From assembly GCF_011045215.1 (NCBI RefSeq), contig NZ_CP049201.1: a stretch of DNA of 64,000 nucleotides; one strand, written 5' to 3'. The position numbers and the translations under genes are program-made. This document shows positions 1 to 64,000 of this stretch, piece after piece; positions within the stretch are counted from its first letter, which is position 1; the number at the start of each line of letters is the position of its first letter. This stretch comes from Escherichia coli (lineage in GTDB: Bacteria; Pseudomonadota; Gammaproteobacteria; Enterobacterales; Enterobacteriaceae). The notes beneath the pieces were generated by a model. It was not told the origin of the DNA. It worked only from the letters and a program-made list of their open reading frames with translations, and made no database searches.

Positions 1-482
1 AAACGCAACTGCGGGAAGTGGCAGCGAAACTGGATTTGAGCAATGTTGCTGATACCGAAGAAGACCGCGACACGTTGCTACAATTGCTGTTTACCTTTGG
101 CGTAGAGCCAAATATTGGCAAAGAAAAACCGACCTTTGTGTACCACTTTCCAGCCAGCCAGGCATCACTGGCGCAAATCAGTACCGAAGATCATCGGGTC
201 GCTGAACGCTTTGAGGTTTATTATAAAGGTATTGAGCTGGCGAATGGTTTCCATGAATTGACGGATGCCCGTGAGCAGCAACAACGCTTTGAACAAGATA
301 ACCGTAAGCGCGCGGCGCGCGGTTTGCCGCAGCACCCTATTGACCAGAATCTGATTGACGCCTTGAAAGTCGGTATGCCTGACTGTTCCGGCGTGGCATT
401 AGGTGTTGATCGTCTGGTGATGTTGGCGCTGGGCGCGGAGACACTGGCTGAAGTCATCGCCTTTAGCGTTGACCGGGCATAA
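1..482 (+). CDS. epmA: EF-P lysyltransferase EpmA (PoxA/GenX), C-terminal ~160 codons; gene begins upstream of window
   Basis: Open frame in phase 3 ending at stop 480-482; translation (...[14 protein letters not shown]...[11 protein letters not shown]...) is a class II aaRS-like catalytic core recognised as EpmA C-terminus. Confidence 0.9.
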
Positions 483-512
483 TTCTGAAAAATTACTGAA
501 TTAACAGCGAAG

Positions 513-535
513 AATGGCGTGATAAGCGCCATTCT
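513..535 (+). terminator. Hairpin downstream of epmA (8-bp perfect stem GAATGGCG/CGCCATTC)
   Basis: Perfect inverted repeat 30 nt after the epmA stop; no strong T-tract, so terminator function is tentative. Confidence 0.4.
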
Positions 536-700
536 GTAGCATATGTTTTCATTTTTCTGTTAAAGGCCACAATTTAAGACTGGATATTTGATATCATCCA
601 GGTATCAATTCTGTATTGGTTTTGACGCTGCCCGCTCAATGTTGGGCAGTGCAGTTCAGTGGGCGCGTTTTATACACGCGCTGAAATGAAGGATGGTTTC

Positions 701-2203
701 ATGCCTCACACGATAAAAAAGATGAGTCTGATAGGACTCATATTGATGATCTTTACTTCCGTATTTGGATTTGCCAATAGCCCATCGGCTTATTACTTAA
801 TGGGTTATAGTGCGATTCCCTTTTATATATTTTCTGCATTGTTATTCTTTATTCCATTCGCCTTAATGATGGCTGAAATGGGAGCTGCTTATCGCAAAGA
901 AGAAGGTGGTATCTATTCCTGGATGAATAATAGTGTCGGACCACGTTTTGCCTTCATTGGTACGTTTATGTGGTTTTCCTCTTATATCATCTGGATGGTG
1001 AGTACCTCCGCGAAAGTTTGGGTACCGTTCTCAACATTCCTCTATGGTAGCGACATGACCCAGCACTGGCGTATTGCCGGACTGGAGCCTACGCAGGTGG
1101 TTGGTCTGCTGGCAGTGGCATGGATGATTCTGGTCACCGTCGTTGCTTCTAAGGGGATTAATAAAATTGCCCGCATTACTGCGGTGGGCGGTATTGCAGT
1201 AATGTGTCTGAATTTAGTATTGCTGTTAGTAAGCATTACTATTTTGTTATTAAATGGTGGGCATTTCGCGCAGGATATTAATTTCCTTGCATCACCGAAC
1301 CCGGGTTATCAGTCCGGTCTGGCAATGCTATCGTTTGTGGTATTTGCTATTTTTGCCTATGGCGGAATTGAAGCGGTTGGTGGTCTGGTCGATAAAACGG
1401 AAAATCCAGAAAAGAACTTTGCCAAAGGTATTGTTTTTGCCGCTATTGTTATTTCAATCGGTTATTCGCTGGCAATATTTTTATGGGGCGTCAGCACAAA
1501 CTGGCAGCAGGTATTAAGTAATGGTTCCGTTAACCTCGGCAATATTACCTATGTGCTGATGAAGAGCCTCGGGGTGACGCTGGGTAACGCACTGCATTTG
1601 TCTCCTGAAGCGTCATTGTCGCTGGGCGTATGGTTTGCGCGTATTACCGGACTTTCGATGTTCCTCGCTTATACCGGTGCGTTCTTTACGCTTTGCTATT
1701 CACCGCTGAAAGCCATCATCCAGGGGACGCCGAAAGCATTGTGGCCGGAACCGATGACGCGCCTGAATGCGATGGGGATGCCGTCTATCGCCATGTGGAT
1801 GCAGTGCGGGTTGGTTACTGTCTTCATCCTGCTGGTTTCGTTTGGTGGCGGTACCGCATCGGCGTTCTTTAACAAGCTGACGCTGATGGCGAACGTGTCT
1901 ATGACGCTTCCTTACCTGTTCCTCGCGCTGGCTTTCCCATTCTTTAAAGCACGTCAGGATCTCGACAGACCATTTGTGATTTTCAAAACGCGTATGTCGG
2001 CAATGATTGCGACGGTGGTTGTCGTTCTGGTGGTGACATTTGCGAACGTCTTCACCATTATTCAGCCTGTGGTTGAAGCCGGAGACTGGGACAGCACATT
2101 GTGGATGATTGGCGGCCCTGTCTTCTTCTCGCTGTTAGCGATGGCGATTTACCAGAACTATTGCAGTCGCATGGCGAATAAACCTGAGTTAGCTCTCGAC
2201 TGA
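701..2203 (+). CDS. yjeM: Putative APC-family amino acid/polyamine transporter YjeM
   Basis: ORF 659..2203; ATG at 701 preceded by AAGGA; 500 aa from this start matches YjeM; highly hydrophobic multi-TM protein. Confidence 0.9.
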   Translation: MPHTIKKMSLIGLILMIFTSVFGFANSPSAYYLMGYSAIPFYIFSALLFFIPFALMMAEMGAAYRKEEGGIYSWMNNSVGPRFAFIGTFMWFSSYIIWMVSTSAKVWVPFSTFLYGSDMTQHWRIAGLEPTQVVGLLAVAWMILVTVVASKGINKIARITAVGGIAVMCLNLVLLLVSITILLLNGGHFAQDINFLASPNPGYQSGLAMLSFVVFAIFAYGGIEAVGGLVDKTENPEKNFAKGIVFAAIVISIGYSLAIFLWGVSTNWQQVLSNGSVNLGNITYVLMKSLGVTLGNALHLSPEASLSLGVWFARITGLSMFLAYTGAFFTLCYSPLKAIIQGTPKALWPEPMTRLNAMGMPSIAMWMQCGLVTVFILLVSFGGGTASAFFNKLTLMANVSMTLPYLFLALAFPFFKARQDLDRPFVIFKTRMSAMIATVVVVLVVTFANVFTIIQPVVEAGDWDSTLWMIGGPVFFSLLAMAIYQNYCSRMANKPELALD

Positions 2204-2218
2204 TCATATGAAATCCTG

Positions 2219-2247
2219 CAACTCATCGTCTCTCCGGCGATGAGTTG
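2219..2247. terminator. Hairpin between convergent yjeM and mscM (candidate bidirectional terminator)
   Basis: 10-bp perfect inverted repeat CAACTCATCG ... CGATGAGTTG with 9-nt loop, lying between the two convergent stop codons. Confidence 0.5.
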
Positions 2248-2353
2248 TCAGGAAGTAATGCGTATGGATGATACTCTCCAGGGCCGGTGATAACTGAAGA
2301 TGATGTTAAGCTGCTAAATGAGCCACGTTGACATCATTTGGCAGCTTCATGCA

Positions 2354-5300
2354 TTACAAACTTCCCGCCTGACGACCTTTGCCCGCAGACGTCAGCGTTC
2401 TCCCCGTTTGTTTACCGTTGAGGCTTTCCAGACGCATCTGGAAGGGCGGGAATGGCATATCGATACCGTGGGCATGGAAGCCAGCCAGAATCAGCTGGTG
2501 GATCTCATGGCGTAGCGGCATACGGTGACCCATCTCAGCGGCGTAAATACGCAGCTCGAAAATCTGAATCCCCTGTTGCAGATCCACCAGGAAGACTTCC
2601 GGTGCCGGGTTGTCGATCACCAGCGAGCAGCGACGCGCTGCGGTGAGCAGGATTTCCGTCACTTCTTCACTGTTGGCATCGGCAGGGGCCGGAATCGTCA
2701 ACACCACGCGCGTGACCGAGTCAGAGAGCGACCAGTTGATAAACTGCTCGGTAATAAACGCCTTGTTCGGCACGATTATCTCTTTACGGTCCCAGTCGCT
2801 GATGGTGGTGGCGCGGGTGTTAATTTTTGTCACGCTGCCGGTAAGATCGCGGATCGTTACCGTATCGCCAATGCGAATCGGTTTTTCGAACAGGATGATC
2901 AGGCCAGAGATAAAGTTGGCGAAAATTTCCTGCAAACCAAAACCGAGACCAACACCGAGCGCGGCAACCAGCCACTGCAATTTCGACCACTCAATACCAA
3001 TCATTGAGAAGCCGACCAGCCCGCCAATCAGCATCAGCAGATATTTGGTGATGGTGGTGATGGCGTAACCCGTACCCGGCGTTAAATCCAGGTGCTGCAA
3101 AATCGCCAGTTCCAGCAGCGCGGGCAGGTTGCGCACCAGTTGCGTGGTGATGATAAACACCAGAATGGCAATCAGCACCGCACCGAGGGTAATTGGCTCC
3201 AGACTTTCTACGCCCTGTACCGTGGAGGTGACATCCCACAGCGAAATATTTTCGAGGAAGCCGAAAGCGGAATGGATTTCTGACCACAGCACAATGACCG
3301 AAAGCAGGGCGATCAACATCAAAATTGAGCGCACCAGCCGCAAGGATTGCGCACTAATGGCATCGAGATCGACTTCGCTTTCATCGACTTCAATTGCCCC
3401 TTCCGGGCTACTGTGATGATGTGCTTCCTCTTCGCCACGCGCGCGTTGCGCTAACATCTCTGCCCGGCGATGCTTCGCCCGGTCAAACGCCAGCCTGCGG
3501 CGCTGGATCAGCATCCAGCGGCGGATAACGTGATAAACCACCAGTAGCAGGAACCAGATGGCAACCGAGGTTTCAAGCCTCGCTAACAGCGCCTGTGCCG
3601 TTGCCAGATAACCCACCGCCGACGCCAGAATGGCAACCAGTGGCGCGCCAATCATCATGTTCCACAACATATGGTTGGTAATATTGTCGCCGCTGCCTTC
3701 TTTGTTGAGATACAGCGGGATCCCGGCCTTTTTCAGGCTGAGGGTGACCACCGCCAGCGCACCGCAAATGAGGATAAAGCAAAGCCGTCCCAGCGAACCG
3801 GAAAATTCGCGGTCGTCGAGGTTATCGAACATCATCAGCGCCATAATCAGTGGCACAATAAGCCCGATGCTCATCAGGTAGTAGCGCATCCCACGAGAAA
3901 CACGTTCGCGCGGCCAGCCAAAATGAGCGATAAACAAGCCGTTCGGGCGGGCAAAAGTAGCGCAAATCATCACTACCCACAGCAGCGGCACGGTGGCTGT
4001 TACGCCATCGCCAATCGCGACCGCCAGCGGATAAGGCCACGCCTCGCGCAAGCCGTAACCCAGCGTCATCCACAGCACCGGCAGCGGTGACGCGACGAGA
4101 ATCGACCAGAAAAGAGTGCGTAACGTCAGCCAGAAGTGATCCTGAGTCACTTTACCGACTTTCGCCGCCGAACGTTCAAGAAAACGGGTGAAATAGCGGC
4201 GCGAGTAAATACTGCAACCGACCAGAATCAACGCGCCAAACAGCGGCAAAATCGTCTCTTTGCTGGTCAGCATCATCACACTGGCTTTGCCCAACTGACT
4301 GAAGGTGTCCAGCGAAATGAGACGACGCAGATCCTGGGCGATTTCCAGCGGCCAGGCGATGGTCATCGGGCGCACGTCAGAGGTCCAGAACAGATAGCGG
4401 TGCGTCGCTTCGTTCACCTCTTTCAGCGCATCCTCCAGTTGCCCGTTAGAGACTTTCAGCTTGGTCAGTTCCAGCAGTAGTGTGTCGCCACCCTGCAACA
4501 ATGAGTTCAGCAACTCACGCTGAGTGCGTAGCTGTGCTTCGAGAATACGGTTTTGCTCGGCAGTCAGCGGCTGACCGTCGGCCTGATGAATTTGCCGTAG
4601 CAGCGGCTGTTTATTAAGCAGATCCTCATAACGTAACCGTTGCACACGCAACTGCGCCATTTCGGTATCAAGCTGTTGTGGTTTCGGCATTTCCGGCAGC
4701 CGTGCCACCTGCGCCCGCAACGCTTCACCGAGCAGATTGGACGATCCCAGCCATTGCGACTGTTCACGCAGCGTATTCAACGCCTGCCGGACCTGTAACG
4801 TCTGGCTGGCAGCCTGACGCTGTTGCGAGGCAACGAGATCCATCCGCTGCGCCTGTTGATTCAAAGCCGCCGATAGTTCGCGGTTAATTTTGAATTGCGC
4901 GACGATATCTTTCGGCAAATCGGCACTGTTTTCTGCTAGTAATTCGGTACTTTCCAGCGCCCGCTCGGCCTCAAGCTGGCGTTGGCTGTTCAATTGATTA
5001 CGCAAGGCCTGCAAATACGCATCCAGTTGCTGGCTCTCTTTTTCAGCCAGCTCAGAGCGCAAGCGCGCTAATTCCTGGCGGTTATTGGCAGACAGCTGCG
5101 CCAGCTCCAGTTCATCAACGAGCGCCTTAAGACGTGCAGAGTCAGACTGCAACGAGAAATTTTGTGCCTGATTGAGCGGAGTATTGCCGGTAAGCGTTCC
5201 CAGGCGGCGCTCGATCTCGTTTAACTGACGGCGGGCGTCGGTTTGCTGTTGCGGCAGTTGATTCAGCGAATCGGCAATCTCGCGGGCGCGCTCCTGCTCT

Positions 5301-5677
5301 TGCTGGGCCTGACGGCTTTTATCCAGCAACTGACTGCTGACCTGGAGAATTTCCTGATTCAGCGCGTCGGTAGACATCCCCGGCGACACGCTGCGCGGCT
5401 CGTCACGCATGTTGTTTAATTGTGCGCGCAGAGTTGCGGAGAGTTTCGGGTAATTATCGATAACTTGCTGATATTGTTTGATGCGCTCAAGGGAACCTTT
5501 TCGTTCCTCAAGCGCATTTAAGGCAGACTGGAGTGCCTCTATGACTTCTGGCTGCGCGGGTTTCGCCGCTTTTGCCTGCTCCAGTTCCTGGGTGATTTGT
5601 TTGCTATCGGGGGCCGTCGCGGCGTACGCCCCCCAACTGAGGCACCAGGCCATCAGAAAAGTGATAATCAGGCGCAC
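2354..5677 (-). CDS. mscM: Miniconductance mechanosensitive channel MscM (YjeP), MscS family
   Basis: 1107-aa ORF; N-terminal signal peptide, long coiled-coil periplasmic region, C-terminal MscS-type membrane/channel domain; length matches MscM. Confidence 0.95.
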   Translation of the reverse strand: MRLIITFLMAWCLSWGAYAATAPDSKQITQELEQAKAAKPAQPEVIEALQSALNALEERKGSLERIKQYQQVIDNYPKLSATLRAQLNNMRDEPRSVSPGMSTDALNQEILQVSSQLLDKSRQAQQEQERAREIADSLNQLPQQQTDARRQLNEIERRLGTLTGNTPLNQAQNFSLQSDSARLKALVDELELAQLSANNRQELARLRSELAEKESQQLDAYLQALRNQLNSQRQLEAERALESTELLAENSADLPKDIVAQFKINRELSAALNQQAQRMDLVASQQRQAASQTLQVRQALNTLREQSQWLGSSNLLGEALRAQVARLPEMPKPQQLDTEMAQLRVQRLRYEDLLNKQPLLRQIHQADGQPLTAEQNRILEAQLRTQRELLNSLLQGGDTLLLELTKLKVSNGQLEDALKEVNEATHRYLFWTSDVRPMTIAWPLEIAQDLRRLISLDTFSQLGKASVMMLTSKETILPLFGALILVGCSIYSRRYFTRFLERSAAKVGKVTQDHFWLTLRTLFWSILVASPLPVLWMTLGYGLREAWPYPLAVAIGDGVTATVPLLWVVMICATFARPNGLFIAHFGWPRERVSRGMRYYLMSIGLIVPLIMALMMFDNLDDREFSGSLGRLCFILICGALAVVTLSLKKAGIPLYLNKEGSGDNITNHMLWNMMIGAPLVAILASAVGYLATAQALLARLETSVAIWFLLLVVYHVIRRWMLIQRRRLAFDRAKHRRAEMLAQRARGEEEAHHHSSPEGAIEVDESEVDLDAISAQSLRLVRSILMLIALLSVIVLWSEIHSAFGFLENISLWDVTSTVQGVESLEPITLGAVLIAILVFIITTQLVRNLPALLELAILQHLDLTPGTGYAITTITKYLLMLIGGLVGFSMIGIEWSKLQWLVAALGVGLGFGLQEIFANFISGLIILFEKPIRIGDTVTIRDLTGSVTKINTRATTISDWDRKEIIVPNKAFITEQFINWSLSDSVTRVVLTIPAPADANSEEVTEILLTAARRCSLVIDNPAPEVFLVDLQQGIQIFELRIYAAEMGHRMPLRHEIHQLILAGFHAHGIDMPFPPFQMRLESLNGKQTGRTLTSAGKGRQAGSL

Positions 5678-5698
5678 GTCAGCGTTTCCTTTGATGGA

Positions 5699-6667
5699 TT
5701 AGACCTGGTCTTTTTTATCGTCAACCAATGGGCTGGCGTCGTGTTCTGCTTCGATCTCTTCAGCAGGAAGCGGGGCGGGTTCAGCGTCTGGCGTAACAAA
5801 GGTTTCGGTAGATACTGCCAGCGGCTGGCCAATTTTCGTGACAGACAGGCTTTCCAGTTGCTCAACCAGATTCACTTTACCCGGTGCAAACAGGTTGATA
5901 ACGGTGGAACCGAGTTTAAAGCGACCCATTTCCTGGCCTTTCAGCAGTGCCACAGAACCGTCGTTTTCCCCGGCAGGCCAGGTCCAGCGCTTGATGATGC
6001 CTTCGCGCGGCGGCGTAATGGTGCCCGCCCAGACAGTCTCAATGCTGCCTACAATCGTCGCACCGACCAGAATCTGCGCCATTGGGCCAAATTCGGTATC
6101 GAACAGGCAGATCACGCGTTCGTTACGGGCAAACAGATTCGGCACGTTCTGAGCCGTGAGATGGTTAACGGAGAAGAGATCGCCCGGCACGTAGATCATC
6201 TCACGCAGAATACCGTTGCACGGCATGTGTACGCGGTGGTAGTCACGCGGGGAGAGGTAAGTGGTCACAAACGTACCGTTGCGGAACAGGTCCGCCATCA
6301 GATAGTTGCCTGCCAGCAGGGCTTCGAGGCTGTAGTTGTGGCCTTTGGCTTGCAGGATTTTATCTTCTTCGATTTTACCCAACTGGCTGATAACGCCATC
6401 GGCAGGCATAACCAGGACATTCGGATCGGTATCGATTGGGCGTACTTCGTCACGCAGCGGACGGACAAAGAATTCGTTAAAGGTGCGGTAGCTGGCGGTG
6501 TCCGGCTTTTGCGCCTCTTTCATGTCGACCTTGTAGTATTTAACGAACAGATCGATAACCAGTTTTGTCAGCCATCCTGCCCGCTTGCTTGCGCCCCAAC
6601 CCGCCAGGCGAGTAAGCCATAGTTTCGGCAGAATGTACTGTAGCGAAAGTTTAAATGAATTTAACAA
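5699..6667 (-). CDS. psd: Phosphatidylserine decarboxylase proenzyme
   Basis: 322-aa ORF recognised as Psd, with LGST self-cleavage motif near the C-terminus (...[11 protein letters not shown]...); immediately upstream of mscM on the same strand. Confidence 0.95.
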
Positions 6668-6763
6668 GGTAGCCTCCAGGCCATTGTTTTGTCGTTCCTG
6701 ATCCGGCCTACATGCCGGATCCTGAAAAAAAGGGGACGATTCTAACGACGGTTAGCTTAATTG

Positions 6764-7816
6764 TCAGTCATCCGTATCAGAAAAGTTTTTACGCGTTTTT
6801 ACCTGCGCCATGCTTTCCAGAATACGGTGATAGTTTTCGAAACGGGTTTCCGCGATTTTCCCTTCCTCAACCGCTTCCCGGATAGCGCAGCCCGGATCGG
6901 TATCGTGTTTGCAATCGCGATATTTACACAGACCTAAGTAGTCATGGAATTCGACAAAACCCTGAGTGATTTGTTCCGGCTCCAGGTGCCAGAGGCCGAA
7001 CTCACGCACACCAGGGGAATCAATCACATCACCGCCGTGCGGGAAGTGATACAGCCGAGCGGCGGTCGTGGTGTGCTGACCAAGCCCCGAGTTGTCAGAG
7101 ACATCGTTGGTCAGGATCTCTTTTTGCAGCCCCAGCAACGCGTTCAGCAGGCTGGATTTACCAACGCCAGACTGCCCGGCAAAAATGCTGATGCGCCCGG
7201 TCAACGCCTCTTCCAGCGGTTTCAGCCCATCCTGAGTATGGCTGGAAACCATCAATACGCGATAACCGATATTGCGGTAGATATCCATCTGCTCGTTGAC
7301 GAATGCCATGCCTTCGTCGTCCAGCAGGTCTATCTTGTTGAGCACAATAATCGGCTCAATCTGCAAGGTTTCGCAGGCCACCAGGTAACGGTCGATAATA
7401 TTGAGCGACAGCTCCGGCAAAATGGCGGAGACAATGACAATCTGGTCGATGTTGGCGGCAATAGGTTTCACGCCGTCGTAGAAATCCGGACGCGTCAACA
7501 CTGAGGTGCGCTCATGCACCGCTTCCACGATCCCTTTGACATTTACGCCTTCCGCCGCCGGTTTACCCGGACGCCAGACTACGCGGTCGCCGGTCACCAG
7601 CGAACGGATGGTACGGCGAATATTGCAGCGGTGAACGTCGCCATCGGCGGATTCCACATCAGCGTGCATACCAAAGCGGCTGATGACGATACCTTCATCA
7701 GGCTCGCCAAACAGATTGTCGTCGTAGTCGGGCTTCTCCTTAGACGTTTTAAGACGACGCTGGTGATTGGCGTTCACGCGGCGCTGCTGGCCTTTGGAGA
7801 GTTTATTTTTACTCAA
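6764..7816 (-). CDS. rsgA: Ribosome small-subunit biogenesis GTPase RsgA (YjeQ)
   Basis: ORF 6764..7849; the 350-aa protein I remember begins [13 protein letters not shown], which corresponds to a TTG start at 7814-7816; G-motifs ([10 protein letters not shown]) present. Confidence 0.85.
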
Positions 7817-7910
7817 TCGTACTGACTCCTGGTCGCCCCTGATGGGCAAAACATCTATGATACACGCAATTGTGGATCAATATAGTCACTGTGAATGGGT
7901 GGAAAATAGC

Positions 7911-8456
7911 ATGAGTGCCAATGAAAACAACCTGATTTGGATCGATCTTGAGATGACCGGTCTGGATCCCGAGCGCGATCGCATTATTGAGATTGCCACG
8001 CTGGTGACCGATGCCAATCTGAATATTCTGGCAGAAGGGCCGACCATTGCAGTACATCAGTCCGATGAACAGCTGGCGCTGATGGATGACTGGAACGTGC
8101 GCACCCATACCGCCAGCGGGCTGGTGGAGCGCGTGAAAGCGAGCACGATGGGCGATCGTGAAGCTGAACTGGCAACGCTCGAATTTTTAAAACAGTGGGT
8201 GCCTGCGGGTAAATCGCCGATTTGCGGTAACAGCATCGGTCAGGATCGTCGCTTCCTGTTTAAATACATGCCGGAGCTGGAAGCCTACTTCCACTACCGT
8301 TATCTCGATGTCAGCACCCTGAAAGAGCTGGCGCGCCGCTGGAAGCCGGAAATTCTTGATGGTTTTACCAAACAGGGGACGCATCAGGCGATGGATGATA
8401 TCCGTGAATCGGTGGCGGAGCTGGCTTACTACCGCGAGCATTTTATCAAGCTGTAA
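7911..8456 (+). CDS. orn: Oligoribonuclease (3'-5' exoribonuclease, DEDDh family)
   Basis: ATG at 7911 gives 181 aa starting [20 protein letters not shown] (exonuclease motif I); the longer 229-aa ORF from 7767 is an in-frame upstream extension. Confidence 0.93.
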
Positions 8457-8581
8457 AATTTTTGCTGGTCACGTAAGCGCCGGAATCCACTTGCGGCGGC
8501 GTGATTTTGACGCTAAATTGAACGTCTTGCTGATAATTTCAGCACTTGAGATAAAAACTCAAAAAAAATTTTTTAGGGGGG

Positions 8582-8609
8582 TTGCAGAGGGAAAGATTTC
8601 TCGTATAAT
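8582..8609 (+). promoter_or_regulatory. Sigma70 promoter for the tRNA-Gly gene (-35 TTGCAG at 8582-8587, -10 TATAAT at 8604-8609)
   Basis: Consensus -10 and near-consensus -35 with 16-nt spacer, A/T-rich UP-like tract upstream (8561-8580) and GC-rich discriminator GCGCCTCCC downstream, as typical of stringently controlled stable-RNA promoters. Confidence 0.7.
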
Positions 8610-8666
8610 GCGCCTCCCGTAACGACGCAGAAATGCGAAAATTACGAAAGCAAAATTAAGTAGTAC

Positions 8667-8742
<76 letters not shown>

Positions 8743-8749
8743 AATTCTT

Positions 8750-9011
8750 CTCTCAATAAAATATCCACAGCGACGCGATGCGTTATTGCTGGTTTTTGTT
8801 GTCTCTGACAAACTCTTGTAAACAGAGTTATCCACAGCCTCAGGCTGTAATCTTAATTTCAAAGAAACTTCGCACGGTGAATAGTATTTTTTTAACCTAT
8901 TGATAGGTAAGTTAAAAATTAAGATTCCGTTTTGTCGAGTCGATCACTTGACGATTTTATTCGTCTTGAATTGCAATGCGTTTTTATTTTTATTCACAAG
9001 CTGTGGATGAA
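8750..9011. promoter_or_regulatory. datA: datA-like DnaA-titration locus: DnaA-box cluster with a putative IHF site
   Basis: DnaA-box 9-mers at 8761-8769 (ATATCCACA, 8/9), 8828-8836 (TTATCCACA, 9/9), 8990-8998 (TTATTCACA, fits TTATNCACA) and 9002-9010 (TGTGGATGA, complement form, 8/9); IHF-consensus match TAACCTATTGATA at 8893-8905 with flanking A/T tract; position between the tRNA-Gly gene and queG matches where I remember datA. Confidence 0.7.
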
Positions 9012-10149
9012 TCAGGCGTCACGCGGTAACCCTTTTTCAATCACCCGAACCAGACGCTGTTTTTTCGGCAATTGCACTTCGACTATGCACGCATTTCGCC
9101 TCTCGATTTGCTGCGCCATCGCCCACGCTATGTGCTCATCAAGAAGTGGGTGCTCACCTTTGCGACTCTCCAGCGCCGCCAGAATCGTTTCATCCCAGGG
9201 CGCATTGCCTAATGCCACGGCGATATTACGCAGCCAGCGCAGGTGACCTATACGGCGAATCGCCGAACCTTCCGTGACTTTTAAAAACCTCTCTTCGCTC
9301 CAGGCGAATAACTCAATGAGTTCCGGTGCGTGTAGCGGCTTACGCGGGCTGAAATCGTCTTCTGTAGTGAGTTGTGAATAGCGATTCCACGGGCAGATAA
9401 GCTGGCAGTCATCGCAACCGTAAATACGGTTTCCCATTAACGGTCGCAACTCTTCCGGGATCGCCCCTTCCAGTTCGATGGTGAGATAAGAGATACAGCG
9501 GCGAGCATCGACGGTATATGGCTCGACGATGGCACCGGTCGGGCAAATCGTCATACAGGCCACGCATTTGCCGCATCCTTCCTCGACTGGTTGATCCACG
9601 GGCAGCGGAATATCGACCAGCAATTCGCCTAAAAAGAAGAACGAACCGGCCTCGCGATTGAGGATAAGTGAGTGCTTACCTGTCCAGCCGAGCCCAGCTT
9701 TTTCAGCTAACGGGCGCTCGAGAATAGGCGCAGAATCGACAAACGGTCTAAAATTCAGCGAAACACAATGTTGCTGAATCATCTCGCCCAGCTTTTTGAG
9801 TCGGTTGCGCAGAAGTTTGTGATAGTCACGGCCCAGCGCATAACGGCTAACATAGCCGAGTTTGGGGTTTTTCAGCGTGCTGGCAAATGCGGCGTTAGCA
9901 GGAAGGTAATTCATCCGCACGCTGATCACGCGCAGCGTACCGGGCAATAACTCATGGGGGCGAGCGCGCAGCATACCGTGACGTGCCATCCAGTCCATTT
10001 CGCCGTGGTATTGTTTGTCCAGCCATGCTTGCAGTTTGGGCTCGGACTCGCTGAGATCGGTATCGGTAATACCTACCTGCTGAAAGCCCAGTTCCAGCCC
10101 CCACTGTTTAATTTTTTGCGCTAACTGATTGAGATCGAGGGGCTCTGAC

Positions 10150-10151
<2 letters not shown>
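9012..10151 (-). CDS. queG: Epoxyqueuosine reductase QueG (YjeS), cobalamin/4Fe-4S enzyme
   Basis: ORF 9012..10259; 379-aa protein starts MSEPLDLNQLAQKIK at ATG 10149-10151; ferredoxin-type Cys clusters (CGKCVACMTICP, CDDCQLICP). Confidence 0.9.
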
Positions 10152-12130
<1,979 letters not shown>

Positions 12131-12148
12131 CCTTTGAAAGGTGGCGGG

Positions 12149-13486
12149 ATGATGTATCGCATCAGAAATTGGTTGGTAGCGACGTTGCTGCTGCTGTGCG
12201 CGCAGTCGGGTGCCGCGACGCTCTCTGATATTCAGGTTTCTAACGGCAACCAACAGGCGCGGATAACGTTGAGTTTTATTGGCGATCCTGATTATGCGTT
12301 TAGCCATCAAAGCAAACGCACCGTGGCGCTCGATATCAAACAAACGGGCGTGATTCAGGGACTGCCGTTGTTGTTCAGCGGTAATAATCTGGTGAAGGCG
12401 ATTCGCTCCGGAACGCCTAAAGATGCACAAACGCTACGGCTGGTGGTCGATCTTACCGAAAACGGTAAAACCGAAGCGGTGAAGCGGCAGAATGGCAGCA
12501 ATTACACTGTCGTCTTTACGATTAACGCCGATGTGCCGCCACCGCCTCCTCCGCCGCCCGTGGTTGCGAAACGCGTTGAAACGCCTGCGGTTGTCGCACC
12601 GCGCGTCAGCGAACCGGCGCGCAATCCGTTTAAAACGGAAAGTAACCGCACTACGGGTGTTATCAGCAGTAATACGGTAACGCGTCCGGCTGCGCGCGCG
12701 ACGGCTAACACTGGCGATAAAATTATCATCGCTATTGATGCCGGACACGGCGGTCAGGACCCTGGCGCTATCGGCCCCGGTGGTACGCGGGAGAAAAATG
12801 TCACCATCGCCATCGCGCGTAAATTGCGTACTTTGCTCAATGACGATCCGATGTTTAAAGGCGTTTTAACCCGTGACGGGGATTACTTTATCTCGGTGAT
12901 GGGGCGCAGCGATGTGGCACGTAAGCAAAACGCCAATTTCCTCGTGTCGATTCACGCTGATGCCGCACCGAACCGCAGTGCGACTGGCGCTTCCGTATGG
13001 GTGCTCTCTAACCGTCGCGCCAACAGCGAAATGGCCAGCTGGCTGGAGCAGCACGAGAAACAGTCGGAGCTGCTGGGCGGGGCGGGTGATGTGCTGGCGA
13101 ACAGTCAGTCTGACCCCTATTTAAGCCAGGCGGTGCTGGATTTACAGTTCGGTCATTCCCAGCGGGTAGGGTATGATGTAGCGACCAGTATGATCAGTCA
13201 GTTGCAACGCATTGGCGAAATACATAAACGTCGACCAGAACACGCCAGCCTTGGCGTTCTGCGCTCGCCGGATATCCCATCAGTACTGGTCGAAACCGGT
13301 TTTATCAGCAACAACAGCGAAGAACGTTTGCTGGCGAGCGACGATTACCAACAACAGCTGGCAGAAGCCATTTACAAAGGCCTGCGCAATTATTTCCTTG
13401 CGCATCCGATGCAATCTGCGCCGCAGGGTGCAACGGCACAAACTGCCAGTACGGTGACGACGCCAGATCGCACGCTGCCAAACTAA
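12149..13486 (+). CDS. amiB: N-acetylmuramoyl-L-alanine amidase AmiB
   Basis: 445 aa from ATG 12149 ([16 protein letters not shown] signal peptide); AMIN domain, poly-Pro linker, Amidase_3 catalytic domain ([14 protein letters not shown]). Confidence 0.93.
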
Positions 13487-13495
13487 GGACGATTG

Positions 13496-15343
13496 ATGCC
13501 AATTCAGGTCTTACCGCCACAACTGGCGAACCAGATTGCCGCAGGTGAGGTGGTCGAGCGACCTGCGTCGGTAGTCAAAGAACTGGTGGAAAACAGCCTC
13601 GATGCAGGTGCGACGCGTATCGATATTGATATCGAACGCGGTGGGGCGAAACTTATCCGCATTCGTGATAACGGCTGTGGTATCAAAAAAGACGAGCTGG
13701 CGCTGGCGCTGGCGCGTCATGCCACCAGTAAAATCGCCTCTCTGGACGATCTCGAAGCCATTATCAGCCTGGGCTTTCGCGGTGAGGCGCTGGCGAGTAT
13801 CAGTTCGGTTTCCCGCCTGACGCTCACTTCACGCACCGCAGAACAGCAGGAAGCCTGGCAGGCCTATGCCGAAGGGCGCGATATGGACGTGACGGTTAAA
13901 CCGGCGGCGCATCCGGTGGGAACGACGCTGGAGGTACTGGACCTGTTCTACAACACCCCGGCGCGGCGCAAATTCCTGCGCACCGAGAAAACCGAATTTA
14001 ACCATATCGATGAAATCATCCGCCGCATCGCACTGGCGCGTTTCGACGTCACGATCAACCTGTCGCATAACGGCAAAATCGTACGCCAGTACCGCGCGGT
14101 GCCGGAAGGCGGGCAAAAAGAACGGCGCTTAGGCGCGATTTGTGGCACCGCTTTTCTCGAACAAGCGCTGGCGATTGAATGGCAACACGGCGATCTCACG
14201 CTGCGCGGCTGGGTGGCCGATCCAAATCACACCACGCCCGCACTGGCGGAAATTCAGTATTGCTACGTGAATGGTCGCATGATGCGCGATCGCCTGATCA
14301 ATCACGCGATCCGCCAGGCCTGTGAAGACAAACTGGGGGCCGATCAGCAACCTGCATTTGTGTTGTATCTGGAGATCGACCCGCATCAGGTGGACGTCAA
14401 CGTGCACCCCGCCAAACACGAAGTGCGTTTTCATCAGTCGCGTCTGGTGCATGACTTTATCTATCAGGGCGTGCTGAGCGTGCTACAACAGCAACTGGAA
14501 ACGCCGCTACCGCTGGACGATGAACCCCAACCTGCACCGCGTCCCATTCCGGAAAACCGCGTGGCGGCGGGGCGCAATCACTTTGCTGAACCGGCAGTTC
14601 GTGAGCCAGTAGCTCCGCGCTACACTCCTGCGCCAGCATCAGGCAGTCGTCCGGCTGCCCCCTGGCCGAATGCGCAGCCAGGTTACCAGAAACAGCAAGG
14701 TGAAGTGTATCGCCAGCTTTTGCAAACGCCCGCGCCGATGCAAAAACCAAAAGCGCCGGAACCGCAGGAACCTGCACTTGCGGCGAACAGTCAGAGTTTT
14801 GGTCGGGTACTGACTATCGTCCATTCCGACTGTGCGTTGCTGGAGCGCGACGGCAACATTTCACTTTTAGCCTTGCCAGTGGCAGAACGTTGGCTGCGTC
14901 AGGTACAACTGACGCCGGGTGAAGCGCCCGTTTGCGCCCAGCCGTTGCTGATTCCGTTGCGGCTAAAAGTTTCTGGCGAAGAAAAATCGGCATTAGAAAA
15001 AGCGCAGTCTGCCCTGGCGGAATTGGGTATTGATTTCCAGTCAGATGCACAGCATGTGACCATCAGGGCCGTGCCTTTACCCTTACGCCAACAAAATTTA
15101 CAAATCTTGATTCCTGAACTGATAGGCTACCTGGCGAAGCAGTCCGTATTCGAACCTGGCAATATTGCGCAGTGGATTGCACGAAATCTGATGAGCGAAC
15201 ATGCGCAGTGGTCAATGGCACAGGCCATAACCCTGCTGGCGGACGTGGAACGGTTATGTCCGCAACTTGTGAAAACGCCGCCGGGTGGTCTGTTACAATC
15301 TGTTGATTTACATCCGGCGATAAAAGCCCTGAAAGATGAGTGA
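13496..15343 (+). CDS. mutL: DNA mismatch repair protein MutL
   Basis: 615 aa from [23 protein letters not shown]; GHKL ATPase motifs; operon context amiB-mutL-miaA-hfq. Confidence 0.95.
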
Positions 15344-16286
15344 TATCAGTAAGGCGAGCCTGCCTAAGGCGATTTTTTTGATGGGGCCGACGGCCTCCGG
15401 TAAAACGGCGTTAGCCATTGAGCTGCGTAAAATTTTACCAGTAGAGTTGATAAGCGTTGATTCTGCCCTTATTTACAAAGGGATGGATATCGGGACGGCG
15501 AAGCCGAACGCTGAAGAGTTACTCGCCGCGCCGCACCGATTGCTGGATATTCGCGATCCGTCGCAGGCTTACTCGGCTGCTGATTTTCGCCGCGATGCGC
15601 TGGCGGAAATGGCCGATATCACCGCGGCGGGGCGGATCCCACTGTTAGTGGGCGGTACGATGTTGTATTTCAAGGCATTGCTGGAAGGGTTGTCGCCGCT
15701 ACCGTCGGCAGACCCGGAAGTACGGGCCAGAATTGAGCAACAGGCGGCAGAGCAAGGTTGGGAGTCATTGCATCGTCAACTTCAGGAGATCGATCCGGTT
15801 GCGGCAGCAAGGATTCATCCAAATGATCCACAAAGGCTTTCCCGGGCACTGGAAGTTTTTTTCATTTCGGGTAAAACTTTAACGGAACTGACGCAAACGT
15901 CAGGAGACGCTCTACCGTATCAGGTGCATCAGTTCGCCATCGCCCCGGCGAGCCGTGAACTGCTCCATCAACGAATTGAGCAGCGTTTTCATCAGATGTT
16001 GGCTTCAGGTTTTGAAGCAGAAGTCCGGGCGCTTTTTGCCCGAGGAGATTTGCATACGGACTTGCCTTCCATTCGTTGCGTGGGTTATCGCCAGATGTGG
16101 TCTTACCTTGAAGGCGAAATCTCATACGATGAAATGGTTTATCGAGGTGTTTGCGCCACGAGACAGTTGGCGAAGCGGCAGATAACCTGGCTGCGTGGTT
16201 GGGAAGGGGTTCACTGGCTTGACAGTGAAAAACCAGAACAGGCGCGTGACGAAGTATTACAGGTTGTTGGTGCTATCGCAGGCTGA
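15336..16286 (+). CDS. miaA: tRNA dimethylallyltransferase MiaA
   Basis: 316-aa ORF with P-loop (GPTASGKT); overlaps mutL stop by 8 nt. Confidence 0.95.
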
Positions 16287-16359
16287 ATGTGTACAATTGA
16301 GACGTATCGTGCGCAATTTTTTCAGAATCGAAAGGTTCAAAGTACAAATAAGCATATAA

Positions 16360-16680
<321 letters not shown>

Positions 16681-16756
16681 GGTTTCGGGCTGTTTTTTTT
16701 ACACGGGGAGCCAGCGATCCTGCGTTCCCCGCTGATCTATTTAGAGGGTTATACGC

Positions 16757-18037
16757 TTGTTTGACCGTTATGATGCTGGTGAGCAGGCGGTACTGGTACA
16801 CATCTATTTTACGCAAGACAAAGATATGGAAGACCTCCAGGAGTTTGAATCTCTGGTCTCTTCCGCCGGTGTCGAAGCATTGCAGGTGATTACCGGTAGC
16901 CGTAAAGCGCCGCACCCAAAGTATTTTGTAGGTGAAGGTAAAGCAGTTGAAATTGCGGAAGCTGTCAAAGCGACGGGTGCTTCGGTCGTTCTTTTTGACC
17001 ATGCCCTGAGCCCGGCGCAAGAGCGTAACCTGGAGCGTTTGTGCGAGTGTCGTGTTATCGACCGCACCGGCCTTATTTTAGATATTTTCGCCCAACGTGC
17101 GCGTACCCATGAGGGTAAGTTGCAGGTTGAGCTGGCGCAGCTGCGCCATCTGGCTACACGCCTGGTGCGTGGCTGGACCCACCTTGAAAGACAGAAAGGC
17201 GGGATTGGTTTGCGTGGTCCGGGTGAAACCCAGCTCGAAACCGACCGTCGTTTGTTGCGTAATCGCATCGTGCAGATACAGTCGCGCCTGGAAAGAGTTG
17301 AAAAGCAGCGTGAGCAGGGGCGGCAATCGCGTATCAAAGCCGACGTTCCTACTGTTTCGCTGGTGGGATATACCAACGCCGGTAAATCTACCCTTTTCAA
17401 TCGCATCACCGAAGCGCGGGTCTACGCGGCAGACCAGTTGTTTGCCACCCTCGACCCGACGTTGCGGCGTATTGACGTTGCAGATGTCGGTGAAACCGTA
17501 CTTGCAGATACCGTAGGGTTTATTCGCCACCTGCCGCACGATCTGGTGGCAGCATTTAAAGCCACGTTACAAGAGACGCGGCAAGCCACATTGCTGCTGC
17601 ATGTGATTGATGCGGCGGATGTGCGTGTACAAGAAAACATCGAAGCGGTGAATACGGTTCTTGAAGAGATCGACGCTCACGAGATCACAACCCTGCTGGT
17701 GATGAACAAGATCGATATGCTGGAAGATTTCGAACCGCGTATTGATCGGGACGAAGAGAACAAACCGATCCGTGTCTGGCTTTCCGCACAGACCGGAGCG
17801 GGGATACCACAGCTTTTTCAGGCTTTGACGGAGCGGCTTTCCGGCGAGGTGGCGCAGCATACATTGCGTCTGCCACCGCAGGAAGGGCGTCTGAGAAGTC
17901 GTTTTTATCAGCTTCAGGCAATAGAAAAAGAGTGGATGGAGGAGGACGGCAGCGTAAGTCTGCAAGTTCGTATGCCGATCGTTGACTGGCGTCGCCTCTG
18001 TAAACAAGAACCGGCGTTGATCGATTACCTGATCTAA
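16757..18037 (+). CDS. hflX: Ribosome-associated GTPase HflX
   Basis: 426-aa ORF with G-motifs ([21 protein letters not shown]). Confidence 0.95.
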
Positions 18038-18122
18038 CGGCGTAGCGTCTGAAGCGTGGAGTCATATCCTCTGGCGTCGAAAGACAACAGGGATCACCGC
18101 ATAACAAATATGGAGCACAAAC

Positions 18123-19382
18123 ATGGCGTGGAATCAGCCCGGTAATAACGGACAAGACCGCGACCCGTGGGGAAGCAGCAAACCTGGCGGCAACTCTGAG
18201 GGAAATGGAAACAAAGGCGGTCGCGATCAAGGGCCACCTGATTTAGATGATATCTTCCGCAAACTGAGCAAAAAGCTCGGTGGTCTGGGCGGCGGTAAAG
18301 GCACCGGATCTGGCGGTGGCAGTTCATCGCAAGGCCCGCGCCCGCAGCTTGGCGGTCGTGTCGTTACCATCGCAGCGGCAGCGATTGTCATTATCTGGGC
18401 GGCCAGTGGTTTCTATACCATTAAAGAAGCCGAACGTGGCGTGGTAACACGCTTTGGTAAATTCAGCCATCTGGTTGAGCCGGGTCTGAACTGGAAACCG
18501 ACGTTTATCGACGAAGTCAAACCGGTGAACGTGGAAGCCGTGCGTGAACTGGCCGCTTCTGGTGTGATGCTGACGTCGGACGAGAACGTAGTGCGCGTTG
18601 AGATGAACGTGCAGTACCGCGTCACCAATCCGGAAAAATATCTGTATAGCGTGACCAGCCCGGATGACAGCCTGCGTCAGGCTACCGACAGCGCCCTGCG
18701 TGGAGTTATCGGTAAATACACCATGGACCGCATTCTGACGGAAGGTCGTACCGTGATTCGTAGCGATACTCAGCGCGAACTGGAAGAGACTATCCGCCCG
18801 TATGACATGGGTATCACGCTGCTGGACGTCAACTTCCAGGCTGCTCGTCCGCCGGAAGAAGTAAAAGCGGCGTTTGACGATGCGATTGCCGCGCGTGAAA
18901 ACGAACAGCAATACATTCGTGAAGCAGAAGCGTATACCAACGAAGTTCAGCCGCGTGCGAACGGTCAGGCGCAACGTATCCTCGAAGAGGCGCGTGCGTA
19001 CAAGGCCCAGACCATCCTGGAAGCTCAGGGTGAAGTGGCGCGCTTTGCTAAACTTCTGCCGGAATATAAAGCCGCGCCGGAAATTACTCGCGAGCGTCTG
19101 TATATCGAGACGATGGAAAAAGTGTTGGGTAACACCCGCAAAGTGCTGGTTAACGATAAAGGTGGCAACCTGATGGTTCTGCCGTTAGACCAGATGCTGA
19201 AAGGTGGTAACGCCCCTGCGGCGAAGAGCGATAACGGTGCCAGCAATCTGCTGCGTCTGCCGCCAGCCTCTTCCTCCACAACCAGTGGAGCAAGCAACAC
19301 GTCGTCCACCAGTCAGGGCGATATTATGGACCAACGCCGCGCCAACGCGCAGCGTAACGACTACCAGCGTCAGGGGGAATAA
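18123..19382 (+). CDS. hflK: FtsH protease modulator HflK (SPFH/band-7 family)
   Basis: 419-aa ORF; Gly-rich N-terminus, single TM segment, SPFH domain. Confidence 0.95.
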   Translation: MAWNQPGNNGQDRDPWGSSKPGGNSEGNGNKGGRDQGPPDLDDIFRKLSKKLGGLGGGKGTGSGGGSSSQGPRPQLGGRVVTIAAAAIVIIWAASGFYTIKEAERGVVTRFGKFSHLVEPGLNWKPTFIDEVKPVNVEAVRELAASGVMLTSDENVVRVEMNVQYRVTNPEKYLYSVTSPDDSLRQATDSALRGVIGKYTMDRILTEGRTVIRSDTQRELEETIRPYDMGITLLDVNFQAARPPEEVKAAFDDAIAARENEQQYIREAEAYTNEVQPRANGQAQRILEEARAYKAQTILEAQGEVARFAKLLPEYKAAPEITRERLYIETMEKVLGNTRKVLVNDKGGNLMVLPLDQMLKGGNAPAAKSDNGASNLLRLPPASSSTTSGASNTSSTSQGDIMDQRRANAQRNDYQRQGE

Positions 19383-19384
19383 CG

Positions 19385-20389
19385 ATGCGTAAGTCAGTTA
19401 TCGCGATTATCATCATCGTGCTGGTAGTGCTTTACATGTCTGTCTTTGTCGTCAAAGAAGGTGAGCGCGGTATTACGCTGCGTTTTGGTAAGGTACTGCG
19501 TGACGATGACAACAAACCTCTGGTTTATGAGCCGGGTCTGCATTTCAAGATACCGTTCATTGAAACGGTGAAAATGCTCGACGCACGTATTCAGACCATG
19601 GACAACCAGGCCGACCGCTTTGTGACCAAAGAGAAGAAAGACCTGATCGTCGACTCTTACATCAAATGGCGCATCAGCGATTTCAGCCGTTACTACCTGG
19701 CAACGGGTGGTGGCGACATTTCGCAAGCGGAAGTGCTGTTGAAACGTAAGTTCTCTGACCGTCTGCGTTCTGAAATTGGTCGCCTGGACGTGAAAGATAT
19801 CGTCACTGATTCCCGTGGTCGTCTGACCCTCGAAGTACGTGACGCGCTGAACTCCGGTTCTGCGGGTACAGAAGATGAAGTTACTACCCCGGCGGCAGAT
19901 AACGCCATTGCCGAAGCGGCAGAGCGCGTAACGGCTGAGACGAAGGGCAAAGTTCCGGTCATCAACCCGAACAGTATGGCGGCGCTGGGTATTGAAGTTG
20001 TCGATGTGCGTATCAAGCAGATCAACCTGCCGACCGAAGTGTCTGAAGCGATCTACAACCGTATGCGCGCCGAGCGTGAAGCGGTAGCGCGTCGTCACCG
20101 TTCACAAGGTCAGGAAGAAGCGGAAAAACTGCGCGCGACTGCCGACTATGAAGTGACCAGAACGCTGGCAGAAGCTGAGCGTCAGGGCCGTATCATGCGT
20201 GGTGAAGGCGATGCCGAAGCAGCCAAACTGTTTGCTGATGCATTCAGTAAAGATCCGGACTTCTACGCATTCATCCGTAGCCTGCGTGCTTATGAGAACA
20301 GCTTCTCTGGCAATCAGGACGTGATGGTCATGAGCCCGGATAGCGATTTCTTCCGCTACATGAAGACGCCGACTTCCGCAACGCGTTAA
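19385..20389 (+). CDS. hflC: FtsH protease modulator HflC (SPFH/band-7 family)
   Basis: 334-aa ORF directly following hflK; N-terminal TM segment plus SPFH domain. Confidence 0.95.
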   Translation: MRKSVIAIIIIVLVVLYMSVFVVKEGERGITLRFGKVLRDDDNKPLVYEPGLHFKIPFIETVKMLDARIQTMDNQADRFVTKEKKDLIVDSYIKWRISDFSRYYLATGGGDISQAEVLLKRKFSDRLRSEIGRLDVKDIVTDSRGRLTLEVRDALNSGSAGTEDEVTTPAADNAIAEAAERVTAETKGKVPVINPNSMAALGIEVVDVRIKQINLPTEVSEAIYNRMRAEREAVARRHRSQGQEEAEKLRATADYEVTRTLAEAERQGRIMRGEGDAEAAKLFADAFSKDPDFYAFIRSLRAYENSFSGNQDVMVMSPDSDFFRYMKTPTSATR

Positions 20390-20417
20390 TATAACGACTG
20401 CGGTACAGGTCAATAAA

Positions 20418-20456
20418 GCCACCGCATCCTCAGGGATGTCGGTGGTTTTCTTTTTC
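20418..20456 (+). terminator. Intrinsic terminator after hflC
   Basis: GC-rich stem GCCACCG ... CGGTGG followed by T-tract TTTTCTTTTTC. Confidence 0.75.
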
Positions 20457-20470
20457 TATAAGGATAATGA

Positions 20471-20668
20471 ATGAATTCGACAATCTGGCTGGCGCTTGCC
20501 CTGGTTTTGGTACTGGAAGGTTTAGGGCCGATGCTTTACCCGAAGGCATGGAAGAAGATGATCTCTGCGATGACCAATTTGCCCGATAATATTTTACGTC
20601 GTTTTGGCGGTGGACTTGTGGTTGCGGGCGTTGTGGTCTACTACATGTTGAGGAAAACGATTGGCTGA
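20471..20668 (+). CDS. yjeT: Small inner-membrane protein YjeT (DUF2065)
   Basis: 65-aa ORF with two hydrophobic segments; position between hflC and purA. Confidence 0.85.
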   Translation: MNSTIWLALALVLVLEGLGPMLYPKAWKKMISAMTNLPDNILRRFGGGLVVAGVVVYYMLRKTIG

Positions 20669-20749
20669 ACAAAAAACAGACTGATCGAGGTCATTTTTGA
20701 GTGCAAAAAGTGCTGTAACTCTGAAAAAGCGATGGTAGAATCCATTTTT

Positions 20750-20765
20750 AAGCAAACGGTGATTT
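20750..20765 (+). promoter_or_regulatory. Candidate PurR operator in the purA promoter region
   Basis: AAGCAAACGGTGATTT resembles the PurR box (GCAAACG core) a few nt upstream of the purA start. Confidence 0.45.
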
Positions 20766-20768
20766 TGA

Positions 20769-22070
<1,302 letters not shown>

Positions 22071-22124
22071 TTCTGGTACGCCTGGCAGATATTTTGCCTG
22101 CCGGGCTAACAGTGTGATACATTG

Positions 22125-22181
22125 CTGTGTCGGTTAAGCCATTACGCTATCCGACACAGTGTTAAATCCTCGCTTTTTTCC
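22125..22181 (+). terminator. Stem-loop plus T-tract downstream of purA (candidate terminator)
   Basis: 9-bp inverted repeat CTGTGTCGG ... CCGACACAG with a large loop, followed by CGCTTTTTTCC at 22171-22181. Confidence 0.4.
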
Positions 22182-22274
22182 TTCCCCGAACTGAAATAAA
22201 TTAGCGACACAGCTTGTGGCTGGTTTATCATCAATATAAATGTATTTTTTCCCGATTTCCCTTTTGAGGTTGAT

Positions 22275-22700
22275 GTGCAGTTAACGAGTTTCACTGATTA
22301 CGGATTACGTGCGCTGATCTACATGGCGTCATTGCCAGAAGGGCGGATGACCAGTATTTCTGAAGTGACTGACGTCTACGGCGTCTCCCGTAATCATATG
22401 GTCAAAATAATCAATCAACTTAGTCGTGCCGGCTACGTGACTGCTGTTCGTGGAAAAAATGGCGGCATTCGCCTGGGTAAACCGGCGAGTGCGATACGTA
22501 TTGGTGATGTGGTGCGCGAGCTGGAGCCCTTATCGCTGGTGAATTGCAGCAGTGAGTTTTGCCACATTACACCTGCCTGTAGGTTGAAACAGGCACTTTC
22601 TAAGGCCGTGCAAAGTTTTCTTACGGAACTGGATAACTACACGCTTGCCGATTTGGTTGAAGAGAATCAACCGCTTTATAAATTATTGCTGGTGGAGTGA
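22275..22700 (+). CDS. nsrR: Nitric-oxide-sensing transcriptional repressor NsrR (Rrf2 family)
   Basis: 141-aa ORF from a GTG start; N-terminal HTH and C-terminal Cys ligands ([12 protein letters not shown]) for the Fe-S cluster. Confidence 0.93.
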
Positions 22701-22738
22701 CGAAAATCTTCATCAGAGATGACAACGGAGGAACCGAG

Positions 22739-25180
22739 ATGTCACAAGATCCTTTCCAGGAACGCGAAGCTGAAAAATACGCGAATCCCATCCCTAGTCG
22801 GGAATTTATCCTCGAACATTTAACCAAACGTGAAAAACCGGCCAGCCGTGATGAGCTGGCGGTAGAACTGCACATTGAAGGCGAAGAGCAGCTTGAAGGC
22901 CTGCGTCGCCGCCTGCGCGCGATGGAGCGCGATGGTCAACTGGTCTTCACTCGTCGTCAGTGCTATGCGCTGCCGGAACGCCTCGACCTGGTGAAAGGTA
23001 CCGTTATTGGCCACCGTGATGGCTACGGCTTTCTGCGGGTTGAAGGGCGTAAAGATGATTTGTATCTCTCCAGCGAGCAGATGAAAACCTGCATTCATGG
23101 CGATCAGGTGCTGGCTCAGCCGCTGGGTGCTGACCGTAAAGGTCGTCGTGAAGCGCGTATTGTCCGCGTACTGGTGCCAAAAACCAGCCAGATTGTTGGT
23201 CGCTACTTTACCGAAGCGGGCGTCGGCTTTGTGGTTCCTGACGACAGCCGTCTGAGCTTCGATATCTTAATCCCGCCCGATCAGATCATGGGCGCGCGGA
23301 TGGGCTTTGTGGTCGTAGTCGAACTGACTCAGCGTCCGACTCGCCGCACCAAAGCGGTGGGTAAAATCGTCGAAGTCCTTGGCGATAATATGGGCACCGG
23401 CATGGCGGTTGATATCGCTCTGCGTACCCATGAAATTCCGTACATCTGGCCGCAGGCTGTTGAGCAACAGGTTGCCGGGCTGAAAGAAGAAGTGCCGGAA
23501 GAAGCAAAAGCGGGCCGTGTTGATCTGCGCGATTTACCGCTGGTCACCATTGATGGCGAAGACGCCCGTGATTTTGACGATGCAGTTTACTGCGAGAAAA
23601 AACGCGGCGGCGGCTGGCGTTTATGGGTCGCGATTGCTGACGTCAGCTACTATGTGCGTCCGCCAACGCCGCTGGACAGAGAAGCGCGTAACCGTGGCAC
23701 GTCGGTGTACTTCCCTTCGCAGGTTATCCCGATGCTGCCGGAAGTGCTCTCTAACGGCCTGTGTTCGCTCAACCCGCAGGTAGACCGCCTGTGTATGGTG
23801 TGCGAGATGACGGTTTCGTCGAAAGGCCGCCTGACTGGCTACAAATTCTACGAAGCGGTGATGAGCTCTCACGCGCGTCTGACCTACACCAAAGTCTGGC
23901 ATATTCTGCAGGGCGATCAGGATCTGCGCGAGCAGTACGCCCCGCTGGTTAAGCATCTCGAAGAGTTGCATAACCTCTATAAAGTGCTGGATAAAGCCCG
24001 TGAAGAACGCGGCGGGATCTCATTTGAGAGCGAAGAAGCGAAGTTCATTTTCAACGCTGAACGCCGTATTGAACGTATCGAACAGACTCAGCGTAACGAC
24101 GCACACAAGTTAATTGAAGAGTGCATGATTCTGGCGAATATCTCGGCGGCGCGTTTCGTTGAGAAAGCGAAAGAACCGGCACTGTTCCGTATTCACGACA
24201 AGCCGAGCACCGAAGCGATTACCTCTTTCCGTTCAGTGCTGGCGGAGCTGGGGCTGGAACTGCCGGGCGGTAACAAGCCGGAACCGCGTGACTACGCGGA
24301 GCTGCTGGAGTCGGTTGCCGATCGTCCTGATGCAGAAATGCTGCAAACCATGCTGCTGCGCTCGATGAAACAGGCGATTTACGATCCAGAAAACCGTGGT
24401 CACTTTGGCCTGGCATTGCAGTCCTATGCGCACTTTACTTCGCCGATTCGTCGTTATCCAGACCTGACGCTGCACCGCGCCATTAAATATCTGCTGGCGA
24501 AAGAGCAGGGGCATCAGGGTAACACCACTGAAACCGGCGGCTACCATTATTCGATGGAAGAGATGCTGCAACTGGGTCAGCACTGTTCGATGGCAGAACG
24601 TCGTGCCGACGAAGCAACGCGCGATGTGGCTGACTGGCTGAAGTGTGACTTCATGCTCGACCAGGTAGGTAACGTCTTTAAAGGCGTAATTTCCAGCGTC
24701 ACTGGCTTTGGCTTCTTCGTCCGTCTGGACGACTTGTTCATTGATGGTCTGGTCCATGTCTCTTCGCTGGACAATGACTACTATCGCTTTGACCAGGTAG
24801 GGCAACGCCTGATGGGTGAATCCAGCGGCCAGACTTATCGCCTGGGCGATCGCGTGGAAGTTCGCGTCGAAGCGGTTAATATGGACGAGCGCAAAATCGA
24901 CTTTAGCCTGATCTCCAGCGAACGCGCACCGCGCAACGTCGGTAAAACGGCGCGCGAGAAAGCGAAAAAAGGCGATGCAGGTAAAAAAGGCGGCAAGCGT
25001 CGTCAGGTCGGTAAAAAGGTAAACTTTGAGCCAGACAGCGCCTTCCGCGGTGAGAAAAAAACGAAGCCGAAAGCAGCGAAGAAAGACGCGAGAAAAGCGA
25101 AAAAGCCATCGGCGAAAACGCAGAAAATAGCTGCAGCGACCAAAGCGAAGCGTGCGGCGAAGAAAAAAGTGGCAGAGTGA
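22739..25180 (+). CDS. rnr: Ribonuclease R (3'-5' exoribonuclease, RNB family)
   Basis: 813 aa from [19 protein letters not shown]; cold-shock and RNB domains, S1 domain, lysine-rich basic C-terminal tail. Confidence 0.95.
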
Positions 25181-25238
25181 TCATTGCCCTCTTCAAACAG
25201 AAGAGGGTTAGATTGCTGACAAAATGCGCTTTGTTCAT

Positions 25239-25337
25239 GCCGGATGCGGCGTGAACGCCTTATCCGGCCTACATAATCACGCAAATTCAATATATTGCAG
25301 GGATCATGTAGACCGGATAAACGTAGTGCATCAGGCA
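25239..25337. repeat. REP/BIME element (one canonical REP plus a degenerate inverted copy)
   Basis: GCCGGATGCGGCGTGAACGCCTTATCCGGCCTACA at 25239-25273 is a canonical REP; a degenerate inverted partner lies at about 25306-25337. Confidence 0.7.
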
Positions 25338-25360
25338 AAACGTAAACAACGAGTACATTA

Positions 25361-26092
25361 ATGAGCGAAATGATTTACGGCATCCACGCAGTGCAGGCCC
25401 TGCTGGAGCGCGCCCCTGAACGTTTTCAGGAAGTCTTTATTTTAAAAGGCCGTGAAGATAAACGTCTGTTACCGCTGATTCACGCCCTTGAGTCTCAGGG
25501 CGTGGTTATCCAGTTGGCAAACCGCCAATATCTCGACGAGAAAAGCGACGGTGCCGTGCATCAGGGCATTATCGCCCGCGTGAAGCCAGGACGTCAGTAT
25601 CAGGAAAACGATCTGCCGGATCTGATCGCTTCGCTCGATCAACCGTTCCTGCTGATCCTCGACGGTGTAACCGATCCGCACAACCTCGGCGCGTGCCTGC
25701 GTAGCGCGGACGCTGCTGGCGTTCACGCGGTGATTGTGCCGAAAGATCGCTCCGCACAGCTCAACGCCACGGCGAAAAAAGTAGCCTGCGGCGCGGCAGA
25801 AAGCGTTCCACTGATTCGGGTGACTAACCTTGCGCGCACCATGCGTATGTTGCAGGAAGAGAATATCTGGATCGTCGGTACGGCAGGTGAGGCGGATCAT
25901 ACGCTTTATCAAAGCAAAATGACCGGACGCCTGGCGCTGGTGATGGGCGCGGAAGGTGAAGGTATGCGTCGCCTGACCCGTGAACATTGCGATGAGTTGA
26001 TCAGCATCCCAATGGCAGGAAGTGTTTCTTCCCTGAACGTTTCGGTTGCAACCGGAATTTGCTTATTTGAAGCGGTGCGTCAGCGCAGCTAG
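25361..26092 (+). CDS. rlmB: 23S rRNA (guanosine2251-2'-O)-methyltransferase RlmB
   Basis: 243-aa ORF, SpoU/TrmH family motifs. Confidence 0.93.
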
Positions 26093-26107
26093 TTCCTCTG
26101 AATTATG

Positions 26108-26139
26108 AAAAGCCATCCAGATTTGGATGGCTTTTTTTT
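26108..26139 (+). terminator. Intrinsic terminator after rlmB
   Basis: Stem AAAGCCATCCA ... TGGATGGCTTT followed by an 8-T tract. Confidence 0.85.
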
Positions 26140-26218
26140 GTCTATAGCTGGTAAGATAATTACGTACTGCAAATATTCATTTTATTAATATTTAAACTAA
26201 ATCTATATGGAATAATAT

Positions 26219-26620
26219 ATGACATGGAATCCGTTGGCGCTGGCGACGGCGCTGCAAACTGTACCTGAACAAAATATTGATGTAACAAATAGCGATAACG
26301 CATTAATTATTAAAATGAATGATTATGGCGATTTGCAAATCAATATTCTTTTTACTTCCCGCCAAATGATTATCGAAACCTTTATTTGTCCGGTAAGTAG
26401 TATCAGCAATCCAGATGAATTTAATACCTTCTTATTAAGAAATCAGAAGATGATGCCGTTGTCATCGGTAGGAATCTCCAGCGTGCAACAGGAAGAGTAT
26501 TACATTGTTTTCGGGGCGTTATCGCTTAAATCTTCTCTTGAAGATATCCTGCTTGAGATAACCTCGCTGGTAGATAACGCATTGGATCTGGCTGAAATTA
26601 CAGAAGAATATTCACACTAA
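26219..26620 (+). CDS. yjfI: Uncharacterised protein YjfI (DUF2170)
   Basis: 133-aa ORF, first gene of the yjfIJKLMC cluster. Confidence 0.85.
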   Translation: MTWNPLALATALQTVPEQNIDVTNSDNALIIKMNDYGDLQINILFTSRQMIIETFICPVSSISNPDEFNTFLLRNQKMMPLSSVGISSVQQEEYYIVFGALSLKSSLEDILLEITSLVDNALDLAEITEEYSH

Positions 26621-26638
26621 TTACAAGGACGGGTATTT

Positions 26639-27337
26639 ATGGGAATTTTAAAAAGTTTATTCACGCTGGGGAAATCGTTTATCTCCCAGGCGGAAGAGTC
26701 CATTGAAGAAACCCAGGGCGTGCGCATGCTGGAACAGCATATTCGTGACGCTAAAGCTGAACTCGATAAAGCCGGAAAATCTCGCGTCGATCTGCTGGCG
26801 CGGGTGAAATTAAGTCACGATAAGCTGAAAGATTTACGTGAGCGCAAAGCCAGTCTGGAAGCCCGTGCGCTGGAAGCGTTAAGCAAGAACGTTAATCCGT
26901 CGTTGATTAACGAAGTTGCTGAAGAAATCGCGCGCCTTGAGAATCTCATTACCGCTGAAGAGCAAGTGTTGTCGAATCTGGAAGTCTCCCGTGATGGCGT
27001 GGAAAAAGCAGTTGCAGCGACAGCGCAGCGTATCGCTCAGTTTGAGCAGCAAATGGAAGTCGTTAAAGCCACTGAAGCCATGCAGCGTGCACAACAGGCT
27101 GTAACGACTTCTACCGTTGGCGCATCTTCCAGCGTTTCGACAGCAGCAGAATCCTTAAAACGCCTGCAAACGCGTCAGGCCGAACGTCAGGCTCGCCTGG
27201 ATGCTGCCGCACAGTTAGAAAAAGTCGCAGACGGTCGCGACCTTGACGAAAAGCTGGCGGAAGCCGGAATTGGCGGTAGCAATAAAAGTAGCGCCCAGGA
27301 TGTATTAGCAAGACTGCAACGCCAACAGGGCGAGTAA
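26639..27337 (+). CDS. yjfJ: PspA/IM30-family protein YjfJ
   Basis: 232-aa coiled-coil-rich ORF with N-terminal amphipathic segment; recognised as a PspA paralogue. Confidence 0.88.
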   Translation: MGILKSLFTLGKSFISQAEESIEETQGVRMLEQHIRDAKAELDKAGKSRVDLLARVKLSHDKLKDLRERKASLEARALEALSKNVNPSLINEVAEEIARLENLITAEEQVLSNLEVSRDGVEKAVAATAQRIAQFEQQMEVVKATEAMQRAQQAVTTSTVGASSSVSTAAESLKRLQTRQAERQARLDAAAQLEKVADGRDLDEKLAEAGIGGSNKSSAQDVLARLQRQQGE

Positions 27338-27387
27338 TTTTTTTGCCAGCCTCACTGCAAGGCTGGCAACTATTTTAAGGATAAAAT

Positions 27388-28047
27388 ATGTCTGGTTTTT
27401 TCCAGCGTCTGTTTGGCAAGGATAATAAGCCTGCTATCGCTCGCGGTCCGCTGGGACTTCATCTCAATAGTGGCTTTACGCTCGACACGTTAGCGTTTCG
27501 TTTGCTGGAAGATGAATTGCTGATTGCGCTGCCGGGTGAGGAATTTACGGTAGCCGCTGTCAGCCACATCGATCTGGGCGGCGGTAGTCAGATTTTCCGC
27601 TACTACACTTCAGGCGATGAGTTTCTGCAAATCAATACCACCGGCGGCGAAGATATTGATGACATTGATGATATCAAGCTCTTTGTCTATGAAGAGAGCT
27701 ACGGTATCAGTAAAGAGAGTCACTGGCGCGAGGCGATCAACGCCAAAACGATGGGGGCAATGACCTTAAACTGGCAGGAAAAACGCTGGCAGCGATTTTT
27801 TAACAGCGAAGAACCGGGAAATATCGAACCCGTCTACATGCTGGAAAAAGTAGAAAATCAAAATCATGCTAAATGGGAAGTCCATAATTTTACCATGGGC
27901 TACCAGCGGCAAGTGACCGAAGATACTTACGAATATTTGCTGCTAAATGGTGAGGAATCTTTTAACGATCTCGGCGAGCCAGAGTGGTTATTTTCGCGCG
28001 CGTTGGGTGTCGATATCCCGCTGACATCACTTCATATTATTGGTTAA
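27388..28047 (+). CDS. yjfK: Uncharacterised protein YjfK (DUF2491)
   Basis: 219-aa ORF in the cluster. Confidence 0.85.
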   Translation: MSGFFQRLFGKDNKPAIARGPLGLHLNSGFTLDTLAFRLLEDELLIALPGEEFTVAAVSHIDLGGGSQIFRYYTSGDEFLQINTTGGEDIDDIDDIKLFVYEESYGISKESHWREAINAKTMGAMTLNWQEKRWQRFFNSEEPGNIEPVYMLEKVENQNHAKWEVHNFTMGYQRQVTEDTYEYLLLNGEESFNDLGEPEWLFSRALGVDIPLTSLHIIG

Positions 28048-28064
28048 TTACAAGGACGTTTACA

Positions 28065-28463
28065 ATGCATATACTGGATTCACTTCTTGCCTTTAGTGCC
28101 TATTTTTTTATTGGCGTGGCGATGGTGATTATTTTTCTGTTTATCTACTCCAAAATTACACCGCACAACGAATGGCAGTTAATCAAAAACAATAATACCG
28201 CGGCGTCACTGGCATTCAGCGGTACATTGTTGGGTTACGTGATCCCCTTATCCAGTGCGGCAATCAATGCGGTGAGTATTCCAGACTATTTCGCCTGGGG
28301 CGGGATTGCACTGGTGATTCAGTTACTCGTTTTTGCTGGTGTCAGACTTTATATGCCCGCATTAAGCGAAAAAATTATTAATCACAATACCGCAGCAGGA
28401 ATGTTTATGGGAACCGCCGCGCTGGCTGGCGGTATTTTTAACGCAGCTTGTATGACATGGTAA
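28065..28463 (+). CDS. yjfL: Inner-membrane protein YjfL (DUF350)
   Basis: ATG at 28065 gives 132 aa (MHILDSLLAFSAYFFIGVAMVII...), four predicted TM segments; the upstream part of the 159-aa ORF is an in-frame extension. Confidence 0.85.
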   Translation: MHILDSLLAFSAYFFIGVAMVIIFLFIYSKITPHNEWQLIKNNNTAASLAFSGTLLGYVIPLSSAAINAVSIPDYFAWGGIALVIQLLVFAGVRLYMPALSEKIINHNTAAGMFMGTAALAGGIFNAACMTW

Positions 28464-28472
28464 TGGACGATC

Positions 28473-29111
28473 ATGGCCAGAAAACGCAAATCAAGAAATA
28501 ACAGTAAAATTGGTCACGGAGCGATCAGTCGCATTGGTAGACCGAATAATCCTTTTGAACCGCGTCGCAATCGCTACGCACAAAAATACTTAACGTTGGC
28601 GCTAATGGGCGGTGCCGCTTTTTTAATAGTCAAAGGATGGAGTGAAAGTAGCGATGTCGATAACGACGGCGACGGAACGTTTTACTCGACTGTGCAGGAT
28701 TGTATTGATGACGGTAATAATGCCGACATTTGCGCGCGTGGCTGGAACAACGCCAAAGCAGCATTTTATGCCGATGTTCCGAAGAATATGACTCAGCAGA
28801 ATTGTCAGTCTAAGTACGAAAATTGCTACTACGACAACGTTGAACAGAGTTGGATCCCGGTCGTTTCTGGATTTTTGTTAAGCCGGGTTATTCGTAAAGA
28901 TCGCGATGAGCAGTTTGTTTATAACAGCGGCGGATCCTCATTTGCTTCCCGCCCCGTCTGGCGCAACACTTCTGGTGATTACTCCTGGCGCTCCGGTTCT
29001 GGCAAAAAAGAGTCTTACTCTTCAGGCGGCTTTACCACCAAAAAAGCGTCAACCGTTTCTCGCGGCGGCTATGGTCGTTCTTCCAGCGCCCGTGGGCATT
29101 GGGGAGGCTAA
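28473..29111 (+). CDS. yjfM: Uncharacterised lipoprotein-like protein YjfM (DUF1190)
   Basis: 212-aa ORF; basic N-terminus plus hydrophobic segment, Gly/Ser-rich C-terminus. Confidence 0.85.
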   Translation: MARKRKSRNNSKIGHGAISRIGRPNNPFEPRRNRYAQKYLTLALMGGAAFLIVKGWSESSDVDNDGDGTFYSTVQDCIDDGNNADICARGWNNAKAAFYADVPKNMTQQNCQSKYENCYYDNVEQSWIPVVSGFLLSRVIRKDRDEQFVYNSGGSSFASRPVWRNTSGDYSWRSGSGKKESYSSGGFTTKKASTVSRGGYGRSSSARGHWGG

Positions 29112-29113
29112 TC

Positions 29114-30277
29114 ATGCTGAGACACAACGTTCCTGTGCGACGGGATCTGGACCAAATCGCCGCTGACAACGGTTTCGACTTTCATATCATCGACAATGAA
29201 ATCTATTGGGACGAGAGTCGGGCTTACCGTTTTACTCTGCGCCAGATTGAAGAGCAGATCGAAAAACCGACTGCGGAACTGCATCAGATGTGCCTTGAGG
29301 TGGTGGATCGCGCGGTTAAAGACGAAGAGATCCTGACGCAACTGGCGATCCCTCCGTTGTACTGGGATGTGATCGCTGAAAGCTGGCGCGCACGCGATCC
29401 TTCGCTGTATGGCCGGATGGATTTTGCCTGGTGTGGCAATGCGCCGGTGAAGCTGCTGGAGTACAACGCCGATACGCCGACCTCGTTGTATGAGTCGGCT
29501 TATTTCCAGTGGTTGTGGCTAGAGGATGCCCGGCGCAGCGGCATTATTCCGCGTGATGCCGATCAGTACAATGCCATTCAGGAACGCCTGATTTCGCGCT
29601 TTAGTGAGCTTTACAGTCGGGAGCCGTTTTATTTCTGCTGCTGTCAGGACACCGATGAAGACAGGACTACCGTGCTGTACTTGCAGGACTGCGCCCAGCA
29701 GGCAGGGCAGGAGTCGCGGTTTATCTACATTGAAGATCTCGGTTTGGGCGTCGGCGGCGTACTGACCGATCTTGATGATAATGTCATCCAGCGTGCATTT
29801 AAGCTGTATCCGCTGGAGTGGATGATGCGTGACGATAACGGTCCGCTGCTGCGCAAGCGTCGCGAGCAATGGGTGGAGCCGTTATGGAAAAGTATCTTGA
29901 GTAATAAAGGGCTAATGCCGCTGCTTTGGCGCTTCTTCCCTGGTCATCCTAACCTTCTTGCATCCTGGTTTGAGGGTGAAAAACCGCAGATTGCCGCTGG
30001 CGAAAGCTATGTGCGTAAACCGATCTACTCGCGCGAAGGCGGAAATGTCACCATTTTCGACGGCCAGAATAACGTCGTTGACCACGCTGATGGTGATTAC
30101 GCCGATGAACCGATGATCTACCAGGCGTTTCAACCTCTGCCGCGGTTTGGCGATAGCTACACACTCATCGGTAGCTGGATTGTCGATGATGAAGCGTGCG
30201 GAATGGGGATTCGTGAAGATAACACACTGATCACCAAAGACACCTCACGTTTCGTTCCGCATTACATTGCTGGATAA
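29114..30277 (+). CDS. yjfC: Glutathionylspermidine-synthase-like ATP-grasp protein YjfC
   Basis: 387 aa from MLRHNVPVRRDLDQIAADNGFDF; GspS synthetase-domain homologue lacking the amidase domain. Confidence 0.88.
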   Translation: MLRHNVPVRRDLDQIAADNGFDFHIIDNEIYWDESRAYRFTLRQIEEQIEKPTAELHQMCLEVVDRAVKDEEILTQLAIPPLYWDVIAESWRARDPSLYGRMDFAWCGNAPVKLLEYNADTPTSLYESAYFQWLWLEDARRSGIIPRDADQYNAIQERLISRFSELYSREPFYFCCCQDTDEDRTTVLYLQDCAQQAGQESRFIYIEDLGLGVGGVLTDLDDNVIQRAFKLYPLEWMMRDDNGPLLRKRREQWVEPLWKSILSNKGLMPLLWRFFPGHPNLLASWFEGEKPQIAAGESYVRKPIYSREGGNVTIFDGQNNVVDHADGDYADEPMIYQAFQPLPRFGDSYTLIGSWIVDDEACGMGIREDNTLITKDTSRFVPHYIAG

Positions 30278-30360
30278 GAATGTTTTAGCAATCTCTTTCT
30301 GTCATGAATCCATGGCAGTGACCATACTAATGGTGACTGCCATTGATGGAGGGAGACACA

Positions 30361-31986
30361 GTGCACTGGCAAACTCACACCGTTTTTAATCAACCTATAC
30401 CATTAAATAACAGCAACTTATACCTGTCTGATGGCGCGCTTTGCGAAGCGGTAACGCGTGAAGGTGCTGGCTGGGATAGCGATTTTCTAGCCAGTATTGG
30501 TCAGCAGTTAGGAACGGCTGAATCCCTTGAACTGGGGCGGCTGGCGAATGTGAATCCGCCTGAATTATTGCGCTACGATGCGCAAGGACGCCGTCTGGAC
30601 GATGTGCGTTTTCACCCCGCCTGGCACCTGCTGATGCAGGCGCTATGTACCAATCGGGTGCACAATCTTGCCTGGGAAGAAGACGCTCGCTCCGGCGCAT
30701 TTGTGGCGCGCGCGGCGCGTTTTATGTTGCACGCACAGGTTGAGGCGGGGTCGTTATGTCCAATAACGATGACCTTTGCCGCCACGCCATTGTTGTTACA
30801 GATGTTACCCACGCCGTTTCAGGACTGGACCACGCCGCTGTTGAGCGATCGCTACGATTCTCACTTATTGCCAGGTGGGCAAAAACGCGGTTTGTTGATT
30901 GGCATGGGAATGACGGAAAAGCAGGGCGGTTCCGATGTCATGAGCAACACCACCCGCGCAGAGCGTCTGGAGGATGGCTCTTATCGGCTGGTGGGGCATA
31001 AATGGTTTTTCTCGGTTCCGCAAAGCGATGCGCATCTGGTGCTGGCGCAGACCGCGGGCGGTTTGTCCTGCTTTTTTGTGCCGCGCTTTTTGCCTGACGG
31101 GCAACGCAACGCGATTCGCCTCGAGCGGCTGAAAGATAAGCTGGGTAATCGCTCTAACGCCAGTTGTGAAGTGGAGTTTCAGGATGCCATTGGCTGGTTA
31201 TTGGGGCAGGAAGGGGAAGGAATTCGTCTGATCCTGAAAATGGGGGGGATGACGCGTTTTGATTGCGCCCTGGGTAGCCATGCCATGATGCGCCGTGCGT
31301 TCTCGCTGGCGATTTATCATGCGCATCAACGCCATGTTTTTGGTAATCCATTGATCCAACAGCCCCTTATGCGTCATGTCTTAAGTCGCATGGCACTTCA
31401 GCTTGAAGGGCAAACGGCGTTGCTGTTTCGTCTTGCGCGAGCGTGGGACCGGCGAGCCGATGCCAAAGAAGCCCTGTGGGCGCGTTTATTTACGCCTGCG
31501 GCAAAATTTGTGATCTGCAAACGAGGTATGCCGTTTGTGGCCGAAGCGATGGAGGTGCTGGGCGGCATTGGTTATTGCGAGGAGAGCGAGCTGCCGCGGC
31601 TTTACCGGGAGATGCCGGTAAACAGTATTTGGGAAGGTTCCGGCAATATTATGTGCCTGGATGTGCTGCGCGTTCTCAATAAGCAAGCGGGCGTATACGA
31701 CTTATTGTCGGAAGCATTTGTGGAAGTGAAAGGGCAGGATCGCTATTTTGATCGCGCGGTTCGTCGTTTACAGCAGCAGCTGCGTAAGCCAGCTGAAGAA
31801 CTGGGGCGAGAGATTACTCATCAGCTATTCCTGCTGGGCTGCGGTGCGCAAATGTTGAAATATGCCTCTCCGCCAATGGCGCAGGCGTGGTGTCAGGTGA
31901 TGTTAGATACGCGCGGCGGCGTACGGTTGTCAGAGCAGATCCAGAATGATTTATTGCTGCGGGCGACGGGGGGAGTGTGTGTGTAA
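30361..31986 (+). CDS. aidB: Adaptive-response protein AidB (acyl-CoA dehydrogenase family)
   Basis: GTG start at 30361 gives 541 aa (MHWQTHTVFNQPIPL...); ACAD fold. Confidence 0.9.
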   Translation: MHWQTHTVFNQPIPLNNSNLYLSDGALCEAVTREGAGWDSDFLASIGQQLGTAESLELGRLANVNPPELLRYDAQGRRLDDVRFHPAWHLLMQALCTNRVHNLAWEEDARSGAFVARAARFMLHAQVEAGSLCPITMTFAATPLLLQMLPTPFQDWTTPLLSDRYDSHLLPGGQKRGLLIGMGMTEKQGGSDVMSNTTRAERLEDGSYRLVGHKWFFSVPQSDAHLVLAQTAGGLSCFFVPRFLPDGQRNAIRLERLKDKLGNRSNASCEVEFQDAIGWLLGQEGEGIRLILKMGGMTRFDCALGSHAMMRRAFSLAIYHAHQRHVFGNPLIQQPLMRHVLSRMALQLEGQTALLFRLARAWDRRADAKEALWARLFTPAAKFVICKRGMPFVAEAMEVLGGIGYCEESELPRLYREMPVNSIWEGSGNIMCLDVLRVLNKQAGVYDLLSEAFVEVKGQDRYFDRAVRRLQQQLRKPAEELGREITHQLFLLGCGAQMLKYASPPMAQAWCQVMLDTRGGVRLSEQIQNDLLLRATGGVCV

Positions 31987-32041
31987 GCGTATACGACTGA
32001 TGCGACGCTGGTTTCGATTAACTCAATGAAATATGTGAAAA

Positions 32042-32077
32042 TTGTAGGCCGGACAAGGCGCTCGCGCCGCATCCGGC
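32042..32077. repeat. REP element
   Basis: TGTAGGCCGGACAAGGCGCTCGCGCCGCATCCGGCA matches the REP consensus. Confidence 0.75.
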
Positions 32078-32102
32078 ATTGTTCATTTGCTGTAGATGAC
32101 AC

Positions 32103-32378
32103 TCATGCATACAGTATCGCCTGTACGCGCCAGTTATCAGGCTGCTGGTCTTCGTACATGGTAATAATGCGGTACCATGACGCACCTTGTTCATCGGCCT
32201 TTAACGCCACGATACGTTCCACGTCCTGCGGATCCCCTGAAATATTGCTAACTGAGATCTGACCTATTTCATTCAGGCCCGTCACGCAGTCAGCACTGGC
32301 GAATTCTGCAGACTGTGCCGTGGCGCTCGCAGGATAAGTCACTAATTGCAGCGAGGGTGAGGCAAGTAATTGTTTCAT
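32103..32378 (-). CDS. yjfN: DUF1471 (YhcN/BhsA family) small periplasmic protein YjfN
   Basis: 91 aa from MKQLLASPSLQLVTYPASATA; signal peptide plus DUF1471-type C-terminus (...WYRIITMYED...). Confidence 0.85.
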   Translation of the reverse strand: MKQLLASPSLQLVTYPASATAQSAEFASADCVTGLNEIGQISVSNISGDPQDVERIVALKADEQGASWYRIITMYEDQQPDNWRVQAILYA

Positions 32379-32526
32379 CGTCAGCTCCATTTTTCGTTTC
32401 CCCACATGTTGCAGGGCATTCCATCGCGGTAATAAACGCCCAGGCTTCCAGCCGGTAATTTATTGTGCACAGGTAAACGCATAGGGACGCAAAGCAATGT
32501 AAAGCTGACTATGTAAGTTGTCTGAT

Positions 32527-32856
32527 TTATTTACGGTACAAAATGGCTTGTGAATACCACTGTCCTGTCACGATGGTTTCGTCCACCATGACGACAACGT
32601 AATAATCAGCTTTTGCAGCGACAGCTTTTGCTCTGATTTCTGCTAATGCGTCATCCGGAGAACCCCGAACCATTGTGCTTACGCTACCTATTCGCTGTAA
32701 CCCTTGCGTCTGGTCGCGGCGAATCTCTTGCGGATGGTCCGTTACTGGCGGTGCTGGCTGTGGCGTACCTTGCAGTGCGCTACAGGCACTTAACATCAAC
32801 ACCAATAATAAACTGGCAAACCGGTAAATAACGCTATTACGTTTCCTGCTAACCAT
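32527..32856 (-). CDS. bsmA: Biofilm stress and motility lipoprotein BsmA (YjfO)
   Basis: 109 aa from MVSRKRNSVIYRFASLLLVLMLSAC (lipobox LSAC); DUF1471-like C-terminus. Confidence 0.85.
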   Translation of the reverse strand: MVSRKRNSVIYRFASLLLVLMLSACSALQGTPQPAPPVTDHPQEIRRDQTQGLQRIGSVSTMVRGSPDDALAEIRAKAVAAKADYYVVVMVDETIVTGQWYSQAILYRK

Positions 32857-33037
32857 AGTGTAGTGCCTTATTAATTTAACTTTGGGGGAATGTTCCCGAA
32901 TTGTTACCTGGTACGCGATTTTCGAATGAAAACGTGACGAAAGCGTAACCCACATCTCAACATTATGAACTAATACCGCCAGCAGAAACTTGTGCTAAGG
33001 ATTTCTTCATGTCATACCAGACAAAAAGGAGAGACAG

Positions 33038-33787
33038 ATGATTGAAATAGAATCACGCGAGCTGGCAGATATTCCCGTTCTTCATGCTTATCCTGTCGGA
33101 CAAAAAGATACCCCGTTACCGTGCGTGATTTTTTATCACGGCTTTACTTCGTCCAGTCTGGTGTATAGCTATTTTGCCGTTGCGCTGGCGCAGGCTGGTT
33201 TGCGGGTGATCATGCCGGATGCGCCCGATCACGGTAGCCGTTTTAATGGTGACGCAGCGCGGCGGTTAAATCAATTCTGGCAAATCTTGCTACAAAGTAT
33301 GCAGGAATTCACTACTTTACGTGCGGCAATAGCCGAAGAAAAGTGGCTGCTTGATGACCGTCTGGCAGTCGGTGGTGCGTCGATGGGCGCGATGACGGCA
33401 CTGGGGATTACCGCTCGCCACCCCACGGTGAGATGTACCGCCAGCATGATGGGAGCGGGCTATTTTACATCACTCGCCCGTTCACTGTTTCCACCGCTGA
33501 TACCTGAAACGGCAGCACAGCAGAATGAATTCAATAACATTGTCGCGCCGCTGGCAGAGTGGGAAGCGACAAACCACCTGGAACAACTTGGGGACAGACC
33601 TCTACTGCTGTGGCATGGCCTCGACGATGACGTTGTGCCTGCCGATGAATCACTACGTTTGCAGCAGGCCTTAAGCGAGACGGGACGGGATAAACTGCTA
33701 ACCTGTTCATGGCAGCCAGGCGTGCGTCACCGCATTACGCCTGAGGCGTTAGATGCTGCCGTGACATTTTTCCGCCAGCATCTTTAA
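33038..33787 (+). CDS. yjfP: Esterase YjfP (alpha/beta hydrolase)
   Basis: 249-aa ORF with nucleophile-elbow motif GGASMGA. Confidence 0.9.
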
Positions 33788-34539
33788 ACACGCAGAATGC
33801 TGACCCCTTGCGCTTCCAGTTGTTGCAGGATTTCCGGGTTAGCATTTTTGCCGGTGATAAGCATATCGATTTGATCGGCACGGCTAAAAAGCATTCCCGC
33901 GCGTTCGCCAATCTTACTGCTATCAACCAGTACCACCAGTTTCCCTACCACGCTCAGCATCTTCTGCTCTGCCATTGCTGTCAGCATATCGGTTTTATAC
34001 AACCCTTCTGCGGTCAGCCCTTTTCCGCTGGTAAACATCCAGTGCCCGGCATAGAGACTGTTTTCGCTGCCCTGCGGGCTTAAAGTGATGGACTGACTTT
34101 TGTTGTACTGTCCGCCCATAATGATCACGCTGTCATGTTCTTGATCGATCAGGTAATTTGCCAGCGGTAGATAATTAGTGATGATTTGCACTGGCTTGCC
34201 ACACATTTCCCGCCCGAGCAGAAATGCGGTAGAGCCGCAGTTGATGACCACGCTCTCGCCCGGATTGACCAGCTGTGATGCCGCTTTGGCGATACGTACT
34301 TTTTCATCGTGATTCTGCGCCTGATGCAGATTCATCGGCGTCCAGCGCGGGCGCTGTTGGGTAATAGCTTCTGCGCCATTGCGCACTTTTTTCAGTTTGC
34401 CGCTTTCGTCAAGTTTATTGATATCGCGTCGCGCAGTGGCAGGCGAAATTCCCAGACGCTCAACGACTTTCTCAACGGTCACAAAGCCCAATTGTGCGAG
34501 CATTTCCAGGAGGATTTGATGTCTTTGTGCTTCAGTCAT
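33784..34539 (-). CDS. ulaR: DeoR-family repressor UlaR of the ula regulon
   Basis: 251-aa ORF with N-terminal HTH and DeoR-C sugar-phosphate-binding domain. Confidence 0.93.
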
Positions 34540-34646
34540 GAGCTATTCCGATAAAATTTGATTTTTTTAGATGATATTTGAAATAGCCAGGAAATACTAC
34601 GCCGGATAGCGCGAACTTCTCCACGCTATCCGGTATAAACGACAGA

Positions 34647-35711
34647 TTACAGGAATGACTTGAACGGCAGATCCGGTTCAATAGTGAAGCAATCATCGAA
34701 ACCGCGCGGATAGTGGTACTCGAAGTTGTCTTTATCCAGCGGCCAGGTAAATTTGCCGCCCACCTGCCAGATAAACGGCTTGAAGCCATACTTCAGACGA
34801 TCTTTTTTCATCTCCCACAGCACGCGGATCTCTTGCGGATCGGCCTGGAAGTTTGACCAGATATCGTGGTGGAACGGGATAACCACTTTCGCATTCAGCG
34901 CTTCACCCATACGCAGCATATCGGCGCTGGTCATTTTGTCGGTAATACCGCGCGGGTTTTCGCCGTACGATCCTAACGCCACGTCGATCTGATGTTCGTT
35001 ACCGTGCTTCGCATAATAGTTAGAGTAGTGGGAGTCGCCGCTGTGATACAGGGAGCCGCCAGGCGTTTTGAACAGGTAGTTCACCGCGCGATCGTCCATG
35101 CCATCTGGCAGTACGCCAGCCGCTTTTTGATCGGCAGGCAGGGTGATCAGTGCAGTACGGTCGAAAGCATCAAGCGCATGAATTTCAATGTCTTTCACTT
35201 TTACTACATCGCCCGGTTTGACCACGATGCAACGCTCTTTCGGTACGCCCCAGCCAATCCACAAATCCACACAGGTTTTCGGTCCGATAAACGGTACGTC
35301 ATCAGCACAGTTCTGCATCACGGCAGCAGCGACGTTAACGTCGATATGATCGTTGTGATCGTGAGTCGCCAGTACCGCGTCGATCTGGCGAATCGCAAAC
35401 GGATCAAGAACAAACGGTGTGGTACGCAGGTTTGGCTGCAGTTTTTTCACGCCAGCCATGCGCTGCATCTGGTGACCCTGTTTCATTAACGGGTTACCGT
35501 GACTTTGTTTGCCAGTGCCGCACCAGAAATCAACGCAAACGTTGGTGCCACCTTCCGATTTCAACCAGATCCCGGTGCAGCCAAGCCACCACATCGCAAA
35601 TGTGCCAGGAGCGACCTGTTCTTGTTCAATTTCTTCATTCAACCAGCTACCCCACTCCGGGAAAGTGCTCAGGATCCAGGATTCACGGGTGATACTTTTC
35701 ACTTTACTCAT
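34647..35711 (-). CDS. ulaG: L-ascorbate-6-phosphate lactonase UlaG (metallo-beta-lactamase fold)
   Basis: 354 aa from [23 protein letters not shown]; HxHxDH metal motif ([10 protein letters not shown]). Confidence 0.93.
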
Positions 35712-37463
<1,752 letters not shown>

Positions 37464-37478
37464 TAAGGAGTTTTGATT

Positions 37479-37784
37479 ATGACCGTACGTATTCTGGCTG
37501 TGTGTGGCAACGGACAAGGCAGTTCCATGATCATGAAGATGAAAGTGGACCAGTTTTTAACCCAATCAAACATTGACCATACGGTAAACAGCTGCGCGGT
37601 TGGCGAGTACAAAAGCGAGTTGAGTGGCGCGGATATCATCATCGCTTCTACGCACATTGCGGGCGAAATCACCGTGACCGGCAACAAATACGTGGTTGGC
37701 GTGCGCAACATGCTCTCTCCTGCCGACTTTGGCCCGAAACTGCTGGAAGTGATCAAAGAGCATTTCCCGCAGGACGTGAAGTAA
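37479..37784 (+). CDS. ulaB: PTS ascorbate-specific EIIB component UlaB
   Basis: 101 aa from [16 protein letters not shown] (phospho-Cys motif). Confidence 0.93.
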
Positions 37785-37793
37785 GGACGCGCC

Positions 37794-38258
37794 ATGAAAT
37801 TACGTGATTCGCTGGCTGTAAATAAATCCATCCGCCTGCAGGCTGAAGCTGAAACCTGGCAGGACGCGGTGAAAATCGGCGTCGATCTGCTGGTGGCGGC
37901 GGACGTTGTCGAGCCGCGCTATTACCAGGCGATTCTGGATGGCGTTGAACAGTTCGGTCCTTATTTCGTTATCGCTCCGGGCCTGGCAATGCCGCACGGG
38001 CGTCCGGAAGAGGGCGTTAAGAAAACCGGTTTCTCTCTGGTAACGCTGAAAAAGCCGCTGGAGTTCAACCACGATGACAACGATCCGGTGGATATCCTCA
38101 TTACCATGGCGGCGGTCGATGCCAATACTCACCAGGAAGTGGGCATCATGCAGATCGTCAACCTGTTTGAAGATGAAGAGAATTTTGACCGTTTACGCGC
38201 CTGCCGTACCGAGCAGGAAGTACTGGATCTCATTGACCGCACCAACGCGGCAGCTTAA
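37794..38258 (+). CDS. ulaC: PTS ascorbate-specific EIIA component UlaC
   Basis: 154-aa ORF, PTS EIIA-2 fold. Confidence 0.93.
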
Positions 38259-38271
38259 GAAGGAATTGAAC

Positions 38272-38922
38272 ATGTCATTACCGATGTTGCAAGTCGCGCT
38301 GGACAACCAGACTATGGATAGCGCCTACGAAACCACTCGCCTGATTGCCGAAGAAGTCGACATTATCGAAGTGGGCACCATTCTGTGCGTGGGCGAAGGC
38401 GTGCGTGCGGTTCGTGACCTGAAAGCGCTCTACCCGCACAAAATCGTACTGGCAGACGCCAAAATTGCCGATGCAGGCAAAATCCTTTCGCGTATGTGCT
38501 TCGAAGCCCACGCTGACTGGGTGACGGTAATTTGCTGTGCGGATATCAACACCGCCAAAGGCGCGCTGGACGTGGCAAAAGAGTTTAACGGCGACGTGCA
38601 GATCGAACTGACCGGTTACTGGACCTGGGAACAGGCGCAACAGTGGCGCGACGCAGGTATTCAGCAGGTGGTTTATCACCGCAGCCGTGACGCGCAGGCC
38701 GCAGGCGTGGCGTGGGGCGAAGCGGACATCACCGCGATCAAACGTCTTTCCGATATGGGCTTCAAAGTCACCGTCACTGGTGGCCTGGCGCTGGAAGATC
38801 TGCCGCTGTTCAAAGGCATTCCGATTCACGTCTTTATCGCGGGCCGTAGTATCCGTGATGCCGCTTCTCCGGTGGAAGCCGCACGTCAGTTCAAACGTTC
38901 CATCGCCGAACTGTGGGGCTAA
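38272..38922 (+). CDS. ulaD: 3-keto-L-gulonate-6-phosphate decarboxylase UlaD
   Basis: ATG at 38272 gives 216 aa ([20 protein letters not shown]...); the longer ORF from 38074 overlaps ulaC in another frame. Confidence 0.93.
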
Positions 38923-38931
38923 GGAGCGGAT

Positions 38932-39786
38932 ATGTTGTCCAAACAAATCCCGCTTGGCATCTATGAAAAAGCGCTCCCCGCCGGGGAGTGCTGGCTGGAA
39001 CGCCTGCAACTGGCAAAAACGTTGGGCTTCGATTTTGTCGAGATGTCGGTAGATGAAACGGACGAGCGCCTGTCGCGCCTCGACTGGAGCCGCGAGCAGC
39101 GTCTGGCGCTGGTCAATGCGATTGTTGAAACCGGCGTGCGCGTGCCGTCCATGTGCCTTTCTGCTCATCGTCGTTTCCCGCTGGGCAGTGAAGATGACGC
39201 GGTGCGGGCGCAGGGGCTGGAGATTATGCGTAAAGCTATCCAGTTCGCCCAGGATGTCGGTATTCGCGTGATCCAGCTGGCGGGCTATGACGTTTACTAT
39301 CAGGAAGCCAATAACGAAACGCGTCGTCGTTTCCGTGACGGCCTGAAAGAGAGCGTTGAGATGGCAAGCCGCGCGCAGGTGACGCTGGCGATGGAGATCA
39401 TGGATTATCCGTTGATGAACTCCATCAGCAAGGCGCTGGGCTACGCGCACTATCTCAACAATCCGTGGTTCCAGCTCTACCCGGATATCGGCAACCTGTC
39501 GGCGTGGGATAACGACGTGCAGATGGAGTTGCAGGCCGGAATCGGGCATATCGTCGCGGTGCATGTGAAAGACACCAAACCGGGCGTCTTCAAAAACGTG
39601 CCGTTTGGCGAAGGTGTAGTGGATTTCGAACGTTGTTTCGAAACGCTCAAACAGAGTGGCTATTGCGGGCCGTACCTGATTGAGATGTGGAGCGAAACGG
39701 CGGAAGACCCGGCGGCAGAAGTGGCGAAAGCGCGTGATTGGGTGAAAGCGCGCATGGCGAAAGCGGGCATGGTGGAGGCGGCATAA
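38932..39786 (+). CDS. ulaE: L-ribulose-5-phosphate 3-epimerase UlaE
   Basis: 284-aa ORF, TIM-barrel sugar-phosphate epimerase. Confidence 0.93.
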
Positions 39787-40472
39787 TGCAAAAGCTAAAA
39801 CAGCAGGTGTTTGAAGCCAACATGGATCTGCCGCGCTATGGGCTGGTGACCTTTACTTGGGGCAACGTCAGCGCTATCGACCGCGAACGCGGGCTGGTGG
39901 TGATCAAGCCCAGCGGCGTTGCCTACGAAACCATGAAAGCGGCCGATATGGTGGTGGTTGATATGAGCGGCAAGGTGGTGGAAGGGGAGTATCGCCCATC
40001 TTCCGACACTGCGACGCATCTCGAACTCTACCGTCGTTACCCGTCGCTTGGCGGCATTGTCCATACCCACTCCACTCATGCCACCGCATGGGCGCAGGCG
40101 GGGCTGGCGATCCCGGCGTTAGGCACCACGCACGCTGACTACTTCTTTGGTGATATCCCGTGTACGCGTGGATTAAGCGAAGAAGAGGTGCAGGGTGAGT
40201 ATGAACTGAACACTGGCAAAGTGATTATCGAAACGCTGGGCAACGCCGAGCCGCTGCATACGCCGGGAATTGTGGTGTATCAGCACGGACCGTTCGCCTG
40301 GGGGAAAGATGCCCACGATGCGGTGCATAACGCGGTGGTGATGGAAGAAGTGGCGAAAATGGCGTGGATTGCGCGCAGTATTAACCCACAACTCAATCAC
40401 ATCGACAGCTTCCTGATGAATAAACACTTCATGCGTAAACACGGTCCTAACGCTTATTACGGGCAGAAGTAA
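39786..40472 (+). CDS. ulaF: L-ribulose-5-phosphate 4-epimerase UlaF
   Basis: 228 aa from [20 protein letters not shown]; class II aldolase/epimerase fold; start overlaps the ulaE stop by 1 nt. Confidence 0.93.
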
Positions 40473-40600
40473 AACACGCGCTGCGGAAATTTCCTTCTTC
40501 GGGAGATAACTGGTCTAATTCCGCAGCCGTTTTTCAAAAAAAGCCCCCTGCGAAGGGGGCAAAGCAAACTATGGCAATGTTTCGTTGGTTATACCTGGTG

Positions 40601-40876
40601 CTAGCGATAAATATCCGCGCTGGCGTGCATATTGCCGTTACTCCCCGGTTCCCGCATCAGAATTACGTGGTAGTACGTTGCGCCTTGCGCATCTGTTTCT
40701 TCATTTAATGCCTGACGTGCTTCGCTTTCAGTGGCGAAATTATGATTGATATAAATCACGCCTAAGCTTTGCACATCGTCCATATTTCTGGCCTGGTGGT
40801 TATTAATTTCAATGGCTGCCCATGTATTTGCACTTAGCAAAAGCACAGCCAGAAGGGCTAAAACACGACTGAACAT
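40601..40876 (-). CDS. yjfY: DUF1471 (YhcN/BhsA family) small periplasmic protein YjfY
   Basis: 91 aa from MFSRVLALLAVLLLSANTWA (signal peptide); DUF1471-like. Confidence 0.85.
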   Translation of the reverse strand: MFSRVLALLAVLLLSANTWAAIEINNHQARNMDDVQSLGVIYINHNFATESEARQALNEETDAQGATYYHVILMREPGSNGNMHASADIYR

Positions 40877-41184
40877 ACATACCTCCTCGACGGCTGACTT
40901 TGTGTGCTCTCCTCTGTGATGATCTTCTGATTTAATTTTAATCAATGATAAAGAAGTTGATGGTGACCATTTCTGATGCAGTTGTTCAAAAAAACACCAT
41001 GATGAAGTGTGATGAACTTCAAATCAGCGTGTTAGTCCACTTTGGTGAAAGATGAGATTTATTTGTCGGCTGGCCTTGAGTTTAGCGGGGTATGTCAGTA
41101 CTATAACGCGTCATTTTTCAGCCGACCTTTAACACGTTCCTTGCCTCCCCGGGATTCGGCTGACCCAGACAGGAGGCTGAATAA

Positions 41185-41598
<414 letters not shown>

Positions 41599-41604
41599 TT
41601 TCTG

Positions 41605-42151
<547 letters not shown>

Positions 42152-42180
42152 TCGGTCACGGTCCATTAATACGACTTTGA

Positions 42181-42642
<462 letters not shown>

Positions 42643-42663
42643 TTCGTTATTCAACGAGACGTA

Positions 42664-42695
42664 AAAACGCCGACCACTGGTCGGCGTTTTGCTTT
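42664..42695. terminator. Bidirectional intrinsic terminator between rplI and convergent yjfZ
   Basis: Stem CGCCGACCA ... TGGTCGGCG flanked by A-tract (AAAAA) on one side and T-tract (TTTTGCTTTCTATTTTT) on the other. Confidence 0.8.
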
Positions 42696-42712
42696 CTATT
42701 TTTCGTCAGGCA

Positions 42713-43507
42713 TTAATTTCGCAAGTAGATCCATTCACCATTCTCTTGTGTCCATAAGTCAGGATGGTTTGCTGGCGTTAGATACATATGAGCGCAACTG
42801 ATGTCTCGCTCCTGCGGCACTCGCTCAAAACCCAAACCCGAGTAGATTGCTGCTGAACTTGATAAGGAACGCAGACCAATTTTCAAATCATGGGGTAAAT
42901 CAGAATACGCGTTTAGCAATGCAGCAATGATGAATCCGAGGGCATTAGAAACGCCTGTAACAGTGCGAAGTTGGTCGATATAAAGATCGATTGTTGGTAG
43001 TTCAGATGACCAGCAATTAGGCATTTGGGCAGGAAGGGTTACAACGTATCCTATCGTTTGGCCGGTATAGTCTGGAGTACCATAACCAGGTCCCAAAACA
43101 ACCTCGTGTATTGTGTATCTACTGTTGGGTTCGAAGGATTCGACATCTTGCAATAAATATTTCAGTTCTGCGGTTAACCGCGCACCCGCGTAAGCTTTAT
43201 TGTATTTCTGGGCGTGAATATTATCTAATGTAGCTTCATGGTTCCATCCAAAAGAATTATCACCATTCATTGTTATTCCATCGTAAGCATTACACCTCGT
43301 CGCTAACTTATTGAATGCTTGCCAGTCTGAGAGATCTAGTTTGTGGATCTCAACAGTACGTCTGCCATCGCAATTATGATCTCTTCCACGATTTGAAAGT
43401 AATGTAGCGCGTGCGTATTGATGAAATTTTAATTTTACTGGTTTGTCGGTGGACGAAAAACGAGATAAATATGCAGGAAATGAATAAATAGTGGTTGGTA
43501 ATGTCAT
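42713..43507 (-). CDS. yjfZ: Uncharacterised protein YjfZ (DUF2686)
   Basis: 264-aa ORF in AT-rich DNA; recognised as YjfZ; no informative motifs. Confidence 0.85.
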   Translation of the reverse strand: MTLPTTIYSFPAYLSRFSSTDKPVKLKFHQYARATLLSNRGRDHNCDGRRTVEIHKLDLSDWQAFNKLATRCNAYDGITMNGDNSFGWNHEATLDNIHAQKYNKAYAGARLTAELKYLLQDVESFEPNSRYTIHEVVLGPGYGTPDYTGQTIGYVVTLPAQMPNCWSSELPTIDLYIDQLRTVTGVSNALGFIIAALLNAYSDLPHDLKIGLRSLSSSAAIYSGLGFERVPQERDISCAHMYLTPANHPDLWTQENGEWIYLRN

Positions 43508-43728
43508 TGTAATGTTACCTGTTTAATATTTTTACAAATATCGCAGCTGAATGTTCAAAGAAAAAGAATTGATATTAATAAAAATAAGTTTGTTTTCTGA
43601 AGTGGTGAAAATAGCGGATGGTGAAAGATATTAATATCAAAAATCGCTCATTATGGATATAACGATGCACCAGGGGAGAAAATGACTTCCACGCCTTACA
43701 CCGTACATTCTTGTTGTGCGGTATGTAA

Positions 43729-44078
43729 TTATTCTACGCTGTCGGTATTGGTGTATTCGTTAATCAGCAGGTTAACCAGCCACAAAAAGCCATTGAGAAA
43801 ATTATTGATTTTACATGGAATTATTATATTGCCAATCCTTGGTTTTTAAAAATTGTGCATAGTGAAAATCAAAGTAAAGGTGTGCATTATGCAAAATCAC
43901 AGCGTCTCTTAGAAATTACCCATGCGCACTTGCAGTTAATGGAATCCTTATTGGATGAAGGGAAGAAACACAATATTTTTAAGCCAGATATCGACCCATT
44001 TCAGGTGAATATTAATATTGCTGCGCTTGGGGGATATTATTTGATCAACCAGCATACGCTTGGCCTGGTTTATCCGGT
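43729..44078 (+). pseudogene. ytfA: TetR-family regulator fragment (C-terminal ligand-binding region only), apparently interrupted at its 3' end by the IS element
   Basis: Open frame from 43729 (GTG 43855 is the first listed start) encodes ...[30 protein letters not shown]...[16 protein letters not shown]..., resembling a TetR C-terminal domain; no N-terminal HTH is encoded upstream; from about 44080 the frame reads antisense through IS sequence. Confidence 0.6.
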
Positions 44079-44130
44079 GCGCCGTAAAACCCCGTCCTTC
44101 AGGGCGGGGATATACGGCGCGGTTTTCCAC

Positions 44131-44558
44131 CTAACCAGGTGTTTGCTGTTGTTCAATGTATTGACGGATGGCGGATATTGGCGCACCTCCGCAGCTACTG
44201 GCAAAATAGCCAGGACTCCACAAAACGCCTTTGTAGTAATACCTGACTGCAATATCTGGTCGATCTCGTCGCAGTAACCTACCCGATACGCCTTTGAGGC
44301 TGTTTACCAGACTGGATATCGCCAGTTTGGGAGGATAGTTAATTAACAAACGTGATCTGGTTCGCCATCCATTTCAACCAGTTCAGCTTCAAAATCAGCA
44401 CATACCTTTGAAAAGTAAGTGCGTAGTTTTTCTGTCGCGTCATGGTCAAAAATCTGGCGTCGGTATCTGGTGACAAAGACCAGGTGAACATGCATCAGGA
44501 AAACACAATGCCTTCCACGCCGGATATCGGTTTCTTTTTTCACAGACCAAAGTATCAT
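44131..44558 (-). pseudogene. tnpA: IS200/IS605 TnpA (Y1 HUH transposase), disrupted by a frameshift
   Basis: Two adjacent ORFs in different frames (44343..44558 and 44131..44349) together give a ~143-aa TnpA-like protein: ...HCVFLMHVHLVFVTRYRRQIF...EPDHV / [26 protein letters not shown]...[26 protein letters not shown]; the break is inside the HUH motif. Confidence 0.8.
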
Positions 44559-44565
44559 TTGGCCT

Positions 44566-45774
44566 GTGAAACGACTACAGGCATTTAAATTCCAGTTAAG
44601 ACCCGGTGGTCAACAGGAGCGTGAAATGAGGCGCTTCGCAGGCGCATGTCGTTTCGTTTTCAATCGTGCTCTGGCACGTCAGAATGAGAATCATGAGGCC
44701 GGTAATAAATACATCCCTTACGGGAAAATGGCTTCCTGGCTGGTTGAGTGGAAAAATGCCACTGAAACGCAATGGCTTAAAGATGCCCCGTCACAGCCAT
44801 TGCAACAGTCACTGAAAGACCTTGAGCGGGCTTACAAAAACTTCTTCCGGAAGCGGGCTGCTTTTCCCCGATTCAAAAAGCGGGGACAGAATGATGCATT
44901 CCGCTACCCGCAGGGCGTTAAGCTCGATCAGGAAAACAGTCGTATTTTTCTGCCGAAACTTGGCTGGATGCGCTACCGGAATAGCCGTCAGGTCACGGGT
45001 GTTGTGAAAAATGTCACTGTCAGCCAGTCCTGCGGTAAGTGGTACATCAGTATTCAGACTGAAAATGAAGTATCAACTCCGGTTCACCCTTCAGCATTAA
45101 TGGTCGGACTGGATGCTGGCGTGGCTAAACTCGCCACGCTGTCAGATGGCACAGTCTTTGGGCCTGTAAACAGTTTTCAGAAAAACCAGAAGACGCTGGC
45201 GAGACTTCAGCGACAGTTAAGCCGCAAGGTCAAATTCAGCAACAACTGGCAGAAGCAGAAACGCAAAATACAGCGACTGCATTCCTGTATCGCAAATATC
45301 CGCAGGGACTACCTTCACAAAGTCACAACGACCGTCAGCAAAAACCACGCAATGATAGTCATTGAGGATTTGAAGGTCAGCAACATGTCAAAGTCAGCAG
45401 CGGGTACGGTCAGCCAGCCGGGGCGCAATGTCCGGGCAAAATCAGGTTTAAACCGTTCGATACTGGATCAGAGCTGGTATGAAATGCGCCGCCAGCTTGA
45501 GTACAAGCAGCTCTGGCGTGGCGGTCAGGTGCTTGCTGTTCCGCCAGCGTACACAAGCCAGCGTTGCGCGTGCTGTGGTCATACAGCGAAAGAAAATCGC
45601 CTGTCACAAAGTAAATTCAGATGCCAGGCATGTGGATATACAGCGAACGCTGATGTAAATGGCGCTCGTAACATTTTAGCGGCGGGGCACGCCGTTCTTG
45701 CCTGTGGAGAGATGGTGCAGTCAGGCCGCCCGTTGAAGCAGGAACCCACCGAAATGATTCAGGCGACAGCCTGA
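44566..45774 (+). CDS. tnpB: TnpB (OrfB) of an IS200/IS605-family element; RuvC-like RNA-guided endonuclease family
   Basis: 402-aa ORF from GTG 44566; N-terminus [13 protein letters not shown]...[12 protein letters not shown] typical of TnpB; RuvC-I (VGLDAGV), RuvC-II (IVIEDLKV), zinc finger (CACCGH...CQACGY) and RuvC-III ([10 protein letters not shown]) all present; an alternative ATG at 44626 with an AGGAG SD would give 382 aa. Confidence 0.9.
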
Positions 45775-45908
45775 ACGTAGCAGGGATCCACGTCCTTCAG
45801 GGCGTGGAGGATGTCAACACATCAGTATGGTTTCACCCCAGGCACTGGAAGCCAGACGTAAGGTCATCAAAGAGACAATCCTTAGCTGGCTTTTGGTTGA
45901 CCCTTCAT

Positions 45909-46547
45909 CTACCGCGCACGAATAAAACTGCCATCCGGCTGGCGGGTGAACAGGACCTGTTGATTATTCCCCGTATCAATGGTTAAGCCCGTCACCACGC
46001 CGCTGGCGTTCTGGCGGATTTTCACCATCTGCCCGTTTTGCAAATTACTCAGCGGCTTACCCGCGCCTTCTACCTGCGCCATTGCATAGACATCGGTAGC
46101 GGGCAGTCCGTGGTCGCGGAACAGCTGCGCCATCGTTTTACCGGGTTCGACACGGTAAGAGCGCCATTGATTATCAATTCCGCTATCTGGCTGGAATGGT
46201 TGCGTTTGGGTAGTTTGCGGCTGTTCTTCTGGCTGGCCTTCCTGTATAGGTTCTGGAGCGACCGGAGCCACCTGATCAGGATCATTTTGTGGTGTGACTA
46301 ATTGCGCCCGCAGCTGTTCTTCTGTCGGCGGTTGTGATTGTGACTGAATATCTAACTGCGCTTCACGCGTCACCACCGGCGCGTTGAGCGTATCATCAGA
46401 TGGAAGCAGAAATCCGACCACCAATACAATGGCGGCAATAATGATCCCCCGACGATGCATCGGCGGCAGCGGGTCCATGAAGCGAAAATTGTCCGGCGCG
46501 TGCCAGACTTTCTCCAGGGTTGGTTTTAGTTCAAAGCGCCCGGGCAT
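45909..46547 (-). CDS. ytfB: Cell-division protein YtfB (OapA/LysM-like domain)
   Basis: 212 aa from [21 protein letters not shown]; TM anchor, Pro/Gln-rich linker, C-terminal OapA domain. Confidence 0.88.
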
Positions 46548-46765
46548 GGTTTCCTCCTGCTCCGCGTCTTGTTCCTCAATCATAGCCTATGAATAAGCTA
46601 ACGCTATGATGTCCGTGGTAAACCCGCCTTTATTATATTCATACGGGATATTGCTATTGTTTCTTTTTCCCCGTGATTTGTCATCATTCCCGCGACAAAG
46701 TTTTACCCAAAGAAGTGTGGCTGATATGCTGCCCGCTACTTTTATACCCTAAGAAAGGAAATACG

Positions 46766-47386
46766 ATGACCACCCCAACTTTTGACACCATCGAAGCGCA
46801 AGCAAGCTACGGCATTGGTTTGCAGGTAGGGCAACAACTGAGTGAATCTGGCCTGGAAGGGCTGCTGCCAGAAGCACTGGTTGCAGGTATTGCCGATGCG
46901 CTGGAAGGCAAACATCCGGCTGTTCCGGTTGATGTGGTGCATCGCGCGCTGCGTGAAATCCACGAGCGCGCCGATGCCGTTCGTCGTCAGCGTTTCCAGG
47001 CGATGGCTGCTGAAGGTGTGAAATACCTGGAAGAAAACGCCAAAAAAGAAGGTGTGAATAGCACCGAATCTGGCCTGCAATTCCGCGTGATCAACCAGGG
47101 TGAAGGCGCAATTCCGGCACGTACCGACCGCGTTCGTGTTCATTACACCGGTAAACTGATCGACGGCACCGTGTTTGACAGCTCCGTTGCTCGTGGTGAA
47201 CCCGCTGAATTTCCGGTTAATGGCGTGATCCCTGGCTGGATTGAAGCACTGACTCTGATGCCGGTAGGTTCTAAATGGGAACTGACTATCCCGCAGGAAC
47301 TGGCATATGGCGAGCGCGGCGCAGGCGCATCCATCCCTCCGTTCAGCACCCTGGTGTTTGAAGTCGAACTGCTGGAAATCCTCTAA
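46766..47386 (+). CDS. fklB: FKBP-type peptidyl-prolyl cis-trans isomerase FklB
   Basis: 206 aa from [20 protein letters not shown]; FKBP domain at the C-terminus. Confidence 0.93.
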
Positions 47387-47401
47387 GCAGCGCATTCTGT
47401 T

Positions 47402-47419
47402 CCCCTCGAACCAGAGGGG
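47402..47419 (+). terminator. Hairpin downstream of fklB (candidate terminator)
   Basis: CCCCTC-GAACCA-GAGGGG perfect 6-bp stem; no clear T-tract. Confidence 0.4.
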
Positions 47420-47694
47420 AGCAGGCATTCAGCAATAACCCCTTCAGTTTGCCAAACGGCGCTATTTTGTGTTGCAAAGACCCCGTAAGCGTGTATTTTT
47501 GTGAGCTGTTTCGCGTTATCACCGTGATATGACACTCACTTTAAACATAAAATTAACATTAGATCTAAATCTTAGTATTCATCCCGCGTATTGTTACCTA
47601 ATATCGATGAGTCCCGATACAGATTCGTCGTATCATAGACTGACTAAAGGCCGTAGAGCCTGAACAACACAGACAGGTACAGGAAGAAAAAAAC

Positions 47695-49107
47695 ATGGTA
47701 GATCAGGTAAAAGTCGTTGCCGATGATCAGGCTCCGGCTGAACAGTCGCTACGGCGCAATCTCACAAACCGACATATTCAGCTTATTGCCATTGGCGGTG
47801 CCATTGGTACGGGGTTGTTTATGGGGTCTGGCAAAACGATTAGCCTTGCCGGGCCGTCGATCATTTTCGTTTATATGATCATTGGTTTTATGCTCTTTTT
47901 CGTGATGCGGGCAATGGGGGAATTGCTGCTTTCGAATCTGGAATACAAATCTTTTAGTGACTTCGCTTCCGATTTACTCGGGCCGTGGGCAGGATATTTC
48001 ACCGGCTGGACTTACTGGTTCTGCTGGGTTGTAACCGGTATGGCAGACGTGGTGGCGATCACGGCTTATGCTCAGTTCTGGTTCCCCGATCTCTCCGACT
48101 GGGTCGCCTCGCTGGCGGTGATAGTGCTGCTGCTGACGCTTAACCTCGCCACCGTGAAAATGTTCGGTGAGATGGAGTTCTGGTTTGCGATGATCAAAAT
48201 CGTCGCCATTGTGTCGCTGATTGTCGTCGGCCTGGTCATGGTGGCGATGCACTTTCAGTCACCGACTGGTGTGGAAGCGTCATTCGCGCATTTGTGGAAT
48301 GACGGCGGCTGGTTCCCGAAAGGTTTAAGTGGCTTCTTTGCCGGATTCCAGATAGCGGTTTTCGCTTTCGTGGGGATTGAGCTGGTAGGTACAACAGCTG
48401 CGGAAACCAAAGATCCAGAGAAATCACTGCCACGCGCGATTAACTCCATTCCGATCCGTATCATTATGTTCTACGTCTTCGCGCTGATTGTGATTATGTC
48501 CGTGACGCCGTGGAGTTCGGTAGTCCCGGAGAAAAGCCCGTTTGTTGAACTGTTTGTGTTGGTAGGTTTGCCTGCGGCTGCCAGCGTGATCAACTTTGTG
48601 GTGCTGACCTCTGCGGCGTCTTCCGCTAACAGCGGCGTCTTCTCTACCAGCCGTATGCTGTTTGGTCTGGCGCAGGAAGGTGTGGCACCGAAAGCGTTCG
48701 CTAAACTTTCTAAGCGCGCAGTACCCGCGAAAGGGTTGACTTTCTCGTGTATCTGTCTGCTCGGCGGCGTAGTGATGTTGTATGTGAATCCTAGCGTGAT
48801 TGGCGCGTTCACGATGATTACAACCGTTTCCGCGATTCTGTTTATGTTCGTCTGGACAATTATCCTTTGCTCGTACCTGGTGTACCGCAAACAGCGTCCT
48901 CATCTGCATGAGAAGTCGATCTACAAGATGCCGCTCGGCAAGCTGATGTGCTGGGTATGTATGGCGTTCTTTGTGTTCGTGGTCGTGTTGCTGACACTGG
49001 AAGATGACACTCGCCAGGCGCTGCTGGTTACCCCGCTGTGGTTTATCGCGCTGGGGCTGGGCTGGCTGTTTATTGGTAAGAAGCGGGCTGCTGAACTGCG
49101 GAAATAA
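47695..49107 (+). CDS. cycA: D-serine / D-alanine / glycine : H+ symporter CycA (APC family)
   Basis: 470-aa ORF MVDQVKVVADDQAPAEQSLRRNLTNRHIQLIAIGGAIGTGLF... Confidence 0.95.
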   Translation: MVDQVKVVADDQAPAEQSLRRNLTNRHIQLIAIGGAIGTGLFMGSGKTISLAGPSIIFVYMIIGFMLFFVMRAMGELLLSNLEYKSFSDFASDLLGPWAGYFTGWTYWFCWVVTGMADVVAITAYAQFWFPDLSDWVASLAVIVLLLTLNLATVKMFGEMEFWFAMIKIVAIVSLIVVGLVMVAMHFQSPTGVEASFAHLWNDGGWFPKGLSGFFAGFQIAVFAFVGIELVGTTAAETKDPEKSLPRAINSIPIRIIMFYVFALIVIMSVTPWSSVVPEKSPFVELFVLVGLPAAASVINFVVLTSAASSANSGVFSTSRMLFGLAQEGVAPKAFAKLSKRAVPAKGLTFSCICLLGGVVMLYVNPSVIGAFTMITTVSAILFMFVWTIILCSYLVYRKQRPHLHEKSIYKMPLGKLMCWVCMAFFVFVVVLLTLEDDTRQALLVTPLWFIALGLGWLFIGKKRAAELRK

Positions 49108-49151
49108 CCGCATTATCATGCTGGATGGCGCAATGCCATCCAGCTTTTAGA

Positions 49152-49814
49152 TCACTCACCCGCCAGCGCGCGTGGGAACAGTACATTGTTTTCCAGGCTG
49201 ATGTGATCCATCAGGTCATCAATCAGTTCATTAATGCCGTTATACATCGCTTTCCAGGTGGTGCAGGCTTCCGGCGGCGGTGTGACGTTATTGGTAGTGT
49301 GTTTGATCACTTCCAGCAGTTCACCCGCTTCATCGTGCTCGCTTTCCATTACGCTGATTGGCCCCATTGCCTGGCTGCCCATGCCTTGTTTGATCATCGG
49401 GAAGAGGATCTGCTCTTCTTTCATCATGTGGCTGGAAAGCTCTTCATGCAGCATAGTCAGGTATTTTGTCAGCCCTTTTGGCACGCTCGGTTTGTCGGCG
49501 TGAACGCGCTCGACTTTAGTCGCTTGCAGGATCAGCTCCGGCAACTGCTCGCGGTGACGATCGTGGTAGCGCACGATGATATGGTCAATGATTTCTGCCA
49601 GCGGGGCGCTACGCCAGTCTTTCTCAATCGGTTGTTCAGCAAGCTTTGCCAGCTCAGCTTCAATGACCTCAACATTCAGCTCCTTACGTGCCGCTGCGCG
49701 CGCCAGCGTCTGCTTACCGCCACAGCAGTAATCCATATCATATTTACGAAACAGAGCTGAAGCGCGAGGAATAGAGAGCGCCAGTTCACCTAAAGGTTGG
49801 TCGCGATAAGCCAT
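49152..49814 (-). CDS. ytfE: Iron-sulfur cluster repair di-iron protein YtfE (RIC)
   Basis: 220-aa [36 protein letters not shown]... (ScdA_N plus hemerythrin-like domain). Confidence 0.95.
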
Positions 49815-49840
49815 AGCTGATACCTCATTCTTAATAAGAT

Positions 49841-49863
49841 AAGATGTATTTTAAATGCATCTT
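49841..49863. promoter_or_regulatory. NsrR operator in the ytfE promoter
   Basis: AAGATGTATTTTAAATGCATCTT: 23-bp near-perfect palindrome matching the NsrR consensus, 27 nt upstream of the ytfE start codon. Confidence 0.85.
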
Positions 49864-49921
49864 TAAGGCAAAAGCTATAACCCTTACGTAGCAGAGGCTT
49901 ATTTAACTCACTGCCAGCGTG

Positions 49922-50887
49922 TCAACTTTCTGAGACAGATTCAGTTAAAGGTTTTTCTGGTTTTGCTCTGACCGCGATGACCACGCCAATCACTAACAGC
50001 GCGATACCGCTCAGCGTCATTAGCGGCGGCATTTGCTGGCGGAGTAAAAAGGTGTACAGCAAACCTGCCAGCGTTTCGAAAACAATCAGCGGCCCGAGAA
50101 TCACTGTCGGTAATCGCTGGCTGGCGACGTTCCAGCAGAGTGCGCCAACCCATGAGCAAAGCACGGCTATCGCAATCATCAGACTAATAAACACCAGCGG
50201 ACGGGGGCCAAAGGGTAGGGAGAAGTCCGGCGTTTGCGTATTCAGCCAGTAACAAGCGACGAGATAGCCGATAAGTGAAACCGGCAGTGTGACCAGCGCC
50301 TGCGCTGTTGCCCACATCATCGGATGTTTGTCGGGATTTTCCCGCAGCCAGCGGGCGTTGCGCAGGGCATACCACGCCCAGCAGACCACGGAAACTAACG
50401 CCAGCACGATGCCAGAGGTATAACGTGCCCAGTCAAAATTGGGGAGTCCGTGGTTTAACTCAGCAATATTCACACACGCCAGGCCGATGCCAATACAAAT
50501 CAGTGCCGGGGCGAGTTTTCCCCACGCGAGTTTGCCGTCGCGCTGGCTATAAAGCAGATTGGCGAAGACGGGAATCACCACCGGCAGGGTGCCGATAATC
50601 ATCGTGGAAACAGGCGCACCAGTACGTTGAATGGCACTGGCAAGGCAGAAGTAATAGATGAGGTTGCCCATCATAGTGAGCATCAAGGCGGTAAGCCAGT
50701 CGCGACGCGCCAACTGACGCAGACGCACGCGTCCCAGCCAGGCAATGGGCAGCGCAATTAACCCTAACGCCAGATAACGCCCCATCGACTGCAACATCGC
50801 CGGGTATTCCGGCACGATCAACGGCCCGACAAAAATAAGCCCCCACATCAACCCTGCTAACAGGGCGTACAGCACGCCGCTAATCAT
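49922..50887 (-). CDS. ytfF: EamA/DMT-family inner-membrane transporter YtfF
   Basis: ORF 49922..50896 (324 aa); I have used the ATG at 50887 (321 aa, MISGVLYALLAGLMWGLIF...), but the start is uncertain by 3 codons. Confidence 0.85.
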   Translation of the reverse strand: MISGVLYALLAGLMWGLIFVGPLIVPEYPAMLQSMGRYLALGLIALPIAWLGRVRLRQLARRDWLTALMLTMMGNLIYYFCLASAIQRTGAPVSTMIIGTLPVVIPVFANLLYSQRDGKLAWGKLAPALICIGIGLACVNIAELNHGLPNFDWARYTSGIVLALVSVVCWAWYALRNARWLRENPDKHPMMWATAQALVTLPVSLIGYLVACYWLNTQTPDFSLPFGPRPLVFISLMIAIAVLCSWVGALCWNVASQRLPTVILGPLIVFETLAGLLYTFLLRQQMPPLMTLSGIALLVIGVVIAVRAKPEKPLTESVSES

Positions 50888-50994
50888 TACTGGCATCCAT
50901 TGATCTGTCAGAAGAAAGTTCAGGAAGCAGACATGATTGCTCCCGGCATTCCGTCATTATCAGAGAGGATGCGGGAGGATGCCACTTTAATTAA

Positions 50995-51855
50995 CTAGAT
51001 ATTAACATTAAAAAGATGGCTTACGCTTTCGGCTAACGTTGTCGTTGGGTGGCCAATCAATTTGCTAAGTGTTTTGCTGTCATCAAACAGACCGCCTTTC
51101 GATGCGCCAACGTCAGAATCCGCCAGCATATCCGCCAGTCCGTCGGGCAGTCCGACGCTTTTCAGTGCCGCGGCGAAATCGGCTTCGCTCAGATTTTGAT
51201 AGGTAACCTGTTTGCCGCTTTGTTTGGTCAGCTCTGCCACTAACTGTGTCAACGTCCAGGCACTATCGCCCGCCAGTTCGTAAACCTTGCCTTCGTGACC
51301 GGCTTCGCTAATCACGCGTGCCGCAGCTGCCGCATAATCTGCCCGCGTTGCTGAGGCGATTTTGCCATCGCCCGCCGCACCGATAAATACGCCGTGTTCC
51401 AGTGCTGCCGGGGCGCTGGCGAGGTAGTTTTCGCTGTACCAGCCGTTGCGCAGCAGGGTGTAAACGATGCCAGAGTCAGCCAGCATTTTCTCCGTCTCGA
51501 TGTGCTCATCGGCGAGGCCGAGCGGGGAGGTATCTGCATGTAGCAGGCTGGTATAAGCGATAAATTTCACGCCAGCCGCCTTTGCGGCATTAATAACATT
51601 ACGATGCTGCGGGGCACGTTGACCCACTTCGCTGGAAGAGATCAGCAGTAGTTTTTCCACTCCCTGAAGTGCAGATGTCAGTGCGGCTTCATCGCCGTAG
51701 TCAGCCTGACGCACGGTAATGCCTTGTGCTGCCAGGGCCTGGGCTTTTGCCGGATTACGAACGATAGCCACTATTTGGCTGGCAGGAACCGTTTTCATCA
51801 AGGATTCAATAACATAGTGACCAAGTTGGCCAGTGGCACCAGTAATAGCGATCAT
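50995..51855 (-). CDS. qorB: NAD(P)H:quinone oxidoreductase QorB (YtfG)
   Basis: 286-aa ORF with N-terminal Rossmann motif (ITGATGQLG), NmrA-like family. Confidence 0.9.
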   Translation of the reverse strand: MIAITGATGQLGHYVIESLMKTVPASQIVAIVRNPAKAQALAAQGITVRQADYGDEAALTSALQGVEKLLLISSSEVGQRAPQHRNVINAAKAAGVKFIAYTSLLHADTSPLGLADEHIETEKMLADSGIVYTLLRNGWYSENYLASAPAALEHGVFIGAAGDGKIASATRADYAAAAARVISEAGHEGKVYELAGDSAWTLTQLVAELTKQSGKQVTYQNLSEADFAAALKSVGLPDGLADMLADSDVGASKGGLFDDSKTLSKLIGHPTTTLAESVSHLFNVNI

Positions 51856-51943
51856 GGGAAGTCTCCATCGTTTTGTCTTGAGTTTAAATACGCTAACACC
51901 TAAACTTACTTTTAGTAAGTACGTACAAAAAGGTAAGTATGAA

Positions 51944-52324
51944 ATGAGTCAGGTTAGCCTGTCGCAACAACTGAAAGAGGGTAATCTCTTTGCGGAACAG
52001 TGCCCGTCGCGCGAGGTGTTGAAACACGTCACCAGCCGTTGGGGGGTGTTGATTCTGGTGGCGCTACGCGAAGGTACTCATCGCTTTAGCGACCTGCGGC
52101 GCAAAATCGGCGGGGTGAGCGAAAAGATGCTTGCGCAGTCGTTACAGGCGTTAGAACAGGATGGTTTTCTTAACCGTATCGCGTATCCGGTGGTGCCGCC
52201 GCATGTGGAATATAGCCTCACGCCGCTGGGCGAGCAGGTGAGCGAAAAGGTTGCTGCACTGGCGGACTGGATTGAGTTGAATTTGCCCGAGGTGTTGGCG
52301 GTGCGGGATGAACGTGCGGCATAA
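51944..52324 (+). CDS. ytfH: HxlR-type winged-helix transcriptional regulator YtfH
   Basis: 126 aa from MSQVSLSQQLKEGNLFAEQCPSREVL (ATG 51944); the listed 163-aa ORF extends upstream into the divergent ytfG start region. Confidence 0.85.
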   Translation: MSQVSLSQQLKEGNLFAEQCPSREVLKHVTSRWGVLILVALREGTHRFSDLRRKIGGVSEKMLAQSLQALEQDGFLNRIAYPVVPPHVEYSLTPLGEQVSEKVAALADWIELNLPEVLAVRDERAA

Positions 52325-52325
52325 C

Positions 52326-52430
52326 TGCCGGATGCGCGGCCTACGGTGTATGACTTGTAGGGCGGATAAGATGCGCCAGCATCGCATCCGCCAATAAATG
52401 CCGGATGCGGTTGATGATTTATAGGCCGAA
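52326..52430. repeat. REP-like repeat cluster downstream of ytfH
   Basis: Several GCCGGATGCG / TGTAGGGCGGATAAG ... CATCCGCC REP-type units in alternating orientation. Confidence 0.55.
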
Positions 52431-52441
52431 AAAGAAGTGTT

Positions 52442-54385
52442 TTACTTACTCAAATCCACCTGATAAATCGCAAACCCGATATCATCGGTCGCGACTTTAT
52501 TCATCGGATATTGCCCTTTCTCTTTAATAAACGCTGCGGCTTTATCTGACGGGGAAGTTTCGAAACGGATATCCAGTTTCTTATCGCCAGCAATCGGTGC
52601 TAAACGCCAGTTGTTATCTGCCGCCGGGTGAATTTCCCCCGCACGTTTCGACTCATCAGCAAACCACGCTGCCAGCACCGAGCGGTTCTCATCCGGTGAA
52701 GCAAAAGCGATATGGCTGTCGCCCGTACCGGCAAATTTGCCGCCGTAAGCGCGATAGTTATTGGTGGCAACGAGGAACATAGCGTTCGGATCAATCGGCT
52801 TGCCATTAAAGGTCAGGTTCTTAATCCTTTCCGCATTGGCATTAATCATCTGGCACTCGCCGTCATAACGGGCGGGCTGGGTAACATCAATCTGATAATT
52901 CACACCATCAATAACATCAAAGTTATAGGTGCGGAAACCGTCCCAGTTGATGAGTGACTGTGGTTTCGTGCTGTTAGGATCAATCTGGTTAAACTGTCCG
53001 GCGGAGCACTCCAGCCACTCTTTCACCTCTTTACCGCTGGCTTTCACCACAATCAGCGTATTGGGGTAGAGATAAAGATCGGCGGCATTACGGAAGGTCA
53101 ACTGGCCTTTTTCCACCTCCACATAGCTTGCCGGGTCATTTTTGCGACCACCAACTTTAAACGGTGCGGCAGCTGAAAGCACCGGCAGTTTTGCCAGATC
53201 CGGATCGCCCTGAATGTAATGCTCGACATACGCTTTTTGCGCGTTGTTCACCACCTGCACGGTCGGATCGTCCTGCACCAGCGCCAGATAGCTATACATA
53301 TTGTCGGCAGATTTACCGATTGGCTTGCTGACGAACTGGCGTGTGGCATCGTGATCGGCTTTGAGTGTTTCTACCAGCTTGCTGTCTTCCGCTGCGAGTG
53401 ATTTTTTATTAGCGATATCGTAAATCGGCCGTGCTTCCGCTTTCGCCTGCGTCACCTGCCATTTACCGCTGTCATTACTGAGTTGTAAGTCGACCACCCC
53501 AAGATGATCGCCCCACATGCCTGGCATTACCGCCGGAACACCATTCAGCGTGCCTTTGGCGATATCAGCCCCTTCGATATCAGCAAAATCTTTACCCGGG
53601 AAAACGGCGTGAGCATGGCCAAACATAATGGCGTTAACGCCCGGAATTTCACTGAGGTAATAAACTGAGTTTTCCGCCATCACTTTATACGGATCGGCAG
53701 ACAGCCCGGAATGTGCCAGAACGACAACAACATCGGCACCTTTCTCGCGCATTTCAGGCACGTATTTGCGCACGGTTTCGGTAATATCATTCACTGTCAC
53801 TTTCCCGGATAAATTAGCTTTATCCCAGCCCATGATTTGTGGCGGCACGACGCCAATATAGCCAATCTTCAGCGTCTGTTTTTTTCCGTCTTTATCGACC
53901 ACTTCGGTGTCTTTAATTAAATACGGTGTAAACATTGGCTGTTTGGTTCTGGCGTCAATGACGTTGGCATTTACATAAGGGAATTTCGCTCCTGCCAGCG
54001 CATTTTTCAGGTAATCCAGACCGTAGTTAAACTCGTGGTTGCCAAGCGTTCCGACGGTATAGTCCAGCGTATTTAATGCCTTATAGACCGGGTGAATATC
54101 ACCTGCTTTTAATCCTTTCGCCGACATGTAATCGGCCAGCGGACTCCCCTGAATCAAATCGCCGTTATCGACCAGTACGCTGTTTTTAACTTCATTGCGG
54201 GCATCGTTAATCAGGCTTGCCGTACGTACCAGTCCGAATTTTTCCGTGGCGGTGTCTTTGTAATAATCGAAATCCATCATGTTGCTATGCAGATCAGTGG
54301 TTTCCATGATACGCAGATCGACCGTCGCTGCATTCACACTGGCGGCAATCAGCGTGGCCAGGAGCGTTGCGCTAAACTTAATCAT
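52442..54385 (-). CDS. cpdB: Periplasmic 2',3'-cyclic-nucleotide 2'-phosphodiesterase / 3'-nucleotidase CpdB
   Basis: 647 aa from [28 protein letters not shown] (signal peptide); metallophosphatase plus 5'-nucleotidase C domain. Confidence 0.93.
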
Positions 54386-54574
54386 CAGGGACATCCTTTT
54401 ATCATCGGGAATACGAAAGAAAAGGGAGAATAAACGTCTTACTTATAGAACAGTGAAGAATGCCACAATTTTACGCTTTGAAAATGATGACACTATCACA
54501 GTTGGCGCATTCATTAACGATAGGGTATAAGTAAAACAATAAGTTAACACCGCTCACAGAGACGAGGTGGAGAA

Positions 54575-55315
54575 ATGTTAGATCAAGTATGCCAGCTTGC
54601 ACGGAATGCAGGCGATGCCATTATGCAGGTCTACGACGGGACGAAACCGATGGACGTCGTCAGCAAAGCGGACAATTCTCCGGTAACGGCAGCGGATATT
54701 GCCGCACACACCGTTATCATGGACGGTTTACGTACGCTGACACCGGATATTCCGGTCCTTTCTGAAGAAGATCCTCCTGGTTGGGAAGTCCGTCAGCACT
54801 GGCAGCGTTACTGGCTGGTAGACCCGCTGGATGGTACTAAAGAGTTTATTAAACGTAATGGCGAATTCACCGTTAACATTGCACTCATTGACCATGGCAA
54901 ACCGATTTTAGGTGTGGTGTATGCGCCGGTAATGAACGTAATGTACAGCGCGGCAGAAGGCAAAGCGTGGAAAGAAGAGTGCGGTGTGCGCAAGCAGATT
55001 CAGGTCCGCGATGCGCGCCCGCCGCTGGTGGTTATCAGCCGTTCCCATGCAGATGCGGAGCTGAAAGAGTATCTGCAACAGCTTGGCGAACATCAGACCA
55101 CATCCATCGGCTCTTCGCTGAAATTCTGCCTAGTGGCGGAAGGACAGGCGCAGCTGTACCCGCGCTTCGGACCAACGAATATTTGGGACACCGCCGCTGG
55201 ACATGCTGTGGCTGCAGCTGCCGGAGCGCACGTTCACGACTGGCAGGGTAAACCGCTGGATTACACTCCGCGCGAGTCGTTCCTGAATCCGGGGTTCAGA
55301 GTGTCTATTTACTAA
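54575..55315 (+). CDS. cysQ: 3'(2'),5'-bisphosphate nucleotidase CysQ
   Basis: 246-aa ORF with inositol-monophosphatase-family motifs ([12 protein letters not shown]). Confidence 0.95.
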
Positions 55316-55526
55316 ATTCAGATGGCAGAAACAGTGTATTTCCTGATTCTGCCATCCTGATTTATCCCAACCTAATAAGTTATAAATAAAAAGAGATTGT
55401 ATTTAAAGTGCAAAAATTCAATTGCTAATAAGTTACATTTTAATAATGAGCGTTTTTTGATAGTTTACTTCTATAATGAGATATTTAATGGCGACATAAA
55501 ATAACGAAATAAAATAAGGTAGCCAT

Positions 55527-56465
55527 ATGTTACCCAGGATCAGACACAATAATTTTATTGGTGCGGTGGAGTTATTTGTAAAATCATCGCATACAAAAAC
55601 ACATTTAAACAATTTTTTAAATAATATTCAGCATGCATTTAAGAAAAAAGATTGGATTTCGAATTATGATTGCCTGTTAACTTTGCGGGAGTTCTTTCGT
55701 TGCGCAACTCAGATTGATAAAGATAGTTATCAAGTGCTTTCATCAAAAAATGGAACTGTTAACGCTATGGATAAGTTTCTTATCAGTTTCAGCCTTAAAG
55801 ATAACGGTGCCGAATATACAATGACATTGCGAGGCAGTGGATTTGAATACGAAGAAATCCCCATAACAATAAATGAGTATAACTCATTCATGGATTTCAA
55901 AAACCGTGAATTTCCGTTAGAACAAAACAGACGATTGTATGCCTGGGATATTCTGCAGAAAAAACAGTCTGACATACCGAAAAGGATTAAAGGTTATATT
56001 CACCAGGCGATTGGTGACGTGTCTTTAGGTTATGCCTTATTGGAGGATATAGTAAGCAAATTAAAACGGGGTAAATTTGAACTCCAAATACCAGCAGGTG
56101 GAATTAAAGAATGCGATGGATGGTATATTTACGAAAAAATAATTGATGATAATTTTGCCATAGTCATAGAATCTTTGGGCTTTGCGCTTAAAATCTATGG
56201 AGGGGATGAACGTTTTCGTAATGGTTCCTCTGTTGTTTTGGAGGATGAAGATTACTCTCTTATTTATAATTTTCTGGTTAATGCAGGTTGCCAACAAGTC
56301 GGATTAGCCGAACAAGTGGATGCGATAGTAAGTGCGAATCTGGCCGCAGATAGTGATATTACCAAAGAAAAGATTTGCGAGAAATATAAATCGACCATTG
56401 AGGCGTTTAAAAAAGAGCAACTAGCGTTACCAGTATTAGTTCGGTGTAAGAACTCAGAGACTTAA
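55527..56465 (+). CDS. ytfI: Uncharacterised protein YtfI
   Basis: 312-aa ORF in strongly AT-rich DNA; recognised as YtfI; no known domain. Confidence 0.8.
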   Translation: MLPRIRHNNFIGAVELFVKSSHTKTHLNNFLNNIQHAFKKKDWISNYDCLLTLREFFRCATQIDKDSYQVLSSKNGTVNAMDKFLISFSLKDNGAEYTMTLRGSGFEYEEIPITINEYNSFMDFKNREFPLEQNRRLYAWDILQKKQSDIPKRIKGYIHQAIGDVSLGYALLEDIVSKLKRGKFELQIPAGGIKECDGWYIYEKIIDDNFAIVIESLGFALKIYGGDERFRNGSSVVLEDEDYSLIYNFLVNAGCQQVGLAEQVDAIVSANLAADSDITKEKICEKYKSTIEAFKKEQLALPVLVRCKNSET

Positions 56466-56527
56466 TTCCCCTATCCCATAGATAACGATAGGGGAAAATT
56501 ATTTTTGCAGAATTTATGTTATTGCCA

Positions 56528-57082
56528 TTATTTGAGCAACTTTTGCAGCAGGTCCATCACTTGCTGCACCTCTTCCTGAGTGAGCGCCCCGTCTTTGGCC
56601 CATTGCACGCGACCGTCTTTATCCAGCACCACTACAGCGGAACTTTCTTCATCCAGCTGCCAGGCACCGCGCGCGACGCCATTGCTATCGACAATAAACT
56701 GCGACCAGGGATAAAGCTTTTTATTACTCTCCAGACTGCTGCGCACAAACATCCCTGAACCCGGAATCGCGTCGTCGGTGTTAACAATGGTGGTGGTCTG
56801 GTAACGATCGTGCGGTAACTTCGCTGATTTAATCGCTTCAATCAGCGTCGCGTTTTTCTCTTTTGCAGAGGTGCGACCAGCAATATGTTGCAGTACTCGC
56901 ACTTTTCCCACTAACTGCGCGCTGTTCCAGGTTTTGTAGCTAAACTGATCTTTATCAAGCACCAACTCGCCCCGATCGGTAATGCCAATCGGCGGCACTC
57001 GCTGACCGGTTTCGAACTGATGTGCGGAAGCCATCATCGGCAGCAGCAGGCAGGTGAGTGCCAGAATCTTGCGTAGGGTCAT
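56528..57082 (-). CDS. ytfJ: Periplasmic protein YtfJ (thioredoxin-like, DUF1107)
   Basis: 184-aa ORF with signal peptide MTLRKILALTCLLLPMMASA. Confidence 0.88.
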   Translation of the reverse strand: MTLRKILALTCLLLPMMASAHQFETGQRVPPIGITDRGELVLDKDQFSYKTWNSAQLVGKVRVLQHIAGRTSAKEKNATLIEAIKSAKLPHDRYQTTTIVNTDDAIPGSGMFVRSSLESNKKLYPWSQFIVDSNGVARGAWQLDEESSAVVVLDKDGRVQWAKDGALTQEEVQQVMDLLQKLLK

Positions 57083-57406
57083 GGTGTTTCCTTCTTATGA
57101 TATGCAGGTGATCCGACCACTTGGGTCTGAGTTTTAATCATATGTGCTATTTATCGAATTTCCCGCAAGTGTGATGCCAGTTTGCGGTCAAGCGCACAAA
57201 TCATATGAAAAATGAATGCTTATACTGAAGACCGCGCTTCGGTAAAAAGATAATTCTGAATAATTGTAACCTTTAGGTAAAAAAAGTTATACGCGGTGGA
57301 AACATTGCCCGGATAGTCTATAGTCACTAAGCATTAAAATTTGCGCCTCATAATAGTTGGGCCGATTGTGGCACCGCACAGGCGTAATACTCAGCAGGAG
57401 ATAACA

Positions 57407-57613
57407 ATGAAAATTTTCCAACGGTACAACCCACTTCAGGTGGCGAAGTACGTAAAGATCCTGTTCCGTGGACGGTTATACATCAAGGACGTTGGCGCTT
57501 TTGAATTCGATAAGGGTAAGATTCTTATCCCAAAAGTGAAGGATAAGCTGCATTTGTCAGTGATGTCCGAAGTTAACCGTCAGGTTATGCGTCTGCAAAC
57601 AGAGATGGCTTAA
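57407..57613 (+). CDS. ytfK: Small protein YtfK (DUF1107)
   Basis: 68 aa from [20 protein letters not shown] (ATG 57407 with AGGAG SD); the listed 90-aa ORF is an upstream extension. Confidence 0.85.
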
Positions 57614-57636
57614 CCAAAGTGCTATGCAGTAATAAG

Positions 57637-57665
57637 ACGGCTCCTGATTCAGGAGCCGTTGATGT
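57637..57665. terminator. Bidirectional terminator between convergent ytfK and ytfL
   Basis: Stem ACGGCTCCT-GATTC-AGGAGCCGT followed by TGATGTTT. Confidence 0.65.
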
Positions 57666-57674
57666 TTCTGGGGG

Positions 57675-59018
57675 TTACGCGACGCTTTCTTCTTTATCTT
57701 TAGCGTCAGGCAGTTTTGGCGAAAGGGCTGTGGCCTTGCTGTCGATCCGGGTCACCAGCAGCTGGTCGATGCGGTAGTTATCGATATCCACCACTTCAAA
57801 TTTGTAGCCGGCGAATTTCACCGAATCGGTGCGTTTCGGGATCTTACGCAGCATAAACATCATAAAGCCGCCGATGGTTTCGTAGTTGCCCGACTGCGGG
57901 AACTCGTCAATATCCAGCACGCGCATGACGTCGTCAATCGGGGTGCCGCCGTCAATCAGCCATGAGTTCTCATCACGGGCGACAATCTGCTCTTCCAGCC
58001 CCTGGCCGACCAGATCGCCCATCAGCGTGGTCATCACGTCGTTGAGGGTGATGATCCCCACTACCAGCGCGTACTCGTTCATGATCACCGCGAAGTCTTC
58101 ACCTGCGGTTTTAAAACTTTCCAACGCCTCTGAAAGGGTTAACGTATCCGGCACAATCAGCGTGTTGCGAATTTGTACGCCGCTGTTCAGTGCCAGGCTT
58201 TGGTTAGCCAGCACGCGGTTCAGCAGGTCTTTAGAATCGACATAACCGATGATGTGGTCAATATCTTCATTACAGACGAGGAACTTAGAGTGCGGATGTT
58301 CCGCCACTTTATTCTTCAGACTTTGCTCATCTTCGTGGAGATCAAACCAAATCACGTTTTCACGCGGTGTCATTGACGACGGAACGGTACGGGATTCCAG
58401 CTCAAAGACGTTTTCAATCAGCTCGTGTTCCTGTTTACGTAACACGCCCGCCAGCGCACCGGCTTCCACTACCGCGTAGATGTCATCAGAAGTGATGTCA
58501 TCTTTACGTACCATTGGCAGTTTGAAAATACGGAAGATTATGTTCGCCAGGCCGTTGAAGAACCACACCAGCGGGGTGCAAACGTACAGGCAGAAGCGCA
58601 TCGGGTTGATGATACGCAAAGCCACCGCTTCTGGCGCAATCATACCGATGCGTTTCGGGGTTAAATCCGCAAACAGGATAAACATGCCAGTCACTAACGA
58701 GAAAGAGAGAATAAAGCTCAGTTGCTCAGAGAGCTCTGCCGACATATAGCGGGAGAACAGGCTGTGAAAAGCTGGAGAAAATGCCGCATCACCGACGATA
58801 CCGCCGAGAATCGCCACTGCGTTCAGACCGATTTGGACCACGGTAAAGAACATGCCGGGATTTTCCTGCATATTCAGAACGCGTTGGGCATTTATATTGC
58901 CTTCATCAGCCAGCAGTTTAAGTTTGATTTTGCGTGAGGCGGCAAGCGAGATCTCGGACATCGAGAAGAACGCACTTACAGCGATCAAGCAGAGTATGAC
59001 TAAAATACTGTTTAACAT
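57675..59018 (-). CDS. ytfL: Inner-membrane protein YtfL (CNNM/TlyC family, DUF21-CBS-CorC)
   Basis: 447-aa ORF with N-terminal TM domain, CBS pair and CorC_HlyC C-terminal domain. Confidence 0.9.
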   Translation of the reverse strand: MLNSILVILCLIAVSAFFSMSEISLAASRKIKLKLLADEGNINAQRVLNMQENPGMFFTVVQIGLNAVAILGGIVGDAAFSPAFHSLFSRYMSAELSEQLSFILSFSLVTGMFILFADLTPKRIGMIAPEAVALRIINPMRFCLYVCTPLVWFFNGLANIIFRIFKLPMVRKDDITSDDIYAVVEAGALAGVLRKQEHELIENVFELESRTVPSSMTPRENVIWFDLHEDEQSLKNKVAEHPHSKFLVCNEDIDHIIGYVDSKDLLNRVLANQSLALNSGVQIRNTLIVPDTLTLSEALESFKTAGEDFAVIMNEYALVVGIITLNDVMTTLMGDLVGQGLEEQIVARDENSWLIDGGTPIDDVMRVLDIDEFPQSGNYETIGGFMMFMLRKIPKRTDSVKFAGYKFEVVDIDNYRIDQLLVTRIDSKATALSPKLPDAKDKEESVA

Positions 59019-59194
59019 ATCTTATCCGACCTTTCAGGCCAGATCCTCGGAAGGGGAAGTTGATTAATTTGTGTGAAATACACATTGAAAGCCGATTCGA
59101 AGAAAGTGAACCGGCATTTTCAGTGGCTAGTATAGCGTAAGGTACTGTAAAGTCGCCAGAGGGTTAAAATTCAGACTGCTGATAAATGCAATAC

Positions 59195-59294
59195 TGCCTG
59201 ATGCGCTATGCCGATCAGGCCTACGCAGTCCTTGCAATATATTGAATTTGGACGATTTTGTAGGCCTGGTAAGGCGTTTACGCCGCATCCGGCA
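59195..59294. repeat. BIME: two REP elements in inverted orientation
   Basis: TGCCTGATGCGCTATGCCGATCAGGCCTACG (59195-59225) and TGTAGGCCTGGTAAGGCGTTTACGCCGCATCCGGCA (59259-59294). Confidence 0.75.
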
Positions 59295-59340
59295 TAAATA
59301 AAGCGCACTTTATCAACAATCTACATTTGTACCCGTAACG

Positions 59341-59979
59341 CTATGCTTCCGGTGGCAGACAGACGCCAATTCCGCCAATTCCACAGTAACCATACGGGTT
59401 TTTATGCAGATATTGCTGGTGGTCATCTTCGGCATAATAAAACGGTGTGGCGTTAGCGATTTCCGTGGTGATGTGACGATCGTCATCGGCGGCAAGCATC
59501 GCCGCCTGAAAACGTTCCAGACTGGCGCGAGCTGCGGCATCCTGTTCTGGGGTCAGCGGATAAATCGCTGAACGATACTGCGTGCCGTGGTCATTGCCCT
59601 GACGCATTCCCTGGGCGGGATCGTGATTCTCCCAAAATACCTGTAGCAACTGCTCATAGCTGATGACGGAAGGATCGTAAACAATGCGTACCGCTTCGGC
59701 ATGACCCGTATCACCGGAGTACACTTCCCGATAAGTCGGATTTGGCGTATAGCCGCCGGTATAGCCTGCGGCGGTGCTGTAAACGCCGGGTAACTGCCAG
59801 AACAGACGCTCCACACCCCAGAAACAACCCATCGCAAAAATGGCAATCTCCATTCCGTCAGGTACATTGGTCATTGAGTGACCGTTGACCGCATGCAGCG
59901 TGGCTACGGGCATCGGGGTGTTACGTCCAGGCAGGGCATCGGCGGGGGAAACCAGATGCTTTTTATCAAATAAACTCAT
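59341..59979 (-). CDS. msrA: Peptide methionine sulfoxide reductase MsrA
   Basis: 212 aa from [16 protein letters not shown]; catalytic GCFWG motif. Confidence 0.93.
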
Positions 59980-60142
59980 GGTGTCGCTCTCCCGAAAATC
60001 GGTCATTGGGGTTAAGGTTGTAACAAGAGGCGTATTTGCACACAATAACCACCGTGAATAGGTCTAAAGTAAAACATAAGAAATATTTGGGGTTTAGTCT
60101 GCTTTTTAATCCATATTACTGGATTTTTGTTAAGCCGTTTAA

Positions 60143-64000
<3,858 letters not shown>

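Follow-up and report, generated by a model that had tools for sequence, protein, structure and literature searches.

Hairpins, a conserved candidate promoter and a lineage-restricted leader in the epmA–yjeM gap of Escherichia coli

The gap between epmA and yjeM in Escherichia coli holds no new RNA class. On balance we favor reading it as ordinary composite intergenic punctuation, made up of a terminator hairpin for epmA, a promoter for yjeM and leader hairpins that act in a generic way. Perfect inverted repeats cluster in the gap beyond chance, the hairpin at the epmA 3′ end covaries across species, and a block with the conservation profile of an extended −10 promoter is shared by every genus that has the gene pair. 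The likelihoods that we attach below to composite punctuation, to functionless leader hairpins, to co-transcription of the two genes and to a regulatory RNA overlap, and these are not mutually exclusive. The direct value of the results is small, and nothing in them should surprise a specialist. They do supply un-annotated coordinates, in a well-studied genome, for a likely epmA terminator, a likely yjeM promoter and start, and two leader hairpins.

Layout of the gap

The window analyzed is a stretch of 64,000 nucleotides of E. coli DNA, and positions are counted from its first letter. The initial annotation set the gap at 483–700, a length of 218 bp, and this agrees with the epmA stop codon and the yjeM start codon. 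The features discussed here are as follows.

1–482, + strand: 3′ part of epmA (elongation factor P lysine ligase), as annotated by RefSeq in K-12 and in strain A30, to which the window is 100% identical, and as seen in the open reading frame listing
480–482, + strand: epmA stop codon, TAA
483–700, 218 bp: epmA–yjeM gap, from the epmA TAA to the RefSeq yjeM ATG at 701
511–535, + strand: H1, the putative epmA terminator or 3′-end hairpin, with a stem of 9–10 bp, a loop of 5–7 nt and a predicted energy of −19.2 kcal/mol
540–565, + strand: T-rich tract CATATGTTTTCATTTTTCTGTTAAAG, at about −64 to −39 of the predicted yjeM start
567–571, + strand: CCACA, at about −37 to −33, of which CACA (568–571) is invariant in 51/51 species
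580–601, + strand: dyad CTGGAT-N10-ATCCAG around the −10 element, a candidate operator
587–597, + strand: candidate yjeM core promoter of the extended −10 type, from the conservation profile, with T587, TG at 589–590 and the hexamer TATCAT at 592–597
602–606, + strand: predicted yjeM transcription start, at about A604 (K-12 ∼4,383,742), from the usual −10-to-start distance
604–620, + strand: weak 5′-proximal hairpin AUCAAU/AUUGGU, −2 to −3 kcal/mol, predicted in 16/29 species
626–651, + strand: H3 stem-loop, with the conserved outer stem (C)GCUG/CAG(U)G and z = −3.2 in the window
661–683, + strand: H4 stem-loop, with the core GCGCGU (663–668)/ACGCGC (676–681) and z = −3.3
689–693, + strand: Shine–Dalgarno sequence AAGGA, 7 nt before the yjeM ATG, read from the sequence
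701–2203, + strand: yjeM, encoding a 500-aa transporter of the glutamate/GABA antiporter family, from the RefSeq annotation

Both genes have the same orientation. The gap corresponds to 4,383,621–4,383,838 of K-12 MG1655 (window position equals K-12 position minus 4,383,138), and of 5426 complete E. coli genomes, 5425 have the 401-bp query region that contains it. The yjeM leader carries no RefSeq feature, and the papers on yjeM/b4156 retrieved in a literature search contain nothing on the regulation of the gene. Urine is one condition in which yjeM is expressed (PMC5404293). The physiological substrate of YjeM is unknown, as is its function (PMC12003319).

Inverted repeats and folding

Three inverted repeats had been reported from the initial inspection, at 513–535, ∼630–650 and ∼661–680, and all three are present, 1–2 nt from those positions. 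They comprise the arms of H1, AGAATGGCG (511–519) and CGCCATTCT (527–535), a perfect 9-bp match; CTGCCC (628–633)/GGGCAG (644–649) in H3; and GCGCGT (663–668)/ACGCGC (676–681) in H4. We also find two that had been passed over, the dyad CTGGAT (580–585)/ATCCAG (596–601) and the repeat TTGATA (588–593)/TATCAA (603–608). The repeats had been described as lying immediately before the yjeM start; they do lie upstream of it, but 20 nt separate the end of the last hairpin from the ATG, and the Shine–Dalgarno sequence at 689–693 is left uncovered.

This clustering exceeds chance. When perfect hairpins with a stem of at least 6 bp and a loop of 3–12 nt are counted, the gap has seven matches (five of them distinct), where 2000 dinucleotide shuffles average 0.75 (P = 0.002), and for a 9-bp stem P = 0.009. 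The fold of region 483–715 has z = −3.76, equaled by none of 200 shuffles, and the single-hairpin folds of H1, H3 and H4 have z = −3.5, −3.2 and −3.3, respectively. Folded as one 218-nt piece, the gap has z = −4.7, lower than 288 of the 288 other 218-nt tiles of the window (mean −0.75, minimum −3.87).

Comparative sample and distribution

A scan with the YjeM protein across one genome per species gave 79 loci. In ∼50 species of Enterobacteriaceae yjeM directly follows epmA across a gap of 155–266 bp, and the aligned gaps divide into three parts with very different histories. The conserved block at ∼563–601 is the sole part common to all genera. H1 is present in Escherichia, Citrobacter, Salmonella and Kluyvera. 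The stretch with H3 and H4 is likewise found in the branch formed by these four genera only, with H4 weak or lost in Kluyvera; that branch has ∼70 extra nt between promoter and Shine–Dalgarno sequence compared to the shortest leaders. Fourteen species, from genera that include Enterobacter, Lelliottia, Leclercia, Huaxiibacter and Superficieibacter, have the same gene pair and the same promoter with a leader of ∼25 nt (30 nt when counted from aligned position 602 through the end of the ATG) and no hairpins. Other genera show unrelated hairpins, or none, at the place of H3 and H4. The leader is an example of 5′ UTR hairpins being gained or lost between close genera while the promoter stays fixed. 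The absence of both leader hairpins from many genera with the same gene pair was not visible to a reader of the single sequence.

The hairpin at the epmA 3′ end

H1 begins 29 nt past the epmA stop codon, and in most E. coli its stem is lengthened to ACAGAATGGCG/CGCCATTCTGT. In the alignment of 29 species, both partners have changed in 7 of its 11 pairs (A-U has become G-C in 8 and in 12 species, for instance), and pairing extends to 97.5% of cells, compared to 34–43% in controls slid by 1–3 columns. None of 500 shuffles equaled the covariation score, and the loop varies freely across species. H1 thus has the compensatory changes of an intrinsic terminator stem, together with the GC-rich stem, short loop and placement just downstream of a stop codon that are usual for one. 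Its U-tract is another matter: by the rule of at least five T in eight, the S. arizonae ortholog passes but the window copy and the Kluyvera ortholog fail. What follows the stem in E. coli is GUAGCAUAUGUUUUC, a poor U-tract (AUUCUGUAG), and a T-run begins only 8–9 nt past the stem.

At the same post-epmA position, Enterobacter, Leclercia, Pseudescherichia and their relatives have different GC-rich palindromes, which in Enterobacter and its relatives we read as being of REP type. Because other genera place their own palindromes there, some hairpin at the epmA 3′ end appears to be under selection. For H1 itself, a role as a Rho-independent terminator, as a stabilizer of the mRNA 3′ end, or as both fits the covariation, and termination would probably be leaky in E. 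coli. The suggestion of an epmA terminator made in the initial annotation thereby gains a precise location, covarying pairs and near-complete pairing across species, while the U-tract in E. coli falls below the five-in-eight rule. The Term-seq supplements of Adams 2021 yield no mapped 3′ end for epmA or yjeM; these are large tables, possibly incomplete, and the absence is weak evidence. The T-rich tract at 540–565, of which T544, T546–547 and T553–555 are kept in 40–47 of 51 species, is possibly the tail of the terminator, an UP-like element for the next promoter, or both.

A conserved promoter block for yjeM

The most conserved feature of the gap had escaped the initial annotation, and a scan of the gap for canonical sigma-70 −35/−10 pairs gave no promoter. 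Across 51 species, conservation in this block peaks at −15, −14, −12, −11 and −7, each kept in 49–51 species, as an extended −10 sigma-70 promoter predicts: T587 is found in 51, T589 in 50, G590 in 49, T592 in 50, A593 in 49 and T597 in 51. Positions 591 and 594 (−13 and −10) vary freely, being kept in only 24–26 of the 51. The full pattern T-n-TG-n-TA-nnn-T stands at the aligned position in 47/51 species, and in the window TGATATCAT at 589–597 is the sole TGnTAnnnT of the gap, where 0.15 would be expected.

Spacing agrees with this profile. In the 14 short-leader species, the last T of the hexamer lies 31–33 nt before the ATG, which leaves room only for a promoter and a leader of ∼25 nt. Because of the extended −10 profile and this tight spacing, we infer that yjeM transcription starts near 604. 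The promoter would then lie ∼55 nt downstream of H1, and as an extended −10 promoter it would have no need of a good −35 element. A start-site entry for yjeM is absent from the Cappable-seq, Adams 2021, Kim 2012, ROSE and Salmonella ChIP-exo supplements, whose tables are possibly incomplete and therefore provide weak evidence.

Several conserved bases of the block are not explained by contacts with RNA polymerase. CCACA lies 20 bp from the −10 hexamer, too distant for a normal −35 element, and its invariant CACA is joined by CTGG at 580–583, kept in 44–50 of 51 species, and by G601, kept in 51/51. These bases, in CCACA and in the CTGGAT/ATCCAG dyad, may be contacts for a putative regulator, and the dyad may well be an operator. 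With these unexplained invariant bases, the promoter block offers a handle for finding the regulator of YjeM, and we consider this the most useful new point of the analysis.

We compared the block with known regulator motifs by eye, against consensus sequences, using the gap sequence and its conservation. The sigma-54 consensus is TGGCAC-N5-TTGC, with its GG and GC elements 11 nt apart; the CTGG...TTGC of the block has the wrong spacing, with 7 nt from G583 to G590. We rejected a class II CRP site with CCACA as one half-site (its left half is not conserved), a MerR-type long-spacer promoter (the dyad is off-center in the spacer), a FadR/GntR-type CTGGT...ACCAG site (the spacing is wrong) and look-alikes of PhoP, RcsB, OmpR and IHF sites (not conserved). 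An alternative promoter formed by TTTTCA (546–551) and CACAAT (568–573), which would make 580–601 a 5′ RNA hairpin, matches the consensus at 8 of 12 positions and has a fixed C at −12.

The leader hairpins

Transcription from ∼604 would give a leader of ∼97 nt (∼604–700) in which the weak 5′ hairpin, H3, H4, an unpaired stretch, the Shine–Dalgarno sequence and the ATG follow one another. Because the candidate promoter lies upstream of both 626–651 and 661–683, it is plausible that H3 and H4 belong to the yjeM leader. The initial proposal of a structured yjeM 5′ UTR is strengthened to this extent by the extended −10 element conserved in 47/51 species upstream of the hairpins, and it depends on a start site that is itself a prediction. 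Within the leader, GGAT at the Shine–Dalgarno sequence is kept in nearly all of the 51 species of the gap alignment.

H3 is found in 29 of 29 species of the Escherichia–Citrobacter–Salmonella–Kluyvera branch, with a mean z of −2.5 and z below −2 in 18. Its inner stems are clade-specific and nonetheless complementary: CCC/GGG, CCCAC/GUGGG, CUCU/AGAG, CUCC/GGAG and CUUGUC/GACAAG. H4 occurs in Escherichia, Citrobacter and Salmonella with a shifting register, is lost or weak in Kluyvera, and has a mean z of −1.6. Within Escherichia RNAalifold recovers H3 and a 7-bp H4; within Citrobacter/Salmonella it recovers a short H4 together with H3 and the 5′ hairpin. The covariation terms within clades are small (−0.4 and −0.9 kcal/mol), and on the 29-species sequence alignment, in which the hairpin arms are misaligned, the program finds no consensus.

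A covariance model built from Citrobacter and Salmonella matches the Escherichia leaders at 39–55 bits, and matches nothing beyond the orthologous site in the window or in related loci. In the alignment fitted to this model 90.7% of cells are paired, compared to 30–50% in slid controls, a figure to be taken as an upper bound because the fitted alignment leans to its own structure, misaligns Kluyvera and imposes a different register on the Escherichia H4. In 29/29 leaders folding is better on the sense than on the antisense strand, which fits RNA-level stems with G-U pairs and speaks against DNA palindromes that bind protein. Taken together, the evidence for a conserved leader structure is only moderate: the mean z over 30 long leaders is −0.99, and the K-12 haplotype has a weakened H3. 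Structural conservation, which had been named as a check on the leader, is indeed present, with H3 in every species of the branch, although its extent is modest and limited to a single branch of the Enterobacteriaceae.

H3 would be kept by selection as a sense-strand RNA stem in this branch. The most likely role of H3 and H4, in our analysis, is a generic tuning at the level of the mRNA rather than the sensing of a ligand; the hairpins would adjust mRNA stability or translation, for example by slowing RNase E or 5′-end-dependent decay.

Alternative readings

It is also conceivable, though we hold it to be somewhat unlikely, that H3 and H4 have no function, being either what is left of a decaying insertion specific to the lineage or drifting GC-rich palindromes of low complexity, of a kind that forms readily. 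Their restriction to one lineage agrees with this, as do the unrelated hairpins, or none, found there in other genera, the register shifts of H4 between species and its loss in Kluyvera. Many orthologs have z near 0 to −1.5. Within E. coli there are two main leader haplotypes, the window type being at least 99% identical in 2352 genomes and the K-12 type standing at 95%; the leader differs by 5% between them, compared to 1.5% for the 401-bp query including its coding flanks. In the K-12 haplotype H3 is weakened (z = −1.6) and H4 re-registered. Against an absence of function, the K-12 changes re-register H3 and H4 rather than destroy them, H3 persists in 29/29 species despite differing inner stems and has z below −2 in 18/29, and G-U pairs give sense-strand specificity in all 29 leaders.

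An unlikely alternative to separate transcription units is that epmA and yjeM are co-transcribed, with H1 terminating only in part or acting as a processing barrier, and with the promoter block as an RNA element (the 580–601 hairpin) or a secondary promoter. The genes do share an orientation, the pair is conserved in ∼50 species, and H1 is without a good U-tract in E. coli. Changes within 580–601 are one-sided and mostly preserve G-U pairing, with 92.5% of cells paired. The profile of the block, however, is that of an extended −10 element and not of a stem, since the invariant positions are those that would form the loop. As an RNA hairpin the 580–601 dyad is weak (z = −1.0), and no pair in it has changed on both sides in the 29-species alignment. 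The distance from block to ATG, moreover, spans ∼30 to ∼110 nt across species, which would be odd for a translational operator, and the different palindromes that follow epmA in other genera suggest that 3′-end formation there is selected. A promoter for yjeM remains the reading we prefer for the block.

We consider it improbable that the H3–H4 leader is a specific, undescribed cis-regulatory RNA that switches yjeM, whether a riboswitch, a protein- or sRNA-binding leader or an RNA thermometer. Amino-acid-type transporter genes are often leader-controlled, and yjeM is an orphan of this type. The hairpins are kept with altered inner stems across several genera, their structure is sense-strand-specific, no other tile of the window is as structured as the gap, and in Escherichia a 6-bp hairpin (686–691/697–702) touches the Shine–Dalgarno sequence and the AUG. 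Set against these points, that hairpin is absent outside Escherichia and shows no covariation, there is no U-tract after either H3 or H4, and neither pairs with the Shine–Dalgarno sequence at 689–693. Only stems and flanks are kept, with no conservation of the sequence or length of loops and junctions; 14 species with the same gene and promoter lack the element; and H3 is degraded in K-12.

No Rfam family was matched. When both strands of positions 300–900 were scanned against Rfam 15 with cmscan at E ≤ 10, there were three matches of 10–18 bits, at the level of chance and against thresholds of 65–99, and no Rfam family reached its gathering threshold in 20 Firmicute yjeM loci. The initial annotation had refrained from assigning an RNA class and had named a lack of Rfam or structural conservation as refuting its reading; the outcome is split, with no Rfam match but with some conservation of structure. 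Its cautious interpretation holds broadly. The tables of Adams et al. 2021 (PMC7815308), which are possibly incomplete, list no Rho-dependent 3′ end on this strand between 4,377,088 and 4,386,122.

Particular candidates were rejected on similar grounds. A riboswitch formed by H3 and H4 would have no conserved unpaired core or junction for a ligand pocket and no expression platform, the 686–702 hairpin being confined to Escherichia and free of covariation, and the element does not travel with the gene, as 14 species have promoter and gene without the hairpins. For a leader-peptide attenuator, the 33-codon TTG reading frame at 588–689 is broken by 1-nt indels (in the H3 loop, in Escherichia lineages) and is absent in Citrobacter; other upstream reading frames and an N-terminal extension of yjeM (GTG 659, ATG 686) are not conserved. 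By eye, the sRNA GcvB could form ∼5 bp with the CA-rich start of yjeM.

The missing U-run, the free Shine–Dalgarno sequence, the unconserved loops, the lack of a surviving upstream reading frame and the dispensability of the module together argue against a riboswitch, an attenuator or a thermometer. The same features favor generic tuning by the 5′ UTR or the near-neutral drift of an old insertion. We give little credence to the H3–H4 leader, perhaps with CCACA and CTGG, as a lineage-specific module tying YjeM to a specific signal through RNA structure. If this were true, working out what the module binds (protein, sRNA or small molecule) would reveal the physiological substrate of YjeM.

It is very doubtful that the palindromes act as DNA, whether as repressor operators downstream of the start or as cruciform or nucleoid-protein targets: they are short and perfect, and the CTGGAT/ATCCAG dyad is conserved in sequence like a protein-binding site, but H3 and H4 change in sequence while complementarity stays, with many G-U pairs that are C-A mismatches on the other strand, and for this reason they carry the signature of RNA rather than of a protein-binding site. 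This objection covers H3 and H4 and does not extend to the dyad at 580–601.

Comparison with known systems

In being short GC-rich intergenic palindromes, the hairpins of the gap recall REP/BIME elements. They differ from these in E. coli in being single copy and in matching nothing else in the window or in related loci. We rejected REP/BIME or another repeated or mobile element as the identity of H3 and H4, given that the leader has a median of one place per genome in 5425 E. coli genomes and that the covariance model matches the orthologous site only.

With riboswitches and the transporter leaders in Rfam, the yjeM leader shares its position as a structured leader upstream of a transporter gene. 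It differs in having no Rfam match, no conserved core and no platform, and in its narrow, patchy distribution.

Another parallel for the leader is provided by ompA-type leaders of enterobacterial mRNAs, which have a stabilizing stem-loop in the 5′ UTR with a protective hairpin at the very 5′ end. The yjeM leader is similar in its length of ∼100 nt and in its simple stem-loops without conserved loops and without coupling to a terminator or to the Shine–Dalgarno sequence. It is different in that its 5′ hairpin is weak (−2 to −3 kcal/mol) and its strong hairpins stand ∼22 and ∼57 nt from the predicted start.

H1 resembles intrinsic terminators and 3′ stabilizing hairpins in its GC core, its 7-nt loop, its closeness to the stop codon and its combination of a covarying stem with a free loop; as in intrinsic terminators, its A-rich 5′ flank pairs with a U-containing 3′ flank. 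It departs from them in E. coli in its poor U-tract, with the U-run 8–9 nt further on.

The promoter block, finally, is like extended −10 sigma-70 promoters in being fixed at T (−15), G (−14), T (−12), A (−11) and T (−7) and free at −13 and −10, and in combining the lack of a usable −35 element with a T-rich tract upstream. Where it differs is in the additional invariant CCACA (about −36), CTGG (about −23) and G (−3) that lie outside the consensus, and these extra bases point to the involvement of an additional factor.

Conserved bases around the inferred yjeM promoter

Three features around the inferred yjeM promoter stand out in the alignment of epmA-yjeM gaps from 51 Enterobacteriaceae species, with distances counted from the inferred yjeM transcription start:

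568-571 (within 567-571), CACA, at about -36; identical in 51 of 51 species
580-583, CTGG, at about -23; nearly invariant, in 44-50 of 51 species
601, G601, at about -3; present in 51 of 51 species

These bases are unaccounted for by sigma-70 contacts, and to our knowledge no regulator consensus fits CACA, CTGG or G601. In E. coli strain E4, we found an IS1A within the gap (2250-2947 of the related locus L083), inserted at window position ~567, directly 5' of CCACA and the promoter block, so that this block and H1, the hairpin following epmA, lie on opposite sides of the element.

A further hairpin, terminator-like and antisense to yjeM, lies in the first codons of the gene:

722-741, minus strand, terminator-like hairpin, ATGAGTCCTATCAGACTCAT then CTTTTTTATC

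This hairpin explains why Rfam gives a chance-level match to an Actinobacillus sRNA, in the terminator portion of that RNA.

Genomic context and relatives of yjeM

The epmA-yjeM segment was matched on plasmid-typed records in 3 of 5430 cases in the E. coli genome collection. As a separate point, ampC amplicons arising under amoxicillin selection often have a boundary in the epmA-yjeM neighbourhood (PMC12625342). Downstream, yjeM and mscM are separated by only 150 bp (2204-2353) in the window strain. K-12 carries yjeN and yjeO at this place, so E. coli is polymorphic for the presence of these two genes between yjeM and mscM. The genome of Enterobacter sp. ENT03 has, 3' of yjeM, a second coding stretch that resembles part of epmA (L030 4525-4908; residues 27-154, 87% identity).

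Relatives with 58-68% identity to YjeM occur in Listeria, Enterococcus, Bacillus, Gottfriedia and Vagococcus (loci L051-L081), a likeness unusually close for Firmicutes versus Enterobacteriaceae, which suggests horizontal transfer. We found no Rfam families in 20 of the Firmicute YjeM loci.

Palindromes at the H1 position

Comparison of the gaps revealed palindromes, e.g. GCCGGGTGGCGCTG.CGCTTACCCGGC, at the H1 position in Enterobacter, Leclercia and Pseudescherichia (loci L025, L031, L032, L038, L045, L046, L049, L064 and L070). We read them as REP-type elements, a different solution from H1 at the same post-epmA position.

Follow-up and report, generated by a model that had tools for sequence, protein, structure and literature searches.

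The datA locus and its single-copy tRNA-Gly neighbour in an Escherichia coli genome

The segment at positions 8750-9011 of the window, the whole 64-kb stretch of Escherichia coli DNA that was analysed, lies between a tRNA-Gly(GCC) gene and the 3' end of queG. Its sequence identifies it almost certainly as the published E. coli datA locus, intact, ordinary and like that of K-12. The locus is an already known element. datA is one of four known loci or systems that cycle E. coli DnaA between its active and inactive forms. As described for E. coli, it sits approximately 0.47 Mb from oriC, on the replichore shared with DARS1; this position is conserved, and the distance from oriC bears on the timing of datA action.

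Identity and context of the locus

The window was collinear with MG1655 4383139-4432999 and beyond at approximately 98-99% identity (98.3-99.0%), and the gene order rsgA, orn, tRNA-Gly, datA, queG (minus strand) and nnr was collinear with MG1655. Local synteny around datA was intact in this comparison; oriC lies outside the 64-kb window. The tRNA-Gly gene and datA through the queG stop codon were collinear with MG1655 4392583-4393015, and the datA region aligned position by position to MG1655 4392659-4393015, an interval that lies 3' of glyY and adjoins the queG stop codon. Between the 3' end of the tRNA and 9099, the sequence found downstream of glyY was reproduced with G8907 as the sole mismatch. 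The literature places datA at 94.7 min (4.39 Mb), downstream of glyV-X-Y and between yjeV and queG (PMC5742627, PMC10950094, PMC10380432). The initial annotation had recognized a datA layout in this cluster, and the alignment bore this out: datA maps to this interval of the reference and not elsewhere.

Two annotated genes meet the locus at its downstream end. yjeV, a small ORF of 17 codons (8976..9029, plus strand; MG1655 annotation, sequence identical here), overlaps DnaA boxes 3 and 4. The stop codon of queG, which encodes epoxyqueuosine reductase (9012..10151, minus strand; MG1655 annotation and alignment), abuts box 4. In the Rfam search the tRNA alone was matched in this region, so datA contains no known structured RNA.

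All named datA elements and their spacings were identical to those of the experimentally characterised MG1655 locus. The likeness to K-12 datA covers boxes 1, 7, 2, 3 and 4, the IHF site, the spacings, the attenuator, yjeV, the queG junction and the flanking gene order. The locus differs from its K-12 counterpart in carrying G8907 in the flank of the IHF site, in having one upstream tRNA-Gly gene instead of three, with the promoter 223 bp closer, and in three base changes just 5' of the -35 element of the tRNA promoter.

Elsewhere in the window, approximately 1.74 kb at 44074-45818, at the site of the ytfA pseudogene, was absent from MG1655. This insert carries a 402-aa TnpB-like ORF (44566-45774, plus strand) and two short minus-strand ORFs (44131-44349 and 44343-44558) that resemble a split TnpA of IS200/IS605 type; from a reading of the translations, it appears to be an IS605-family insertion. 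At 2167-2353, approximately 187 bp stand in place of MG1655 yjeN-yjeO (approximately 740 bp, 4385305-4386046), which suggests that both genes are absent or replaced in this strain. Rfam matches at gathering level were found for an RpsF leader (41121-41205) and for the sRNAs ES239 (54386-54508), STnc450 (59080-59137) and ES036 (59217-59259), all of which are ordinary enterobacterial features.

DnaA boxes, the IHF site and their conservation

A rescan of the segment returned four DnaA boxes and one IHF consensus at exactly the positions given in the initial annotation. Box 1 (ATATCCACA, 8761-8769, plus strand) has one misfit, and box 2 (TTATCCACA, 8828-8836, plus strand) is a perfect box of high affinity. 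Box 3 (TTATTCACA, 8990-8998, plus strand), also of high affinity, is oriented like box 2 and like box 7, which is described below; box 4 (TCATCCACA, 9002-9010, minus strand) has one misfit and an orientation opposite to that of boxes 7, 2 and 3. Between boxes 2 and 3 lies the IHF site (8893-8905), which reads TAACCTATTGATA on the plus strand and TATCAATAGGTTA on the minus strand, where it matches WATCAANNNNTTA. The gaps from box 2 to the IHF site (56 nt) and from the IHF site to box 3 (84 nt) are the MG1655 values. An earlier count of two perfect boxes depends on the consensus chosen: against the usual TTATNCACA both box 2 and box 3 are perfect, but against the strict TTATCCACA box 2 alone is.

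Three elements, boxes 1 and 2 and the IHF site, are fixed to the base because published mutagenesis primers and a published table define them. Among the primers published with a 2024 paper, the subDnaAbox2 pair replaces exactly the box 2 9-mer, swapping the TTATCCACA that follows GACAAACTCTTGTAAACAGAG for AACATGTGT. The subIBS primer changes TTGATA of TAACCTATTGATA to AAGTAC and thereby defines the IHF site, and the delta-TglyV-X-Y primers, which delete the attenuator, flank the segment containing the attenuator and box 1. The supplement of a 2015 comparative study tabulates the MG1655 datA IHF site as the reverse complement of 8893-8905, identical to the site here.

The essential core of datA has been described as box 7, box 2, the IHF site and box 3 (PMC5742627), and box 3 has been reported as essential in several sources (PMC10950094, PMC5742627, PMC5835720). 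We infer that box 7 is TTGTAAACA at 8816-8824 (plus strand), a low-affinity box with two misfits that is identical in MG1655 and lies 3 bp upstream of box 2 in the same orientation. The assignment is tightly constrained, because this was the sole plus-strand box with two misfits beside box 2 in the box scan, because the span from box 7 to box 3 (8816-8998) is 183 bp, the exact size of the published minimal datA (PMC5742627), and because the sequence is conserved. Box 1 is dispensable for DnaA-ATP hydrolysis and overlaps the tRNA operon attenuator (for the overlap, PMC10950094), and published datA work describes box 4 as stimulatory in vitro and non-essential in vivo. The initial annotation had judged the essential elements to be intact. 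They are identical to those of MG1655, but its set omitted the essential box 7 and included the dispensable box 1 and the stimulatory box 4.

A review counts 'two consensus and four 1-misfit boxes' in datA (PMC5835720). The same count was obtained here, with boxes 2 and 3 as the consensus boxes and with boxes 1 and 4 and two boxes inside queG (9373-9381 and 9659-9667, both on the minus strand; box scan) as the 1-misfit boxes, giving six boxes with at most one misfit across approximately 900 bp. In the original datA fragment of 1 kb, the queG-internal boxes are probably the outer ones.

DnaA boxes with one mismatch occur often in this DNA, with 18 in the 64-kb window against 11.8 expected, and four of them together with an IHF match could be read as a random cluster in AT-rich intergenic sequence. 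We consider this vanishingly improbable, and cluster statistics and cross-species conservation led us to reject it. Boxes 2 and 3 were the sole perfect TTATNCACA matches across the 64 kb and the IHF site was the sole WATCAANNNNTTA match. No other part of the window was as dense in boxes with one mismatch or none as this stretch, which has four in 262 bp; the Poisson probability was approximately 1e-6 per 262-bp interval (TTATCCACA, one mismatch), or approximately 2.5e-4 after correction for the number of intervals. The arrangement of boxes and IHF site is also kept across a whole bacterial order.

This conservation was seen in a pattern scan of one genome per species (TTATCCACA, N45-70, TAANNNNTTGAT, N70-100, TTATNCACA), which returned at least 120 loci. 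Among the matches listed were 55 Enterobacterales loci, including those of Salmonella, E. albertii, Serratia, Pantoea, Edwardsiella, Cedecea, Rahnella, Photorhabdus, Xenorhabdus, Providencia and Morganella; queG was beside the match in 53. In these 55 loci the gap from box 2 to the IHF site was 55-58 nt and the gap from the IHF site to box 3 was 83-87 nt, ranges far narrower than the 45-70 and 70-100 allowed by the search, and 28 of the 55 had exactly the gaps of 56 and 84 nt found here. Most of these orthologues lie directly downstream of tRNA-Gly(GCC) genes, as the present locus does, but the distance to the tRNA genes is hundreds of bases greater in some Photorhabdus and Morganella. The orthologues share the box 7 core with the present locus and differ from it in divergent spacer sequences and a poorly kept box 4.

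Ungapped profiles, with box 2, the IHF site and box 3 as anchors, were used to assess per-position conservation, since a free MAFFT alignment of 52 datA sequences (the window and 51 orthologues) was too gappy for positions to be read. In the profiles of the 55 Enterobacterales loci among the matches listed, T8816, T8819 and A8822-A8826 were strongly conserved. These positions, which lie outside the search requirements, make up the core of box 7 and the junction between boxes 7 and 2. In the same profiles box 4 was weakly conserved, which fits its non-essential role in vivo.

A T-rich tract (TTTTATTT, 8982-8989) abuts the 5' side of box 3 and is conserved at approximately 1-1.8 bits per position in the 55 Enterobacterales species among the matches listed. 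The tract is unlike a DnaA box and falls outside the verifiable named datA elements; it could serve as a bend or flank element.

Position 8907, which lies 2 nt beyond the IHF 13-mer, carries G here and A in MG1655. The exact 60-mer carrying G8907 was present in 29 of 5,426 complete E. coli genomes, and the position was weakly conserved across species (ungapped profiles, 55 Enterobacterales loci among the matches listed). The substitution is most likely neutral, judged from these comparisons.

The pattern scan also found loci outside the order. In Sutterella, Parasutterella, Pelistega and other Burkholderiales, a pattern of box, IHF-like site and box occurred directly downstream of hemE, often with gaps of 59 and 87 nt and with extra paired DnaA boxes (loci L003, L008, L009, L017, L022, L023 at 11560-11780, L045, L048, L065, L086, L099, L102, L110 and L116). 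Such a pattern probably marks a DnaA-box cluster of the origin type and not a datA relative. Further matches came from Veillonella, Moraxella, Neisseria, Chryseobacterium and alphaproteobacteria.

The tRNA-Gly operon upstream of datA

The cluster had been described as lying just downstream of a tRNA gene, and a single tRNA-Gly(GCC) gene was indeed found at 8667..8742 (plus strand; ARAGORN; Rfam tRNA, 69 bits), ending 18 nt before box 1. Its sequence is identical to those of glyV, glyX and glyY, the three tandem genes present at this site in MG1655. The alignment thus supported the difference in tRNA copy number mentioned in the initial annotation: in this strain a single tRNA stands between the leader of glyV and the trailer of glyY, a clean loss of 223 bp or two repeat units, which is the outcome expected from recombination between identical repeats.

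Single-copy arrangements were counted with a 276-nt query of leader, tRNA and trailer (8567-8842) at an E-value cut-off passed solely by an uninterrupted match. The arrangement was present in 14 of 5,426 complete E. coli genomes, spread over unrelated backgrounds that included the K-12 strains MC1061 and OV2 and the O104:H4 strain 2011C-3493; two copies were apparent in fewer than 110 further genomes. Three copies are the norm across Enterobacterales. Where the whole interval was covered, among the matches listed, 21 of 26 species had three tRNA-Gly genes and two species had two; the range among the matches listed was 2 to 7, with seven tRNA-Gly(GCC) copies in Enterobacter ludwigii (L104). Set against these counts, the single copy would be either a rare, recurrent and derived state or else an assembly collapse. 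It leaves datA itself untouched.

Read-through transcription across datA has been attributed to the glyV-X-Y promoter (PMC10950094). This promoter is likely to lie at 8582..8609 (plus strand), a placement that rests on the sequence and its identity to MG1655: a -35 element TTGCAG (8582-8587), a 16-nt spacer and a -10 element TATAAT (8604-8609). A sigma-70 consensus promoter scan of 8400-9150 called no site, and the tRNA promoter was missed because its -35 element matches the consensus at 3 of 6 positions. The promoter core was identical to that of MG1655, with identity from 8576 onward. Three bases differed from MG1655 at 8559, 8569 and 8575, in an A/T-rich stretch just 5' of the -35 element that is a possible UP-element region.

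The terminator/attenuator of glyV-X-Y (8765..8797, plus strand) is formed by a hairpin (8765-8792) and the T-run behind it (8793-8797); it is identical to that of MG1655 and overlaps box 1. The predicted RNA fold of 8743-8812 had a free energy of -14.3 kcal/mol (z = -1.9). The operon that would supply read-through matches MG1655 in promoter core and attenuator, and differs from it in having one tRNA gene instead of three and in the three bases 5' of the -35 element.

The shortened operon brings promoter and IHF site 223 bp closer together, and the level of read-through could in principle change. It is very unlikely, in our estimation, that the collapse of the tRNA-Gly genes goes beyond a neutral loss of repeats and shifts the amount or timing of the read-through that evicts IHF, and hence the timing of DnaA-ATP hydrolysis at datA (DDAH) and the control of initiation, together with a lower tRNA-Gly(GCC) dosage.

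Proposed function and alternative readings

In K-12, ATP-DnaA and IHF both bind datA, which stimulates DnaA-ATP hydrolysis, and loss of datA leads to untimely initiation (PMC5742627, PMC5835720). DDAH lowers initiation potential independently of RIDA (PMC10950094, PMC5742627), and deletion of datA causes extra, asynchronous initiations and a modest fitness cost (PMC5742627, PMC10950094, PMC4585315, PMC5835720). Read-through transcription is needed to clear IHF from the locus and is damped by the attenuator and by DnaA bound to box 2 (PMC10950094). By its identity to the K-12 locus, we infer that binding, hydrolysis and read-through control operate in this strain as well.

The mechanism would then run as follows. 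ATP-DnaA would assemble head to tail on the co-oriented boxes 7, 2 and 3, with box 4 aiding assembly. After initiation, IHF bound at its single site would bend the DNA so that DnaA on boxes 2 and 7 meets DnaA on box 3. The resulting hydrolysis of DnaA-ATP would leave less initiation-competent DnaA and suppress untimely re-initiation, independently of RIDA. Before the next initiation, transcripts from the tRNA-Gly promoter that read past the attenuator, which box 1 overlaps, and across the IHF site would clear IHF from datA, and the attenuator and DnaA on box 2 would dampen this read-through.

oriC and DARS2 resemble datA in that each has DnaA boxes and an IHF site that is occupied differently as the cell cycle proceeds (PMC10950094, PMC5742627). 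oriC differs from datA in having a duplex-unwinding element and many low-affinity boxes and in promoting initiation; DARS2 differs in its oppositely oriented core boxes and Fis sites and in regenerating ATP-DnaA. Neither layout was present at the datA stretch, and a second replication origin was ruled out, as the segment has no unwinding element and no array of low-affinity boxes.

datA was initially isolated as a fragment with exceptionally strong DnaA binding, and the original 'DnaA titration' view would make the cluster mainly a passive DnaA sink and not a catalyst of ATP hydrolysis. Reviews state that datA also titrates DnaA directly (PMC5835720), and the six boxes with at most one misfit in approximately 900 bp support a sink. 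However, point mutation of box 2, box 7 or the IHF site gives the phenotype of the full deletion, and DDAH accounts for most of the apparent titration (PMC5835720). An IHF-site substitution that spares DnaA binding but has the complete deletion phenotype has been reported for K-12. A plain sink needs no constraint on spacing or orientation, yet such constraint was seen in 55 species among the matches listed. We regard a mainly passive role as unlikely. Local transcription control is another reading, in which the boxes and the IHF site would obstruct tRNA-Gly read-through as roadblocks, or would regulate yjeV or queG, and replication control would come second. It draws on the overlap of box 1 with the attenuator hairpin, on the position of boxes 3 and 4 inside yjeV and against the queG stop codon, and on the finding that IHF at its site and DnaA at box 2 cut read-through RNA (PMC10950094). 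The same work found these roadblock effects dispensable for initiation timing (PMC10950094), whereas the effect of datA on ATP-DnaA level and initiation has been demonstrated (PMC10950094, PMC5742627), and a primarily transcriptional role seems distinctly improbable. Transcription-control and replication-control roles of datA are compatible and do not exclude one another.

Hydrolysis of DnaA-ATP at an IHF-bent locus stays the preferred reading of the segment, and the intact datA confirms standard replication-control equipment in this strain. The single-copy tRNA-Gly operon is the one mildly unusual point here, and work on read-through ties this operon functionally to datA. The natural variants with one, two, three and seven tRNA-Gly copies could provide ready material for examining how tRNA operon structure bears on datA control.

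Follow-up and report, generated by a model that had tools for sequence, protein, structure and literature searches.

RNase R of Escherichia coli carries a C-terminal extension which, under the names of K-rich, K/R-rich or basic domain, sets the enzyme apart from RNase II (PMC3949413, PMC12320835, PMC8136821, PMC12345225). This tail is required for the enrichment of RNase R on ribosomes rescued by tmRNA-SmpB, which leads to degradation of the non-stop mRNA. A protein cut back to residue 750 is unaffected, one cut back to residue 735 or 723 is defective, residues 751-813 thus being dispensable for tmRNA-linked decay; the paired alanine substitutions E740A/K741A and K749A/K750A are also defective (PMC3949413). 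In SAXS the tail behaves as a flexible domain touching the catalytic core (PMC3949413). SmpB is bound by S1 together with the K/R-rich region, and acetylation of K544 is thought to free the tail from the RNB domain, with binding of tmRNA-SmpB and degradation by HslUV and Lon as the consequences; recruitment of Lon/HslUV via tmRNA-SmpB makes RNase R unstable in exponential growth (PMC12320835).

Further roles have been ascribed to the same region. A Walker A motif (GKT, residues 730-737, in the K/R-rich region) and a Walker B motif (VVPDD, residues 164-169, in CSD2) are reported to support an ATP-dependent helicase activity, and both motifs are missing from Helicobacter and Campylobacter (PMC5818665, PMC8136821). 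Polyphosphate is bound by S1 and the basic domain (residues 731-813) through lysines; growth and expression phenotypes are independent of this binding, and K-to-R mutants that have lost it grow normally (PMC12345225). In the 30S degradation complexes of B. subtilis no density was seen for the tail, which may be an adaptation, e.g., to trans-translation (PMC12320835).

The tail considered here is encoded by the rnr gene within a 64-kb stretch of E. coli DNA, referred to below as the window. The reading frame is uninterrupted on the + strand from 22697 to 25180; a mechanical ORF listing begins it at a GTG at 22697. In the annotation translation starts from the ATG at 22739, and the protein then has 813 amino acids, the same number as K-12 b4179. 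The TGA stop codon occupies bases 25178-25180. The gene and its 3' portion are composed as follows.

22739..25180, + strand: rnr coding sequence (RNase R, 813 amino acids plus the TGA stop), from Pfam, NCBIfam and comparison with K-12 b4179
24659..24910, + strand: S1 (RNA-binding) domain, residues 641-724, the folded domain nearest to the tail (PF00575, E = 8.6e-19)
24914..25177, + strand: the whole basic tail after S1, residues 726-813 (K-rich or basic domain; NF008648 profile positions 725-813)

The protein is RNase R by its NCBIfam equivalog matches, its domain order and its genomic position. With NF008648, an RNase R equivalog, the score is 1789.2 bits (curated cut-off, 982), and the match spans residues 1-812 and so takes in the tail; with TIGR02063, a second RNase R equivalog, it is 962.1 bits (cut-off 597.85). 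Pfam places HTH_12 at residues 23-83, OB_RNB at 87-144, CSD2 at 164-238, RNB at 260-587, and S1 at 641-724, i.e., the order HTH-CSD1-CSD2-RNB-S1 expected of RNase R. The crystal structure of E. coli RNase R, 5XGU, aligns with residues 87-725 (E = 0) with two mismatches in the printed alignment; it ends at residue 725, so the tail was evidently omitted from the crystallised construct. The gene order nsrR-rnr-rlmB is annotated in all 12 of the genome matches listed and is the same in K-12, whose MG1655 counterpart is rnr (b4179, NP_418600.4, 'RNase R'). Since only one of the 813 residues differs from the characterised enzyme, the protein would be expected to act as a 3'-5' exoribonuclease on structured RNA.

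We consider it nearly certain that the segment 24914-25177 encodes the K-rich (basic) domain at the C terminus of E. coli RNase R, which is flexible and strongly cationic and is joined to S1. It directly follows S1, is lysine-rich and strongly net positive, the properties by which the basic domain is defined. Searched alone against NF008648 it scores 95.7 bits at profile positions 725-813; with Pfam no family was matched in the tail, either in the full protein or with the tail searched alone. The original prediction had located the tail at 24940-25180, where it does lie, but base 24940 still belongs to the V734 codon, of which it is the third position, and the first full codon begins at 24941. 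The start also has to be moved upstream, as the Pfam S1 domain ends at residue 724 and the extension after S1 runs from S726 (nucleotide 24914), nine residues before the start first proposed. The statement that a basic tail is known in RNase R agrees with the K-rich, K/R-rich or basic domain of the literature (PMC3949413, PMC12320835, PMC8136821, PMC12345225), and the check suggested along with it, alignment to characterised E. coli RNase R, gave 100% identity of the tail protein to that of K-12 MG1655. The tail is an ordinary feature of the enzyme, already known for this exact sequence.

The composition of the tail, which was determined here directly, as were the identity, the frame, the predicted flexibility and the pattern of conservation, is extreme for the protein. 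The 88 residues 726-813 comprise 25 lysines and 8 arginines (28% K, 37.5% K+R) and have a net charge of +25. Within residues 735-813 (79 amino acids; 24941-25177, + strand) there are 25 K (31.6%), 16 A (20.3%), 7 G (8.9%) and 6 R (7.6%), so that the dominance of K, A, R and G asserted for the last roughly 80 residues holds, these four amounting to 68% as against 28% in residues 1-725; both strings quoted in support of it are present in the translation of 24941-25180. The net charge of this segment is +24, compared with -16 for residues 1-725. No 79-residue stretch within residues 1-725 contains more than 7 lysines, the binomial probability of 25 lysines at the lysine frequency of the body of the protein is 3e-15, and among the 79 frames in the window that are open from stop to stop over 150 amino acids or more the segment is the richest in lysine, the runner-up reaching 11 lysines per 79-residue stretch. 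Residues 735-813 are also the 79-residue stretch of minimum entropy in RNase R (3.12 bits, mean 3.90). The description of the tail as low-complexity is correct in this respect, yet it has to be qualified by the presence of conserved sequence islands within Enterobacterales, described below.

A purine-rich DNA with several A5-A7 runs and short imperfect direct repeats is what might be encountered if the lysine-rich stretch were an artefact, i.e., a frameshift, a misassembled 3' end or the chance read-through of a DNA tandem repeat. The probability of this is negligible. Of the 5426 complete E. coli genomes, 5425 match the 2.8-kb stretch around the tail (best match, strain A30, 99.8%), and in all 5425 the tail DNA itself is 95-100% identical and annotated as rnr; the other two + frames hold two and five stops across the tail, and the longest A run is of 7. 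Slippage is associated with A runs of roughly 9 or more. The tail is thus, as had been claimed, neither a repeat nor a frameshifted ORF: the tandem repeat matches are marginal only, and stops interrupt the other + frames.

Three kinds of repeat or slippage element were considered as candidates in their own right and rejected. TRF reports two marginal tandem repeat matches of about 2 copies in 24700-25400, scoring 39 and 31, one in the S1 coding region upstream and the other in the tail. Dispersed repeats are limited to imperfect pairs of 13-19 nt, which reflect the AAR/GCN codon bias. As for slippery poly-A, the share of AAA among lysine codons is 72% in the tail, below the 81% found over the remainder of the gene.

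Beyond the stop codon the spacer separating rnr from rlmB contains two structured elements.

25186..25208, + strand: 9-bp GC-rich hairpin, GCCCTCTTC-AAACA-GAAGAGGGT, just past the stop codon and with no T-run after it, from folding
25232..25320, no strand assigned: REP-type palindromes of the rnr-rlmB spacer, outside the tail, from inverted repeats and sub-threshold matches to Rfam naRNA4 and ES036

A consensus scan called no terminator after rnr, the hairpin included. The fold z-score of 25175-25345 is -6.8, and an Rfam search over 22000-27000 yielded nothing within the tail and, past the stop, REP-related matches below threshold only. The REP repeats account for the about 40 match places per genome obtained in the E. 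coli genome search.

Two ORFs of 111 amino acids each, 24903..25238 and 25003..25338, are found on the opposite strand, and across the tail no stop interrupts two of the three frames of that strand, as would be the case if a separate gene overlapped the 3' end of rnr. The openness of these frames is a consequence of the AAR/GCN-rich sense codons: the antisense products are F/S/L/A/R-rich mirror translations of the K/A-rich sense frame. Neither ORF has a Pfam match at E <= 1, both are unannotated in K-12 and strain A30, both extend into the REP-containing intergenic spacer, and the substitution pattern fits the + frame; there is thus practically no chance that an antisense gene is responsible for the features of this region. 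The stretch can thus be taken as plain rnr coding sequence, with no need to invoke a repeat, a frameshift or an overlapping gene.

The internal organisation of the tail was examined in an alignment of 97 distinct RNase R C-terminal sequences from Enterobacterales-level relatives, and in an Enterobacterales alignment of 36 sequences; among the aligned relatives are Salmonella, Klebsiella, Raoultella, Cronobacter, Pantoea, Serratia, Rahnella, and Yersinia. The Enterobacterales alignment also served to build an AlphaFold2 model covering residues 640-813. In the Enterobacterales alignment four conserved islands are distinguished in the tail, at residues 726-744, R754-R755, 762-770, and 786-809, and the following elements can be delimited.

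24926..24949, + strand: Walker A-like P-loop APRNVGKT, residues 730-737, the sole [AG]x4GK[TS] match in the protein
24941..24988, + strand: segment for recruitment to tmRNA-rescued ribosomes, residues 735-750, identical to K-12, its function being taken from PMC3949413
24971..24997, + strand: variable basic spacer 1, residues 745-753, with low conservation, length differences and pLDDT <50
25022..25048, + strand: conserved non-basic island NFEPDSAFR, residues 762-770, with about 74-82% identity in the 97 Enterobacterales sequences
25049..25099, + strand: variable basic spacer 2, residues about 771-787, the least conserved, with indels and pLDDT <50
25094..25165, + strand: distal conserved island, residues 786-809, kept in E. 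coli as well as in Yersinia, Serratia and Pantoea

Across the Enterobacterales, R729, R732, G735, K736, T737, R739, K743, R754, R755, F763, E764, P765, A768, F769, and R770 are invariant or nearly so. All of the 36 sequences have R729, R732, G735, K736, and T737, and in the same alignment F763, E764, P765, A768, F769, and R770 are nearly invariant; G735, K736, and T737 are 96-98% conserved in the 97. [quoted passage not shown] All four residues of the functional alanine pairs are present, E740/K741 being encoded by 24956-24961 and K749/K750 by 24983-24988. Spacer 1 is longer by up to about 30 residues in Yersinia.

In the AlphaFold2 model the pLDDT is 79-92 for S1 and 41-65 for the tail, and it falls below 50 exactly at residues 745-753 and 771-787. 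Helices are predicted at residues 736-744, 765-768, and 792-812, the last with a pLDDT of about 55-65, and the islands of conservation coincide with the predicted elements. The tail is accordingly predicted to be flexible or disordered, in agreement with the published SAXS data and disorder predictions, and in the model it takes the form of conserved elements with some helical propensity, joined by basic spacers predicted to be disordered.

Among E. coli strains the tail varies in two ways. UTI89 differs from the present tail by seven synonymous and two non-synonymous changes in the rnr frame; one of its substitutions, T775P, falls in spacer 2. The second type of variation is a deletion: the 81-nt segment 25083-25163 is missing from 48 (about 0.9%) of the 5425 E. 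coli genomes with the tail. A pair of direct repeats is found at its borders.

25073..25166, + strand: 13-nt direct repeat pair, GCAGCGAAGAAAG at 25073-25085 and GCGGCGAAGAAAA at 25154-25166, 81 nt apart, from a repeat search

In the one genome of this kind examined, OkiPb01689, rnr has lost 27 codons, cleanly and in frame, between GCAGCGAAGAAAG and GCGGCGAAGAAAA; its product, WP_000076318.1, has 786 amino acids and lacks approximately residues 780-806, i.e., most of the distal island. The low-complexity DNA of the tail is thus prone to repeat-mediated length change. As the distal segment is missing in 48 of 5425 genomes, most of the distal island is dispensable for viability, and the loss of the 27 residues is consistent with the published dispensability of residues 751-813 in trans-translation.

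Outside the Enterobacterales the picture is different in sequence and similar in composition. In a diverse set consisting of the best 150 representatives at 50% identity clustering, the end of S1 was mapped in 144, and in these the extension after S1 has a median length of 31 amino acids, with extremes of 0 and 516; in 40 of the 144 (about 28%) it is of 10 residues or fewer. The original prediction, which treated the tail as a feature of RNase R, is therefore right in that such tails are common, but they are not universal. A net positive charge is found in 101 of the 103 tails of more than 10 amino acids, whose median K+R fraction is 0.36; lysine predominates in 71 and arginine in 26. The NFEPDSAFR motif was found in none of 149 diverse representatives, and the 103 tails have neither NFEP nor TKAKRA. 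GK[TS] lies no more than 25 residues from the end of S1 in 9 of 143 sequences, and the full [AG]x4GK[TS] is present in 1 of 143, so that a helicase-motif role would be lineage-confined at best. For mesophiles a figure of 88% has been published (relayed in PMC5818665). Judging from these comparisons, a basic tail is common, not universal, in RNase R and is kept in composition rather than in sequence, and the specific islands are confined to Enterobacterales-level relatives.

Such wide variation in length and sequence, with over a quarter of the homologues essentially tail-less, would be expected of a neutral, compositionally drifting low-complexity appendage, in which charge only, or nothing, is selected and which has no sequence-specific role. 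The natural 27-residue in-frame deletion allele of E. coli, the dispensability of residues 751-813 for decay linked to trans-translation (PMC3949413) and the normal growth of K-to-R mutants without polyphosphate binding (PMC12345225) are also in line with neutrality. However, a drifting appendage should have neither the invariant and nearly invariant positions nor the conserved distal helix seen within Enterobacterales; the substitutions within E. coli are mainly synonymous, and alanines at E740/K741 and K749/K750 cause defined defects (PMC3949413). We regard neutrality of the tail as improbable.

The preferred reading is that of a functional, composite tail. It would act as a cationic, mostly disordered electrostatic tether, in which the proximal conserved element (residues 730-750) would make specific contacts on tmRNA-SmpB-rescued ribosomes and provide the reported P-loop. 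The short conserved helix-prone elements (residues 736-744, 762-770, and 792-812) probably make specific contacts, and the variable lysine-rich spacers probably give reach and a non-specific affinity for polyanions such as RNA, rRNA, tmRNA, and polyphosphate. By folding back onto the RNB core the tail may gate SmpB-dependent proteolysis.

Beyond residues 735-750 we infer roles for individual islands as well. In the RNase R literature covered, no function was found for NFEPDSAFR or for the distal tail 751-813. It is possible, though doubtful, that NFEPDSAFR and the basic helix at about residues 792-812 are short linear motifs recognised by some partner that has yet to be described, in which case the deletion allele would be a partial loss-of-function in the stability or targeting of RNase R. 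Candidate partners for the distal motifs include a protease adaptor, a ribosomal protein and the RNB core around K544.

The tail ties RNase R to ribosome rescue and to the control of its own stability, a connection already established for this exact sequence. The additions made here are modest and are of interest to RNase R specialists only: a map of islands and spacers for the Enterobacterales, the narrow lineage distribution of the Walker A-like loop, and a deletion allele of 27 codons generated between repeats.

Compared with the known systems, the tail resembles the more distant ones in general properties only. The polyphosphate-binding region of YihI and other lysine-rich tails are cationic and disordered and bind polyphosphate and RNA via lysines (PMC12345225); they are unrelated in sequence to the RNase R tail, and the likeness is one of mechanism, with no shared family. 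RNase II (Rnb), Rrp44/Dis3, and Dis3L2 have the CSD-CSD-RNB-S1 core in common with RNase R. The alignment with RNase II (2id0) stops at residue 720 of the query and residue 638 of the 644 of the chain, so that in RNase II no basic extension follows S1; the N-terminal HTH is missing from it as well (PMC3949413). Other bacterial RNase R proteins, e.g., that of B. subtilis (PDB 8CDU), have a K/R-rich tail in the same position after S1 and of the same basic character, but with no sequence similarity beyond composition, and the Enterobacterales islands, the GKT loop included, are missing from them. The closest system is RNase R of K-12 (Rnr/VacB, b4179, NP_418600.4), whose basic domain is counted from about residue 723 or 731 to 813 and which has the same tail sequence, the same nsrR-rnr-rlmB context, the same domain order and the same length of 813 amino acids. 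The two coding sequences differ by 15 nt, one of the changes being a synonymous one in the tail, and the sole amino-acid change, S309 in K-12 and P309 here, lies outside the tail.

The lysine-rich tail of RNase R (residues 726–813, following the S1 domain) has lost part of its length by natural deletion in some E. coli genomes, and it carries two short motifs of note. The features of the tail and of the spacer between rnr and the downstream gene, rlmB, are as follows, in window coordinates.

24926-24949, Walker A-like loop APRNVGKT, residues 730-737
25022-25048, non-basic motif NFEPDSAFR within the lysine-rich tail, residues 762-770
25073-25166, site in the distal tail of a natural deletion of 81 nt (27 codons) that keeps the reading frame, flanked by two 13-nt direct repeats; corresponds to 601-789 of the locus L002 from strain OkiPb01689 (NZ_AP042540.1)
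25186-25320, rnr-rlmB spacer with a hairpin, then REP-type palindromes

Of the 5425 complete E. coli genomes having the tail, 48 lack the 81-nt segment, and the deletion junction was verified in one strain, whose Rnr is 786 aa long (WP_000076318.1).

Within Enterobacterales the GKT of the APRNVGKT loop is invariant. Among 143 diverse RNase R representatives, chosen by clustering at 50% identity, GK[TS] lies close to the S1 end in only nine, and the full Walker A-like motif is present in only one. These counts are in some tension with the 88% of mesophiles that PMC5818665 relays for the Walker A motif of RNase R. NFEPDSAFR shows about 80% conservation across Enterobacterales; it was not found in the diverse RNase R proteins, and the published RNase R work surveyed assigns it no function.

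Downstream of the rnr stop codon lies a 9-bp GC-rich hairpin lacking a T-run, followed by the REP-type palindromes, which gave sub-threshold Rfam matches to naRNA4 and ES036. Compared with shuffled sequence, the spacer forms a much more stable fold (z = -6.8), and its REP copies account for the approximately 40 matches per genome obtained in the initial BLAST search. At other sites the window yields Rfam matches whose scores exceed the gathering score, to the RpsF leader (41121-41205), ES239 sRNA (54386-54508), STnc450 (59080-59137), and ES036 (59217-59259); they are unrelated to the RNase R tail.

The annotated rnr start is the ATG at 22739; a mechanical ORF call begins 14 codons further upstream, at a GTG (22697-22738), overlapping the end of nsrR.

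The window contains a single tRNA-Gly(GCC) gene (8667-8742), whereas the closest strain, A30, has three tandem tRNA-Gly copies annotated between orn and queG, which suggests copy-number variation in this array. The only amino-acid difference from K-12 RNase R is at codon 309 (23663-23665), proline here and serine in K-12; the construct of the E. coli RNase R crystal structure 5XGU likewise has S309, and carries V at the position of A131 of the window protein.

Follow-up and report, generated by a model that had tools for sequence, protein, structure and literature searches.

The 64-kb stretch of DNA analysed here (the window) belongs to an E. coli chromosome, its best genome match showing 99.1% identity over 10 kb, and the region is held by 5425 of the 5426 complete E. 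coli genomes. The genes in the window follow the order aidB - yjfN - bsmA - yjfP - ulaR - ulaG - ulaABCDEF - yjfY - rpsF - priB - rpsR, and three of them are the subject of this work:

32103-32378, minus strand: yjfN coding sequence, 91 aa (ORF list, ATG start, Pfam 63.4 bits, RefSeq annotation, AlphaFold model)
32527-32856, minus strand: bsmA (yjfO) coding sequence, 109 aa (ORF list, Pfam 56.9 bits, NF011433 152.7 bits, lipobox)
40601-40876, minus strand: yjfY coding sequence, 91 aa (ORF list, Pfam 71.6 bits, match to SrfN 2jna, signal-peptide hydrophobicity)

An earlier sequence-only reading had placed three reading frames of these lengths at exactly these positions, with yjfN and bsmA adjacent and yjfY lying beyond the ula genes; the ORF list, with ATG starts, and the gene order agree with it in full. 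The entries in the program-made ORF list are longer than the genes, as they begin at the first possible start codon. In the closest E. coli genome, the RefSeq names of the three products are 'DUF1471 family protease activator YjfN', 'biofilm peroxide resistance protein BsmA' and 'DUF1471 family protein YjfY'. A search of the six-frame translation of the 64-kb window with the family HMM yielded no fourth DUF1471 copy or relic, a simple scan detected no sigma-70 promoter-like site near yjfN, bsmA or yjfY, and an Rfam scan of positions 30000-42500 returned the RpsF leader only, with no RNA element tied to the three genes.

All three proteins pass the gathering score (27 bits) of Pfam PF07338 (YdgH/BhsA/McbA-like, formerly DUF1471), a model of 55 positions that is covered almost entirely by the C-terminal ~56 residues of each protein:

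32109-32276, minus strand: DUF1471 domain of YjfN, residues 35-90 (Pfam)
32533-32700, minus strand: DUF1471 domain of BsmA, residues 53-108 (Pfam)
40604-40774, minus strand: DUF1471 domain of YjfY, residues 35-91 (Pfam)

The DUF1471 identity proposed from the sequence thus stands for all three, but the accompanying YhcN label does not hold in its strict sense. The BsmA equivalog of NCBIfam (NF011433, cutoff 100 bits) singles out the 109-aa reading frame, with YjfN (51.0 bits) and YjfY (31.9 bits) falling below its cutoff, and the YhcN equivalog (NF033776, cutoff 125 bits) is reached by none of the three proteins (51.8, 27.1 and 51.1 bits). Hence, these are paralogues of YhcN and not YhcN itself, and 'YhcN family' is correct merely as a loose synonym of DUF1471. 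The architecture that the same reading had described, an N-terminal export signal followed by a C-terminal domain, agrees with inspection of hydrophobicity, lipobox and AXA motifs, by which the signal is clear in YjfY and BsmA and marginal in Escherichia YjfN.

An AlphaFold2 model of YjfN, built from a 120-sequence family alignment (mean pLDDT 82.6), adopts the compact alpha+beta fold of DUF1471 known from SrfN, YahO and YdgH, comprising a hairpin of strands, a single long helix and two further strands at the C-terminus (E37-47, H50-63, E68-76, E82-90). Its top Foldseek matches in the PDB are solved DUF1471 domains (YdgH-I 2m2j, SrfN 2jna, YdgH-III 4evu and SrfN 2ma8), with target-normalised TM values of 0.82-0.86 against 2m2j and 4evu and of 0.53-0.65 against the longer SrfN chains 2jna and 2ma8; the stress sensor RcsF (2y1b) ranks next. 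By sequence, the closest solved relative of YjfY is SrfN (2jna, E=9.7e-7). The family is small, its profile matching 566 clusters (50% identity) at E<=1e-3 among 1.84 billion representatives, and it has been described as comprising roughly twelve subfamilies confined to the Enterobacteriaceae, with a fold resembling RcsF (Eletsky et al. 2014, PMC4092069). Ten DUF1471 genes are known in E. coli (PMC4092069, PMC12096828); besides the three studied here, K-12 carries rclB, yahO, ybiJ, mcbA, bhsA, ydgH and yhcN, and ybiJ and mcbA lie only 4 kb apart in that genome, on the same strand.

Two features flank the yjfN reading frame:

32385-32388, minus strand: Shine-Dalgarno GGAG, 6 nt upstream of the yjfN ATG (read from the sequence)
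32048-32077, minus strand: REP-like GC-rich hairpin in the convergent aidB/yjfN spacer, downstream of the yjfN stop (fold)

Since GGAG lies 6 nt 5' of the ATG at 32378, the 91-aa start of yjfN is favoured over an upstream GTG (100 aa). The REP-like hairpin is present in the fold, with an overall z of only -1.3; it was not picked up by the inverted-repeat finder, and the terminator scan found no T-run terminator after yjfN. Residues 1-21 of YjfN, ending in ATA/Q, were judged by inspection and hydrophobicity to be a weak signal peptide, weaker than those of BsmA and YjfY (over orthologues, its maximum 9-residue Kyte-Doolittle mean has a median of 2.09). The Escherichia version, MKQLLASPSLQLVTYPASATA, contains two prolines and reaches just 1.19, which makes it marginal and degenerate with respect to other genera. 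The mature protein, on the other hand, is nearly invariant across genera (AQSAEFASADCVTGLNEIG...), and YjfN in the window is identical to that of another Escherichia locus (L010) and one residue off the E. coli representative (L008).

This conservation extends to the very end of the protein. YjfN in the window terminates in ...AILYA, and of 79 orthologues 70 finish with YA and eight with YV, the sole exception being cut short where its contig stops. The remaining K-12 paralogues terminate in K or R, and a basic or polar residue, typically as Y-R or Y-R-K, closes nearly all orthologues of YjfY and BsmA. Kim et al. are said to have reported in J Bacteriol in 2018 that the YjfN tail engages the PDZ domain of the protease. 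YjfN is described in PMC12096828 (ref. 79 therein) as a suicide activator of DegP that makes use of its hydrophobic C-terminal Ala and is itself degraded, and a preprint likewise reports activation of DegP and shows that of DegQ in vitro (bioRxiv 10.1101/2024.12.25.630354). As read from the orthologues, the invariably hydrophobic C-terminus matches this published role.

The 148-bp spacer between bsmA and yjfN contains a putative regulatory site:

32489-32503, plus strand: CpxR-box-like motif GCAAAGCAATGTAAA, one mismatch to GTAAA-N5-GTAAA

The consensus for CpxR binding is GTAAA-N5-GTAAA, and the whole 64-kb window holds just seven matches to it with one mismatch or fewer. The motif begins 110 nt upstream of the yjfN ATG, and 74 of the 77 orthologous bsmA-yjfN spacers contain such a box with one mismatch or none, at an equivalent position in nearly all of them and often extended by a third half-site. 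This candidate CpxR box is a consensus match, and it belongs to yjfN itself. Its conservation can be set beside the available literature, in which yjfN is listed as Cpx-regulated (PMC5428311) and appears as a member of the CpxR iModulon in a ChIP-based study that did not detect direct binding or include it among the direct CpxR targets (PMC7657598). Taken together, the conserved box and the Cpx literature on yjfN lead us to infer that the two neighbours are independently regulated, in spite of their adjacency. The yjfN gene would have a Cpx-type envelope-stress promoter region to itself, YjfN would be exported as a soluble periplasmic protein, and its hydrophobic end (YA/YV) would activate DegP and, in vitro, DegQ, while YjfN is degraded in the process as a 'suicide activator', the biochemistry of this scheme being taken from the literature.

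The N-terminal half of BsmA differs from what had been anticipated:

32782-32793, minus strand: BsmA lipobox LSAC, residues 22-25, with Cys25 (pattern inspection)
within 32527-32856, minus strand: BsmA proline-rich tether, residues 26-52, ~27 residues (sequence)

The three proteins had been described as small periplasmic paralogues, a designation that can be retained for YjfN and YjfY, taken here as soluble periplasmic, but not for BsmA. A lipobox that closes the signal peptide and includes an invariant Cys ([LVI][ASTVI][GAS]C; LSAC, LSGC, LTGC and similar) is present in 78 of 80 BsmA orthologues, and the two exceptions correspond to a pseudogene and to an LNGC variant. The residue at position +2 is S in 67 orthologues, T in 10 and Q in one, and it is never Asp. 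Between Cys25 and the domain there is a conserved proline-rich stretch, LQGTPQPAPPV.DHPQEIRR. The lipobox, its invariant Cys and the lack of Asp at +2 predict Lol-dependent sorting to the outer membrane, and BsmA is thus predicted to be a tethered, lipid-anchored, probably outer-membrane protein and not a soluble periplasmic one. Acylation would take place at Cys25, and after sorting the ~27-residue tether would keep the DUF1471 domain in the periplasm. As cited in PMC4783026, Weber 2010 found bsmA mutants to be affected in biofilm, in motility and in their tolerance of acid and peroxide. The suggestion of stress-specialised roles for these genes agrees with the literature, in so far as the sources portray YjfN as a Cpx-regulated DegP activator and report biofilm, peroxide and acid phenotypes for BsmA (PMC12096828, PMC5428311, PMC4783026).

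YjfY presents a simpler picture. It bears a canonical Sec signal peptide (residues 1-20, ...NTWA/A, with an AXA site) of high hydrophobicity (Kyte-Doolittle 3.2, with a median of 3.17 over orthologues), its core, RNMDDVQSLGVIYINHN, is highly conserved, and the gene is followed by a strong terminator, convergent with ulaF, 41 nt past the stop:

40543-40560, minus strand: intrinsic terminator hairpin GCCCCCTTCGCAGGGGGC plus T-run (terminator scan)

This terminator indicates that yjfY is monocistronic. YjfY would be a DUF1471 protein that a strong Sec signal delivers in soluble form to the periplasm, encoded by a gene with a terminator of its own.

The homology of the three proteins, which an alignment without detectable similarity would have called into question, is apparent only in part from pairwise comparison. 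BLASTP aligns YjfN and BsmA at 30% identity (E=4e-8) and BsmA and YjfY weakly at 22% identity (E=1e-3), and it returns no alignment for YjfN and YjfY. Comparison with hhalign of subfamily profiles, built from 69 YjfN, 77 BsmA and 62 YjfY distinct orthologues, gives probabilities of 97.3% for YjfN-BsmA, 95.6% for YjfN-YjfY and 83.1% for BsmA-YjfY, from which it follows that all three are homologous, as had been proposed, and that profiles are required to show it for the complete set.

The same profiles also convey how the three proteins are arranged within the family. Among the K-12 paralogues, the BsmA profile gives its highest score to YjfN (33.5 bits), followed by YhcN (18.3), and the YjfN profile favours YhcN (34.7), then BsmA (27.4) and YjfY (24.5). 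The YjfY profile, in turn, ranks YdgH-I (26.4) and YhcN (24.9) first and leaves YjfN (13.3) and BsmA (10.0) well behind. In a neighbour-joining bootstrap (300 replicates, 67 core columns, 86 taxa), for which the subfamilies were populated from the best 150 of the 566 family members, each of the three subfamilies is monophyletic in 272-297 replicates. YjfN and BsmA are grouped together in 100 of 300 (33%), which is weak and nonetheless the best-supported grouping, and YjfY joins YdgH-I in 39 and the complete set of YdgH domains in 79, adding up to 118 of 300. No replicate unites YjfN, BsmA and YjfY. An exclusive pairing of YjfN with YhcN was also considered and rejected (0 of 300). Distances between subfamilies are saturated, at 1.4-2.8 substitutions per site and in all cases above 1.3.

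Adjacency of yjfN and yjfO had already been given as support for expansion by gene duplication (Eletsky et al. 2014, PMC4092069), and the present data are compatible with that view: yjfN and bsmA plausibly constitute an old tandem duplicate pair. Against this sister relation stand the weak bootstrap value on 67 columns and the higher score of YhcN with the YjfN profile. On profile scores and tree topology, yjfY is placed on a different branch, nearer to YdgH domain I, YhcN and SrfN, and stands apart from the yjfN/bsmA duplication, so that its proximity speaks of an old cluster or of co-location and not of a recent copy. Duplication, which had been suggested for the whole cluster on the grounds of proximity, is hence a plausible account of the tandem pair but not of yjfY. 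The clustering itself is not random. Were ten loci scattered randomly over a 4.64-Mb circle, any three of them would fall within 8.8 kb, as the DUF1471 loci do here, with a probability of ~0.0013, and the remark that three paralogues gather within about 9 kb was well founded.

Conservation of the locus across genera adds a temporal dimension to these relationships. Scanning a single genome for each of 100,044 species with BsmA as the seed recovered 80 loci, among them representatives of Escherichia, Salmonella, Citrobacter, Enterobacter, Klebsiella, Raoultella, Kluyvera, Lelliottia, Leclercia, Trabulsiella, Buttiauxella, Franconibacter, Pluralibacter, Silvania and Huaxiibacter. Almost all the loci are titled as Enterobacteriaceae genera, in keeping with the restriction described for the family; an 'Erwinia' MAG, a 'Proteobacteria' MAG and one record under the title Chryseobacterium seemingly fall outside this group. 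In 79 of the 80 loci yjfN adjoins bsmA, and yjfY is present wherever the locus sequence reaches that side, save for Franconibacter locus L078 and the Erwinia-labelled MAG (L081), which has bsmA alone. The order yjfY-(ula)-yjfP-bsmA-yjfN-aidB is kept across some 15 genera of Enterobacteriaceae at least. From the saturated distances and this conserved synteny across genera it follows that all the splits are ancient and not recent.

The ula genes are not always part of this order. The whole block from ulaR to ulaF (~7.4 kb) is missing in 16 loci (L025, L029, L035, L043, L049, L050, L052, L062, L069, L071, L073, L074, L077, L078, L079 and L082), which are patchily distributed within genera. All but one of the 16 have yjfY at 0.1-1.4 kb from yjfP, mostly as its immediate neighbour, and the sixteenth is the Franconibacter locus that also has no yjfY. 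The three DUF1471 genes of the other 15 genomes span ~2-3.3 kb (mostly ~2 kb), separated by nothing but the esterase gene yjfP, and the ula regulon is thus a presence/absence block inside an otherwise tight DUF1471 cluster. Comparison of the window with Citrobacter, Salmonella and Enterobacter gives dN/dS values of 0.07-0.17 for all three genes (Nei-Gojobori).

With high confidence, we read the locus as a set of ancient DUF1471 paralogues, among which yjfN and bsmA are a probable tandem pair and yjfY belongs to another branch, each of them specialised. The paralogues would have become fixed before the Enterobacteriaceae radiated, and purifying selection would have maintained them thereafter in a conserved neighbourhood, rpsF-yjfY-[ula regulon]-yjfP-bsmA-yjfN-aidB. 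The earlier reading carried a different model implicitly, in which a single burst of local duplication gave rise to all three genes, followed by their divergence. Their non-random clustering on the same strand, their proximity in genomes devoid of ula, where only yjfP separates them, and their homology at the profile level are all in its favour, and the saturated distances could conceal the true topology. Nonetheless, the absence of a three-gene clade from every bootstrap replicate, the preference of the YjfY profile for YdgH-I and YhcN over YjfN and BsmA, and the failure of BLASTP to match YjfN with YjfY make such a burst very improbable. One may argue, conversely, that only the adjacency of yjfN and bsmA is meaningful and that the proximity of yjfY is a coincidence, devoid of duplication or functional significance. 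The phylogenetic separation of YjfY from the other two is in line with this notion, as are its own terminator, its position beyond an unrelated 7.4-kb sugar regulon and the retention of bsmA without yjfY in Franconibacter (L078) and in the Erwinia-labelled MAG (L081). Against it must be weighed the probability of ~1e-3 for three of ten loci falling within 8.8 kb, a linkage of yjfY that is conserved across genera and becomes tighter where ula is missing, and the existence in K-12 of a second loose pair, ybiJ/mcbA, 4 kb apart, which suggests that local duplication is the usual mode of the family. We regard coincidence as unlikely, though it deserves more consideration than the other alternatives.

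Decay of at least one of the three reading frames into a non-functional duplicate has also to be contemplated, in view of the degenerate signal peptide of Escherichia YjfN, of the two in-frame stops that interrupt bsmA in E. albertii NBRC 107761 and of the fact that YjfY has no known phenotype. This is extremely improbable, given that all three frames are intact in the window and show the low dN/dS values reported above, that mature YjfN is nearly invariant across genera and that both the biochemistry of YjfN and the phenotypes of BsmA have been published. Returning to the reading of ancient, specialised paralogues, a bolder version of it can be entertained, although we consider it quite doubtful: yjfY-yjfP-bsmA-yjfN might represent an ancestral islet for envelope quality control, in which bsmA and yjfN, both derived from one module, would have undergone sub-functionalisation. 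If so, a tether would hold one of the two at the outer membrane, and the other would be soluble, Cpx-induced and able to activate a protease through its hydrophobic tail; DegP/DegQ or the turnover of outer-membrane proteins would also be targets of BsmA, and perhaps of YjfY, and the weak signal peptide of Escherichia YjfN would tune the amount of activator entering the periplasm.

The genes, their family, the adjacency of yjfN and bsmA and the idea of duplication are all already published, and beyond correct annotation the importance of the locus is small. The modest additions made here are the placement of yjfY outside the yjfN/bsmA duplication, the recognition of ula as a presence/absence block, the prediction of BsmA as a tethered lipoprotein and the retention across genera of both the hydrophobic C-terminus of YjfN and the CpxR-like box. 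Conservation across genera of the YA/YV ending and of the Cpx-like box is newly shown and supports the generality of the DegP-activator mechanism, and the added details could steer experiments on the biochemical roles of BsmA and YjfY.

Viewed against known systems, the three proteins conform to the DUF1471 family (PF07338) at large, with an export signal (marginal in Escherichia YjfN) followed by a ~55-residue C-terminal alpha+beta domain, multiple paralogues per genome, a taxonomic range that coincides with the Enterobacteriaceae and members linked to stress and biofilm. No difference is seen at the family level, and what is documented here pertains to the subfamilies: BsmA has its lipobox and tether, YjfN its hydrophobic C-terminus and YjfY its separate branch. 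The closest solved relatives are YdgH/SssB and SrfN of Salmonella, YjfY matching SrfN (2jna) and the YjfN model matching YdgH-I (2m2j, TM 0.82). YdgH, however, is made up of three tandem domains, whereas YjfN, BsmA and YjfY have a single domain each, and SrfN is virulence-linked and does not occur in E. coli. With respect to the published DegP 'suicide activator', YjfN in the window ends in the required hydrophobic Ala, and no difference was found.

A more distant likeness is that to RcsF, an outer-membrane stress-sensor lipoprotein (2y1b). The YjfN model shares with it a small alpha+beta fold (Foldseek E=8e-3, TM 0.51-0.53), and BsmA resembles it further in being a predicted lipoprotein with a flexible N-terminal tether. 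There is, on the other hand, no detectable sequence homology (12% identity in the structural alignment), and RcsF has redox-active disulfides that DUF1471 proteins do not possess (PMC4092069). The resemblance thus suggests a possible mode of action for BsmA without establishing membership, and by analogy with the RcsF fold BsmA may contact outer-membrane proteins.

Comparison of the fetched loci, drawn from one genome per species, reveals that the entire ula (ascorbate) regulon is present or absent as a clean block at the yjfP/yjfY position. The features of the window and of K-12 discussed here are the following.

32048-32077, convergent aidB/yjfN spacer: REP-like GC-rich hairpin, GCCGGAUGCGGCGCGAGCGCCUUGUCCGGC
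32316-32378, minus strand: YjfN signal peptide, residues 1-21, MKQLLASPSLQLVTYPASATA
32489-32503, bsmA-yjfN spacer: CpxR-box-like motif, by consensus match
33784-40472 (~7.4 kb), between yjfP and yjfY: ula regulon, ulaR-ulaG-ulaABCDEF
41121-41205, yjfY-rpsF divergent spacer, upstream of rpsF: RpsF leader, full length (110 bits to Rfam RF02893)
K-12 NC_000913.3 837665-842056 (L003): DUF1471 paralogues ybiJ and mcbA, same strand

The ula block is absent from 16 fetched loci (L025, L029, L035, L043, L049, L050, L052, L062, L069, L071, L073, L074, L077, L078, L079 and L082), and its presence is patchy inside Citrobacter, Enterobacter, Kluyvera, Raoultella and Buttiauxella. Such a distribution within genera implies that the block has been lost or gained repeatedly, with the same junctions each time. 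The DUF1471 cluster itself is conserved, with only two departures among the fetched loci: Franconibacter helveticus (L078) keeps yjfP-bsmA-yjfN and is missing yjfY, and in a metagenome-assembled genome labelled Erwinia (L081), which is without yjfN, yjfP and yjfY, bsmA adjoins a partial ula block in which ulaE and ulaF were not detected. In Escherichia albertii NBRC 107761, the reading frame of bsmA (L013:8002-8328) is interrupted by two stop codons (DHP*EIRR and TGQ*YSQ), which makes the gene a pseudogene in that strain; yjfN and yjfY are intact there.

The CpxR-box-like motif is kept in 74 of the 77 orthologous bsmA-yjfN spacers, often with a third half-site 10 bp beyond it, which suggests that Cpx controls yjfN directly, although the gene is absent from the direct CpxR targets listed by a ChIP study (PMC7657598). 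On the other side of yjfN, a terminator scan found no canonical T-run terminator downstream of the gene. Compared with Escherichia or Citrobacter, the distance from aidB to yjfN is ~2.1 kb greater in loci of Enterobacter, Lelliottia, Leclercia and Silvania, as it is in a small number of further lineages such as Huaxiibacter (L023) and Franconibacter (L078), and in these loci (L019, L023, L028, L033, L034, L037, L038, L041, L042, L047, L053, L055, L059-L061, L069, L073, L075, L078, L083, L084 and L086) a putative ~2 kb insertion separates the two genes. The RpsF leader upstream of rpsF is expected and ordinary.

The YjfN signal peptide of Escherichia has a hydrophobicity far below that of its counterpart in other genera (MKRSLALTSLLLSAGLVSTTA), and the N-terminus is even shorter, and weak, in some lineages (L045, L046, L051, L073 and L076). 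Judging from these predicted peptides, the efficiency of YjfN export may differ between lineages.

Finally, ybiJ and mcbA, 47% identical and lying 4 kb apart with ybiI, ybiX and fiu between them, form a second, loose cluster of the DUF1471 family in K-12.

Follow-up and report, generated by a model that had tools for sequence, protein, structure and literature searches.

The stretch of DNA examined in this work (a window of 64,000 nucleotides from Escherichia coli) contains, at positions 44074-45817 on the plus strand, a complete copy of the insertion sequence IS609 of the IS200/IS605 family, which is inserted in the ytfA pseudogene and in which tnpA is dead and tnpB is intact. We are close to certain that this is the best overall explanation of the region, and the following have been established directly: what the element is, where it ends and what it targets, the state of its genes, its absence from MG1655, its frequency in the population and the selection on tnpB. 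When the region 43500-46300 was compared with MG1655 by BLAST, it gave two collinear pieces meeting at a single MG1655 base, and the end positions, viz. 44074 (CCGGTG...) and 45817 (...GTCAA), were set by aligning the element with four IS609 copies at unrelated loci (the ydcO, yedK, yeaQ and yfeD sites), in agreement with the MG1655 breakpoints. The original prediction, made from the sequence of the window, had described an extra block at 44060-45825 with divergent tnpA (broken) and tnpB (intact) genes and matching subterminal hairpins. The ORFs, the hairpins and the BLAST comparison with MG1655 all agree with this description and the block is real, but its limits were drawn too wide by 8-14 bp at each end. 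The element measures 1744 bp in comparison to 1748 bp for canonical IS609, and the shortfall corresponds to a 4-bp deletion. At the DNA level it is 97.9-99.7% identical to other IS609 copies of E. coli (97.9% over 1744 nt for the K-12 copy), and by the ISfinder convention isoforms of an insertion sequence share >95% DNA identity. Further, the tnpA genes found at the same site in strain A30 and in O55:H7 are named 'IS200/IS605-like element IS609 family transposase' in RefSeq. Based on this naming of the orthologous tnpA and on the identity to the K-12 copy, the sequence comparisons indicate that the element is IS609 itself; hence, where it was earlier called IS609-like, the family assignment stands on profile and structure matches and the qualifier '-like' can be dropped. 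IS609 is an already known and routinely annotated insertion sequence, and what is described here is an ordinary copy of it.

Contrary to the proposed position between ytfA and ytfB, the insertion point is within the ytfA pseudogene as annotated, with 108 nt of ytfA remaining on its 3' side. The element divides ytfA into a 5' fragment at 43780..44073 (plus strand; RefSeq annotation and comparison with MG1655) and a 108-nt 3' fragment at 45818..45925 (plus strand), the latter overlapping the 3' end of ytfB, which lies on the minus strand from 45909. ytfA is a TetR/AcrR gene whose 5' end is truncated, the first ~245 nt being already gone here and in K-12 likewise; its TetR identity is taken from the RefSeq annotation of orthologues, and the peptide from 43855-44073 of the remnant gave no match in NCBIfam. 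The expectation that the element is absent from MG1655 at the same position was confirmed: the empty junction is at NC_000913.3 4427988, ytfA is unbroken in MG1655 over 4427694-4428095, and the sequence there reads GGTTTAT/CACATCAG without interruption (the stroke marks the insertion point). The displacement of cycA by about 1.7 kb away from hfq/purA, relative to MG1655, was likewise seen in this comparison. However, the element is not the only departure of the window from K-12, as the window also lacks yjeN-yjeO and carries one tRNA-Gly gene versus three in MG1655. Similarly, the element does set this strain apart from MG1655, where the site is empty, but it is a weak strain marker because 1699 of 5426 complete E. 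coli genomes (31%, about a third) carry it at ytfA. In RefSeq the occupied sites are annotated as IS609 tnpA and InsQ/TnpB. The sole IS609 copy of MG1655, for which one copy is also listed in the literature (PMC5009759), is located between ydcL and ydcO, and a literature search on IS609 and TnpB found no study of the ytfA insertion.

The ends of the element show the features by which members of the IS200/IS605 family are recognised. Terminal inverted repeats are absent, and subterminal palindromes are present at both ends on the same strand, viz. the plus or 'top' strand. At the left end, an imperfect palindrome detected by repeat analysis at 44079..44120 (plus strand; DNA fold -18.3 kcal/mol, z = -3.95) consists of an inner hairpin at 44090-44109 (CCCCGTCC-TTCA-GGGCGGGG) and an outer 8-bp stem (44079-44086 / 44113-44120), with the sequence AAAA (44086-44089) 5' of the inner stem. 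The right-end hairpin at 45788..45807 (plus strand; CCACGTCC-TTCA-GGGCGTGG; DNA fold z = -3.5, to two decimals -3.51) is placed 10 nt from the right terminus and is preceded 5' of its stem by GGAT (45784-45787). The two hairpins are direct rather than inverted copies of each other, with 19 of 21 positions equal and the 2 mismatches forming a compensatory pair. Directly 5' of the left end lies the target tetranucleotide 5'-TTAT (44070..44073, plus strand), the predicted TnpA cleavage site and predicted TnpB TAM, and the right end terminates in TCAA (45814..45817, plus strand), the predicted right cleavage site. TTAT is the only flanking sequence common to five independent insertion sites, the right flanks being variable and unrelated, and there is no target-site duplication, since the empty site in MG1655 reads TTAT/CACATC with nothing duplicated; insertion 3' of a specific tetranucleotide without duplication is again as in the family. 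Several of these features recall the Helicobacter pylori element IS608, from which the mechanism of IS200/IS605 TnpA is best known: subterminal hairpins, insertion 3' of a tetranucleotide that is not duplicated, and an identical right terminus, TCAA. However, the target of IS608 is TTAC in contrast to TTAT here, and its tnpA and tnpB are co-directional, whereas here they are divergent as in IS605. In IS608, the 4 nt that are 5' of each hairpin pair with the cleavage sites, and by analogy the pairs AAAA-TTAT and GGAT-TCAA would fit this rule. The family transposes via a single-stranded circular intermediate, and IS609 would accordingly move as single-stranded DNA ('peel and paste'); the present copy is inserted 3' of TTAT in an already inactive ytfA. 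Between the two genes, a 14-nt inverted repeat (44538..44571, no strand assigned; 13/14 complementary) spans the divergent tnpA ATG (44558) and tnpB GTG (44566), and is possibly a control site shared by both.

The tnpA pseudogene (Y1 HUH transposase; 44131..44558, minus strand), recognised from the ORF list, the alignment to the intact form and the profile NF033573, is split into two minus-strand ORFs (44343-44558 and 44131-44349). Against NCBIfam NF033573 transpos_IS200 (cut-off 55) these halves score 62 and 65 bits, one aligning to profile positions 2-59 and the other to 61-126. In comparison to the intact 143-aa tnpA of strain A30 at the same site, 4 bp have been deleted between 44349 and 44350, whereby the HUH motif H69-V-H71 becomes H-V-C-stop, the deletion hitting H71, and the C-terminal half with Tyr135 is out of frame. 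The intact orthologue aligns with the TnpA structures of IS608 and ISDra2 (IS608: 2A6O, 2VJV, E = 3e-19), which places it in the same HUH/Y1 fold family; thus the small HUH/Y1 TnpA typical of IS200/IS605 is represented here, though by a pseudogene. The tnpA gene is intact (143 aa) at the ytfA site in A30 and in O55:H7 TB182A, and for strain typing the window falls among A30, O145 and O55:H7-like strains, apart from K-12. An assembly artefact was considered as the source of the gap and was rejected, as the deletion is also present in O145 RM9872, and the other top matches extend over the same 2801 bases that the query has, which implies the deletion there also. Because of this, the deletion, on these sequence comparisons, characterises the lineage and does not stem from a read error. 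The IS609 copy of K-12 (ydcL-ydcO; tnpA/insP-ynck, insQ) has the same 1748-bp architecture with the divergent tnpA and tnpB starts 7 bp apart and the same ends, viz. a TTAT left flank and a TCAA right terminus, and it likewise combines a dead tnpA with an intact tnpB of 402 aa. However, the K-12 copy lies at a different site, and its tnpA lesion is an internal stop (PMC2891674) in contrast to the 4-bp deletion in the HUH motif seen here.

In view of the intact ends, hairpins and cleavage tetranucleotides, and of the intact tnpA at this site in A30 and TB182A, it may be asked if the copy in the window is a fully autonomous, active IS609 that excises and inserts with its own transposase. The chance of this is practically nil, as the copy here is 4 bp short within the HUH codons, its Tyr135 is out of frame and the presence of the same deletion in other genomes discounts a read error. 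The sequence thus refutes autonomy unless the tnpA frame were restored by programmed frameshifting, and we know of no such mechanism in the IS200/IS605 family. With the HUH motif destroyed and the tyrosine-bearing half frameshifted, movement of the copy by its own power would be impossible, and it is likely a non-autonomous element. Nonetheless, TnpA from another copy could still mobilise it, since the hairpins, TTAT/TCAA and AAAA/GGAT all look intact.

In contrast to tnpA, the insQ-type tnpB gene (44566..45774, plus strand; GTG start), identified from the ORF list and from profile and structure matches, is intact and encodes 402 aa. Its product retains the RuvC triad D183/E268/D363 and the zinc-finger cysteines C334, C337, C353 and C356, and it matches NF040570 guided_TnpB with 385 bits (cut-off 100) as well as the Pfam families PF01385 OrfB_IS605 (1e-33), PF07282 Cas12f1-like TNB (3e-24) and PF12323 HTH_OrfB_IS605 (3e-14). 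It can be aligned throughout (residues 3-376 with 5-374, E = 3e-54) with the TnpB of ISDra2 from Deinococcus radiodurans (PDB 8H1J, 8EXA), and the D/E/D and CxxC...CxxC residues are aligned and conserved; in complex with its ωRNA, the ISDra2 protein is the reference for RNA-guided TnpB nucleases. The expected domains, viz. HTH/WED-REC, a split RuvC with the D-E-D triad and a zinc-ribbon TNB, are all present. The NF033573, NF040570, Pfam and ISDra2 structure matches bear out the similarity of the ORFs to IS200/IS605 TnpA and TnpB on which the original prediction was based. TnpBs exapted as TldR-type regulators are nuclease-dead, and they have lost both the RuvC residues and the transposon ends. 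A domesticated, nuclease-dead TnpB of this type was rejected in the present case, where the catalytic residues and both ends are intact. IS609 TnpB is listed in PMC12781874 as one of nine purified orthologues.

Sequence variation in 13 IS609 copies indicates how the two genes have fared. The variants in tnpB (33 synonymous, 34 nonsynonymous; pN/pS 0.30, p = 2e-6 versus neutrality) and in tnpA (5 synonymous, 24 nonsynonymous; pN/pS 1.43, Fisher p = 0.003) show that tnpB is under purifying selection while tnpA drifts, the estimate being one from 13 non-independent copies that ignores transition/transversion bias. The full 402-aa tnpB frame is present in 11 of the 13 copies and the catalytic residues are all kept, whereas tnpA has decayed in 9 of them by lesions that differ between lineages. 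It should be noted that tnpB is not always intact at the ytfA site: in strain 146 it carries an 11-bp frameshift, and in EH53 an early stop codon close to the C-terminus cuts the frame short. These observations bear on the view that the element is an inert relic, in which tnpB is open merely by chance and its protein and RNA do nothing in this strain. The location in a pseudogene, and hence neutrality for the host, the decay of tnpA in most of the sampled copies, the broken tnpB of strain 146 and the zero transposition of K-12 IS609 in mutation-accumulation lines (PMC5009759) would all be in accordance with it. However, the bias of tnpB variants towards synonymous changes, unlike the adjacent tnpA, and the retention of the full frame and catalytic residues make this view unlikely, though it keeps some weight.

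The same selection could also be taken to suggest that the host has co-opted the element, either as a TldR-like RNA-guided regulator or through antisense transcription running from it into ytfB, which is convergent with it. The decay of tnpA besides a conserved tnpB, the presence of the element at ytfA in 31% of genomes, where it has diverged together with its flanks, and the fact that tnpB and the predicted ωRNA point at ytfB, whose 3' end is 91 bp distant, can be cited for this interpretation. However, the RuvC triad is intact, unlike that in the nuclease-dead regulators, the guide would be whatever flank comes after the right end, and two thirds of E. coli genomes lack the element at ytfA. 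Further, intact tnpB together with decayed tnpA is found at four other loci too, and therefore the selection is not tied to the ytfA locus. Co-option thus has only a very slight probability, and the preferred interpretation is still that of an IS609 copy with a dead tnpA and an intact tnpB.

If TnpB functions in this copy, it would do so with an ωRNA. As in ISDra2, tnpB extends into the right end, the part of the element from which ISDra2 produces its ωRNA, and an ωRNA (reRNA) scaffold is predicted at 45640..45817 (plus strand; 5' limit approximate), overlapping the tnpB 3' end and the right end, whose role we infer from the family. It is followed by a predicted guide region at 45818..45837 (plus strand), which is the host flank CACATCAGTATGGTTTCACC at the start of the ytfA 3' fragment. 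A permissive-threshold Rfam search of 43500-46500 gave no family above its gathering score. Three matches below threshold, viz. HgcC (E = 0.014, 23.5 bits against a cut-off of 50, far below gathering), sot0042 (17.5 bits, cut-off 88) and RAGATH-18 (25.4 bits, cut-off 44.9), span 45647-45830 on the expected strand and in the expected place. HgcC and sot0042 are TnpB-associated RNA families, and the predicted region has an RNA fold z of -2.3; these matches are supporting hints for an ωRNA that is predicted. Based on the insertion sites and the biology of ISDra2 and IS608, TTAT would serve as the TAM, in contrast to TTGAT in ISDra2. The expression of the ωRNA, the TAM, cleavage and homing form the inferred parts of our explanation, and the TnpB-ωRNA step is modelled on ISDra2 and on IS605-family elements of Geobacillus. 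TnpB would bind an ωRNA transcribed from the tnpB 3' end through the right end into the flank, and the complex would cut DNA in which TTAT is followed by the flank CACATCAGTATGG..., the predicted target being TTAT-CACATCAGTATGGTTT, i.e. an empty or excised allele. The empty allele of MG1655 carries TTAT and the predicted guide sequence. In the window, nothing comes near to this sequence except the right-end junction, but there TCAA stands in the place of TTAT beside the guide-matching flank, and thus the occupied locus is without a TAM. As the predicted target is the empty or excised allele, cutting would help the element to persist, through recombination of the cut allele with a sister copy that carries it. 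The more specific proposal that TnpB-ωRNA works in vivo even though TnpA is lacking, and thereby explains the persistence of the element, either as a selfish 'gene drive' cutting empty ytfA alleles brought in by recombination or through an RNA-guided function beneficial to the host, is an improbable one.

The empty site in MG1655 should not be interpreted as showing that ytfA was never occupied in its ancestors. Precise excision by IS200/IS605 elements would leave an empty TTAT/CAC site indistinguishable from a never-occupied one, and the ytfA-site copies differ among themselves (identity down to 97.9%) to the same degree as they differ from copies at other loci; hence the element may be ancestral at ytfA and K-12 and the other empty-site strains may have lost it by precise excision. 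A neighbour-joining tree of the 13 IS609 copies, bearing on one ancient versus repeated insertion at ytfA, gave 6-35% bootstrap support at its deep nodes and allowed no conclusion, and nothing decisive is seen for or against this reversed polarity. We consider it a reasonable possibility, though clearly the less probable one; it concerns history alone and does not alter the identity of the element as IS609.

Beyond annotation, the presence of a named insertion sequence at a site common to 31% of complete E. coli genomes is of little importance, and the 4-bp tnpA deletion, held in common with O145 RM9872, provides a finer lineage marker. However, the purifying selection on tnpB, with the decay of tnpA by lineage-specific lesions, fits the current view that TnpB is a retention factor, and should TnpB-ωRNA indeed function in the cell in the absence of TnpA, this would be a natural population-scale case of a TnpB kept by selection after the death of its transposase. 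With many occupied and empty genomes of E. coli, the ytfA locus is a convenient natural system in which TnpB retention may be tested.

When the whole window was aligned to a piece of the MG1655 chromosome (NC_000913.3 4381000-4452000), positions 8667-44074 matched MG1655 4392583-4427988 and positions 45818-64000 matched 4427988-4446197, both as collinear pieces about 98.7% identical to MG1655. As the two pieces meet at one MG1655 base (4427988), the site is empty in MG1655 and the window holds 1744 bp extra, which bears out the shift of cycA by about 1.7 kb given in the original prediction. A one-base ambiguity at the ends was settled by comparison with four IS609 copies from unrelated loci (viz. 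ydcL-ydcO in K-12, yedK, yeaR-yeaQ and gltX-yfeD). The copies compared have in common the sequence from CCGGTGCGCC... through ...GGAGGATGTCAA, and each is preceded by TTAT, whereas the sequence after the right end is unrelated between sites. Due to this, the element is placed at 44074-45817, with the target 5'-TTAT (44070-44073) adjoining its left end and TCAA as its right terminus. The empty site in MG1655 reads GGTTTAT/CACATCAGTATGG (slash, insertion point), and comparison of the flanks with this site and with other IS609 copies showed no target duplication.

With the K-12 copy, which is named IS609 and is the single IS200/IS605 element of MG1655 (PMC5009759), the element shares 97.9% identity, and where tnpA is intact at the ytfA site RefSeq labels it 'IS200/IS605-like element IS609 family transposase'; the predicted IS609-like assignment is thus upheld. 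The transposase gene of the K-12 copy was reported to contain a stop codon (PMC2891674), and an internal stop in that gene was also found here, in agreement with this report. The ORF listing, which covered 42500-47500, shows rplI (42193-42642, + strand), yjfZ (42713-43507, -), two short ORFs (44343-44558 and 44131-44349, -) that together form one tnpA gene with a frameshift, a 402-aa tnpB (44566-45774, +) and ytfB (from 45909, -), with fklB next. The start codons of the divergent genes tnpA and tnpB are 7 bp apart and are straddled by a 14-nt inverted repeat (TTTCACAGACCAAA / TTTGGCCTGTGAAA, 13/14 complementary, 44538-44571), which may be a shared control element. Both tnpB and the predicted ωRNA, the guide RNA of TnpB, point towards the 3' end of ytfB, a convergent gene (45775-45925; ytfB stop at 45909), and read-through from either would be antisense to ytfB.

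Since MG1655 carries the annotated ytfA pseudogene at 4427694-4428095, the insertion point lies inside this pseudogene, 108 nt from its 3' end, and not between ytfA and ytfB as had been thought. In element-carrying strains, RefSeq marks two TetR/AcrR fragments, one on each side of the element. Some strains, STE15 among them, have an intact 215-aa TetR gene at the ytfA position in another upstream context, due to which the K-12 arrangement seems to have arisen by deletion or replacement. In STE15 this gene (L003 1256-1903, NZ_CP095823.1) has genes for a 3-ketoacyl-ACP reductase and a sugar-phosphate isomerase upstream, not yjfZ. As the first ~245 nt of the TetR gene are missing in K-12 and the window alike, the element sits in an already dead gene, and ytfA is dead regardless of the insertion. 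Contrary to what was claimed, the element is also not the only accessory difference from K-12: yjeN and yjeO (NC_000913.3 4385305-4386046, 742 bp) have no counterpart in the window, and about 187 bp of unrelated sequence lie between yjeM and mscM (2167-2353). Further, the window has one tRNA-Gly(GCC) gene (8667-8742) where MG1655 has three in tandem, glyV-glyX-glyY.

Near each end of the element lies a 21-nt direct repeat, itself a hairpin (left, 44090-44110, CCCCGTCCTTCAGGGCGGGGA; right, 45788-45808, CCACGTCCTTCAGGGCGTGGA). The two copies differ at two positions, which form one compensatory stem pair, C-G versus A-T (44090-44109 and 45788-45807), and both, as single strands of DNA, form far more stable folds than shuffled controls (z = -3.95 and -3.51). 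Single-base changes in either stem are seen in other IS609 copies. The ORF listing, the repeats and the DNA folding thus show that the extra block, the divergent tnpA and tnpB and the matching hairpins of the original prediction are real. In IS608 and ISDra2, both TnpA cuts are on the top strand: the left-end cut comes 3' of the target tetranucleotide, and the right-end cut 3' of the terminal one. TnpA recognises each cleavage site by the tetranucleotide on the 5' side of the adjoining hairpin, the IS608 pairs being AAAG-TTAC and GAAT-TCAA. The window IS609 has AAAA for TTAT and GGAT for TCAA, in agreement with the IS608 rule, so that both ends appear fit to be mobilised by a TnpA acting in trans.

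The halves of tnpA match NF033573 'IS200/IS605 family transposase' at profile positions 2-59 and 61-126, and the 402-aa TnpB matches NF040570 'RNA-guided endonuclease TnpB family' with 385 bits (cut-off 100), so that the similarity of both ORFs to their families is confirmed. As predicted, tnpA is broken. Relative to the intact 143-aa tnpA of strain A30 at the same site, 4 bp are missing between 44349 and 44350, by which the HUH motif H69-V-H71 becomes H-V-C-stop and the reading frame is lost for the C-terminal half, in which Tyr135 lies within the conserved RQYIEQQ segment. It will be incorrect to interpret this deletion as a sequencing error, as it is also present in O145 RM9872 and the other top matches extend over 2801 bases, just as the query does; it is a lineage trait. 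Judged from its sequence, this copy is unable to transpose by itself. The tnpB gene, as predicted, is intact: besides the NF040570 match, TnpB matches the Pfam families HTH_OrfB_IS605, OrfB_IS605 and the Cas12f1-like TNB domain, its residues 3-376 match the ISDra2 TnpB structures 8H1J and 8EXA (E = 3e-54), and the RuvC acidic residues (D183, E268, D363) and zinc-finger cysteines (C334, C337, C353, C356) are conserved in that alignment.

TnpB would be guided by a predicted ωRNA that overlaps the 3' part of tnpB as well as the element's right end. At the expected position and strand there are weak, below-threshold Rfam matches to HgcC (23.5 bits, E = 0.014), sot0042 (17.5 bits) and RAGATH-18 (25.4 bits). 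HgcC and sot0042 are RNA families associated with the 3' ends of tnpB genes, and the right-end hairpin and terminus line up with the HgcC consensus CCccCGcccUUuAgggCGggGAGGAGGUCAGc. The predicted guide is the flank CACATCAGTATGGTTT..., and in MG1655 the empty allele consists of TTAT followed by exactly this flank. The sole near match to TTAT plus guide in the window is the right-end junction, and because this junction has TCAA in place of TTAT, we infer that the occupied locus would escape TnpB cutting, whereas an allele that is empty, or from which the element has been excised, would be cleaved.

In 5426 complete E. coli genomes searched by megablast with 43500-46300, the ytfA site, scored as occupied if at least 80% of the query was found in one place, is occupied in 1699 (31%). 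Virtually every genome has some IS609-like sequence, the median being 3 matching places per genome. None of the 5426 is identical to the window over this stretch, the closest being A30 (99.4%), followed by O145, O157:H16 and others (99.3%). Thus, the insertion does separate this strain from MG1655, but at such a frequency it is a weak strain marker. Among the ytfA-site copies, element divergence (0.3-2.1%) tracks flank divergence (0.6-4.1%) and is smaller than it, which fits long residence at this site; a neighbour-joining tree of IS609 copies neither supported nor excluded a single clade of ytfA-site copies. As excision in the IS200/IS605 family is precise, the junction should not be interpreted as showing either that K-12 never had the element or that it has lost it. 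The original finding is correct and ordinary, viz. a known insertion sequence with a dead transposase and an intact TnpB, which is already annotated at the same ytfA site in hundreds of public genomes.

Thirteen IS609 copies (9 at the ytfA site, 4 elsewhere) were also aligned. Of these, 9 have a damaged tnpA, with at least five distinct lesions between them (the 4-bp deletion, deletions of 1 bp, internal stops, stop-codon loss), and 11 retain the full 402-aa tnpB frame, the exceptions being strain 146, with an 11-bp deletion, and EH53, in which a stop occurs late in the gene. The copies concerned in this lesion survey come from other E. coli (L006, L007, L009 and L011-L016). In tnpB, 33 synonymous and 34 nonsynonymous variants (pN/pS 0.30) depart from neutrality (binomial p = 2e-6), whereas the 5 synonymous and 24 nonsynonymous variants of tnpA (pN/pS 1.43) do not differ from it; the two patterns differ (Fisher p = 0.003), and pairwise Nei-Gojobori dN/dS is 0.27 for tnpB and 1.0 for tnpA. 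Although 13 copies are a small, non-independent sample, the contrast between the two genes is clear and is in line with the general view of TnpB as outlasting TnpA.

Follow-up and report, generated by a model that had tools for sequence, protein, structure and literature searches.

Probable stepwise decay of the TetR-family gene ytfA and its interruption by IS609 in Escherichia coli

A stretch of 64,000 nucleotides from Escherichia coli contig NZ_CP049201.1 (assembly GCF_011045215.1), hereafter called the window, carries a non-functional wreck of the TetR-family gene ytfA, which with a probability of roughly 0.93 arose through at least three separate events. Two deletions would have removed the 5' part of the gene together with a neighbouring catabolic operon, and insertion of IS609 would then have split what was left. 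At the level of primary sequence, the deletions and their joints and the insertion site could all be demonstrated, as could the absence of the DNA-binding domain and the promoter and the inactivation of the IS609 tnpA gene. Both TetR fragments, IS609 and a 105-bp relic of a reductase gene are best treated as parts of a single decayed locus.

Public records already contain annotations of this wreck, an ordinary pseudogene into which a known IS has inserted. In strains A30 and O157:H7 C1-057, which carry the same insertion, RefSeq reports two partial TetR/AcrR pseudogene fragments flanking an 'IS200/IS605-like element IS609', and the equivalent of the 5' piece is labelled 'incomplete; missing N-terminus and C-terminus' in both A30 and O157. 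To this existing annotation are added the reconstruction of two deletions with its reductase relic, the counts across genomes and the finding that tnpA is dead. In the literature, no paper dedicated to the decay of ytfA or to IS609 at ytfA was found; the publications touching on the subject were a survey of the TetR family, a cell-division screen using the 108-aa YtfA, a promoter SELEX table and a paper that names an IS609 TnpB among the orthologues purified.

Structure of the ytfA remnant

Megablast searches against 5426 complete E. coli genomes placed region 43500-46000 between rplI/yjfZ and ytfB/fklB (Table 1). The top match to this 2.5-kb region among these genomes was strain A30, isolated from a baboon (99.4%), and none was higher.

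The open frame 43729-44277 is preceded in frame by a TAA stop at 43726-43728, exactly where the initial annotation had placed it. Translation of 43729-44074 matched Pfam profile TetR_C_29 (E=1.6e-24) with residues 18-114, covering profile positions 1-97 of 119. The frame had been said to encode only sequence resembling a TetR C-terminal domain; as regards domains this was correct, TetR_C_29 being the sole TetR match, but the first 17 codons are not TetR sequence. They derive mostly from the antisense reductase relic and are open by chance, and 51 nt separate the frame start at 43729 from the first codon of TetR origin. Alignment with the intact gene begins at 43779, the third base of codon 82, and the first complete codon, 83, is at 43780. 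The 5' piece thus defined holds codons 83-180 and the first base of codon 181 (of 215), i.e. sequence of the ligand-binding/dimerisation domain only, while the 3' piece holds bases 2-3 of codon 181, codons 182-215 and the TAA stop at 45923-45925. When rejoined, the two pieces gave an unbroken translation of residues 83-215, ending in ...DPSSTAHE and the stop, with 96.9% DNA identity over 418 nt to the intact 215-aa gene that strain clone D i14 carries at this locus. Because of this identity and shared position, a chance resemblance was rejected.

Neither 43729-44074 nor 43855-44277 gave a Pfam match to TetR_N, and residues 1-82 of the intact orthologue, compared by tblastn with the whole 64-kb window, yielded nothing below E=0.05, the best matches being at unrelated positions. 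Re-examination revealed no ORF containing a helix-turn-helix (HTH) either, in agreement with the earlier report of its absence. The remnant consequently lacks the N-terminal HTH (TetR_N, PF00440) of functional TetR/AcrR regulators. It also lacks a complete C-terminal domain in a single frame, the remainder of TetR_C_29 lying 1744 bp downstream, past the IS. It is nevertheless orthologous, in sequence and in position, to an intact TetR/AcrR member and can be regarded as a pseudogene of a family member.

The gene had also been described as truncated by the insertion, its 5' part extending to 44078. The frame does leave ytfA at the IS, but 'split' is the better term because the tail of the gene survives downstream of the element, and the joint was located at 44074/44075, 4 nt earlier than proposed. 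In insertion-free strains, 34 more codons follow the insertion site, up to a TAA that overlaps ytfB; the overlap between the ytfA tail and the convergent ytfB measures 17 nt (45909-45925) in the window, as it does in intact alleles.

The 140-aa ORF starts at GTG 43855, which is the start of the old 108-aa YtfA of K-12 and corresponds to residue 108 of the intact protein. It comprises 73 ytfA codons followed by the left end of IS609 and sequence antisense to tnpA (44075-44277), and TetR_C_29 was matched by its residues 2-85 only. Since it crosses the ytfA/IS609 joint into IS sequence, it is a chimera, as had been recognized; it constitutes a meaningless read-through that should not be called a gene.

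Table 1. Features of the decayed ytfA locus (positions in the window)
Feature	Position	Strand	Evidence
yjfZ (DUF2686), left neighbour	42713..43507	-	Pfam DUF2686, E=4e-155
Reductase (SDR) relic	43671..43775	-	blastn to NIST0056; tblastn with SDR protein
ytfA remnant, 5' piece	43780..44074	+	Pfam TetR_C_29; DNA alignment to intact alleles
Chimeric 140-aa ORF	43855..44277	+	ORF listing; ytfA/IS joint 44074/44075
TTATC, insertion target	44070..44074	+	Comparison of four IS609 copies
IS609, 1744 bp	44075..45818	.	Empty sites and three other copies
tnpA (Y1/HUH transposase), frameshifted	44131..44558	-	Alignment to strain A30 tnpA; Pfam Y1_Tnp
tnpB/insQ, 402 aa	44566..45774	+	Pfam HTH_OrfB_IS605, OrfB_IS605, Cas12f1-like_TNB
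ytfA remnant, 3' piece	45819..45925	+	99% identity to intact alleles
ytfB	45909-46583	-	3' end overlapped by ytfA tail

Intact alleles and the divergent operon

The intact orthologue from clone D i14 (WP_001298021.1) is a 215-aa TetR/AcrR protein in which Pfam recognized TetR_N (residues 19-61) and TetR_C_29 (residues 83-201). Intact alleles from clone D i14, Nissle 1917 and NIST0056 (WP_001298021.1/WP_001317442.1) share 96-98% DNA identity with the remnant over codons 83-215. Unlike the remnant, the intact regulator possesses residues 1-82 with TetR_N, its own promoter region and a divergent six-gene operon, all of which are deleted in the window. AcrR and EnvR, which had been suggested for comparison, belong to the same TetR superfamily but are not close relatives: neither appeared among the 60 best solved-structure matches listed for the intact orthologue, the nearest of which was 3npi (E=1e-16), and the C-terminal domain of the remnant is of the TetR_C_29 type. 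Both are unnecessary as comparators because a true intact orthologue exists, and WP_001298021.1 is the appropriate reference.

In clone D i14, a 10.1-kb segment separates the rplI terminator from ytfA codon 82 and contains a HipA-type toxin-antitoxin pair as well as the six-gene operon divergent from ytfA. This catabolic operon encodes an MFS transporter, an FAD oxidoreductase, a CoA transferase, an enoyl-CoA hydratase, a sugar-phosphate isomerase/epimerase-like protein and a 3-ketoacyl-ACP reductase (SDR). It is uncharacterised, and is also present in NIST0056. TetR regulators usually repress a divergently transcribed neighbour operon, and by analogy the product of intact ytfA would have repressed these six genes. 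In clone D i14 (locus 9685-19010) the HipA-type toxin pair is frameshifted and stands in place of yjfZ.

In strains such as NIST0056, the gene order is rplI-yjfZ-(six-gene operon)-ytfA-ytfB with an intact ytfA, yjfZ being marked as frameshifted in NIST0056. That yjfZ might be a cassette which replaced the operon was considered and rejected, because yjfZ and the operon lie side by side, together with an intact ytfA, in NIST0056 and HCP17S3_I4. The latter strain (locus 6127-6824) displays a further state of decay, with an IS1A at the position of the NIST0056 MFS transporter gene and a frameshifted gene for the FAD protein. In strains EF7-18-58 and CH425 the entire locus belongs to a deeply divergent class of alleles, with a ytfA of 212 aa that is ~79-84% identical to the window remnant and a ytfB that has been given another name in the annotation; old allelic lineages are thus maintained at this locus.

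Two deletions and a reductase relic

BLAST comparison of the window with NIST0056 resolved three collinear blocks. The first (42600-43675) covers the end of rplI, yjfZ and 168 bp of spacer, the second (43671-43775) is antisense to the reductase gene and corresponds to its nucleotides 89-193, and the third (43779-44074) consists of ytfA sequence starting in codon 82. Like MG1655, the window therefore represents the NIST0056 arrangement minus ~7.3 kb and minus 544 bp. The left deletion joint displays a 5-bp microhomology (CAGGG, 43671-43675), a feature typical of illegitimate recombination.

The relic between the two joints is 105 bp long and corresponds to codons ~30-64 of the reductase, with two in-frame stops. 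It showed 81.9% identity to NIST0056 over 105 nt by blastn and was also recovered by tblastn with the SDR protein (E=2.7e-7); among the operon genes sought in the window by tblastn, it was the only one to leave a trace. The relic (82%) is far more divergent than the adjoining ytfA remnant (96-98%). This excess might, loosely, be accounted for if the relic came from a divergent donor allele that was not sampled, or if the ytfA part has recombined with intact alleles.

On this basis, the ancestral state would have been a 215-aa TetR regulator encoded divergently from the six-gene catabolic operon. One deletion of ~7.3 kb would have extended from the spacer upstream of yjfZ into the reductase gene, and another of 544 bp would have begun in the 5' end of the reductase gene, crossed the divergent promoter region and ended at ytfA codon 82. 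The two would jointly have eliminated the operon, the promoter and the DNA-binding domain, leaving the relic and codons 83-215, which is the state found in MG1655.

In MG1655, ytfA (b4205) is a RefSeq pseudogene located between yjfZ and ytfB as in the window, and it shares with the window allele the identical 5' breakpoint (codon 82/83), the reductase relic, the spacer and the frame. Its IS609 site is empty (TTATC/ACATCAG) and its remnant forms a continuous stretch of 133 codons, whereas the window allele is split by IS609. Three residue differences (D96N, N129T and L156F) separate the window remnant from that of MG1655. The alignment with MG1655 suggested in the initial annotation thus located the 5' breakpoint, and it established that the 3' end of ytfA in insertion-free strains differs from that in the window.

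The IS609 copy

The element inserted 3' of TTATC inside ytfA codon 181 is named IS609 in RefSeq and belongs to the IS200/IS605 family. It displays the attributes of this family, namely a TnpA gene, TnpB domains, subterminal hairpins and a fixed 5' target that is not duplicated. The 1744-bp element accounts exactly for the difference between filled and empty sites, target duplication being absent, and the empty site reads GGTTTATC/ACATCAGTATGG in both MG1655 and clone D i14. The left flank YTTATC was common to four independent IS609 copies (at ytfA, ydcO, yedK and yeaR), as were the ends of the element, and TTATC is presumably the TAM of TnpB. The subterminal hairpins, at 44079-44120 (left) and 45787-45808 (right), are conserved in the three other copies; as DNA folds they were predicted at -18.1 and -10.5 kcal/mol, respectively, with z about -4 relative to shuffled sequences.

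By comparison with the intact 143-aa tnpA of strain A30, the window copy has undergone a 4-bp deletion between 44349 and 44350 which converts HVHLL into HVC-stop. The gene is split into ORFs of 71 and 72 aa, over which the Pfam Y1_Tnp profile is distributed as positions 1-53 and 55-121. The deletion destroys the HUH motif, so this IS609 copy would be unable to excise itself. The same 4-bp deletion was detected in 62 complete E. coli genomes, O145:H28 strains included. The tnpB ORF of 402 aa is intact and is predicted to encode an RNA-guided endonuclease, its Pfam domains being given in Table 1. The IS609 copy next to ydcO in K-12 shows 97.7% identity over 1.74 kb and has the same divergent tnpA/tnpB arrangement, hairpins and TTATC flank. 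It lies at another locus, and its tnpA is annotated with an internal stop, in contrast to the 4-bp deletion in the HUH motif of the window copy.

Judging from what is known of the family, IS609 would have entered codon 181 by single-strand 'peel and paste', splitting the remnant, and the 4-bp deletion would have destroyed the HUH motif of the window copy at a later stage.

Distribution of ytfA alleles

The HTH-encoding part of ytfA, which marks the intact state, was present in 3143 of the 5426 complete E. coli genomes, and the truncated joint in 2226 (coverage of at least 80%). IS609 occupied the ytfA site in 1699 genomes, and all those sampled carried the truncated allele. An IS609 insertion in an HTH-bearing ytfA was encountered in none of the 5426 genomes, as searched at a coverage of at least 80% with a chimeric query made of 151 nt specific to the intact allele, 296 shared nt and 226 nt of IS.

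Decay and expression of the remnant

Eight truncated alleles were compared. One carried a premature stop (W103*, strain B20127) and another a 3-nt in-frame deletion (MS1685), and the polymorphic codons comprised ~16 nonsynonymous and ~15 synonymous cases. The pN/pS ratio relative to an intact allele reached ~0.2 (A30 and MS1685), whereas two intact alleles gave 0.09 when compared with each other. Within the locus, divergence was greatest in the spacer and relic (identity down to 90%) and in the ytfA 5' piece (down to 93%), while identity stayed at ~96.5-99% for yjfZ, ytfB and IS609. In this sample of eight, such a pattern points to relaxed constraint on the remnant. The frame is still open in the window and in MG1655, and over residues 83-215 the MG1655 remnant encodes the same protein sequence as the intact NIST0056 allele; signs of decay are thus not shared by all alleles.

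Regarding expression, no in-frame ATG, GTG or TTG occurs between 43729 and 43855, and no Shine-Dalgarno-like sequence was seen before GTG 43855 when the sequence was read by eye. A promoter scan of 43400-44200 did not exceed the number of hits in shuffled sequence, and none of its hits was a plus-strand site preceding the remnant. In K-12, the yjfZ-ytfA spacer was bound by RNA polymerase holoenzyme in vitro and is listed with an RNA polymerase/H-NS site (PMC3946193), so some transcription is possible. Taken as a whole, the remnant is probably not expressed.

It could be argued that the HTH-less C-terminal domain is still made and functional, as the 108-aa YtfA in K-12 and as the 140-aa chimera in the window, perhaps by soaking up ligand or by poisoning the dimer of another TetR protein. 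The frame open from 43855, the unaltered protein sequence of the MG1655 remnant and the RNA polymerase/H-NS site in the spacer would all fit such a role. However, IS609 interrupts the remnant in 1699 of ~2226 truncated alleles, a stop and an in-frame deletion were found among just eight sampled alleles with a raised pN/pS, and the sole available start is a GTG with no Shine-Dalgarno-like sequence seen upstream. In addition, the ORF is devoid of the first 25 TetR_C_29 residues, and in the window also of the last 22 profile positions, and RefSeq treats the remnant as a pseudogene. A functional fragment appears very unlikely in view of these data, and a non-functional wreck is the preferred reading.

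Order of events

Truncation most likely preceded the insertion of IS609, because no genome was found to carry IS609 in an intact ytfA; this is an argument from allele distribution and not from a phylogeny. The distribution, together with the occurrence in MG1655 b4205 of the same 5' breakpoint without the IS, agrees with the earlier view that ytfA was a remnant before the IS event. Excision of IS200/IS605 elements is seamless, and truncated alleles without the IS, such as those of MG1655 and strain 64, could accordingly be products of excision instead of alleles that never hosted the element.

Seamless excision is also what would allow truncation and insertion to be merged into one event, in which IS609 itself caused the 5' loss of ytfA by an IS-mediated adjacent deletion and K-12-type alleles were later freed of the IS; the fact that every sampled IS609-bearing allele is truncated would then follow. 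Nevertheless, the deletion joints (43671-43675 and 43775-43779) are 300-400 bp away from the left end of the IS, with intact ytfA sequence in between, and the microhomology at one of them is of the kind left by illegitimate recombination. Moreover, IS200/IS605 elements move as single-stranded circles and are not known to generate adjacent deletions. A single event is accordingly hard to credit, and separate deletions followed by insertion remain the favoured course. That the short form was the original one, the 215-aa form having arisen by fusion with an HTH module, has nothing more in its favour than that both forms are common and is refuted by the decayed piece of the intact form's reductase neighbour kept in the window, which is explicable only by deletion from the long arrangement; the short form also begins mid-codon of the long form.

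A possible role of TnpB in the retention of IS609

On the plus strand, the Rfam families HgcC (23.5 bits, E=0.012; gathering score 50) and sot0042 matched 45647-45830 below threshold. This stretch runs from the 3' end of tnpB across the right-end hairpin and 12 nt into the ytfA tail, which is the position expected for a TnpB guide RNA. As to a curated RNA family for such a guide RNA, Rfam returned sub-threshold hits only.

A tentative possibility, less probable than not in our estimation, is that TnpB, with a right-end guide RNA whose guide is supplied by the ytfA tail, cuts IS-free alleles, IS609 then being restored by recombination. The ~16-20 nt with which the ytfA tail begins (ACATCAGTATGGTTTC...) may serve as the guide. 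Preceded by TTATC, this guide would match the IS-free ytfA site exactly, giving TTATC+ACATCAGTATGGTTTCACCC as putative target, and the alleles cut may be those that have lost IS609 or incoming IS-free ones. This proposal concerns the IS and not ytfA as a regulator. If true, retention could help to explain the presence of IS609 in about three quarters (1699/~2226) of truncated alleles, even where tnpA is dead.

Conclusion

Three states of the locus co-exist in E. coli, i.e. intact, truncated, and truncated with IS609, and they could serve as a lineage marker. The locus provides a tidy example of the stepwise loss of an accessory catabolic operon along with its regulator. It also represents a natural test bed for TnpB-guided retention of IS609, to which it is suited because natural strains frequently have the site filled and frequently have it empty.

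Follow-up and report, generated by a model that had tools for sequence, protein, structure and literature searches.

The two hairpins described here are, with a probability of roughly 0.93, the left (IP_L, 44090-44109) and right (IP_R, 45788-45807) subterminal imperfect palindromes of a 1,744-bp copy of IS609 (44074-45817), an insertion sequence of the IS200/IS605 family that lies directly 3' of a TTAT within ytfA of Escherichia coli. All coordinates refer to the window, which is the whole 64,000-nt stretch of DNA that was analysed. The end hairpins of IS609 are already known, this being a catalogued insertion sequence with textbook IS608 architecture. The features of the window copy are listed below in the order of their position.

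43855 to 44073 and 45818 to 45925: the two halves of ytfA around IS609, from the PGAP annotation and the comparison with K-12
44070 to 44073, + strand: TTAT target tetranucleotide and left cleavage site (C_L), in flanking DNA outside the element; found 5' of CCGGTG at five sites and kept in the K-12 empty site
44074 to 45817, + strand (the 'top' or active strand): IS609 copy, 1,744 bp, defined by the K-12 empty site, the same ends at five loci and the PGAP label
44079 to 44120, + strand: nested left-end hairpin, in which an outer stem (44079-44086/44113-44120) encloses IP_L
44086 to 44089, + strand: AAAA, left guide (G_L), the 4 nt 5' of the IP_L foot, predicted by the IS608 rule to pair with TTAT
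44090 to 44109, + strand: IP_L, CCCCGTCC-TTCA-GGGCGGGG, predicted TnpA-binding hairpin, from fold, repeat and covariation
44131 to 44558, - strand: tnpA (Y1/HUH transposase) pseudogene, with Y1_Tnp on both ORF halves and the PGAP label 'frameshifted'
44566 to 45774, + strand: tnpB (InsQ/TnpB RNA-guided endonuclease), intact, 402 aa, with Pfam domains OrfB_IS605, Cas12f1-like_TNB and HTH_OrfB_IS605
45640 to 45817, + strand: putative ωRNA scaffold, made up of the 3' part of tnpB and the right end and ending in IP_R, from the consensus fold; its 5' limit is approximate
45784 to 45787, + strand: GGAT, right guide (G_R), which is GAAT in relatives, as in IS608
45788 to 45807, + strand: IP_R, CCACGTCC-TTCA-GGGCGTGG, from fold, repeat and pair changes in relatives
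45808 to 45817, + strand: AGGATGTCAA, 10-nt right tail, with AG as the counterpart of the bases that form triplets in IS608 and with the right cleavage site (C_R), TCAA, at 45814-45817
45818 to 45833, + strand: CACATCAGTATGGTTT, right-flank DNA and putative ωRNA guide by read-through, from its match to the empty ytfA site beside TTAT and from the TnpB mechanism

Element boundaries and insertion site

The name IS609 was taken from the curated PGAP label of copies that are 99.8 % identical to the window copy, which served as a proxy for the ISfinder reference. These copies were the best megablast matches and occupy the same yjfZ-ytfB locus, where PGAP annotates an 'IS200/IS605-like element IS609 family transposase' (frameshifted), an 'RNA-guided endonuclease InsQ/TnpB family protein' and a TetR/AcrR pseudogene that is split by the element. 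In the window, too, the copy splits the TetR-like gene ytfA between yjfZ and ytfB, and a TetR-family C-terminal domain is encoded in its left flank. Of 5,426 complete E. coli genomes searched by megablast, 5,015 contain the IS609 stretch, with a median of 2 and a maximum of 9 places per genome.

Five features of the IS605 group within the IS200/IS605 family were found in this copy. It has a gene for a Y1 HUH TnpA, though inactivated in the window, next to a tnpB with OrfB_IS605 and zinc-ribbon/TNB domains; subterminal imperfect palindromes in the same orientation at both ends and no terminal inverted repeats; an insertion 3' of a short target, with a scarless empty site and no target-site duplication; and, at the level of sequence, 4-nt guides that pair with the cleavage sites.

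The empty site was searched with a 526-nt query in which both flanks were joined at the predicted IS609 ends. This query aligned in one piece, over all 526 nt, in K-12 and many other strains, and at least 80 % of it was covered by a single place in 3,273 genomes. The empty ytfA site of K-12 reads …GGCCTGGTTTATCACATCAGTATGG…, with GGTTTAT|CACATCAG… at the junction, and the window junctions read …GGTTTAT[C]CGGTG……GTCAA[C]ACATCAG…, which gives an insertion of 1,744 bp with no target duplication and a 1-nt ambiguity at the junction. The ambiguity was settled by four other IS609 sites in E. coli (ydcL-ydcO, which holds insQ of K-12, yedK, yeaR/DUF1869 and gltX-yfeD), because these copies share the ends of the window copy and their surroundings then diverge, reading TTAT|CCGGTGCGCC…GGATGTCAA| followed by differing bases. 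All five independent sites read TTAT|CCGGTG…GTCAA|, with the right-hand repeat of TTAT absent, and therefore the element spans 44074-45817, its target is TTAT and its right end is TCAA. The sequence-only reading had treated the hairpins as the main evidence for the boundaries. They are consistent with the boundaries, lying 16 nt (left) and 10 nt (right) from the independently mapped ends, but the main proof comes from the empty site and the five independent insertions, which are the stronger evidence. In K-12, which has the empty site, ytfA is nevertheless annotated as a pseudogene with a missing N-terminus, and therefore no functional gene was inactivated by the insertion in that lineage.

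Sequence and fold of the end hairpins

All motifs named in the sequence-only reading were recovered base for base on the + strand. They comprise the arms of the outer left stem, GCGCCGTA (44079-44086) and TACGGCGC (44113-44120), the inner-stem motifs CCCCG (44090-44094) and CGGGG (44105-44109) on the left and TCCACG (45787-45792) and CGTGGA (45803-45808) on the right, and TCCTTCAGGG at both 44095-44104 and 45793-45802. The positions and sequences thus stand, but the drawing of a 5- to 6-bp stem with a 10-nt loop was a misparse, as three more pairs form inside the supposed loop; the true shape at both ends is an 8-bp stem (8-9 bp) that includes one T·G pair and closes a TTCA loop of 4 nt. The two hairpins were also said to have the same orientation, and indeed both fold on the + strand and the inner hairpins form a 21-nt direct repeat of 90 % identity. 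The common 14-mer, CGTCCTTCAGGGCG, occurs only at the two ends within the 64 kb, with up to 2 mismatches allowed.

Folded as single-stranded DNA, the left end (GCGCCGTA-AAA-CCCCGTCC-TTCA-GGGCGGGG-ATA-TACGGCGC) reached -20.0 kcal/mol (z = -3.6), and 0 of 200 shuffles were as good. The right end (TCCACGTCC-TTCA-GGGCGTGGA) reached -12.1 kcal/mol over 61 nt (z = -3.0), with 3 of 200 shuffles as good. Extension of the right stem by a T45787:A45808 pair was considered and is disfavoured; judged by the register with the left end and by the IS608 rule, T45787 is the fourth guide base, paired with A45817, and the stem pair would compete with that role. The T·G irregularity was also considered as a conserved recognition feature and was rejected, the position often being C:G or T:A in relatives (IP_R pair 20-29).

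Guides and cleavage sites compared with IS608

In IS608, C_L is TTAC, 19 nt from the IP_L foot on its 5' side, C_R is TCAA and ends 10 nt 3' of the IP_R foot, and the guides AAAG (G_L) and GAAT (G_R) are the 4 nt 5' of each foot (PMC3201880, PMC5934647). The pairs formed there are C-3:G-35, T-4:A-34 and A-1:T-32, with A-2 unpaired, while base triplets involve A-10 and G-9, immediately 3' of the IP_R foot, and 'AT' follows the IP_L foot (PMC3201880, PMC5934647). The ends of IS609 were compared with those of IS608 by means of these published tetranucleotides and distances.

At the right end of IS609 the foot, G45807, is followed by AG…TCAA, exactly 10 nt to the end of the element and the same total as in IS608. 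G_R (GGAT) and TCAA give the pairs C:G, T·G and A:T, of which the T·G wobble is T45814-G45785 in the window copy, and G_L (AAAA) and TTAT give T:A, T:A and T:A. The left foot is followed by ATATAC and therefore has the 'AT' directly 3' of it that is seen in IS608, but the left linker is 16 nt long as opposed to 19 nt. Both elements have subterminal hairpins on a single strand and insert 3' of TTA(C/T) without duplication, the target being TTAC for IS608 and TTAT for the window copy. The guides are AAAG/GAAT in IS608 and AAAA/GGAT in the window copy, and AAAG/GAAT occur in relatives of IS609. IS609 differs further in the extra outer stem around IP_L, in a TnpA of only moderate similarity to that of IS608 (E = 7e-19) and in a tnpA that is divergent from tnpB, whereas in IS608 both genes share one orientation.

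The sequence-only reading had interpreted the hairpins as IS200/IS605 ends, and this is supported by the genes, the PGAP label, the empty site and the IS608-like spacing, tetranucleotides and strand. No biochemistry of IS609 was found in the literature searched, where the 25 best-ranked of 49 papers that mention the element appear from their titles and abstracts to be surveys, not studies of mechanism. TnpA binding, strand specificity and guide pairings are accordingly given here as predictions for IS609, drawn from the IS608 analogue and from covariation.

Relatives and covariation

Relatives were collected by a scan with intact TnpA, at one genome per species, which yielded 43 loci from Escherichia to Caballeronia and beyond, and their end sequences were extracted by BLAST and then aligned. 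The right tail AGGATGTCAA was invariant in 15 of 15 aligned relatives, and G_R was either GGAT or GAAT. Among 22 distinct left ends, the fourth base of the target and the fourth base of the guide were associated (Fisher p = 1.8e-4), with AAAA/TTAT in 13, AAAG/TTAC in 6 and 3 exceptions; in these, TTAC is combined with AAAA (L008) or with ATAT (the Buttiauxella copies). Since every insertion picks a new target in DNA external to the element, this covariation is functional and does not just reflect shared ancestry. Covariation of the same kind, between TAM and guide, has been described for ISGst elements (bioRxiv 10.1101/2023.03.14.532601). In the left ends of Buttiauxella warmboldiae (L016, L021, L022 and L023), which are flanked by TTAC, the guide position reads ATAT instead of AAAG, and this ATAT merges the inner and outer stems into one continuous hairpin (GTGCCTTATATCCCCG…CGGGGATATAAGGCAC).

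Compensatory changes were found among the relatives in IP_L, in IP_R and in the outer left stem. IP_R pair 17-32 occurs as C:G, U:G, A:U and U:A and pair 18-31 as C:G and U:A, and the stem variants seen were CCACG/CGTGG, CCCCG/CGGGG and CCATG/CATGG. In each of three structure tests, 0 of 500 column shuffles reached the observed covariation score, and controls with slid partners had 30-62 % of cells paired, compared with 90-96 % for the real structures. Within E. coli the IS609 population looks largely decayed, because point mutations are present in the stems of many copies (K-12 CCCCATCC; L004 GGGCAGGG; right-end CCTCG and TCATTCA).

Outer left stem and a 46-nt derivative

The nested architecture described for the left end is present, but its outer stem does not belong to the canonical IS608-type recognition hairpin and is an additional conserved structure. 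A perfect stem (TACGGCGC) is confined to the ytfA copies; at the other four E. coli loci the sequence is TAAGGCGC and a G·A mismatch results, and this position has been repaired in two ways, by A to C in the ytfA lineage and by G to T in Yersinia and Buttiauxella. Outer-stem pair 11-50 was C:G in 13, U:A in 7 and U:G in 2 left ends and unpaired in 0. A nested CGCC-GTAAA-hairpin-ATATAA-GGCG is kept even in L040-L044, in which TnpA is only ~50 % identical. On this pattern of changes the outer left stem is judged to be a real, conserved extra helix, evidently under selection for pairing. It overlaps G_L by one base, and its candidate roles are to belong to the TnpA substrate, to structure the 3' end of the tnpA mRNA or to block read-through.

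In four of the more distant loci (L040, L042, L043 and L044, from Photorhabdus and metagenome bins) the nested left hairpin has an AATGC loop and an extra T in the inner 5' arm. A second hairpin, AAAGCCCGnAGGGCTTT, lies between it and tnpA, and the flanking TTAG(C) suggests another target.

A 46-nt miniature IS609, CCGGTGCGCCGTAAAA-CCCCGTCC-TTCA-GGGCGTGG-AGGATGTCAA, was observed in E. coli plasmids, prophages and chromosomes (L051:1506-1551; L052-L057 at 1201-1246). It consists of nt 1-33 of the left end fused to the right tail through the common 14-nt hairpin core, and it is 100 % identical at a minimum of four unrelated sites (at least 4), each time directly 3' of TTAT: beside the terminase gene of a tyrosine-recombinase plasmid, in the nleD region, in a prophage tail-fibre assembly gene and on a plasmid near hok. 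About 428 E. coli records fall in the band of at least 99 % identity. When full-length IS609 was searched for at the tail-fibre site, the left flank proved mosaic, and most genomes aligned only from 9 nt left of the junction. The miniature form may be either a PATE-like single-hairpin mobile element or the product of recurrent deletion between direct repeats. A combined reading, in which the outer helix would contribute functionally to the left end (by placing the TTAT cleavage site, regulating tnpA expression or stopping read-through that enters from outside) and the 46-nt derivative would be a PATE-like element, mobile by means of one hybrid hairpin, is speculative and held to be rather unlikely.

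State of tnpA and tnpB

Compared with intact IS609 copies, which are 1,748 bp long, the 1,744-bp window copy has a 4-nt deletion in tnpA. The deletion (ATGG, + strand) lies after 44349 and was located against the intact L007 copy at the same site, whose TnpA is 143 aa long and related to the IS608 TnpA structure 2A6M. It turns …PDHVHLLINYPP… (…PDHVHLL…) into …PDHVC followed by a stop and destroys the HUH motif, and therefore the window copy is unable to move on its own. Both halves of the frameshifted gene still match PF01797 (Y1_Tnp; E = 4e-14 and 5e-19), and IS609 TnpA matches the TnpA structures of IS608 and ISDra2 with E = 7e-19 to 2e-17. The ends of the window copy are intact and match the consensus, and the copy could be mobile only with intact TnpA from another copy.

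TnpB of the window copy matches PF01385, PF07282 and PF12323 and, over its full length, the ISDra2 TnpB structures 8H1J and 8BF8 (E = 3e-54). At the non-ytfA loci, tnpA is a pseudogene with an internal stop or frameshift in K-12 and in 2 of the 3 others, being intact at yeaR (L005), and tnpB is intact at every locus examined. Because of this difference TnpB seems to outlive TnpA in E. coli.

Right hairpin and predicted ωRNA

The last 180 nt of the element gave a multi-stem consensus fold of 49 pairs that ends in IP_R, with compensatory changes at 14 of the pairs among 12 relatives. Rfam matches at E <= 1 between 43500 and 46500 were HgcC (E = 0.014), sot0042 and RAGATH-18, all below the gathering thresholds (for the sotRNA/HgcC matches 23.5 bits compared with 50, and 17.5 compared with 88), and were used as a lead, not as proof. 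HgcC and sot0042 are RNAs from tnpB 3' ends, with an 8-bp stem and a UUCA 'RE-like tetraloop' as their hallmark (PMC4615843), and a sense-overlapping transcript of the sotRNA kind has been reported for E. coli K-12 (Gomes-Filho et al. 2015, PMC4615843). IS609 resembles these RNAs in the 8-bp stem and UUCA loop at the tnpB 3' end, followed by GGAGGAnGUCA, but the Rfam families were built from archaeal sequences and IS609 scores below their thresholds.

In the TnpB model, ωRNA derives from the 3' part of tnpB and the right end, and its guide derives from the flank (bioRxiv 10.1101/2023.03.14.532601). The TnpB of IS609 is a full-length homologue of ISDra2 (Deinococcus radiodurans) TnpB, and IS609 is like ISDra2 and ISGst in that the target/TAM abuts the left end and that ωRNA is expected to arise from the right end together with the 3' end of tnpB; the TAM predicted for IS609 is TTAT, whereas it is TTGAT in ISDra2 and TTTAT/TTCAT in ISGst. 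By this model TTAT at 44070-44073 would also be the TAM for TnpB, and the right hairpin is probably also the last stem-loop of the TnpB ωRNA, transcribed in the tnpB sense. Such an ωRNA would read into the right flank, CACATCAGTATGG…, as its guide; cleavage of the empty TTAT|CACATCAG… site by TnpB would then be possible and would favour retention of the element. In the literature searched, nothing was found on TnpB activity or an ωRNA of IS609, or on the function of InsQ/TnpB in E. coli.

A possible long-range closing helix of the ωRNA was observed between 45674-45679 and 45809-45814 (alignment A3, columns 35-40/176-181), where A(C/T)ATTT pairs with GGATGT about 140 nt away. The GGATGT partner lies between IP_R and the TCAA end, and the pairs are conserved without double changes.

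Alternative explanations

E. coli genomes hold hundreds of REP palindromes, and both hairpins are G+C-rich palindromes in or next to non-coding DNA, features that could fit host sequences (REP/BIME units or intrinsic terminators of ytfA or its neighbours) flanking an inserted gene pair. The sequence-only reading had said that it would fail if REP or terminator sequences of this kind also flanked the insertion-free site. In K-12, however, both hairpins, the outer stem included, are absent from the empty site, and this already refutes such an origin, which is given practically no weight. The hairpins moreover travel with the element to four other loci, the stretch has a per-genome median of 2 places and a maximum of 9, a copy number unlike that of REP units, and the common 14-mer is found nowhere else in the window. 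Membership of the REP/BIME class is rejected on the low copy number and the absence from the empty site. An intrinsic terminator was considered and rejected as well, the T-runs (on the minus strand TTTTA, behind the inner left stem; on the + strand GGTTTTCC, behind the outer stem) being only 4 long and the terminator scan, on either strand, calling neither end hairpin nor the outer stem. A chance resemblance of two functionless inverted repeats is just as negligible. Palindromes that are short and G+C-rich occur often, and 33 inverted pairs were listed by the repeat finder within 2.1 kb, but the fold z scores of -3.6 and -3.0, the restriction of the exact 14-mer to the two ends and the conservation with compensatory changes from Escherichia to Caballeronia stand against chance, and the last of these already refutes it.

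A role mainly as RNA structures, not as DNA sites for TnpA, has more in its favour and is still considered very improbable. Here the right hairpin would be the terminal ωRNA stem-loop only, and the nested left hairpin would serve only at the 3' end of the tnpA mRNA, as its stabiliser or terminator, or would hold off external read-through in the way described for IS200. The right hairpin does lie inside a conserved, covarying RNA-like fold and matches the UUCA 'RE-like tetraloop' of sotRNA/HgcC; TTTTA follows the inner left hairpin on the minus strand, just after the tnpA stop, as GGTTTTCC follows the outer stem on the + strand; and tnpA is mostly a pseudogene and tnpB intact at the E. coli loci examined. 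These T-runs are, however, too short for the terminator scan, and a purely mRNA role on the left leaves unexplained why the hairpins at the two ends agree in sequence and in orientation on the + strand, antisense to tnpA. The guide and cleavage tetranucleotides, at IS608-like distances and covarying with a target outside the element, are predicted only by a DNA mechanism. The low weight applies to the version in which the hairpins act as RNA only, since DNA and RNA roles of the hairpins can coexist.

Proposed mechanism and significance

By analogy with IS608, each hairpin on the single-stranded + ('top') strand would be bound by one monomer of a dimeric Y1/HUH TnpA, and the cleavage sites would be read not by the protein but by the four bases that immediately precede the hairpin foot on its 5' side. 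G_L AAAA would pair with C_L TTAT, 16 nt upstream and outside the element, and G_R GGAT with C_R TCAA, the end of which is 10 nt downstream of the foot. By cleavage and strand exchange a single-stranded circle would be set free and the donor resealed without a scar, and the circle would reinsert 3' of another TTAT. GC skew is positive on the + strand throughout the window, and the strand that bears the hairpins is therefore the lagging-strand template. The IS200/IS605 family is reported to target the lagging-strand template (PMC6006769). The location of the top strand on this template is a single observation that is consistent with single-strand transposition.

The boundaries of IS609 in the window are fixed at 44074-45817, and ytfA is shown to be split by the element. 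The natural covariation of guide and target (AAAA/TTAT versus AAAG/TTAC) in enterobacterial relatives provides a small independent confirmation of the DNA-guide rule known from IS608 and ISGst. The window copy is transposase-dead but retains tnpB and both ends intact; it could therefore be mobilised in trans, and its TnpB could target the empty site.
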